28,012 nucleotides of DNA from Planctomycetota bacterium. Its GTDB lineage: Bacteria > Planctomycetota > B15-G4 > JADJEK01. The stretch is taken from positions 1-28,012 of the forward strand of contig JBGAIQ010000068.1 in assembly GCA_044225365.1 (NCBI GenBank). Reading direction: 5' to 3'. Made by a program: the position numbers and the translations under genes. Numbering within the stretch: position 1 is the first letter of the stretch; each line of letters starts with the position of its first letter. Under the pieces are notes generated by a model. The model saw only the letters and a list, made by a program, of their open reading frames with translations. It was not told the origin of the DNA and did not search any database. Below, one piece after another: positions 1-28,012 of the stretch.

Positions 1-199
1 CATCTTCTTCTTTGTCCCCTTCCCCGGGACCGCCACGCTCCAGCGTGGCATCTTCTTCTTTGTCCCCTTCCCCGGGACCGCCACGCTCCAGCGTGGCAGC
101 CATACCATATGCCGGGCGGAGCCCGGCGCTCCCACATTTGCCGGGCGGAGCCCGGCGGCCCGGCAGGCCTCCCCGGGACCGCCACGCTCCAGCGTGGCA
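1..199. repeat. REP/REPIN-like palindromic repeat cluster, including a 48-bp tandem duplication (1-48, 49-96)
   Basis: Motif A GGGACC-GCCACGCT-CC-AGCGTGGC-A (8-bp stem) lies at 26-50, 74-98 and 175-199. Motif B GCCGGGC-GGA-GCCCGGC lies at 111-127 and 140-156. The first motif B copy reads GTGGGAGCGCCGGGCTCCGCCCGGCA on the minus strand, with the GTGG leader typical of GTRG-family REPs. The cluster may continue left of the window. Confidence 0.85.
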
Positions 200-339
200 G
201 CCTCTTCGTTTCCCTCAAACTCATGCGCTCAAGGACCCAACTCGGGACGTTGGAAAGCCCGCGCGAATCTCGGCGCTCGAGATCGTGAACCGCTACACTC
301 GCCGTCGAAGAGCGGTGCACTGACCGGAAGGGCGCCATC

Positions 340-3243
340 GTGCGCACGGGCGATTCGACCGAGATGCCACGCGACGACGAGCCTCGCGAGATCTTCGCGA
401 GGTTCGTCGGTGAGCATGGCCTGTCCGACGATGCGGCGTACCAGCGACTGATCGCCGCTCATCCGGCGTACGCGTTGGAGTTCGATCGATTGCGCGCGGA
501 ATTGCGCACGACGAAGGCCATCCCGCACGAGCCGGAGGCGCGGGCGCACACTCCCCAGGTCGACATCGCATCGCGGGTCCGCACGCTGCTCGACACGCTC
601 GAGAAACTCGCGGGTCCGAGTGGTCGATTCGAGGATCGCGGCGAAGTCGCGCGCGGCGGGATGGGGAAGATCCATCGGTTCTTCGATCCGTTGCTGCGAC
701 GCAGCATAGTGAAGAAGTTCGTCCTCCCACGAGAGGATGCGTCGTCCCATCAGGTCGCACTCGGACGCTTCCTCGAAGAGGCGCAGATCACGGCGCAGCT
801 CGATCACCCCGGCGTCATCCCGGTGCACGATATCGGGGTCGACGGGTCGGGCGGACTGTGGTTCTCGATGCGTCTCGTGCGCGGCGAGGACCTGCGCTCG
901 ATCTTCGACAAGGCCCGAAACGAAATCGACGGCTGGAACCTCACGCGCTGCATCGGCGTGATGCTCCGCATCTGCGAGACGATGGCGTACGCGCACGGCA
1001 AGGGCGTGATCCATCGCGATCTCAAACCGACGAACGTCATGGTGGGCCGATTCGGCGAGACCTACGTGATGGACTGGGGACTCGCGCGCGTGCTGAGCGC
1101 CCCGGACTCGCGAGACCTGCGTATTCGGCCCGACTCGCCCGTCACCGCGAGCGAGGTGAAGAGCGACCTCCGCGACCACGAGACTCCCGATTCGCCCCTG
1201 ATCACGATGGACGGTCAGGTCATCGGCACTCCGGTGTACATGTCGCCCGAGCAGGCATCGGGCGATGTCGAGAACGTAGGACCGCTCTCCGACGTCTACT
1301 CCGTGGGCGCGATCCTCTACGAACTGCTCGCCGGGCACATGCCGTACCTCCGCCCGGGCCGACAGGCGAGCAAGCGGTCGATCCTGCAGTGGGTCCTGAA
1401 CGGTCCTCCGGAGAGGATCGCCGACGTCGCACCGCAAGCGCCGGCGCCGCTCATCGCGATCTGCGAGAAGGCGATGCAACGCGACCGGCACGCACGCTAC
1501 GCGAGCATGTTCGACCTTGCGGAGGATCTGCGGGCGTGGCTCGAAGGGCGAGTCGTGGCGGCGCACGAATCGGGACGCGTGGCGCACTTCGTTCGTTGGG
1601 TCGATCGCAATCGAGGCTTCGCTGCGGCGCTCGCCGCTTTGCTCGTCGCGATCTCTCTTTCGGGATACCTGCTCGCCTACTTCCGCTCGCGCGAGACCGA
1701 GAAGGAACGGCTCGATGCCAAGGAATCTTCCCTCCGCGGCGCGGGGGCGATCGCCGAACGCCTGCTGCGGGAGTTCGACGGGCCCTGGCCGATCGAGCCC
1801 GCGACCGTCCCGTCGCTCTCGCGCTGGATCGGCGAGGCCGAGAGCCTCATCGCGCGGACGGATGAGTTCACTCGCGAGCTGGAGCTGCGTCGCCGCGCCG
1901 GGGATTCGACGGCAAGCGAGGGAGCGATCACGGAAGGCATCGTCATCGAGAGCAAGCGGATCCAGAACCTCCTGGATTCGCTCGTCGATATCGAAGCCCA
2001 TCTCGCGCCGGCGACGATCGAGCCCGGGCAGCGCGCGATGTTGACCGCCCTGAAGGACGGCTTGTCTCGCGAACTCGACTTCCGCATGCGATCCAAGCAT
2101 CGAATGATCTGGGAAGCCGACCTGCACAAGGTCACCTTCTCGAACGCCGAAGAGCAGCGGCGATACGACGAGCTCGCGCGCCTCGTCCACGTCGTCGAAC
2201 GTATCGCGATGCCCGATGAAGGGCTGCTGACGATCCAACGCAACCGATTGGCCGCCTGCTCCCAGGTCGCGCGTCGCTCGCTCGTCGAACATGCCGCCGA
2301 TTGGGAGCGGGCGATCGCGGAGATTGCCGACACTTCGAGGAGCCCTCGGTACAACGGCCTGAAGCTGAAGCCTCACCTCGGTCTCGTCCCGCTCGGTAAG
2401 GATCCGCGATCGGGACTCTTCGAATTCTGGCACGTGGCCTCCGGTGAGATGCCGGCGCGGGGATCGAACGGGGAGTTCGCGATCGGCGCCGACACTGGAC
2501 TCGTCCTCGTGCTGGTTCCGGGCGGTCACTACGTGATCGGAGCGACCGCGCACTCGGGCGCGCGGAGACACGATCCGGCGGCGCTCGCGGACGAGTTCGT
2601 GTTCGAAACCGATCTCGAGCCATTCCTGCTCTCGAAGTACGAAATGACGGTGGGTCAGTGGCTACGTCTCACCGATACGATGCCGAATCAATATCACCCC
2701 TTGGTGAGCGGCGCGCAGATCGCGCCTTTCAGCATCTCGAATCCGGTCGAATCCGTGAGCTCCAATTCGGCTCTGCGGCGACTTCGCGATTGGGGTCTGA
2801 CGCTTCCCACACAAGCCCAATGGGAGGTGGCGGCGCGCGCGGGGACCGAGACGGCGTATTGGTGGGGGTCGAGTGCCGAGATTTCGAACTCGATCGCGAA
2901 CATCGTCGATTGCACGACCGAGAGATCGGTCTGTCCGCGCGACGACGGATTCCCCGCCCACGCTCCCGTCGACGCGTTCCCCACGAATCCCTTCGGCTTC
3001 CATTCGATCCTGGGAAACGTCGCGGAGTGGTGCTCGGACTGGTATCTCGCCGAGCCGGAACCGCAGCATTCCGTCGGCGCGGAAGGAAAACTCGAACCGG
3101 CCTTCCTCGAGTATCGCGCGTATCGCGGCGGCAGCTTTCTCGATCTGCCGTCCGCGGCGCGCGCGTCGGCTCGCGGCCACGCGCCACCCGACGTGCAGTT
3201 GGGTCAAGTCGGAATTCGGCCACTTGCCATGATTCAACGTTGA
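340..3243 (+). CDS. Membrane-anchored Ser/Thr protein kinase with a C-terminal FGE-sulfatase (SUMF1/EgtB/PvdO-like) domain
   Basis: Kinase motifs VARGGMG, HRDLKPTN, DWG, GTPVYMSPE and SDVYSVG; TM segment GFAAALAALLVAISLSGYLLAYF; FGE-fold motifs FLLSKYEMT, LPTQAQWEVAARAG, NPFGFHSILGNVAEWC and RGGSF...GIRP. The start may instead be the ATG at 364. Confidence 0.9.
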   Translation: MRTGDSTEMPRDDEPREIFARFVGEHGLSDDAAYQRLIAAHPAYALEFDRLRAELRTTKAIPHEPEARAHTPQVDIASRVRTLLDTLEKLAGPSGRFEDRGEVARGGMGKIHRFFDPLLRRSIVKKFVLPREDASSHQVALGRFLEEAQITAQLDHPGVIPVHDIGVDGSGGLWFSMRLVRGEDLRSIFDKARNEIDGWNLTRCIGVMLRICETMAYAHGKGVIHRDLKPTNVMVGRFGETYVMDWGLARVLSAPDSRDLRIRPDSPVTASEVKSDLRDHETPDSPLITMDGQVIGTPVYMSPEQASGDVENVGPLSDVYSVGAILYELLAGHMPYLRPGRQASKRSILQWVLNGPPERIADVAPQAPAPLIAICEKAMQRDRHARYASMFDLAEDLRAWLEGRVVAAHESGRVAHFVRWVDRNRGFAAALAALLVAISLSGYLLAYFRSRETEKERLDAKESSLRGAGAIAERLLREFDGPWPIEPATVPSLSRWIGEAESLIARTDEFTRELELRRRAGDSTASEGAITEGIVIESKRIQNLLDSLVDIEAHLAPATIEPGQRAMLTALKDGLSRELDFRMRSKHRMIWEADLHKVTFSNAEEQRRYDELARLVHVVERIAMPDEGLLTIQRNRLAACSQVARRSLVEHAADWERAIAEIADTSRSPRYNGLKLKPHLGLVPLGKDPRSGLFEFWHVASGEMPARGSNGEFAIGADTGLVLVLVPGGHYVIGATAHSGARRHDPAALADEFVFETDLEPFLLSKYEMTVGQWLRLTDTMPNQYHPLVSGAQIAPFSISNPVESVSSNSALRRLRDWGLTLPTQAQWEVAARAGTETAYWWGSSAEISNSIANIVDCTTERSVCPRDDGFPAHAPVDAFPTNPFGFHSILGNVAEWCSDWYLAEPEPQHSVGAEGKLEPAFLEYRAYRGGSFLDLPSAARASARGHAPPDVQLGQVGIRPLAMIQR

Positions 3244-3292
3244 ACGAGACGAATTCGTAGCCATTGTCACGCCGATCGAAGGGACCAGCAGA

Positions 3293-3862
3293 ATGTCGAG
3301 TTCATTCGCGAAGAAGAGTTCGGTGGTGCTCCTCGGTCTTCTTGGCGCCGTCGCCGCATGGACCCAACTCAGTAAACGTCTCGATCGATTGACCGCTTCG
3401 CTCGAGGAGATCGCGAAGGCGCTGAATCACCGACTCGAGCAGAGCATGCTCGGCGCGATCCACGTCGTCGTCTCGGCGCAGGCTCAACCCGTGATCATGA
3501 TCGGGATGGGAAAGACGAAGGCCGTGACGACGAGCGAGGTCGTCACCTTGAGCGTCGCGTTCTTCGACCTGGCTCACTCACCGACTGCGGTGACTTTCGG
3601 CAATCCGAATTGGACCGAGAGCGGTTGGCCGGTGAGGATCGAGCCGGGCAGCACGATCGCGCCCACGCTGACGTATTCGATGACAGGAACTCCGACCTGC
3701 ACCCTCGAGGTCGGTTCGATCCGCCACGTCATTACCGAAGCCTCTGAGCTCGATCCCGCGACACCGAGCATCTTCCACTACAACCTCGACAACGAGACCA
3801 TGGCCCTACAAGTGATCTACCACCGGTTCTCGTGTGTGATCCCCGTTCACGCCGCGAATTGA
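3293..3862 (+). CDS. Hypothetical protein (N-terminal hydrophobic anchor or signal, short coiled coil, beta-rich C-terminus)
   Basis: 189-aa ATG-started ORF 49 bp downstream of the kinase; protein-like composition; KK followed by the hydrophobic stretch VVLLGLLGAVAAW. No family recognised. Confidence 0.7.
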   Translation: MSSSFAKKSSVVLLGLLGAVAAWTQLSKRLDRLTASLEEIAKALNHRLEQSMLGAIHVVVSAQAQPVIMIGMGKTKAVTTSEVVTLSVAFFDLAHSPTAVTFGNPNWTESGWPVRIEPGSTIAPTLTYSMTGTPTCTLEVGSIRHVITEASELDPATPSIFHYNLDNETMALQVIYHRFSCVIPVHAAN

Positions 3863-3905
3863 GGGTCGTGCGGGTCAGGGAGGATGCGGGGCGGTCCGGG
3901 ATCCT

Positions 3906-3997
3906 GGGACCGCCACGCTCCAGCGTGGCAACCATTCCATATGCCGGGCGGAGCCCGGCGCTCCGGCATATGCCGGGCGGAGCCCGGCGCTCCCACA
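3906..3997. repeat. REP/REPIN-like cluster (one motif A, two motif B)
   Basis: Motif A at 3906-3930; motif B with its tail at 3943-3964 and 3972-3994. Segment 3906-3964 matches 74-132 at 57 of 59 nt. Confidence 0.85.
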
Positions 3998-4031
3998 TAT
4001 GGCGGTCCGGGCGGACGCTAGGATCGCGCGC

Positions 4032-4868
4032 ATGGCGTTCCTTCTCTCCCATCAGATCCTGACCGCGCGCGCGAGCGCGCGACCGCCCCATCGCCGGCTC
4101 TTCCTGCTGCATGGCATCTACGGCTCGGGGCGCAATTGGAAGACCTTCGCGACGAATCTCGCGGAGGCGCGGCCCGAGTACGAGATCGTGCTCGTCGACC
4201 TGCGCAATCACGGAGCCTCGCAGAACGCTCCGCCGCCCCACACGATCGCGGCGTGCGCCGACGATCTGCGCGTCCTCGCCGATCAACTCGGTGGCCCTCC
4301 CGAAGTCGTCTGCGGTCATTCGTTCGGCGGCAAGGTGGCCGTTCTGTACGCGCAGCGTCACGGCGAAGCGCTGAAGAAGCTCCTCGTGCTGGACAGTCCG
4401 CCGGGGCGCGGCAGGCCCGAGGAGCCGACCGCCACGGAGGCCGGCAAGGTCCTCACCGTGATGAAGAGGATGGCGCTGCCCGTGAAGAGTCGCGCGGAAG
4501 CGGCGAGGGAGATCGCGGCGCAGGGCGTCGCGCCGGCCGTGGCGCAATGGATGGCGACGAATCTGCGGGTGGTCGAGGGCGGCTACGAATGGCACTTCGA
4601 TCTGCCGGCGCTCGAAGCGATGCTGCGCGACTACTGGGAGGTCGACGGATACTCGTTCCTCGAGAATCCGCCGCGATCGCTCTCGATCCATTTCGTGCGC
4701 GCCGAGCGCAGCGACCGTTTCGCGCCAAGCGACATCGATCGGCTCGAGCGGCTCGATCATGAAGGCAAGCTGCACCTTCACGTCCTCTTGAACGCGGCGC
4801 ATTGGCTGCATGTCGACAATCCGGAGGGCTTGCTCGCGATGGTGACGGAGATCCTCGACGGACCCTGA
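4032..4868 (+). CDS. Alpha/beta-fold hydrolase (YbfF/ABHD11-like esterase)
   Basis: Motifs LLHGIYG, DLRNHG, nucleophile elbow GHSFGG and catalytic-His region AAHWLH. The ATG at 4032 was chosen because TAGGAT lies 7 nt upstream. Confidence 0.88.
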   Translation: MAFLLSHQILTARASARPPHRRLFLLHGIYGSGRNWKTFATNLAEARPEYEIVLVDLRNHGASQNAPPPHTIAACADDLRVLADQLGGPPEVVCGHSFGGKVAVLYAQRHGEALKKLLVLDSPPGRGRPEEPTATEAGKVLTVMKRMALPVKSRAEAAREIAAQGVAPAVAQWMATNLRVVEGGYEWHFDLPALEAMLRDYWEVDGYSFLENPPRSLSIHFVRAERSDRFAPSDIDRLERLDHEGKLHLHVLLNAAHWLHVDNPEGLLAMVTEILDGP

Positions 4869-6371
4869 TCAGCGCGAGGCGCCGAGATCGATTCGCGTGC
4901 GATGACCCTGTACGACCTCGAATCGCGCGGTCTTCGCGACTCCCTCGACGCTGTAGCGCAGGACGAATCGGCCCACGGGCAATCGAAACGTCGTGCGGTA
5001 GGTCTTCCCCGCGGCGAGCGTCTTCACGCGCTCCCACGAGCTGCCGCCCGCTTCGACCCATTCCACTGCGCGTCCGATGTCGAAGTCGAGGTCCGGCGCG
5101 CTGAGATCGATCAGCTTCACGTCGCGCAGGTCGTTCGGCACGCGGACCTCGCTGAACTCGCCGGGGGTCACCGCGAACAACACTTCGCGAGAGGCCGACG
5201 CGGGCAGATCGATGACGGTTCCCGTCGGCGCGAACTCGCCGTCGGAATCGGGCATCGCGAGGATCGTGTGCTGGCGCGCCTCCAGCAGATCGAACGCGAA
5301 CAGGCCGTTGTCGCGATCCGAGTCGGATGCGGAGCGCAGGGTCTCGAAACGCGGCGGATCGAAACTCGCGATCTCGTAGATCCAGACGTCTGGGACGGGA
5401 TCACCGTTCGGATCGACGACGCTGACCGACAGTCGCTGCGCGAAGCCCGTGCTCTCGATCCGGAATGTCAGTTCCGCCGTCCCGACCGAGCGCGCGACGG
5501 CGACGCCCTTCTGAACGAGTTTCGCCATTCCACGCCCGGCGAGTTCGAGATCGACGGGCTCGTCGAAGGCGACCGCCACGCGAATCGAATCGCCGACGTC
5601 GTTGGCGACGCTCTCGTCGTTGACGCCGCGCTGGACGTGGAGTTGGAGGTTCATCGAATCGCGCGCATCCTTCACGCACGACAACTCCGGCGGCAACGCG
5701 ATCTTCACCTCGAGGATGCCGTACGGGAGCGTGAGGCGCAGTCCCTTCTGCGGCGCGGCCACGAGCGCGATCGGAGTGGCGCACGCCGTGATCCACCACA
5801 CGTCCTCGCCCTGCAGATCGACGAAGAGGTCGTAGGACGTCCCATTCTGGAGTCCGAAGAGCGCGAACTCGCCGAATGCGTCGCAGCGCTCTCGCGCGCC
5901 TTCGTCCGCATCGACTTCGCCGAAACAATGATCCGCATACGCGCTCGACGGACAGCGATCCTCGACGTGGCGCAGGGCCGTGACCCTGGCGCGAGGAACC
6001 GGATGTCCGGCGCCGTCCAGGACCACTCCGCTCAGATAACCGACGGTCGTTTCGCCGCTCGCCGATGCGCTTCCTCCCTGCGAATCGAGAGCCGCGTCGG
6101 GCGTCGGCAAAACCTCCGGCGTGCTCCGCACGACGGCGCTCGCGGTAATGGCGGGTAGGGTGGTCGCGATGGGCTCCGTCGACGCAGAAGGCTCGACGAC
6201 GGGCGGCGGATTCGAGGAAGTGGCGAGCGGAACGTCTTGCTTCCCGCCACGCAGCGTCATTCCCGCGATCGCCATCCCGGCGATCGCGAAGGCGAGGATC
6301 GAGAGCCGAATGCGCCGCCTCGTGCGAAGCAGTGAATCGCTCGTTCCGGCAGATTTCGTATCGCTCGACAC
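4869..6371 (-). CDS. Membrane-anchored or exported protein with carboxypeptidase-regulatory-like (transthyretin/CnaB-type) beta-sandwich domains
   Basis: Basic RRR then a TM helix (LSILAFAIAGMAIAGM), a Pro/Ser/Thr linker, and repeated signatures LSGVVLDGAGHPVPRARV...DAFGEF and VSVVDPNGDPVPDV...DNGLF. Confidence 0.72.
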   Translation of the reverse strand: MSSDTKSAGTSDSLLRTRRRIRLSILAFAIAGMAIAGMTLRGGKQDVPLATSSNPPPVVEPSASTEPIATTLPAITASAVVRSTPEVLPTPDAALDSQGGSASASGETTVGYLSGVVLDGAGHPVPRARVTALRHVEDRCPSSAYADHCFGEVDADEGARERCDAFGEFALFGLQNGTSYDLFVDLQGEDVWWITACATPIALVAAPQKGLRLTLPYGILEVKIALPPELSCVKDARDSMNLQLHVQRGVNDESVANDVGDSIRVAVAFDEPVDLELAGRGMAKLVQKGVAVARSVGTAELTFRIESTGFAQRLSVSVVDPNGDPVPDVWIYEIASFDPPRFETLRSASDSDRDNGLFAFDLLEARQHTILAMPDSDGEFAPTGTVIDLPASASREVLFAVTPGEFSEVRVPNDLRDVKLIDLSAPDLDFDIGRAVEWVEAGGSSWERVKTLAAGKTYRTTFRLPVGRFVLRYSVEGVAKTARFEVVQGHRTRIDLGASR

Positions 6372-6489
6372 GGCAGCCCTCGCGGCGCCCGACTAATTCC
6401 CCTGACCATCGAGCACAAGGCCGGTGGAGCTTGAGTCTTCATTCGATCGTCACGCCAAAAGCCCGTGTTTCGTTCCTGAGGCGCGACAT

Positions 6490-7473
6490 TCATCCGCGGG
6501 ACGCGCGAGAAAGGCGGTCGGCGATGGCGGCGCCGAGGCCGATGGGCGGCGGAGATTCCGCGACGATTCGCTCCAGTTGGAGGGTGTCGAGTCTGCGCAT
6601 CGCCGAGAAAAGATTCGAGGCTGCCTCTTTCAAATCCCCCGATTCGGAAAGCGATTCGATCACCGTGAATTCCTCGGGCGAAGTCGGTCGGCCCAGGCCG
6701 AGCCAGCCGATTCTTGCGTTGGGTTTGCGCGCGGGCTCGCGGCCCGCGAGGTAGAGCGGCGTGCGCGTCGCGTAGTGGCTCTTCAGCATCCCGGGCGAGG
6801 GCATCGAATACCCGCTCGACTCCTCACCGGGCGTGAGGCGTTCGACGGGACCGATGACGGCCTCGATCTCCTCGATCGGGACGCCTCCCGGGCGCAGCAG
6901 TTTGGGCCTGGGATCGAGCGCGAGGACCGTCGATTCCACACCCGTGCGACACGGACCGCCATCGAGCACGAGATCGACTTTCGATCCGAGCGAATCGCGA
7001 ACGTGGGCTGCCGTCGTCGGGCTCACGGCGCCGAACGGATTGGCCGACGGCGCCGCAATGGGCAATTGAACGGCGCGCAGCAATGCGAGCGTGAGGGCGT
7101 GGTCGGGCACTCGCAGCGCGACGCTCGGCAGCCCCGCCGTGACGATGTCGGGAACGATTCGCTGCTTCGGCACCACGATCGTGAGCGATCCCGGCCAGAA
7201 CCGCTTCGCGAGCTTCTCCGCGGTCAGGGTCCACTTGAGCGCGAGCGCGCGGGCCGACATCTCATCCGGAACGTGAACGATCAACGGATCGAAGCGGGGA
7301 CGCTCCTTGATCTCGAAGACGCGAGCCACCGCGATCGGGTCGAGCGCGTTCGCACCGAGGCCGTAGACGGTCTCGGTCGGAATCGCGACGACGCCGCCCT
7401 TGCGCAGCAGCGCGGCCGCAGACGCGATCGCCGCTTTCTGTTCGAGGGTGAATTCGCTGGAATCGCTGCTCAT
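6490..7473 (-). CDS. sua5: L-threonylcarbamoyladenylate synthase, Sua5/TsaC2 (YrdC plus SUA5 domains)
   Basis: VAIPTETVYGLGA, KERP..PLIVH, FWPG.LT, VALRVP, APSAN, linker PSPGMLKSHY and C-terminal SUA5 region (AASNLFSAMRRLD...GLGAAIADRL.RA). Start placed at ATG 7473, with TACGTT 6 nt upstream. Confidence 0.95.
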   Translation of the reverse strand: MSSDSSEFTLEQKAAIASAAALLRKGGVVAIPTETVYGLGANALDPIAVARVFEIKERPRFDPLIVHVPDEMSARALALKWTLTAEKLAKRFWPGSLTIVVPKQRIVPDIVTAGLPSVALRVPDHALTLALLRAVQLPIAAPSANPFGAVSPTTAAHVRDSLGSKVDLVLDGGPCRTGVESTVLALDPRPKLLRPGGVPIEEIEAVIGPVERLTPGEESSGYSMPSPGMLKSHYATRTPLYLAGREPARKPNARIGWLGLGRPTSPEEFTVIESLSESGDLKEAASNLFSAMRRLDTLQLERIVAESPPPIGLGAAIADRLSRASRG

Positions 7474-7527
7474 GCTAGAAACGTAGGGATCCGTTCCGGA
7501 CCCGGCAGTTGGACAGGGAGTAACGAC

Positions 7528-8649
7528 ATGATAGTCCCCCACCTCCTACTTCTGTTGCTCGCTCAGGAACCAGCTCCACCTTCGACCGCGACGCCGGTCG
7601 AAGCCGAGGCGGACGCGCGATTCCTCGCCGCCGACACGAATCACGACGGGAAGATCTCGCTCGAGGAATGGCAGGGTGCGGGGAAACGCGATCCGAAAGG
7701 TGTCTTCTTCCACCGCGTCGACACCGATGGCGACGGGTTCGTGAGCAAGGCCGAGGCCGCCGCGGCGCGCGATCGCGTGACGAAGTACTTCGCGGGCAAG
7801 ACCGATCTCGATCCGAGCGGAATGACCATCACGAGCGATGTGCCGTACGCAACGATCGAGGGCGTCGACCCGAAGCTGCTGAGCCTCGACGTGTACGCCC
7901 CGGAGACGAACAAGCTGTCCTTGAAGGCCTCGAAACACCCCGTCGTCGTGATGATCCATGGCGGAGGATGGAGCCTCGGCGACAAGGGCAATGGCGCGGC
8001 GGCGGCGACCAAATCCCGATTCTTCGTGGATCACGGCTACGTATTCGTCTCGATCAACTATCGCTTGTCCCCCGCCGTCACCCACCCCGCGCACGTCGAC
8101 GACTGCGCCGCCGCGATCGCCTGGACCCACGATCACATCGCGGAGTACGGCGGCGATCCCGACGCGATCTTCGTGATGGGACACTCGGCGGGAGCGCACC
8201 TCGCGGCGCTCGTCGCGGTCGACGAGACGCGCCTGAAATCGCATCGACTGCCGCTCACGACGATCAAGGGCGTGATCCTCCTCGACAGCGCCGCCTACGA
8301 CCTCGCCCGCACGATGCCGTCGCTGCCGGCGAGCGGATCGATCCACGAGATGTATTTCGAGGCGTTCGGCGCCGACGAGAAGGCGTGGAAGGACGCGTCG
8401 CCCTCCGCGCACGTCGCGAAGGACAAGGGCATCCCGCCGTTCCTCGTCTTCTACACGGGTCGTGCGCTCGCGAAGGAGCGCTCGGACGAGTTCGTCGCCG
8501 CGCTCGTCACGGCGGGCGTGAGTGCGACGGACTCCCTCGCGAAGGGCCAGGATCACGCCGCGATCAATCGCGAGTTCGGAACCGAGGGCGACGCCGTCAC
8601 GGCCCGTTCGCTCGAATTCCTCGAGGGACTGCGGCACAAGCAGGACTGA
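7528..8649 (+). CDS. Exported EF-hand-containing carboxylesterase (HSL/BD-FAE-type alpha/beta hydrolase)
   Basis: RBS AGGGAG at 7515-7520; signal-like LLLLLLAQ; EF-hands DTNHDGKISLEE and DTDGDGFVSKAE; hydrolase motifs IHGGGW, INYRL, GHSAG and GQDH. Confidence 0.88.
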   Translation: MIVPHLLLLLLAQEPAPPSTATPVEAEADARFLAADTNHDGKISLEEWQGAGKRDPKGVFFHRVDTDGDGFVSKAEAAAARDRVTKYFAGKTDLDPSGMTITSDVPYATIEGVDPKLLSLDVYAPETNKLSLKASKHPVVVMIHGGGWSLGDKGNGAAAATKSRFFVDHGYVFVSINYRLSPAVTHPAHVDDCAAAIAWTHDHIAEYGGDPDAIFVMGHSAGAHLAALVAVDETRLKSHRLPLTTIKGVILLDSAAYDLARTMPSLPASGSIHEMYFEAFGADEKAWKDASPSAHVAKDKGIPPFLVFYTGRALAKERSDEFVAALVTAGVSATDSLAKGQDHAAINREFGTEGDAVTARSLEFLEGLRHKQD

Positions 8650-8731
8650 CGACGATTCGCCGATTGCGCCTCCCCCCTCCCGCGGGAGGATGATGATCCG
8701 CTTCGACGGGCGCGACGGTACGCTTCGCGCG

Positions 8732-11700
8732 ATGCGTCGTGCGCTGGAAGCCCTCGTCGTTGCGATCGCGTTGCTCGCCCTGCTCGTGGCGTTGCATCGC
8801 GACGCCGTGTTCCACGGCAAGCTACTCGCGCCCCTCGACAAGCTCGGAGAATACGAGCCGTGGAAGAGCGCGTTCGACGCCGGCCGCTGCGTCAATCCCG
8901 CGCTCTCCGATCAGGTCACCTTGTTGCCGTGGACACCGCTCGCGGCGCAGCGCCTGATCCACGACGGTGAGATGACGCTGTGGAACCCGTTCCAGGGCTG
9001 CGGAACGCCGCTCCACGCGAATACGCTCTCGGCGCAACTCTTCCCGCTGATGTGGCTCCATGCGTTGCTCCCGCGGCAAGCCGCGCTGCTCGCGATCGGG
9101 CTCGCCCGCGGATTCCTCGCCGGTTTCTTCTTCTTCCTCCTGCTGCGACGACGAGGCGTGTCGTTTCTCGCGTCGCTCTTCGGAGCGCTCGCGCTGCCGA
9201 TCTCCGGCTTCTACGCGATCTGGCTCGGACATCAGCAGACGATCGTTGCATGCCTCCTCCCGCTGCTGCTCTGGCTCGTCGATCGCGCGATCGAGCGCGC
9301 ATCGCCCGTGCGCGTCGCGCTCGTCGGACTCGTCTCCGGCTCGACGCTCCTCGCCGGCCATACCGAGACCGCACTGCACGTCCTGCTGATCGCGGGCGCC
9401 TACGCGGTCTTCGGCTGCTTCTTCGCCGCGAAGCCGCTTCGTCGCCGCGTCCTCGACCTGCTCGCGATCACGGGCGGATTCCTGATCGGCGCGCTCATCT
9501 CGATGGCGCAGGTCCTGCCGTTCCTCGAGTACTCGCTGAATTCGGCGATCATCTTCCTGCGGCACAACCCGCTCTATCGCTTCCACAACGCGTGGCGCGA
9601 CCTGCGGCCGGACGAAACGACGCCCGCCGTGTTGTCGATCGTGGCGGCGCTCGCGGCGATCGTGCTCACCGGTCGCGCGGCGCGGTCGATCCGCGGCGGC
9701 GAGAACGGCAAATCGCTCGCGTTCACGCTGCTCGCGATCGCGGCCTCCGTGATCGCGTTCCATCACGCATTCGCTCTCGGCCTCCTCGATCAGTTCGAGC
9801 TCTTCCTCGATCCCGACCGGCGAGGCAGTCCGCTCCAGGATCGCGCGAGCGGCGCCTACGTCGGATACCTGCTCTACGTCGAGATGAACTGCGGCTACGC
9901 CTCGCTCGCCGCCCTTCCGCTCGCGATCGCGGCGATGGCCTTGCGCCCCCGCGGGAACGGACGCAGCGACAAGGGAACGCTCGTACTCGCCGCGATGGTG
10001 TTCATCTCGCTTGCGATCGTCTTCGAATGGCCGCTCGTCGCGCACGCGATCTCGCGCACGCCGGTCTTCGCGGAAGCGAAGAACAAGCGACTCCTGCTCG
10101 CGTCGTCGTTCGGCATCTTGTGGCTCGCCGCGAAGGGGATCGATCTGCTTCGGGATGCTGCGCGCCGTGACGAGCGCCGCGCGTTCCTCGCCGTTCTCGT
10201 CGCGATCGCGGTGCTCGCCCTCGGCATCGTCGGCGGGCGCTTTCTTGCGAAGCCGGACAGCCCCGTCGGGAATCCGAGCGTCCCGGTGACGGAATCGACT
10301 CCCGCCGAGATCGTGAAGCAGAACGCCGCCGCGCTCGCCCGCGGCGAACTCGTCGCTCACGTTCGCGATCTCGTCCCCGAGCGCGCACGCGCCGGCGATT
10401 CGATCGAGCTGTCCGCCTACGCCTTCGTTCCCGATTCGATCGCGAGTCTCGATCTCCTCATCGCAGGCGTGGAGAAGCAGGTCGCATCGCGCCTCGAGGC
10501 TCTCCCACCTCCCGCGGACCTGCTCACGCTCGAACGGCTACCGAAGCTGGCGACGAGCGCGTATCGCGCCGTCATCGACGGCTCGAAGGAAGCAGGGCTC
10601 CCGACCGGTCGCTACTCGGTGTTCGTGATCGGCAAGGATCGCGAGGGCAACGAGGTGTCGCGCGTCGCCTGCGGCGCGCTCTACTTCTCTCGCCCCGCCA
10701 CGGCGACCTGGCGCTACGTGCTCGCGATCTCGCTTCTCCTGCTCTCGGTCCTCTTCGCGCTCGGCCTCGGCGACCTCGCGATCCAGCTGTTCGCGATCGC
10801 CGCGCTCCTCGATCTCTTCCTGTTCGCCGACGGCTTCAATCCGGCCGTCGATAAGAAGTGGGACTTCCCCACGACCCCCGCGATCGAGTTCCTGAAGGCG
10901 CATCAGGACGCCGCGCACCCCTCGCGCGTTTACGGCATCAACGCGAACATCCTCCCCGCGAACATCGCGACTGCGTACCAACTCGCCGATACGCGCAACT
11001 ACGACTCGGTCGACATCAACGCCTACAACTCCTACCTCGGGCTCTTCGCGAAGACCTCGCTCGAGGGCGCGACTCGCGCGCCGCTCGATTGCGCGTCGCC
11101 GCTCTTCGATCTCCTCGCGGCACGCTACGTATTGTGTCCGAAGGGGACTTCCGATGCCGGCAAGCCCGCGCCGGACTTCACGCGAGTGTTCGATCGCGAG
11201 ATCACGATCTTCGAGAATCCGCACGCTCTTCCGCGCTGCTTCGTCGCGCAGGAAGCCGTGACGCCCGCCGCGATCGTGAAGCTCTCCGGCGGTGATCCGA
11301 AGAACCAGGCTCACCTCGATCTGTTCGCGCAGGCCTGGAAGAAGGCTTTGGAGCAACATCAGATCTTCCCCGGCAATCGAGTTCTCGTCCTCGACGAGGA
11401 TGCGGCGCGCTTCCACGCGAAGTCCGAGATCGAGGGCAAACTCGAGTCGACCACCGTGAAGCCCGCGCGGTTCCTCGTCGACGATTGCGATCGGTTGGTC
11501 GTCGAGGCCGAGTCCGACGACGACGGAGTGCTCTTCCTCGCCGACGCCTTCATGCCGGGCTGGGTCGCATCGATCGACGGCCAGGCCGCACAACCCTGCG
11601 CGCGCGCCGATCTCGCCTTCCGCGCGATTCCCTTCCCCAAGGGAGTGCATCGCGTCGAGTTCCGCTACGAGTCGAAGATGATCGCGTGGGGCATGCGACT

Positions 11701-11818
11701 GTTCGGCGTCGGGCTCGGGCTCGTCGTCGCGCTCGTGGCCATGGGAATGCTGTTCACGAGGTCGCCGCATTCGAATCCGGAGTTCGAATCCGGCTCGGCT
11801 CGCCCCGCTCAGTTCTGA
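8732..11818 (+). CDS. YfhO-family polytopic membrane protein (putative GT-C glycosyltransferase)
   Basis: LWNPFQGCGTPLHAN motif, many TM helices, LLAGH, AQVLP, and a C-terminal ENPHALPR...LFLADAFMPGWVASIDG...GVHRVEFRY region followed by a final TM. Alternative starts are at 8690 and 8693. Confidence 0.8.
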   Translation: MRRALEALVVAIALLALLVALHRDAVFHGKLLAPLDKLGEYEPWKSAFDAGRCVNPALSDQVTLLPWTPLAAQRLIHDGEMTLWNPFQGCGTPLHANTLSAQLFPLMWLHALLPRQAALLAIGLARGFLAGFFFFLLLRRRGVSFLASLFGALALPISGFYAIWLGHQQTIVACLLPLLLWLVDRAIERASPVRVALVGLVSGSTLLAGHTETALHVLLIAGAYAVFGCFFAAKPLRRRVLDLLAITGGFLIGALISMAQVLPFLEYSLNSAIIFLRHNPLYRFHNAWRDLRPDETTPAVLSIVAALAAIVLTGRAARSIRGGENGKSLAFTLLAIAASVIAFHHAFALGLLDQFELFLDPDRRGSPLQDRASGAYVGYLLYVEMNCGYASLAALPLAIAAMALRPRGNGRSDKGTLVLAAMVFISLAIVFEWPLVAHAISRTPVFAEAKNKRLLLASSFGILWLAAKGIDLLRDAARRDERRAFLAVLVAIAVLALGIVGGRFLAKPDSPVGNPSVPVTESTPAEIVKQNAAALARGELVAHVRDLVPERARAGDSIELSAYAFVPDSIASLDLLIAGVEKQVASRLEALPPPADLLTLERLPKLATSAYRAVIDGSKEAGLPTGRYSVFVIGKDREGNEVSRVACGALYFSRPATATWRYVLAISLLLLSVLFALGLGDLAIQLFAIAALLDLFLFADGFNPAVDKKWDFPTTPAIEFLKAHQDAAHPSRVYGINANILPANIATAYQLADTRNYDSVDINAYNSYLGLFAKTSLEGATRAPLDCASPLFDLLAARYVLCPKGTSDAGKPAPDFTRVFDREITIFENPHALPRCFVAQEAVTPAAIVKLSGGDPKNQAHLDLFAQAWKKALEQHQIFPGNRVLVLDEDAARFHAKSEIEGKLESTTVKPARFLVDDCDRLVVEAESDDDGVLFLADAFMPGWVASIDGQAAQPCARADLAFRAIPFPKGVHRVEFRYESKMIAWGMRLFGVGLGLVVALVAMGMLFTRSPHSNPEFESGSARPAQF

Positions 11819-14673
11819 TTCGTCGCGTCATCACGGATCTTCTTGGCCTCGTCCGGTCGGCCGAGTCTCTCCAAGGCGATCGCGAGCTCTTCCGCCACGC
11901 GGAGGATCGAGGGATCGCCGGACTTCAGCGTCGCGTATTGAATCGCGAGCGAGCGCCGCAACATGTCTTCAGCCCCCTTCAGATCGCCGCTCTCGCGCTT
12001 TGCGACCCCGAGATCGAGCTCGACCGCGCCGACGCCGGGATCGCCCGTGCCAGCGAGCCGCGTGAAGTTGGAAAGGACCGCTTCGAGGAGCGGAATCGCC
12101 TCCAAGTATTCCTTCGAGAGCATGTATGTCGCGGCGAGGTCGCCGATCAGTTGGATGGTCGCCTCGTGTTCGTCGCCGAGCTCGCGACGGCAGGCGGCGA
12201 CGAGAGGCTTCAGCATCGCGACTCCCTCGTCCGGCTTCTTCAGCGCGTTCAGGGCTTCGGAGAGCCAGTTCGCCGCAGCGGTCACGGTGGGCGCCGTCGC
12301 GCCGAGCGATGAGCGGCCGGTCTCGACGATCGTGCGGAGTTCGGGCTCGGCCTCGTCGAATCGACGCTCCTCGATCAAGAAGGCCGCGAGCGCGAGCCGC
12401 ATCTCGAGCGCCTCGCGGTCGCCGGTTCCCGCGGCGCGCGCGGAATCCTCGACCGCCGCGCGAAGGATCGGCTCGGCCTCCGTTCTGCGACCCATGCGGC
12501 AGAGCACTTTCGCGAGCGACCGTCGGCACTGGCTCGTGGTCTCGGCGCCATCACCGAAGTAGCGGCGGGCGCCCTCGAGCGCGGACTGGAGTCGCTCGCG
12601 CGCGGCCTCGAAGGCGCCGCTCGCCGTCAGCGCCCGACCCTCCGTCTCGAGAGCCGTGATCGTCATGAGGCTTCGCTCGCCGAGGCGCGTCTCCGACTCG
12701 GCGTGGATCCTCGCCAGTTCCTTTGCCGCTTCCTCGGGCTCCGTCGCGATCGAGCGATCCGCGAGATCCAGTTCGATGCGGAGCCGAAAGGCGTGATTGT
12801 CGAGCGAAGTGCCCTTCACGTGGGAAAGCGCGCGATCGAGCATCTCGTGCGCCTCCGTCTTCTTGCCCGCCGCGAGCAACGTCTCGGCGCAGGCCGCCTC
12901 GACCATCGCCTGTTCTCCGCTGCCCGGCAAGTGCTCCCCGGCGATCGCGACGGCTCGTCGATGCAGTCCCTCTGCTTCCTCCATGCGGCCGAGTGAATCG
13001 AGGACCGTGCCGAGCGAACTCATCGCCACGATGACGTCCTTGTCGCTCTCACCCACGGCGGCCGCGAGGCCCGTCAACGCCGTTCGATACTCGCGTTCTG
13101 CGTCCTCGCGACGTCCCTGGCCCTTTCGCAGCGTTCCCAGGGCGATCCGTGCGCGCAAGGTCTCGACATCGCGATCTCCGAGCAGAGTTCGCCGCAATTC
13201 GACGGCGCGCTCGAGGTGAGGCGCGGCCGAGACGACGTCGTCGATCGACAGATAACACGCGCCGATCACGGAGCGGACGGCGGCCTCGACGAGCGGCTGG
13301 CCGCGCAGCTCCGAATCGATGCGGGTGGCCGCTTCGTCGATGACGGACTTCATCGTAGCGTCGCGCCTTCCCGTGTCGGCGCGGACGGCGGCGAAGATGT
13401 TCGTCACGAACGCCAGCGTTGCCTGGGCGCGCGTCGCCTCGAGGGCCGCGGAATCGCGGGCGCGCTCCGCCGCAGCTTTCTCGCGCAACGCGACCCATAG
13501 ACCGGTGGTGAGCGCGATCAGGATCGCGGCGAGCGTCGCGAGCGCCGAGCGATGGCGTCGCGCGAACTTCCTTGCTCGATAGAGGCCGCTCGGCGGGCCG
13601 ACTTCCAAGGGTTCGTCCGCCAGATACCGCGCGATGTCGGCCGCCAACTCCGACACCGACCGGTATCGACGATCCCGTTCGCGATCGACCGCTTTGGCGA
13701 CGATCCAATCGATCTCGCGCGGAATCGACGGATCGAGCACGCTCGGGGGCTTTGGTTCGGTGGTCGCGACGATCTGGATCGCCTCCACCACGTTCTTGCC
13801 GCGCAGATCGAAGAGCGGCGATCCGCATAGCAGTTCGTGGAGTACGGCTCCGAGCGAGTACACATCGGCGCGCACGTCGATCGCTTGCAGATCGCTGCGG
13901 AGCTGTTCGGGCGCCATGTACTGCAAAGTGCCGAGGACTTCGCCGGCGACGGTCCGACTCGACCGATCGTTGTCACCGCCCGCGATACGCGCGACCCCGT
14001 AGTCGATCACCTTGGGCGTGCCGCGCTCGTCGACCAAGATGTTGCTCGGCTTCAGATCACGATGCAGCACGCCGCGCTGATGGCCGTGGTGGACCGCGTC
14101 GCAAACCGCCGCGAATCGCAGCAGTCTCTCCCGAATCGATGAAGAAAGCCCCTGCTCGTACGCGCAGAGCGGCTTCGCGCCGGCGATCAGCTCCATCGCG
14201 AAGATCGGCCTGCCGTCGATCCCAGCCTCGAAGATCTGCGCGATGTTCGGATGCTGCAGGCGGGCGAGCGCTTCCGCCTCGTATTCGAAGCGCCGCCGCG
14301 CATTCGAATCGAGCAGATCGGCGCGAATCGTCTTGAGAGCGACGATGCGAGTGGGATGGCTCTGCGTCGCCTCGAACACCGTCCCCATTCCGCCCGACGC
14401 GATCACGCGCTGCAGCGTGTAGCGCCCGATCTGCATCCCAGGGCGAAGCTCCGGTTCGATGGGCGGGATGAGCCCGCGTTCGATCGCGTAGTGGAGCGGT
14501 GTGTACTCGAAGAGAGTCGCCGACTCGGCCTCCGCGGCGAGGAGCGCTTCCACTTCGGATCGGAGAGTCTCGTCCGACCCGCACTCCGCAGCGAGGAAGG
14601 CCCCGCGGCCCGCCGGGGCGATTTCGAGAGCGCGCTCGAAGACCGCGCGGATGCGAGGCCACGTCGGAGTCAT
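11809..14673 (-). CDS. Ser/Thr protein kinase with a TM helix and C-terminal TPR repeats (ECF-associated kinase type)
   Basis: N-terminal W.RIRAVFERALE...FLAAECG leader; kinase motifs IASGGMG, VALK, HRDLKPSN, DYG, GTLQYMAPE and DVYSLG; TM ALATLAAILIALTTGLWVAL; repeated TPR_12-like units (AVELRRTLLGD, RSLAIQYATL). Confidence 0.93.
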   Translation of the reverse strand: MTPTWPRIRAVFERALEIAPAGRGAFLAAECGSDETLRSEVEALLAAEAESATLFEYTPLHYAIERGLIPPIEPELRPGMQIGRYTLQRVIASGGMGTVFEATQSHPTRIVALKTIRADLLDSNARRRFEYEAEALARLQHPNIAQIFEAGIDGRPIFAMELIAGAKPLCAYEQGLSSSIRERLLRFAAVCDAVHHGHQRGVLHRDLKPSNILVDERGTPKVIDYGVARIAGGDNDRSSRTVAGEVLGTLQYMAPEQLRSDLQAIDVRADVYSLGAVLHELLCGSPLFDLRGKNVVEAIQIVATTEPKPPSVLDPSIPREIDWIVAKAVDRERDRRYRSVSELAADIARYLADEPLEVGPPSGLYRARKFARRHRSALATLAAILIALTTGLWVALREKAAAERARDSAALEATRAQATLAFVTNIFAAVRADTGRRDATMKSVIDEAATRIDSELRGQPLVEAAVRSVIGACYLSIDDVVSAAPHLERAVELRRTLLGDRDVETLRARIALGTLRKGQGRREDAEREYRTALTGLAAAVGESDKDVIVAMSSLGTVLDSLGRMEEAEGLHRRAVAIAGEHLPGSGEQAMVEAACAETLLAAGKKTEAHEMLDRALSHVKGTSLDNHAFRLRIELDLADRSIATEPEEAAKELARIHAESETRLGERSLMTITALETEGRALTASGAFEAARERLQSALEGARRYFGDGAETTSQCRRSLAKVLCRMGRRTEAEPILRAAVEDSARAAGTGDREALEMRLALAAFLIEERRFDEAEPELRTIVETGRSSLGATAPTVTAAANWLSEALNALKKPDEGVAMLKPLVAACRRELGDEHEATIQLIGDLAATYMLSKEYLEAIPLLEAVLSNFTRLAGTGDPGVGAVELDLGVAKRESGDLKGAEDMLRRSLAIQYATLKSGDPSILRVAEELAIALERLGRPDEAKKIRDDATNQN

Positions 14674-14679
14674 GTTCGA

Positions 14680-15300
14680 TCACGACGCGCGATCGGCGTC
14701 GGTCCCCTTCAACAGCCGATGGAGGAACGACCGCGCAACGGCGAACCGCCGCTCCACCGTCGCGAGCGACAAGCCGCGTAGTCTCGCGATCTCCTCGTTG
14801 GGAAGGCCCGCGAAGTAGCGAAGATCCACGAGTTCGGCGAGCTCCGGATCGACGGCGGCGAGCTTCTCGAGCGCATCGTTCAGGGGAAGCAACTCGAGAG
14901 CTTCCCTGGCAGGCAGGTCCGCGCTGGCCACGGCTCCCGTTTGATCGAGGGAGAGGGCGCGTTTTCCGTGGCCACGTTTTTCCGCAGCGCTCCGTCGCGC
15001 ATGATCGACCAGGATCGAGCGCATCGCCTTCGCGGCGGTGCAGCAGAAATGGAACTGACTCGTGTAGCCCTCGCCCGATGCATCGGAGGGTCCCGCGAGC
15101 TTCACCCACGCCTCGTGCAGCAATTCCGTCGGCCGCAATGTGGCTCCGGCATCGACGCGCGCGAGCTGCCGCTTCGCGAGGCCCTTCAGCTCGTCGTAGA
15201 GTCGGGAGAACAACTCCTTGCGCGCGGACTCATCGCCCGCGCGCAGGAGTTCGAGCAGCCGATCGATCGATGGAAAAGGGTCGGGCATCGCGGGCGCCAT
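14680..15300 (-). CDS. ECF RNA polymerase sigma factor, TIGR02999/Sigma70_ECF (kinase-associated) type
   Basis: LYDELKGLAKRQL, TLRPTELLHEAWVKL, AAKAMRSILVDHARR.AAEKRG and region 4 LVDLRYFAGL..EEIA...SLATVERR. It ends 6 bp upstream of the kinase start. Confidence 0.93.
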   Translation of the reverse strand: MAPAMPDPFPSIDRLLELLRAGDESARKELFSRLYDELKGLAKRQLARVDAGATLRPTELLHEAWVKLAGPSDASGEGYTSQFHFCCTAAKAMRSILVDHARRSAAEKRGHGKRALSLDQTGAVASADLPAREALELLPLNDALEKLAAVDPELAELVDLRYFAGLPNEEIARLRGLSLATVERRFAVARSFLHRLLKGTDADRAS

Positions 15301-15385
15301 GATCGCAGAATTCCAGCCGATTGCGAAATCGGAAGCGACTGGAACCCTGCGTTCGACGTCGTCCTCGACCCTCTCGACTCGACCA

Positions 15386-16099
15386 TTAGTGAAGTAGCAG
15401 GTCGGGATCCTGATCGGTTCCGAGCAGGATCGTGTCGTCGTTCACGCCGTCGGCCGTGACGACGTGATCGACGCCGCCGTTGCCGACCGCGATGTCGCGG
15501 CCGGTTCCGAGTTCGATGAGATCGTTCCCGGCGCCGCCGATGAGGATGTCGTTGCCGCCGCCGCCGATCAGATGAACCGGATACGGGAATCGCGGATCGA
15601 CCTCGATGCGGTCGTCGCCCGCGCCGCCCACGATTCGCAGAGACCGCGCTTCTTCGGCATCGAGGTACGACGTCTCGCGTACGCCGTCGTCCGTCATGTG
15701 GCCGAACTCGTCGAGCTTCCGAGTGCCGCGCGTGACGTACGCGCCGCCGGTGCTCGGCTCGTACCGGACCTCGATCAGGTCCTCGCCGCTCGTGCCTTGA
15801 ATGAGCCGGCCATGCATGAGTCCGTCGTTGTACTCGGGGAAGTCGGGGCCTTGGAGATAGTGGCGCAGGCGAGCCTTCAGCTTCGTGAGGGCGTCGAGAT
15901 CCTTCAATGGAAACGTGCCCATCTGCTGCGTCGTGAAGTAGTGGAGGAACGATCCCTCCTTCTTGGGATCGATCGCGCGGTACTTCGGATCGATCCCTCC
16001 CGTCGGAGGATTCGTGAGCGGAGGAAGCGCCGGCGCCTTCGCGGACGCGAGAGTGGTTCCGGAGACGATGGACGCGGTGAGCTTGGAGATCGAGGACAT
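15386..16099 (-). CDS. Hypothetical protein with RTX/hemolysin-type Ca-binding nonapeptide repeats (paralog A)
   Basis: RBS AAGGAG 7 nt before ATG 16099; repeats GGAGDDRIE, GGGGNDILI, GGAGNDLIE, LGTGRDIAV and GNGGVDHVV; homologous to 16375-16962. Confidence 0.85.
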   Translation of the reverse strand: MSSISKLTASIVSGTTLASAKAPALPPLTNPPTGGIDPKYRAIDPKKEGSFLHYFTTQQMGTFPLKDLDALTKLKARLRHYLQGPDFPEYNDGLMHGRLIQGTSGEDLIEVRYEPSTGGAYVTRGTRKLDEFGHMTDDGVRETSYLDAEEARSLRIVGGAGDDRIEVDPRFPYPVHLIGGGGNDILIGGAGNDLIELGTGRDIAVGNGGVDHVVTADGVNDDTILLGTDQDPDLLLH

Positions 16100-16170
16100 G
16101 AGGGTACTCCTTGTCGAAAAGGGTCGGGTTTGCGTGACGGCCGCTTCGAACGAAGCGGCTCCATGGTCAT

Positions 16171-16200
16171 CACGCGGCAGCAACGGATCACCCCTCATGA
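16171..16200 (-). promoter_or_regulatory. Putative ECF-type promoter for paralog A and possibly the sigma-kinase genes
   Basis: The minus strand reads TCATGAGGGG-N16-CGTG; the same motif and spacing occur at 16265-16294 on the plus strand. Confidence 0.6.
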
Positions 16201-16264
16201 GTTCTTCGATTCTCCTGGGGTGAGGATCTCCGAACGCGTCGCCATCGCGATGGTCCTCTTTTTT

Positions 16265-16294
16265 TCGTGAGGGGCGTTCGACCGCGACTTCGTG
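16265..16294 (+). promoter_or_regulatory. Putative ECF-type promoter for paralog B
   Basis: TCGTGAGGGG-N16-CGTG, preceded by a T7 tract (16259-16265) that could act as an UP element. Confidence 0.6.
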
Positions 16295-16374
16295 TTCTCG
16301 ATCGTCGCGACGAACCGCACGGTGCGGAAACCCGTCGCGAGCCCTCTCGAACCGCAACGAAATTGGAGACTCCC

Positions 16375-16962
16375 ATGATCTTCCCGAACCACTCTGCTCT
16401 CGGTGGCCTCAGCTCCTCCATCCTGTCGAGCCAACTCACCTCGACGGCGAAGAAGGTCGCGACCGGCTCGCTCGGATCGGCTACGCCGATCCTGAATCCT
16501 CAACTCGGCACGCCCGTCGAACCTCCTGGAACGGCCAAAGTGGATCATTCCTTCGACTCGAGTCGCATCCTCGAGAACGACGCGCTGAAGCGGATTCGTC
16601 CGAGCGATCCTTCGCCCTACGACACTCCGATCGAGCCGCCCGTCGCCGACGACCGGACTTCGCTGCCGCAGCTCGATGGCTACACCGAGTTCGTCGCGAA
16701 GGCGAAGAACCTGTTCTTCGGCAGCGATTTCGAGACGATCGACGACGGCACGTACCAGGGCAAGCGAATCGTGCCGACGGACGGCGACGACGTGATCGAG
16801 ATCCGCTACGACCCAGCGACGAGTGGGACCTTCGTCACCGTGAACGGCGAGACGTCGTATCTCACCGCCGAGGACGCGCACTTCCTGTTCATCGATGGAG
16901 TCGGCGCGAACGACGTCGTGAAGATCGACGCCGCGTATCCCTACCCCGTGGTTCAGCACTGA
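16375..16962 (+). CDS. Hypothetical protein (paralog B), lacking the C-terminal RTX-repeat tail
   Basis: GGAG at 16365-16368 before ATG 16375; aligns by hand to paralog A in two ungapped blocks (19/40 and 17/34 identities). Confidence 0.82.
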   Translation: MIFPNHSALGGLSSSILSSQLTSTAKKVATGSLGSATPILNPQLGTPVEPPGTAKVDHSFDSSRILENDALKRIRPSDPSPYDTPIEPPVADDRTSLPQLDGYTEFVAKAKNLFFGSDFETIDDGTYQGKRIVPTDGDDVIEIRYDPATSGTFVTVNGETSYLTAEDAHFLFIDGVGANDVVKIDAAYPYPVVQH

Positions 16963-17046
16963 GCGACCAGATCCTCGGACGAGTCGGGCGAGTGCGCGGT
17001 GCGAACCACCGCGGCTTGCCCGCGCTCGTTCGTGCCGCCTCGGGCG

Positions 17047-18375
17047 CTACGCCACGGGCCGGGCCGACGCCGCGGCTGCCATCGCTTGCTGCTTCCTGCC
17101 GAGGAAGATCGCGACGACGAGCCATACGACGGCGAAAGGAACGGCGGAGGCGAGCACGGCGGCAGACCCCATCGCGAGGGACGACGCGAGTTCTTTGAAC
17201 GCGCTGCCCGTTGCATCGCCGATGCGGTACACAAACGTGTCGATGAACACCTTCGCCTGATATTTCTCCTCGCGACTCACGACCGTGTAGAGCACTTCTC
17301 GCGACGGCTTCGTCACGACGTACTCCACGACCTTGCGCGTCGCCTCGAACACCGCGATCCAGACGAGCGAGGGATGGATCGCGACGCCAAGGAAACCGAG
17401 GATCGTGACGACGGGCACGAACGCGAGCCCGCCCGTGACGCCGAGGAATCGCAATACCGCGGACGTCGCGAGCAACTGCCCGACGAGCGTGAGGCCCTGC
17501 GTCCATCCGTCGAGCGTGGCGGAGAACTTGGCGATCGCGTCGCGATCCTTGCCGAGTTCGCTGCTCATCATGAAGCTCTTCTCGAGACTGATCGCCGTCG
17601 ACGTGAACGTGTAGAGCACGAGGAAGAGGCAAATCATCAGCAGGTACTTCGAAGCGAAGCAACGGCGCATGCCCTCGAGCGCCGATGCCTTCGTCCCTCG
17701 ATTCTCGCGCACGACATGCAGACTCGCGCCGAAGGGCGAGGCCGCGATCGCCATCGCGAGCAGTCCTCCGAGGATGAAGAGCAGCGCCGAGATTCCGAGG
17801 TACGCGATCACCTTCGCGTCGCCCGTCAGCCACGCCACCCGGTCCTTCAACGACGAGACGAAGCTCACGATCTGCGCACCAGCGAGTCCGCCGAGCGTGC
17901 CGCCCGCGAACATGAGGCCGTACCACTTCTTGGCCCGTTCGCTCGCGAACAACTGAGCCATCGTGCCCCAGAACACCGAGATCGCGAACAGACTGAACAA
18001 CGAAACCCAGATGTAGAAGGCGCGCGCGAGCCAGGTCTCCGCGGACTTGTCGACCGTCTTCACCGCGACGGCGAACCCGAGAAGTACGAGCACGACGACG
18101 CCGACCACGAGCTTCAAAACCCGCAGCGCGGAGTTCTTTCCGGCGACCGCGGAGAACAACATGTTCGCAGGGAGTACGACGAGCGCGGAGATCGCGAACA
18201 GCGCGGGCAGATTCTCGACGCCCTGCACGATCCCGTACACGTCGCGCAGCGGACGCTGGACGAAGTAACTCGCGAACCAGCAGAACAGCCAGAGCGAGGC
18301 AAGGATCGCCGCGCGCTTCTCGGAAGGCTCTTCTCGGGGAGTCGCGTTCGCTTCACTGTTGGTAGGTTCAGGCAT
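17047..18375 (-). CDS. NTT/AAA-family (ATP:ADP antiporter-like) MFS-fold transporter
   Basis: Many TM helices; motifs YFVQRPLRD, FYIWVSLF...SVFW and KPSREVLYTVV.REEKY.AK.FIDTFVYRIGD. Confidence 0.85.
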   Translation of the reverse strand: MPEPTNSEANATPREEPSEKRAAILASLWLFCWFASYFVQRPLRDVYGIVQGVENLPALFAISALVVLPANMLFSAVAGKNSALRVLKLVVGVVVLVLLGFAVAVKTVDKSAETWLARAFYIWVSLFSLFAISVFWGTMAQLFASERAKKWYGLMFAGGTLGGLAGAQIVSFVSSLKDRVAWLTGDAKVIAYLGISALLFILGGLLAMAIAASPFGASLHVVRENRGTKASALEGMRRCFASKYLLMICLFLVLYTFTSTAISLEKSFMMSSELGKDRDAIAKFSATLDGWTQGLTLVGQLLATSAVLRFLGVTGGLAFVPVVTILGFLGVAIHPSLVWIAVFEATRKVVEYVVTKPSREVLYTVVSREEKYQAKVFIDTFVYRIGDATGSAFKELASSLAMGSAAVLASAVPFAVVWLVVAIFLGRKQQAMAAAASARPVA

Positions 18376-18453
18376 CTCGGTCCGATCGAAGTCGGGGAAG
18401 TTCGTTCGAGTTACGGGGGAATTCGGTGCGGGTTGGGGATTCTCGCACTCGCG

Positions 18454-19865
<1,412 letters not shown>

Positions 19866-19869
<4 letters not shown>

Positions 19870-20201
19870 CTCTTGCCACGATCATGGCAGAGCGACCTGT
19901 GGACGGAAAGGACGACTTCGAAAGCCGTGCGGAGTTCGTCGTCGGAGCTCGTTCCCCGAAGGAGCGACTCGAGTCGCCCGGCTGCGTTGCTGATCTCGGG
20001 GAATCCGTAGGCCCCACCTGAGCCCTTCCAGTTGTGCGCGTGGCGCAACACCTCCGCGCGTGTGGCAGCCGAGATCGATTCGCGTTCCGCGTGACCAGAC
20101 GCCCCGATCGCATCCCGCAGCCTCGAGAGCTCTTCATCGAGGTCGGCCAAGTAGCTGTGCTGCAAGGCGCGGAACCTCTCATCCCGTGTTCCATCGATCA
20201 T
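19866..20201 (-). CDS. Hpt (histidine phosphotransfer) domain protein
   Basis: 111-aa helical ORF with AHNWKGSGGAYGF...A..LE; its stop overlaps the response-regulator start (ATGA, 19866-19869). Confidence 0.9.
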
Positions 20202-20249
20202 CGGTCCCCCTTCCCCGGTCGTTCCCTCTTGGAAGCGGCTCGGCTCATT

Positions 20250-22718
20250 CTACCCATCCATTCCCGCGCGCGCGTACCCGTCCGGTCCAAAGGTGCCCTT
20301 CATCGCCAACACTCGCATCACTTCTTCGCGAAGGACTTCGGAACGCACGGGCTTGGGAAGGAAGCTCGTCACTCCGTGGAGCTCGAGACTTTGCGGTCGA
20401 TCCTGACCCGATATCACGATCACACTGGGCGGCGAACCCGAACCGTTCGCTCGCACCGACGCAATGACCTCGAGCCCGTTGAAGTCGGGCAGTTCGAGAT
20501 CGACGAGCATCACCTCGGGGTGGTGCTCGTTGGCGATGCGGACGCCTTGCTCGCCCGTCTCGGCGCAGATCACGTCGATTCCACATCGCTCGAGCGATGC
20601 CGCGATGATTCGATGTGCGAGACGATCGTCGTCGATCGCGAGGACGAGTGGTCGCTCCCGAGGCGTGGGTGCGGGCGCTGGCAAGGGCTCGGGGATCGGC
20701 GCTCCGCGACGACGCGGCAGCAGGACGCGAAAGGTCGATCCCGAGCCGCGCTTGCTCTCGACCTCGATTCGACCACCATGCTGTTCGATCGCGAGCTTCA
20801 CGATCGCGAGTCCGAGTCCCGTGCCGCGAATCGCTCGCGTCTCCGCGTTCTCGGCGCGGAAGAACCGCTCGAAGATCCGGATCTTGTCGACGGGGTCGAT
20901 TCCAATCCCGGTATCCGTGATCGTGACCTCGACGCAGTTCTCGTCGAGCACCCGCGCGGTCGCCGTCACCTCTCCTTCGAGCGTGTACTTCACTGCGTTC
21001 GATACGAGATTCGAGAACAGGTGACGAAGGCGCTTCTCGTCGCCTTCGATGATGATCTCCGCCGGAACATCGAGCATGAGGCCAAGCGATTTCTGCTCCG
21101 CGGTCGCACGCTCGAGTTCGATCACGCCGCGGAGGAGCTCGGCGAGATCGACTCTGCCGAACACCGGACGCTCTTCCTCGAATTCGCCGACGGCGAGCAG
21201 GTCGGATACGAGCGCCGCGAGACGATTCACGTTCTCCGAGACGATGCGGAGAGTGTGTTTCTGTTTGTCCGACAACGGGCCGATGCGCTCGTTGCGCATG
21301 AGCTCGACGAAACCAGAGATCGATGTGAGCGGCGTCCGCAGTTCGTGGGACACATTGCCGAGGAACGCATCCTTGGCGCGGCGGGCTCGCTCTTCCTGCG
21401 TGACGTCGCGAACCACGCACAGCCGCCCGATCCAACGACCGTCCGCCCCATGCACCGGGACGGCGGAGATCAATACGATCTTCGCGAACGGAATCGGCAA
21501 CGTCGCTCGGAACGGGAGCAAGGACTGCCGCAGGTCATCGCCTTCTCCGCCGAAGAGCCGCGCGAACGTCTTCGCGCTCTCGGGCGACCACTCACCGATC
21601 CGCGCTTCGAGATCGGCTCCACTCATTCCAGGGAACAAGTCCACGTCGATCCCGAGGATCTCCCGGAGCGAACGATTCGCGTAGGCGATTCGTCCGTCGG
21701 GGCCGATGAGGATCAACCCGTCGCGACTCGCGGAGAGGAGAGCGTTCAGCGAGTCCGTTCGTTCCGCGAGGCTCTCGATCGCGCGACGCCGCTCGGTGAC
21801 ATCGTCGAGATGCAGTGCGAACACGCGACCAGATCCTCGCAGCGTCCGAGTGACGCGGACGTGGCAGATGGTCGTGATGGACTTTCCGTCGTCGCGTCGG
21901 AGCTCCGATTCGAAGGACATCGTCTCGCGACCCTCGGCGATCATCGCGGAAAGCGCAGCGGGCAAGTCGTCGGCCTCTTCGACGCACAATCCTCCGACAC
22001 TCCGACCCACGAGCGCCGCGGGCGTCGAGCGGAGAAGATCGCAGAGTGCGCGGTTCACGCGACGGATCGATCCGCTCTCGTCGCAGAGCAAGATGCCGAC
22101 AGGGGCATGCTCGAACGCCGATTCGAGTTCGCTCTCGAGTGCTCTGCGCCGATCGATCTGCGCGAGTTGAAAGAAGAGCAGCACAACGACGATCACCGCG
22201 AGGAAGCACGACGCGACCACGAGCGCCGTCAGGATTCGCCACAGATCGTTCAAATGCGCGGTCGAGTTGCCGAACGAGTATTGCAGCGAGTTGCGTGCGC
22301 GGGCGATCGAATGCGAGATCGAGATGAGCCGATCGAGACGTTCCTCCCGCGAGATCGAGCGACTTCCGGTACCCGTACGAAGTTCGCGCATTGCCATGAC
22401 ACCGGTGCGCGCATCTTCGATCAGCCCTCGCGCCTCGCTTGGAAGATCCGCGGATTGGGCGAATCGATTCAACTCTCTGAGCAGTTGCTCGTCGGCATCC
22501 GGGCTCGTCGAGTCGCGCAGACCGAAGGCGTGCGACTCGATCGCGCGCAGCGTGTTCGCGCTCTCGAAGTTCATCGTCAGCAGCTTGGATTCGTCCTCGA
22601 TGCCGCAGAGCAAATGGACGGATGCTGCGATGAATCCGATCGCCGCGAGCACGACGAACGCGAGGAGGCCGTATCGCCGGTGAGGCGAGTCGAGCCAACT
22701 GCCCACGACTCGCGTCAT
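20250..22718 (-). CDS. Hybrid sensor histidine kinase (2 TM, extracytoplasmic domain, 2 PAS, HisKA, HATPase, REC)
   Basis: PAS segments FEHAPVGI...VN and ASRDGLILI...YAN; H-box VSHELRTPL; NLVSNAVKY, DTGIGI, FERFFR and GTGLGL; REC IDDD/VDLELPD/PKP. The start overlaps the HAD gene stop (ATGA). Confidence 0.93.
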   Translation of the reverse strand: MTRVVGSWLDSPHRRYGLLAFVVLAAIGFIAASVHLLCGIEDESKLLTMNFESANTLRAIESHAFGLRDSTSPDADEQLLRELNRFAQSADLPSEARGLIEDARTGVMAMRELRTGTGSRSISREERLDRLISISHSIARARNSLQYSFGNSTAHLNDLWRILTALVVASCFLAVIVVVLLFFQLAQIDRRRALESELESAFEHAPVGILLCDESGSIRRVNRALCDLLRSTPAALVGRSVGGLCVEEADDLPAALSAMIAEGRETMSFESELRRDDGKSITTICHVRVTRTLRGSGRVFALHLDDVTERRRAIESLAERTDSLNALLSASRDGLILIGPDGRIAYANRSLREILGIDVDLFPGMSGADLEARIGEWSPESAKTFARLFGGEGDDLRQSLLPFRATLPIPFAKIVLISAVPVHGADGRWIGRLCVVRDVTQEERARRAKDAFLGNVSHELRTPLTSISGFVELMRNERIGPLSDKQKHTLRIVSENVNRLAALVSDLLAVGEFEEERPVFGRVDLAELLRGVIELERATAEQKSLGLMLDVPAEIIIEGDEKRLRHLFSNLVSNAVKYTLEGEVTATARVLDENCVEVTITDTGIGIDPVDKIRIFERFFRAENAETRAIRGTGLGLAIVKLAIEQHGGRIEVESKRGSGSTFRVLLPRRRGAPIPEPLPAPAPTPRERPLVLAIDDDRLAHRIIAASLERCGIDVICAETGEQGVRIANEHHPEVMLVDLELPDFNGLEVIASVRANGSGSPPSVIVISGQDRPQSLELHGVTSFLPKPVRSEVLREEVMRVLAMKGTFGPDGYARAGMDG

Positions 22719-23368
22719 TCCTGACGACACAAACGCGTGATCTCGCGGGGATGCGTGACGACGTGCTTCGGCGAATGTGCGCGCAACTCGTCCTCGGAGC
22801 GAAAGCCCCACGTCACCGCCGCGATGTCGAGTCCCGCGGCGACCGCAGTCTGCATGTCGATCGGGGTGTCTCCGACGTAGAGGACCTTCTCCCGCGGCAC
22901 TCCGAGCTTCGTCACGATGTAGTTCGCGCTCGTCGGATCCGGCTTGCGGGGAAAGTCCTCGCGATGGCCGAGCACCTGGTCGAACAGGCCCTCGATCCTC
23001 AGTCCCTCCACCGTCGCAAGTGTGAGGTCGTGCGGCTTGTTCGACAGAACGGCAAGTCGCGATCCATCCTGCGAGAGTGCATCGAGCATCTCGTCGATTC
23101 CCGGATAGAGGCGACAATGCAGCATCGGGTTCCTGGCGTAGAACGCGCGAGTCTCGGCGATGAGTCGATCCGCGAGATCGGACCGGTCGGGCGGTAGCGC
23201 GTTCCGACAGAGCATCTGCACACCCTCGCCGACGATTCGGGATACGTGAGCGAGTTCGAGGGGCGCCTGCCCCACCTGGACGAGGCCGTGATTCAGCGCG
23301 GCGCCGATCGTCTCGAGCGTATCGGCGAGGGTCCCATCGAGATCGAAGATCACGGCATCGTATCGCAT
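22715..23368 (-). CDS. HAD-family hydrolase, phosphoglycolate phosphatase (Gph)-like
   Basis: Motif I FDLDGTL, motif II VLSNK, motif III KPDP, motif IV YVGDTPID, and VTWG. Confidence 0.9.
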   Translation of the reverse strand: MRYDAVIFDLDGTLADTLETIGAALNHGLVQVGQAPLELAHVSRIVGEGVQMLCRNALPPDRSDLADRLIAETRAFYARNPMLHCRLYPGIDEMLDALSQDGSRLAVLSNKPHDLTLATVEGLRIEGLFDQVLGHREDFPRKPDPTSANYIVTKLGVPREKVLYVGDTPIDMQTAVAAGLDIAAVTWGFRSEDELRAHSPKHVVTHPREITRLCRQE

Positions 23369-23374
23369 CCCCCG

Positions 23375-23404
23375 ATCGTATCCGACCCGTCGCCGAGGGC
23401 TCAA
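23375..23404 (-). promoter_or_regulatory. Putative sigma70 promoter for a leaderless transcript of the HAD/phosphorelay genes
   Basis: The minus strand reads TTGAGC-N18-TACGAT-N6-ATG (start 23368), with no obvious SD sequence. Confidence 0.5.
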
Positions 23405-23526
23405 CTTCGGAAGGAAAGATCGCCGATGCAAGGCGGATCGAGCATCGTTCGTGCGTCCCATCGCCCTCGCGGGGTACGCCACGGTGTCGGCGCGACACCG
23501 CAACACCTGGGAGCCCTGTACACCCC

Positions 23527-24657
23527 ATGACGCAGCGCAGGCGACAAACCCTGGCGATCGTCCTTGCGTGCGCGTCGATGGCGCTCGCCATCCTGCCCGC
23601 CGCGATTCCGTCGATACGCGGATCGGATGGATCCACGCGAGGCGGTGCCTGGCCGCTGGCGTATCTGCTCGCCTCGATCGCAGCCGCGGGAGCCGCGGGA
23701 ATCGTCTTGTTCGAAGCGACGAAGGCCGCGCGACCGCGCTCGCTCGGCGAACGCGAGACCAAGCGGTCCGGGATCGATTTCGCCATTCGCGGCAGCGAGA
23801 TGTTGCGCGAAGCAGGATTGAAGCAGCAGATCGAATCGAGCTTCCGCAAGCTGCTCGACGAGTACGCGAGCGCGATCGAGTCGGGCCGTACCGATGAGGA
23901 CGAACTCGCAGTCCAATTGCGACGAACGAACGCCGAGCTGCGGTTCTCGAACCATCGGCTCCGCGAGCAGGATCGCATGCGCGACGAGTACGTCGCCCTG
24001 TTGTCCCACGAATTGAGGACACCCCTCGCAGCGATCCGCTCCTACGTCGAGATCCTCTGCAACTACGATTCCTCGCTCGACGTCGCGAAGCGACGCGAGT
24101 GCCTCGACGTGCTGCACGGTGAAGTCACGCGCTGTTCACGGCTCGTGAACGACCTGCTCGACATGGCTCAGCTCCAGCGCGGCGGAGTGGAATTCCAGTC
24201 CACCGCGATCGACTGCGCGGGACTCGCGTCGCAGGTCGTCACCTCGCTGCGACCACTCGCGAATTCGCGCAGCCAATCGGTCGAACTCGTCGAGAAACCG
24301 GGGCTACGCCGCGCCCTCGCGGATGGCGACCGCGTGGTTCAGATCCTCACGAACCTTCTCGGCAATGCGATCAAGTTCACTCCCGTGGGCGGACGGATCG
24401 AGATCCAAGTCGTGCCGTTCGGCGACACTCGCGTAGAGATCGGAGTTGCCGACAGCGGTGAAGGAATTCCGCCCGAAGAGCGCGAGGAGGTTTTCCGCGC
24501 GTTCTATCGCGGAGCCGGCGCCGCGGAGTCCGAAGGCTGCGGCCTTGGGCTCTATCTCAGCCGCGAGCTCGCCGTGCGCATGAACGCGGAGCTCTTCGTC
24601 GAAGACTCTTCGCTCGGTGGCGTCCGGTTCGTGCTGCGACTGCCCGCCGCTCCGTGA
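23527..24657 (+). CDS. Membrane-bound sensor histidine kinase (HisKA plus HATPase)
   Basis: Two N-terminal TM helices with a short loop, a coiled coil, LSHELRTPL, NLLGNAIKF, DSGEGI, FRAFYR and GCGLGL. Confidence 0.92.
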   Translation: MTQRRRQTLAIVLACASMALAILPAAIPSIRGSDGSTRGGAWPLAYLLASIAAAGAAGIVLFEATKAARPRSLGERETKRSGIDFAIRGSEMLREAGLKQQIESSFRKLLDEYASAIESGRTDEDELAVQLRRTNAELRFSNHRLREQDRMRDEYVALLSHELRTPLAAIRSYVEILCNYDSSLDVAKRRECLDVLHGEVTRCSRLVNDLLDMAQLQRGGVEFQSTAIDCAGLASQVVTSLRPLANSRSQSVELVEKPGLRRALADGDRVVQILTNLLGNAIKFTPVGGRIEIQVVPFGDTRVEIGVADSGEGIPPEEREEVFRAFYRGAGAAESEGCGLGLYLSRELAVRMNAELFVEDSSLGGVRFVLRLPAAP

Positions 24658-24663
24658 CCGCGG

Positions 24664-26382
24664 CTACGGCGCCTCCATTCGAGGCCAATGCGCGAGGATC
24701 CTCCGCATCAACTCCGCACCGTAGGACGCGCGCGCATCGTCCGGCCACGCCTCTGCGAGAGCGTCGCTCATCAAGACGATCATCTTCTTGCGGGCACGCG
24801 TCAGCGACACGTTGAGGCGATTCGGCGAGAAGAAGAAATCGGCGTCGCGGTGCATCGCCTCGGGATCGCTCGCGGTCAGCGACAGGATGATGAGATCGCG
24901 CTCGCCTCCCTGCAGCCGCTCGACCGTATCGACCAGCGGGCGGCGATCGTGTTCGAGTTGCGGGAGCTTCGAGCGGAGCAGCGAGCGAATGCGGTTGCCT
25001 TGCGCTCGATGCGGCGCAATGACCGCGATCTCCTCCGGAGGCAATCCTCCAGCGATGGCGCGAACGACGAGTTCGACCGCGATTTCGGCTTCGGACGGAG
25101 CGAGCACCCGCGCGCCGCGATGACGAAGTGGGATCACGAGAGCCGCGGGTTCCGGCGCGAGCCAAGGGCCGACTTCGCCACGCAGGATCAAGAAGCGATC
25201 CCGCGCAGAACTCGCGCTCTCGAGTTTGCCGCCGTAGAACGCCTGGCTCGCAAAGGCGCATATCTCCGCGTTCATCCGGTACGTCGTCGACAGGAGATGC
25301 GATCCGTACAGCTCGTGAAGGTGCTGGAACAACGAAGTTCGCGCGAGCGGATCGCGGTGCGAACCGACGACCAGCGGCGGCAGTTGTTGATGATCACCGA
25401 CGAGCACGTGACGCTTCGCGAGAGCGAGCGCCGTTGCTCCGTGCGGCAACGACACCTGGCCGGCTTCGTCCACGAGAACCAGGTCGAAGCGCCTCGAGAG
25501 CAGCCCCGCCGCGGAGTGGGTGGTCACGCCGACGACCGCGCCGCGATCGCTTCCCAATTGCGGCAATTGGCGCGCGCTCGCGACCATCGTGATACCGTCG
25601 ATCCCCGCGAAGTCTCGCGGCATGCCGCGCTCGATCTTGTAGATGGGCGCGTCGATCGATCCGTCGCGCGCGAGACTCGCGAGCACGTTGTTCACGGCGC
25701 GATGCGTGAACGCCGTCACGCACACTGTCTTGCCGTGACGCAAGAAGGCGCGGACGATGGCCGTCGCGAGGCGAGTCTTCCCGGCGCCCGGTGGCCCCTG
25801 CACGAGTTCGAAGGTGCGCGACGTGGCGTCGACGAATGCACGTTGCTGTTCGGGATCGAGGCCCTCGCGCACCGCGTCGTCGAGCGTGCCCACGATCTCC
25901 GCAGGAGATTTCGTCGCCTGGCCGAGCAGCAGCGACCGCGCGGCAGCGCATTCGTCGCGTCGCGAGAAGACGTTGCGGATCGCCTCGATCACGCGGTCCG
26001 TCAGATCGAGATCGCGGCGATCGAGGACGATCTCGCCCCCGAGCGCCACCGGATCCGCGACGCGCCCCTCGATCTCGACGACGATCTCGCCGCGAACCGG
26101 GTCGATCTCGCGTAGAACGGCCGCGATCGACGTTGGATGGCGTGGATCCCCCGAGCTCAACCAGAGCAGATCGCTCTCGCGGAAGCGGGAGAGATTCTCA
26201 TCGCAACGCAGCGTCGCCTTCGACCCGACGCGAGAGACGAGGAAGAGCCCGCGTAGAGCCTCACCCTGCGCGACGCGCTCTTCGAGTGCGAGATCATGCA
26301 CGCCCTTCAAGTTCTCGGCGCTCGCCCGCCGCTCGCGTTCGACGATCGCGACGAGACGCGATTGGAACTCCGCTTCGTTCAC
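24664..26382 (-). CDS. Superfamily 1 Dna2/NAM7/UPF1-like helicase
   Basis: QGPPGAGKT, AFTHRAVNN, VDEAGQ, VGDHQQLPP, YRM, IAPHRAQ, TVERLQGGERD and RLNVSLTRARKK. The GTG start at 26382 has GGAGG upstream and a GTGA overlap with the nuclease stop. Confidence 0.92.
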   Translation of the reverse strand: MNEAEFQSRLVAIVERERRASAENLKGVHDLALEERVAQGEALRGLFLVSRVGSKATLRCDENLSRFRESDLLWLSSGDPRHPTSIAAVLREIDPVRGEIVVEIEGRVADPVALGGEIVLDRRDLDLTDRVIEAIRNVFSRRDECAAARSLLLGQATKSPAEIVGTLDDAVREGLDPEQQRAFVDATSRTFELVQGPPGAGKTRLATAIVRAFLRHGKTVCVTAFTHRAVNNVLASLARDGSIDAPIYKIERGMPRDFAGIDGITMVASARQLPQLGSDRGAVVGVTTHSAAGLLSRRFDLVLVDEAGQVSLPHGATALALAKRHVLVGDHQQLPPLVVGSHRDPLARTSLFQHLHELYGSHLLSTTYRMNAEICAFASQAFYGGKLESASSARDRFLILRGEVGPWLAPEPAALVIPLRHRGARVLAPSEAEIAVELVVRAIAGGLPPEEIAVIAPHRAQGNRIRSLLRSKLPQLEHDRRPLVDTVERLQGGERDLIILSLTASDPEAMHRDADFFFSPNRLNVSLTRARKKMIVLMSDALAEAWPDDARASYGAELMRRILAHWPRMEAP

Positions 26383-27737
26383 GGAGCCTCCGTCCCGAGC
26401 ATCGCGCCGCGCAAGCACTCGATCGCGAGGAGTTCGCGCCGCAAGAACGATTCGAGCGCTACCGGATCCGATCCGGGTTCGCCCTCGACGTGCGCCAACG
26501 CGGCGATGTCGACGCCATCGTCTCCCACGTCGAATCCGAAGCCACGCGCCGCCGCCGCGGGCGTCCCATCGAAATTCGGCATCGCAAAGGTCCTGCGCAA
26601 TTCGGTCCGAAGATCGACCGCGCGCGCCTTCAACTGCGATACGTCGTAGCGAATCTTCGATGCCTCCACGGCGGATGAGAGCGCGTAGAAGACACCGTCG
26701 CCGAAGACCGCGATCGGCTTCTCGGACCGACCGAGATTGACCAGGAGTTCCTTCAGGTTCGCACCGTCCGAGTCGGACTGCAGCATGCGCATCTTGAAGC
26801 GCGTCGGCTCACCGAATACGAGGCCCGCGACCGCGACGTGCGGCACTCTCAATCGCTCGGAGTAGATCGCGGCGAGCGCGAACGTTGCTTCGCCGACTTC
26901 GGCCCGAGGAGGGCGCAGTCGCATGGGTCGCCCTTCGATCGCGGCGAGCGCGCGCGCCGAGAGCAATCGCACTTGGTCGACGGAGAGATTGCTGCCCTTG
27001 CCGATCTCCGGCGATGCCTGCGCGAGCGCGGTGGGCGAATCGATCCCGATCTGACGCAGCGCCTCCGCTTGCGCGCGCGTGATGCCGGGAAGGGCCTCGA
27101 GCGCGGCCGCCGCGGCGAGATCGACTTCGCAGATCTCCCGAAAGCGACATTCGAGGCAGTGCTCCCTCCAATGCGCTCCGGGATCGGAATTCGCCGATCG
27201 CCGCATCTCGAGAAGGCGCGTGAGCACTCGCGCGAGCGACGCCTCGAGATCGGCCAGCGCGAACGCCTCGCGTCGACCATCCCGCAGGATCACGTGACCG
27301 TATTCGGGAGGCAGCGCGATCTGGGCGAGCAGCCGCGAGTAGAACGCGACCTGCATTCTCGCGGAGGTCTTCACCTTCATCGTCGACTTGATGTCCGCGA
27401 CCTCGTAGCCGCCCGTGCTCTCGTTGCGCACCAGGAGGTCGGGCCGACCGAGGAATTCGCCGAGCCGCAGGACACCATTGACGATCGCATTGGCACCCTG
27501 CGCCATCAGGTCGAGCGTGGCGTGAAAGCCCTTCTCGAAATCGCCGCGGGGGAAGGCGACGGTCTCATGAGGGATTTGCGCGAGCAACTCCTTCTCGACG
27601 CGCTGGCCGACGTTGAAGTAGACCTGCGATCGCGGGGTCGCGGGCAACTCGTCCTCCCGCGAGCGATGGAACGCGAGATAGGGCAATCGAGCACACGTGA
27701 AGTACTCCTTGACCTTGGTTCCATCGATCGGACGCAT
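26379..27737 (-). CDS. TM0106-family RecB/Cas4-like PD-(D/E)XK nuclease with a putative 4-Cys Fe-S cluster and an HhH motif
   Basis: YFTC..., GRPDLL, VADIKS, QVAFY, CLECRFREIC and HhH LPGITRAQAEALRQIGI; the C-terminal region is RNase H-like at best and appears degenerate. Confidence 0.82.
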   Translation of the reverse strand: MRPIDGTKVKEYFTCARLPYLAFHRSREDELPATPRSQVYFNVGQRVEKELLAQIPHETVAFPRGDFEKGFHATLDLMAQGANAIVNGVLRLGEFLGRPDLLVRNESTGGYEVADIKSTMKVKTSARMQVAFYSRLLAQIALPPEYGHVILRDGRREAFALADLEASLARVLTRLLEMRRSANSDPGAHWREHCLECRFREICEVDLAAAAALEALPGITRAQAEALRQIGIDSPTALAQASPEIGKGSNLSVDQVRLLSARALAAIEGRPMRLRPPRAEVGEATFALAAIYSERLRVPHVAVAGLVFGEPTRFKMRMLQSDSDGANLKELLVNLGRSEKPIAVFGDGVFYALSSAVEASKIRYDVSQLKARAVDLRTELRRTFAMPNFDGTPAAAARGFGFDVGDDGVDIAALAHVEGEPGSDPVALESFLRRELLAIECLRGAMLGTEAP

Positions 27738-27816
27738 ACGGAGATCATGGCGAAGCTCTCCACTCGAGGGAAGAGCACGCTGGAGACCGAGTGGCGGATG
27801 GCGGATGGCGTTCCGC

Positions 27817-27844
27817 GGACCGCCGGGCTCTGCCCGGCATCTTC
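27817..27844 (+). repeat. Single REP-like palindrome
   Basis: GGACC-GCCGGGC-TCT-GCCCGGC-ATCTTC combines the motif A leader and tail with the motif B stem. Confidence 0.7.
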
Positions 27845-27872
27845 GGACTTCGGGAACGTGCTACCGTGAATA

Positions 27873-28012
27873 ATCGACATAGGTAGGCCCTCACGGGCTG
27901 TCCCTGTCACACCACCGTGCGTACGGGTCCGTACACGGCGGTTCGGTGGTTTAGCGGTGGCGCGGGGGAGCGAGACGCGGGAGGCCGAGATTCGTGAAGT
28001 ATTTGACGGACA
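27873..28012 (-). mobile_element. Group II intron, class IIC, 3' end (domains V and VI plus the end of the intron-encoded ORF); truncated by the window edge
   Basis: Minus strand: 32-nt domain V ACCGCCGT-GTACG-GACC-CGTAC-GC-ACGGTGGT (27942-27911) with a CGC triad; domain VI GACAGGG...CCT(A)TGTC with a bulged A at 27880; terminal AT ending at 27873. Confidence 0.92.
27951..28012 (-). CDS. C-terminus of a group II intron reverse transcriptase/maturase (partial)
   Basis: The frame reads SVKYFTNLGLPRLAPPRHR* and stops 8 nt before domain V; YF..LGLP.L resembles the end of class C intron-encoded proteins. Only 19 aa are visible. Confidence 0.75.
   Translation of the reverse strand, partial: SVKYFTNLGLPRLAPPRHR

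Follow-up and report, generated by a model that had tools for sequence, protein, structure and literature searches.

An ECF43-type sigma factor/kinase cassette in a Planctomycetota genome, with two adjacent RTX-like paralogs as its plausible targets

Introduction

Activation of an ECF sigma factor by a neighbouring Ser/Thr kinase has been described for two systems. The ECF43 sigma factor EcfP of Vibrio parahaemolyticus is inactive until a threonine of its region sigma2.2 is phosphorylated through the neighbouring kinase PknT; the mechanism involves no anti-sigma factor (PMC8999054, PMC8103513). The EcfP regulon leads to polymyxin resistance. In the second system, EcfK/PknS of Xanthomonas citri, the sigma factor and kinase genes are adjacent and co-oriented, and the pair is located in a type VI secretion cluster, which it controls. 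PknS is described as an 83-aa N-terminal segment followed by a kinase domain, a transmembrane helix, and periplasmic TPRs (PMC13147305). The sigma2.2 motif DAED is replaced by STTA or QTTA in ECF43 sigma factors and is QATE in EcfK, and phosphosites in the linker are reported as well (PMC13147305, PMC8999054). According to one of these reports, approximately 15.8% of ECF43 members are negatively charged at the sigma2.2 position next to the threonine (PMC13147305).

The locus studied here belongs to a member of the Planctomycetota and is known from its genes alone. As in X. citri, adjacent co-oriented genes encode the sigma factor and the kinase; as in EcfP/PknT, a sigma2.2 threonine and a neighbouring Ser/Thr kinase are present and no anti-sigma factor was detected. 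The surroundings are different. In place of type VI secretion genes, a pair of small RTX-like paralogs, designated A and B, adjoins the cassette, and nothing in the window (the whole stretch of 28,012 nt that was analysed) is comparable to the polymyxin resistance regulon as described for EcfP.

Gene organization

The gene of the TPR-bearing Hanks kinase (11809–14673, minus strand, 954 aa) starts 6 bp past the stop codon of the ECF sigma factor gene (14680–15300, minus strand, 206 aa), which is separated by 85 bp from the gene of the RTX-like paralog A (15386–16099, minus strand, 237 aa). Paralog B (16375–16962, plus strand, 195 aa) is divergent from A across a 275-bp spacer. The gene coordinates agree with the preliminary description of this DNA, in which A, the sigma factor, and the kinase were co-oriented and B divergent. 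The same description reported that an anti-sigma gene was absent, and Pfam and NCBIfam models indeed detected no anti-sigma domain in any of the four proteins. Because the gaps are only 85 and 6 bp long and no terminator-like site was found in the former, A, sigma factor, and kinase probably form one transcription unit, as judged from gene anatomy. A contig from a separate study (X4, record 6; 2230 nt) spans the sigma factor, A, and B genes of a relative that is ~90–94% identical.

Sigma factor and kinase

The sigma factor matched PF07638 (6e-42, residues 12–197) and TIGR02999 (172.9 bits with a cut-off of 126 bits), models that we take to represent group ECF43. It contained sigma2 and sigma4 only, as in ECF sigma factors. 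In region sigma2.2, RPTE was present in place of the DAED of canonical ECFs, with T58 as the candidate phospho-acceptor. This threonine was invariant in all 55 aligned relatives (consensus QPTA); a glutamate immediately after it occurred in this protein alone, and an aspartate in one other. Serine and threonine residues were also present in the linker (S117, T121, and S126). By its sigma2.2 motif, the protein is of an EcfK-like subtype retaining one acidic residue beside the threonine. RPTE and the QATE of EcfK both keep the acidic residue after the phospho-threonine position, and Ser/Thr residues are found in both linkers, whereas the STTA of EcfP has no acidic residue.

The Pfam Pkinase domain of the kinase was found at residues 85–337 (1.1e-40), preceded by an N-terminal extension of ~84 aa. 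Catalytic motifs were intact in the translation: the Gly-rich loop SGGMGTV, IVALK with the VAxK lysine, HRDLKPSN, DYG, and MAPE. Hydropathy analysis revealed one hydrophobic span (378–396, peak 2.19), and the C-terminal half was occupied by TPR_12 (4.1e-46) and TPR_10 repeats spanning about 460–950. With one transmembrane helix and an Arg-rich segment ahead of it, the TPR domain, a predicted ectodomain of ~550 aa, probably faces outward. In its catalytic motifs and layout, the protein is a PknS-like receptor Hanks kinase: in both, ~83–84 N-terminal residues precede the kinase domain, and a single transmembrane helix is followed by outward TPRs. The TPR region is much longer here, since PknS is described with three TPRs.

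The ~6.5-Mb genome, which is Phycisphaerae-like, contained 15 related sigma factor genes, 12 of which had a kinase domain no more than 450 bp away (11 pairs co-oriented and one divergent). The upstream neighbours of these cassettes were diverse. A sigma factor of this type was located directly upstream in 27/80 foreign kinase loci. By its sequence, the pair studied here is a standard ECF43-type, EcfK/PknS-like cassette. The preliminary assignment to the kinase-linked ECFs of the EcfP/PknT and EcfK/PknS kind is borne out by the sigma2.2 threonine signature, the lack of a detectable anti-sigma domain, and the PknS-like architecture of the kinase. A special status of the module is not supported, the cassette being one of 12 in its genome. 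ECF43/Hanks-kinase cassettes are massively amplified in Planctomycetota.

Paralogs A and B

A BLASTP alignment of 111 residues with 37% identity (E 2e-20) shows that A and B are true paralogs. A contained nonapeptide repeats of the RTX type, GGxGxDxUx, matching PF00353 (residues 178–212; 25.6 bits with a cut-off of 23 bits). Its predicted organisation is a disordered Ser/Thr/Pro-rich N-terminus (1–54), two helices, and an RTX-type beta-roll. The AlphaFold model (pLDDT 73.3, pTM 0.73) was aligned by VIA-align to an RTX fragment of CyaA with Z 10.5 and an rmsd of 3.1 Å over 129 residues. Other CyaA RTX fragments (Z 9.6 and 9.1) and alkaline protease (Z 8.9) were also matched, with Z values of 8–10.5 overall. 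A shares PF00353 repeats and the predicted RTX beta-roll with known calcium-binding RTX proteins (the CyaA blocks, the C-terminal domains of serralysin and alkaline protease, and LipA) but differs from them in its length of only 237 aa and in having no enzymatic or pore-forming domain.

B had no Pfam or NCBIfam match, PF00353 included. It possesses the pre-RTX core of A (IEVRY..TGGAYVT..TSYL.AEEA..L.I.G..G.D.I.VD..FPYPV) and, unlike RTX proteins, lacks the nonapeptide repeats entirely. The core constitutes a tiny family of its own, and the A/B family is very rare, with about five relatives among billions of proteins. Extracellular folding is the norm for RTX beta-rolls. Neither a signal peptide nor a hydrophobic segment was found in A or B (top Kyte-Doolittle score below 1.0 in a 19-residue window), and, in contrast to RTX systems with their C-terminal secretion signal and ABC/membrane-fusion protein/TolC exporter, no type I secretion or exporter genes were found among the window genes scanned with Pfam. 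Judged from their anatomy, A and B are small, acidic RTX beta-roll proteins that are probably exported and form a lineage-restricted pair.

Shared upstream element

Both genes were preceded at ~100 nt by TGAGGGG-N16-CGTG(A/T)T. The A-side copy (TGAGGGG-N16-CGTGAT; 16169–16197, minus strand) lies 98 nt ahead of the start codon of A and the B-side copy (TGAGGGG-N16-CGTGTT; 16268–16296, plus strand) 107 nt ahead of that of B. No copy was found in the 85 bp ahead of the sigma factor gene. The usual −35 box of ECF promoters is GGAAC-like, and the G-rich upstream half of the element is unlike it.

The preliminary description had mentioned the same bipartite motif before both paralogs without spelling it out. 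The element above is the best candidate for it, and the match within the window is weak: 89 of 1000 dinucleotide shuffles of the spacer contained one or more shared 6+4 bipartite matches at a comparable distance, so the element is only weakly above chance there. In a post hoc count, GAGGGG-N16-CGTG occurred 11 times in 6.53 Mb, two of these occurrences being in the A/B spacer. Across 41 further genomes from the class, the extended pattern was found 17 times vs. 16 times for the reversed control, always within long open frames, and no motif was enriched upstream of 58 related sigma factor genes. A second candidate, CGAAC/G...AAACCCG (17/24 matching), was rejected as chance-level, since 38 of 60 shuffles reached at least 17.

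Additional information was provided by L001, the one metagenomic locus of A/B homologs with readable DNA, whose proteins were 39–62% identical to A and B. A B-side block (16263–16309, plus strand) containing the B-side copy was aligned locally to the L001 upstream region with a score of 41 (shuffles 20.9 ± 2.9; 0/500 as high). The 1–2 nt indels in this alignment indicate that the block is non-coding. The region upstream of A had no significant similarity to that of L001 (173/500 shuffles matched the score), and, for the A-side copy, the corresponding 89 nt of the X4 relative failed to align at 80% identity.

Regulation of A and B

We regard it as fairly probable, and as the best explanation of the locus as a whole, that a standard ECF43-type signalling cassette is present with A and B as its likeliest local targets. 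By homology to EcfK/PknS and EcfP/PknT, the single-pass membrane kinase would sense some input through its outward TPR domain and would phosphorylate the neighbouring sigma factor on T58 of sigma2.2, possibly also at the Ser/Thr residues of the linker. By the same analogy, the phosphorylated sigma factor would become able to bind core RNA polymerase. Gene anatomy suggests A and B as the most likely local targets via TGAGGGG-N16-CGTG(A/T)T, and with the A-sigma-kinase unit under the shared element the cassette would be positively autoregulated as well. The link from the sigma factor to A and B is plausible from adjacency and one shared upstream element, on which the "visible output" of the preliminary description rests as well. 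The linkage of A/B to sigma/kinase genes is not conserved elsewhere.

In L001, the A homolog was followed by a convergent gene of 577 aa without a Pfam family, and no sigma factor gene was located downstream. The closest ortholog of the kinase (48% identity, full length), in genome G247, and its sigma factor adjoin a DUF7133/cytochrome c gene, with neither A nor B. Both paralogs were absent from all 27 foreign sigma-kinase loci, and the A/B core was absent from the 101 foreign loci apart from L001. As far as these loci go, the paralogs are unlinked to such pairs in other genomes, which is part of what the preliminary description had named as refuting its reading; the test is a thin one because the family is so rare.

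These comparisons, together with the 12 cassettes of the genome and the diversity of the genes upstream of them, would also be expected if A and B were unrelated neighbours of one of many cassettes. The element would then have been copied with the gene duplication and be recognised by a different sigma factor or some other regulator, and the cassette targets would lie elsewhere. The atypical upstream half of the element is consistent with this, as is the native codon usage of A and B (GC3 0.82 and 0.83, respectively), which gives no obvious sign that the pair was recently inserted together with the cassette. Speaking against this reading, A is co-oriented with the sigma factor gene 85 bp upstream without an intervening terminator, the order sigma-A-B is kept in the related strain from another study, and neither a sigma54-type promoter in the A/B spacer nor a sigma70-type consensus promoter in 11500–17300 was found. 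We consider independence of A and B from the cassette rather unlikely. The shared blocks could also act as RNA, as part of structured 5' leaders. Pairing of GAGGGG with a CCCTC box close to the start codon or the ribosome-binding site would then control translation. In A, CAUGAGGG is exactly complementary to CCCUCAUG, a stretch that includes the start codon. A folding energy of −44.2 kcal/mol was obtained for the 119-nt leader (z −2.93; 0/200 shuffles as stable), and GAGGGG is paired with CCCUC in the consensus structure for B and L001. However, the stability of the B and L001 leaders did not exceed that of shuffles (z −0.39 and −0.42), GAGGGG is paired differently in the minimum-energy fold of L001 itself, and the basis for covariation is just two or three sequences. 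No Rfam match was obtained, the lone hit (E 0.59) being located elsewhere. We consider translational control by these blocks very unlikely.

Even more doubtful is the proposal of the preliminary description in which the TPR ectodomain of the kinase would be bound by exported A and/or B, acting as a co-sensor or feedback ligand. The topology permits it, with the single helix placing the TPR domain outside, and extracellular folding would be usual for a beta-roll. Nevertheless, the low hydropathy of A and B, their lack of a signal peptide, and the lack of type I secretion genes in the window scan speak against it, and the paralogs do not accompany such kinases elsewhere; no result supports the feedback loop.

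Returning to A and B as local targets of the ECF43 cassette, a more far-reaching version would be a minimal self-contained circuit. The kinase-phosphorylated EcfK-like sigma factor would recognise the unusual promoter TGAGGGG-N16-CGTG(A/T)T in just two genomic copies, one for B and one for the A-sigma-kinase operon with positive feedback. The whole regulon would consist of two mini RTX beta-roll proteins of an undescribed family, exported as calcium-dependent surface or signal proteins and maybe sensed by the TPRs. We consider this version improbable. If the regulatory link from the sigma factor to A and B is true, kinase-gated ECF signalling could be studied in Planctomycetota on a compact locus of ~5 kb, which would also provide a first promoter specificity for the clade and a first functional handle on the tiny RTX-like family. 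At present, the locus is a further ECF43/Hanks-kinase cassette whose neighbour is anecdotal, and the useful results are the scale (12 cassettes in this genome), the EcfK-like "T-E" sigma subtype, and the conserved non-coding block.

The A-sigma spacer also contained a long imperfect hairpin without a U-tract (inverted repeat I1; 15301–15354, minus strand), ending 3 nt ahead of the sigma factor start codon. The RNA of 15296–15392 (minus strand) folds at −38.7 kcal/mol (z −2.79), a stability equalled in 2 of 200 shuffles. Such a strong hairpin against the start codon may limit translation of the sigma factor.

Organization of the locus

The window is contig C58 of the source genome, which comprises 6.53 Mb in 103 contigs and is 94% complete. 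Three genes of the locus are located on the reverse strand, namely those of the Hanks kinase (954 aa, 11809–14673), the ECF sigma factor (206 aa, 14680–15300), and the RTX-like paralog A (237 aa, 15386–16099); its paralog B (195 aa, 16375–16962) is on the forward strand. The longer open reading frames listed mechanically for A and B begin upstream of good ribosome-binding sites, and the ATG codons at 16099 (preceded by AAGGAG) and 16375 (preceded by GGAGA) were chosen as starts. The gaps of 85 and 6 bp given in the preliminary description are exact, and the divergent spacer between A and B is 275 bp long. Since the third-position GC content of all four genes (0.79–0.83) is the same as that of the neighboring genes, we consider them real and native. 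The spacer between A and the sigma gene is occupied by an imperfect long hairpin with 26-nt arms (15301–15354, reverse strand), which stops 3 nt short of the start codon of the sigma gene. The folding energy was −38.7 kcal/mol over a 97-nt stretch (z −2.79). The hairpin has no U-tract and could block initiation of sigma translation or be a processing site.

The sigma factor and its kinase

The sigma factor matched PF07638 (6e-42) and the NCBIfam model TIGR02999 (172.9 bits, cut-off 126), which we take to represent ECF group 43. In an alignment of 55 related sigma factors from the same genome and from foreign loci, the threonine of region sigma2.2 was present in all 55. The clade consensus is QPTA, and the window sigma factor has RPTE (T58); it is the only one of the 55 with glutamate after the threonine, and one other has aspartate. 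According to the available text of PMC13147305 and PMC8999054, ECF43 sigma factors lack the acidic DAED/DxxD patch in sigma2.2 and carry STTA or QTTA there, the second threonine being the phosphorylated residue. The available text of PMC13147305 gives the corresponding motif of EcfK, the Xanthomonas citri sigma factor, as QATE, with a negative charge at this place kept by approximately 15.8% of ECF43 members; the T51A variant of EcfK remains functional, and phosphosites in the linker matter. The glutamate of RPTE assigns the window sigma factor to the EcfK-like "T-E" subtype. Its linker contains S117, T121, and S126, candidate counterparts of EcfK T106.

The kinase has the layout of PknS, the kinase partner of EcfK, which consists of an N-terminal segment, a Hanks domain, a single transmembrane helix, and outward TPRs (PMC13147305, available text). 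PknS has an N-terminal extension of 83 aa, and the window kinase one of 84 aa. Intact catalytic motifs were read in the translation, the sole hydrophobic span was at residues 378–396, and TPR_12/TPR_10 matches covered residues ~460–950. Pfam and NCBIfam searches detected no anti-sigma domain in the kinase, the sigma factor, A, or B, in agreement with the earlier remark that an anti-sigma gene is absent. The pair is a further member of a well-described type, its sigma2.2 region being of the EcfK-like subtype, and very probably works by kinase-mediated activation of the sigma factor. By tblastn, the N-terminal extension (residues 1–84, ~14422–14673 of the window, reverse strand) was found in 12 of 31 kinases with a sigma gene directly upstream and in 3 of 63 without one (loci L025–L104); it may be a sigma-docking segment.

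Fifteen sigma genes of this type were detected in the source genome by tblastn. A kinase domain was encoded within 450 bp of 12 of them (downstream and co-oriented in 11 cases, divergent in one). The kinase was also used as a query to collect 80 foreign loci, and in 27 of them a sigma gene of this type was directly upstream of the kinase. Related loci were from Planctomycetota, for the most part MAGs of Phycisphaerae or Phycisphaerales. These counts indicate that the sigma/kinase cassette is an ordinary module, heavily amplified in the phylum. The upstream neighbors of the cassettes vary between copies in the source genome. Two of its other contigs carry two cassettes each, ~3 kb apart in C33 (17394–23123) and ~21 kb apart in C23 (17814–41524), where the sigma and kinase genes of one cassette are divergent.

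Paralogs A and B

Over 111 aligned residues, A and B are 37% identical (E 2e-20), and no third copy was found in the source genome. A search of 5.8 billion clusters with A gave four proteins spanning at least 70% of the query (P0005–P0008, E 1e-22 to 1e-60) and six further partial matches; the same search with B gave only B itself. An exhaustive phmmer search of 1.84 billion representatives with B retrieved P0015, A, P0005, and P0008, together with a small number of large RTX-type proteins that contain repeats of a similar unit, ~50 residues long. When 400 further genomes from the phylum were surveyed, 49 matched the A/B profile, mainly in the RTX repeat part; two of the matches extended toward the N-terminus as far as profile position 103, and none included the N-terminal portion of the A/B core. 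No relative was present in contigs of species-representative genomes, and the search of metagenome contigs yielded a single one, L001. Judged from these collections, the family is very rare.

The designation "RTX-like" fits A, and B by homology only. PF00353 repeats were recognized in A with a score barely above the cut-off. In the AlphaFold model of A (pLDDT 73.3, pTM 0.73), a disordered stretch (residues 1–54) precedes two helices, after which comes a beta-roll. Structural comparison with VIA-align gave Z-scores of 10.5 (rmsd 3.1 Å, 129 residues), 9.6, and 9.1 with CyaA RTX fragments and 8.9 with alkaline protease. A Foldseek search of the PDB returned nothing at E ≤ 0.001, the top match being a CyaA RTX chain (E 0.05). 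B has the pre-RTX core and no nonapeptide repeats; in the ESM Atlas, it had just weak RTX-like leads (scores up to 0.78). Both proteins are acidic (pI 4.5–4.8) and lack a classical signal peptide as well as any hydrophobic segment. The pre-RTX core (G.D.I.V....G...VTVNG....FTAEEA..L.I.GG.GND.I.V) is also repeated two to three times before the RTX repeats of the larger, unrelated proteins P0016, P0017, and P0021, which suggests a reusable unit for the capping of, or entry into, beta-rolls.

The preliminary description proposed that A and B, or their products, are the ligand of the kinase TPRs. We regard this as very improbable. Topology would permit binding of A to the TPRs if A were exported; A and B showed no export signal, the window genes scanned with Pfam included no exporter, and no co-occurrence favoring the idea was found. 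A complex prediction for the TPR ectodomain (398–954) and A (55–237), based on 6- and 7-row alignments without controls, had scores of 0.06 and 0.01 (mark, 0.32) and counts neither way.

The element upstream of A and B

The bipartite element TGAGGGG-N16-CGTG(A/T)T precedes A by 98 nt and B by 107 nt. Within the spacer it is weakly unusual: of 1,000 dinucleotide shuffles, 89 yielded one or more shared 6+4 matches at a similar distance. The source genome has 11 instances of GAGGGG-N16-CGTG, including the two copies in the A/B spacer, and the extended form occurs in that spacer only; both counts are post hoc. Comparison was made with L001, a 3.1-kb contig and the sole homolog with readable DNA, the protein core of which is 62% identical to that of A and 39% to that of B. 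It carries TTTCGCGAGGGGCGCTCG...CTTCGTGTTC ~100 nt before the start codon. The local alignment of the B-side block with L001 scored 41 vs. 20.9 ± 2.9 for shuffles, and none of 500 shuffles reached this score, so the conserved cis element before B-type genes is real. The A side was not significantly similar to L001 (score reached by 173 of 500 shuffles); it has both core boxes of the B-side element at equal spacing. The shared bipartite motif of the preliminary description, for which this element is the best candidate, is partly confirmed. The paralogs make up a small and so far undescribed family of RTX-like proteins, with a conserved block upstream.

A coding origin of the block, as a 5' extension of B from the in-frame GTG at 16267, was rejected by reading the alignment: it requires indels of 1–2 nt and the in-frame codons differ, so the block is non-coding. 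Another candidate, the inverted pair CGAAC/G-N-AAACCCG near both starts (16125–16148 and 16311–16334, 17 of 24 positions), was at the chance level, since 38 of 60 shuffles gave at least 17. A perfect 9-bp inverted repeat, GCCGCTTCG-TT-CGAAGCGGC, lies at 16140–16159, 41–60 nt upstream of the A start codon, and a different palindrome, CCGCAC-G-GTGCGG, occupies the equivalent place before B (16316–16328). These palindromes could be operators or 5' stem-loops.

Does the sigma factor drive A and B?

That A and B are direct targets of the sigma factor is plausible, though less likely than not. In its favor, the element has the geometry of a bipartite promoter of the sigma70 family, with a downstream box containing CGT, and it precedes both neighbors of the cassette. 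ECF sigma factors usually autoregulate; A is co-oriented with the sigma gene and no terminator was found between them, so a single promoter could drive A, sigma, and kinase in an autoregulatory manner. One contig of an independent study (run X4) spans sigma, A, and B in a relative that is ~90–94% identical. The element could possibly be an RNA leader structure instead of a promoter: upstream of A, CAUGAGGG is exactly complementary to CCCUCAUG at the start codon, and the leader folds with −44.2 kcal/mol (z −2.93), a stability reached by none of 200 shuffles. However, the leaders of B and L001 fold no better than shuffles (z −0.39 and −0.42), and Rfam gave no real match.

Against a promoter recognized by the sigma factor, the homolog in L001 is followed by a convergent 577-aa gene and no sigma gene. 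The best kinase ortholog (48% identity over the full length), in genome G247, has a sigma gene but neither A nor B, and this pair faces a DUF7133/cytochrome c gene. The A/B core was absent from all 101 foreign loci except L001, including all 27 sigma-kinase pairs; linkage of the paralogs to such pairs elsewhere was thus not borne out. In 41 further genomes belonging to the class, the extended pattern matched 17 times vs. 16 for the reversed control, always within open frames of at least 274 codons. A stricter pattern gave 47 scattered matches in many phyla among species-representative genomes, and none was near a homolog of A/B, sigma, or kinase. In the regions preceding 58 related sigma genes, a de novo search for bipartite motifs gave a top count of 14 vs. 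11–16 in shuffles, and no autoregulatory promoter common to these genes emerged. In the X4 relative, alignment at 80% was obtained for both flanks of the 89 nt that contain the A-side copy, and not for these 89 nt. Searches for other promoter types found no sigma54 promoter in the A/B spacer and no sigma70 consensus promoter in 11500–17300. The available text of PMC13147305, PMC8999054, PMC8103513, PMC7826278, and PMC7777525 contained no ECF43 promoter consensus. The earlier view, in which 5 kb would display the whole path from sensor through sigma factor and promoter to output, is attractive; its basis is adjacency in one lineage, and it gains no support from the comparative tests available.

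Other genes of the contig

A 967-aa open reading frame at 340–3243 (forward strand) encodes a protein kinase domain (residues 100–388) fused to a C-terminal FGE-sulfatase (formylglycine-generating-enzyme-like) domain (723–960). A second regulatory cluster adjoins the A/B locus (18454–24657). It consists of a sigma54-dependent response regulator (18454–19869, reverse strand), a hybrid PAS histidine kinase of 1242 aa that includes a receiver domain (20250–23978, reverse strand), and a further histidine kinase open reading frame (23527–24657, forward strand). The reverse strand at 24664–27737 encodes a superfamily-1 helicase-like ATPase (AAA_11, AAA_12, AAA_30), then a protein with a Cas4/PD-(D/E)XK nuclease domain; the two could be a repair or defense pair.
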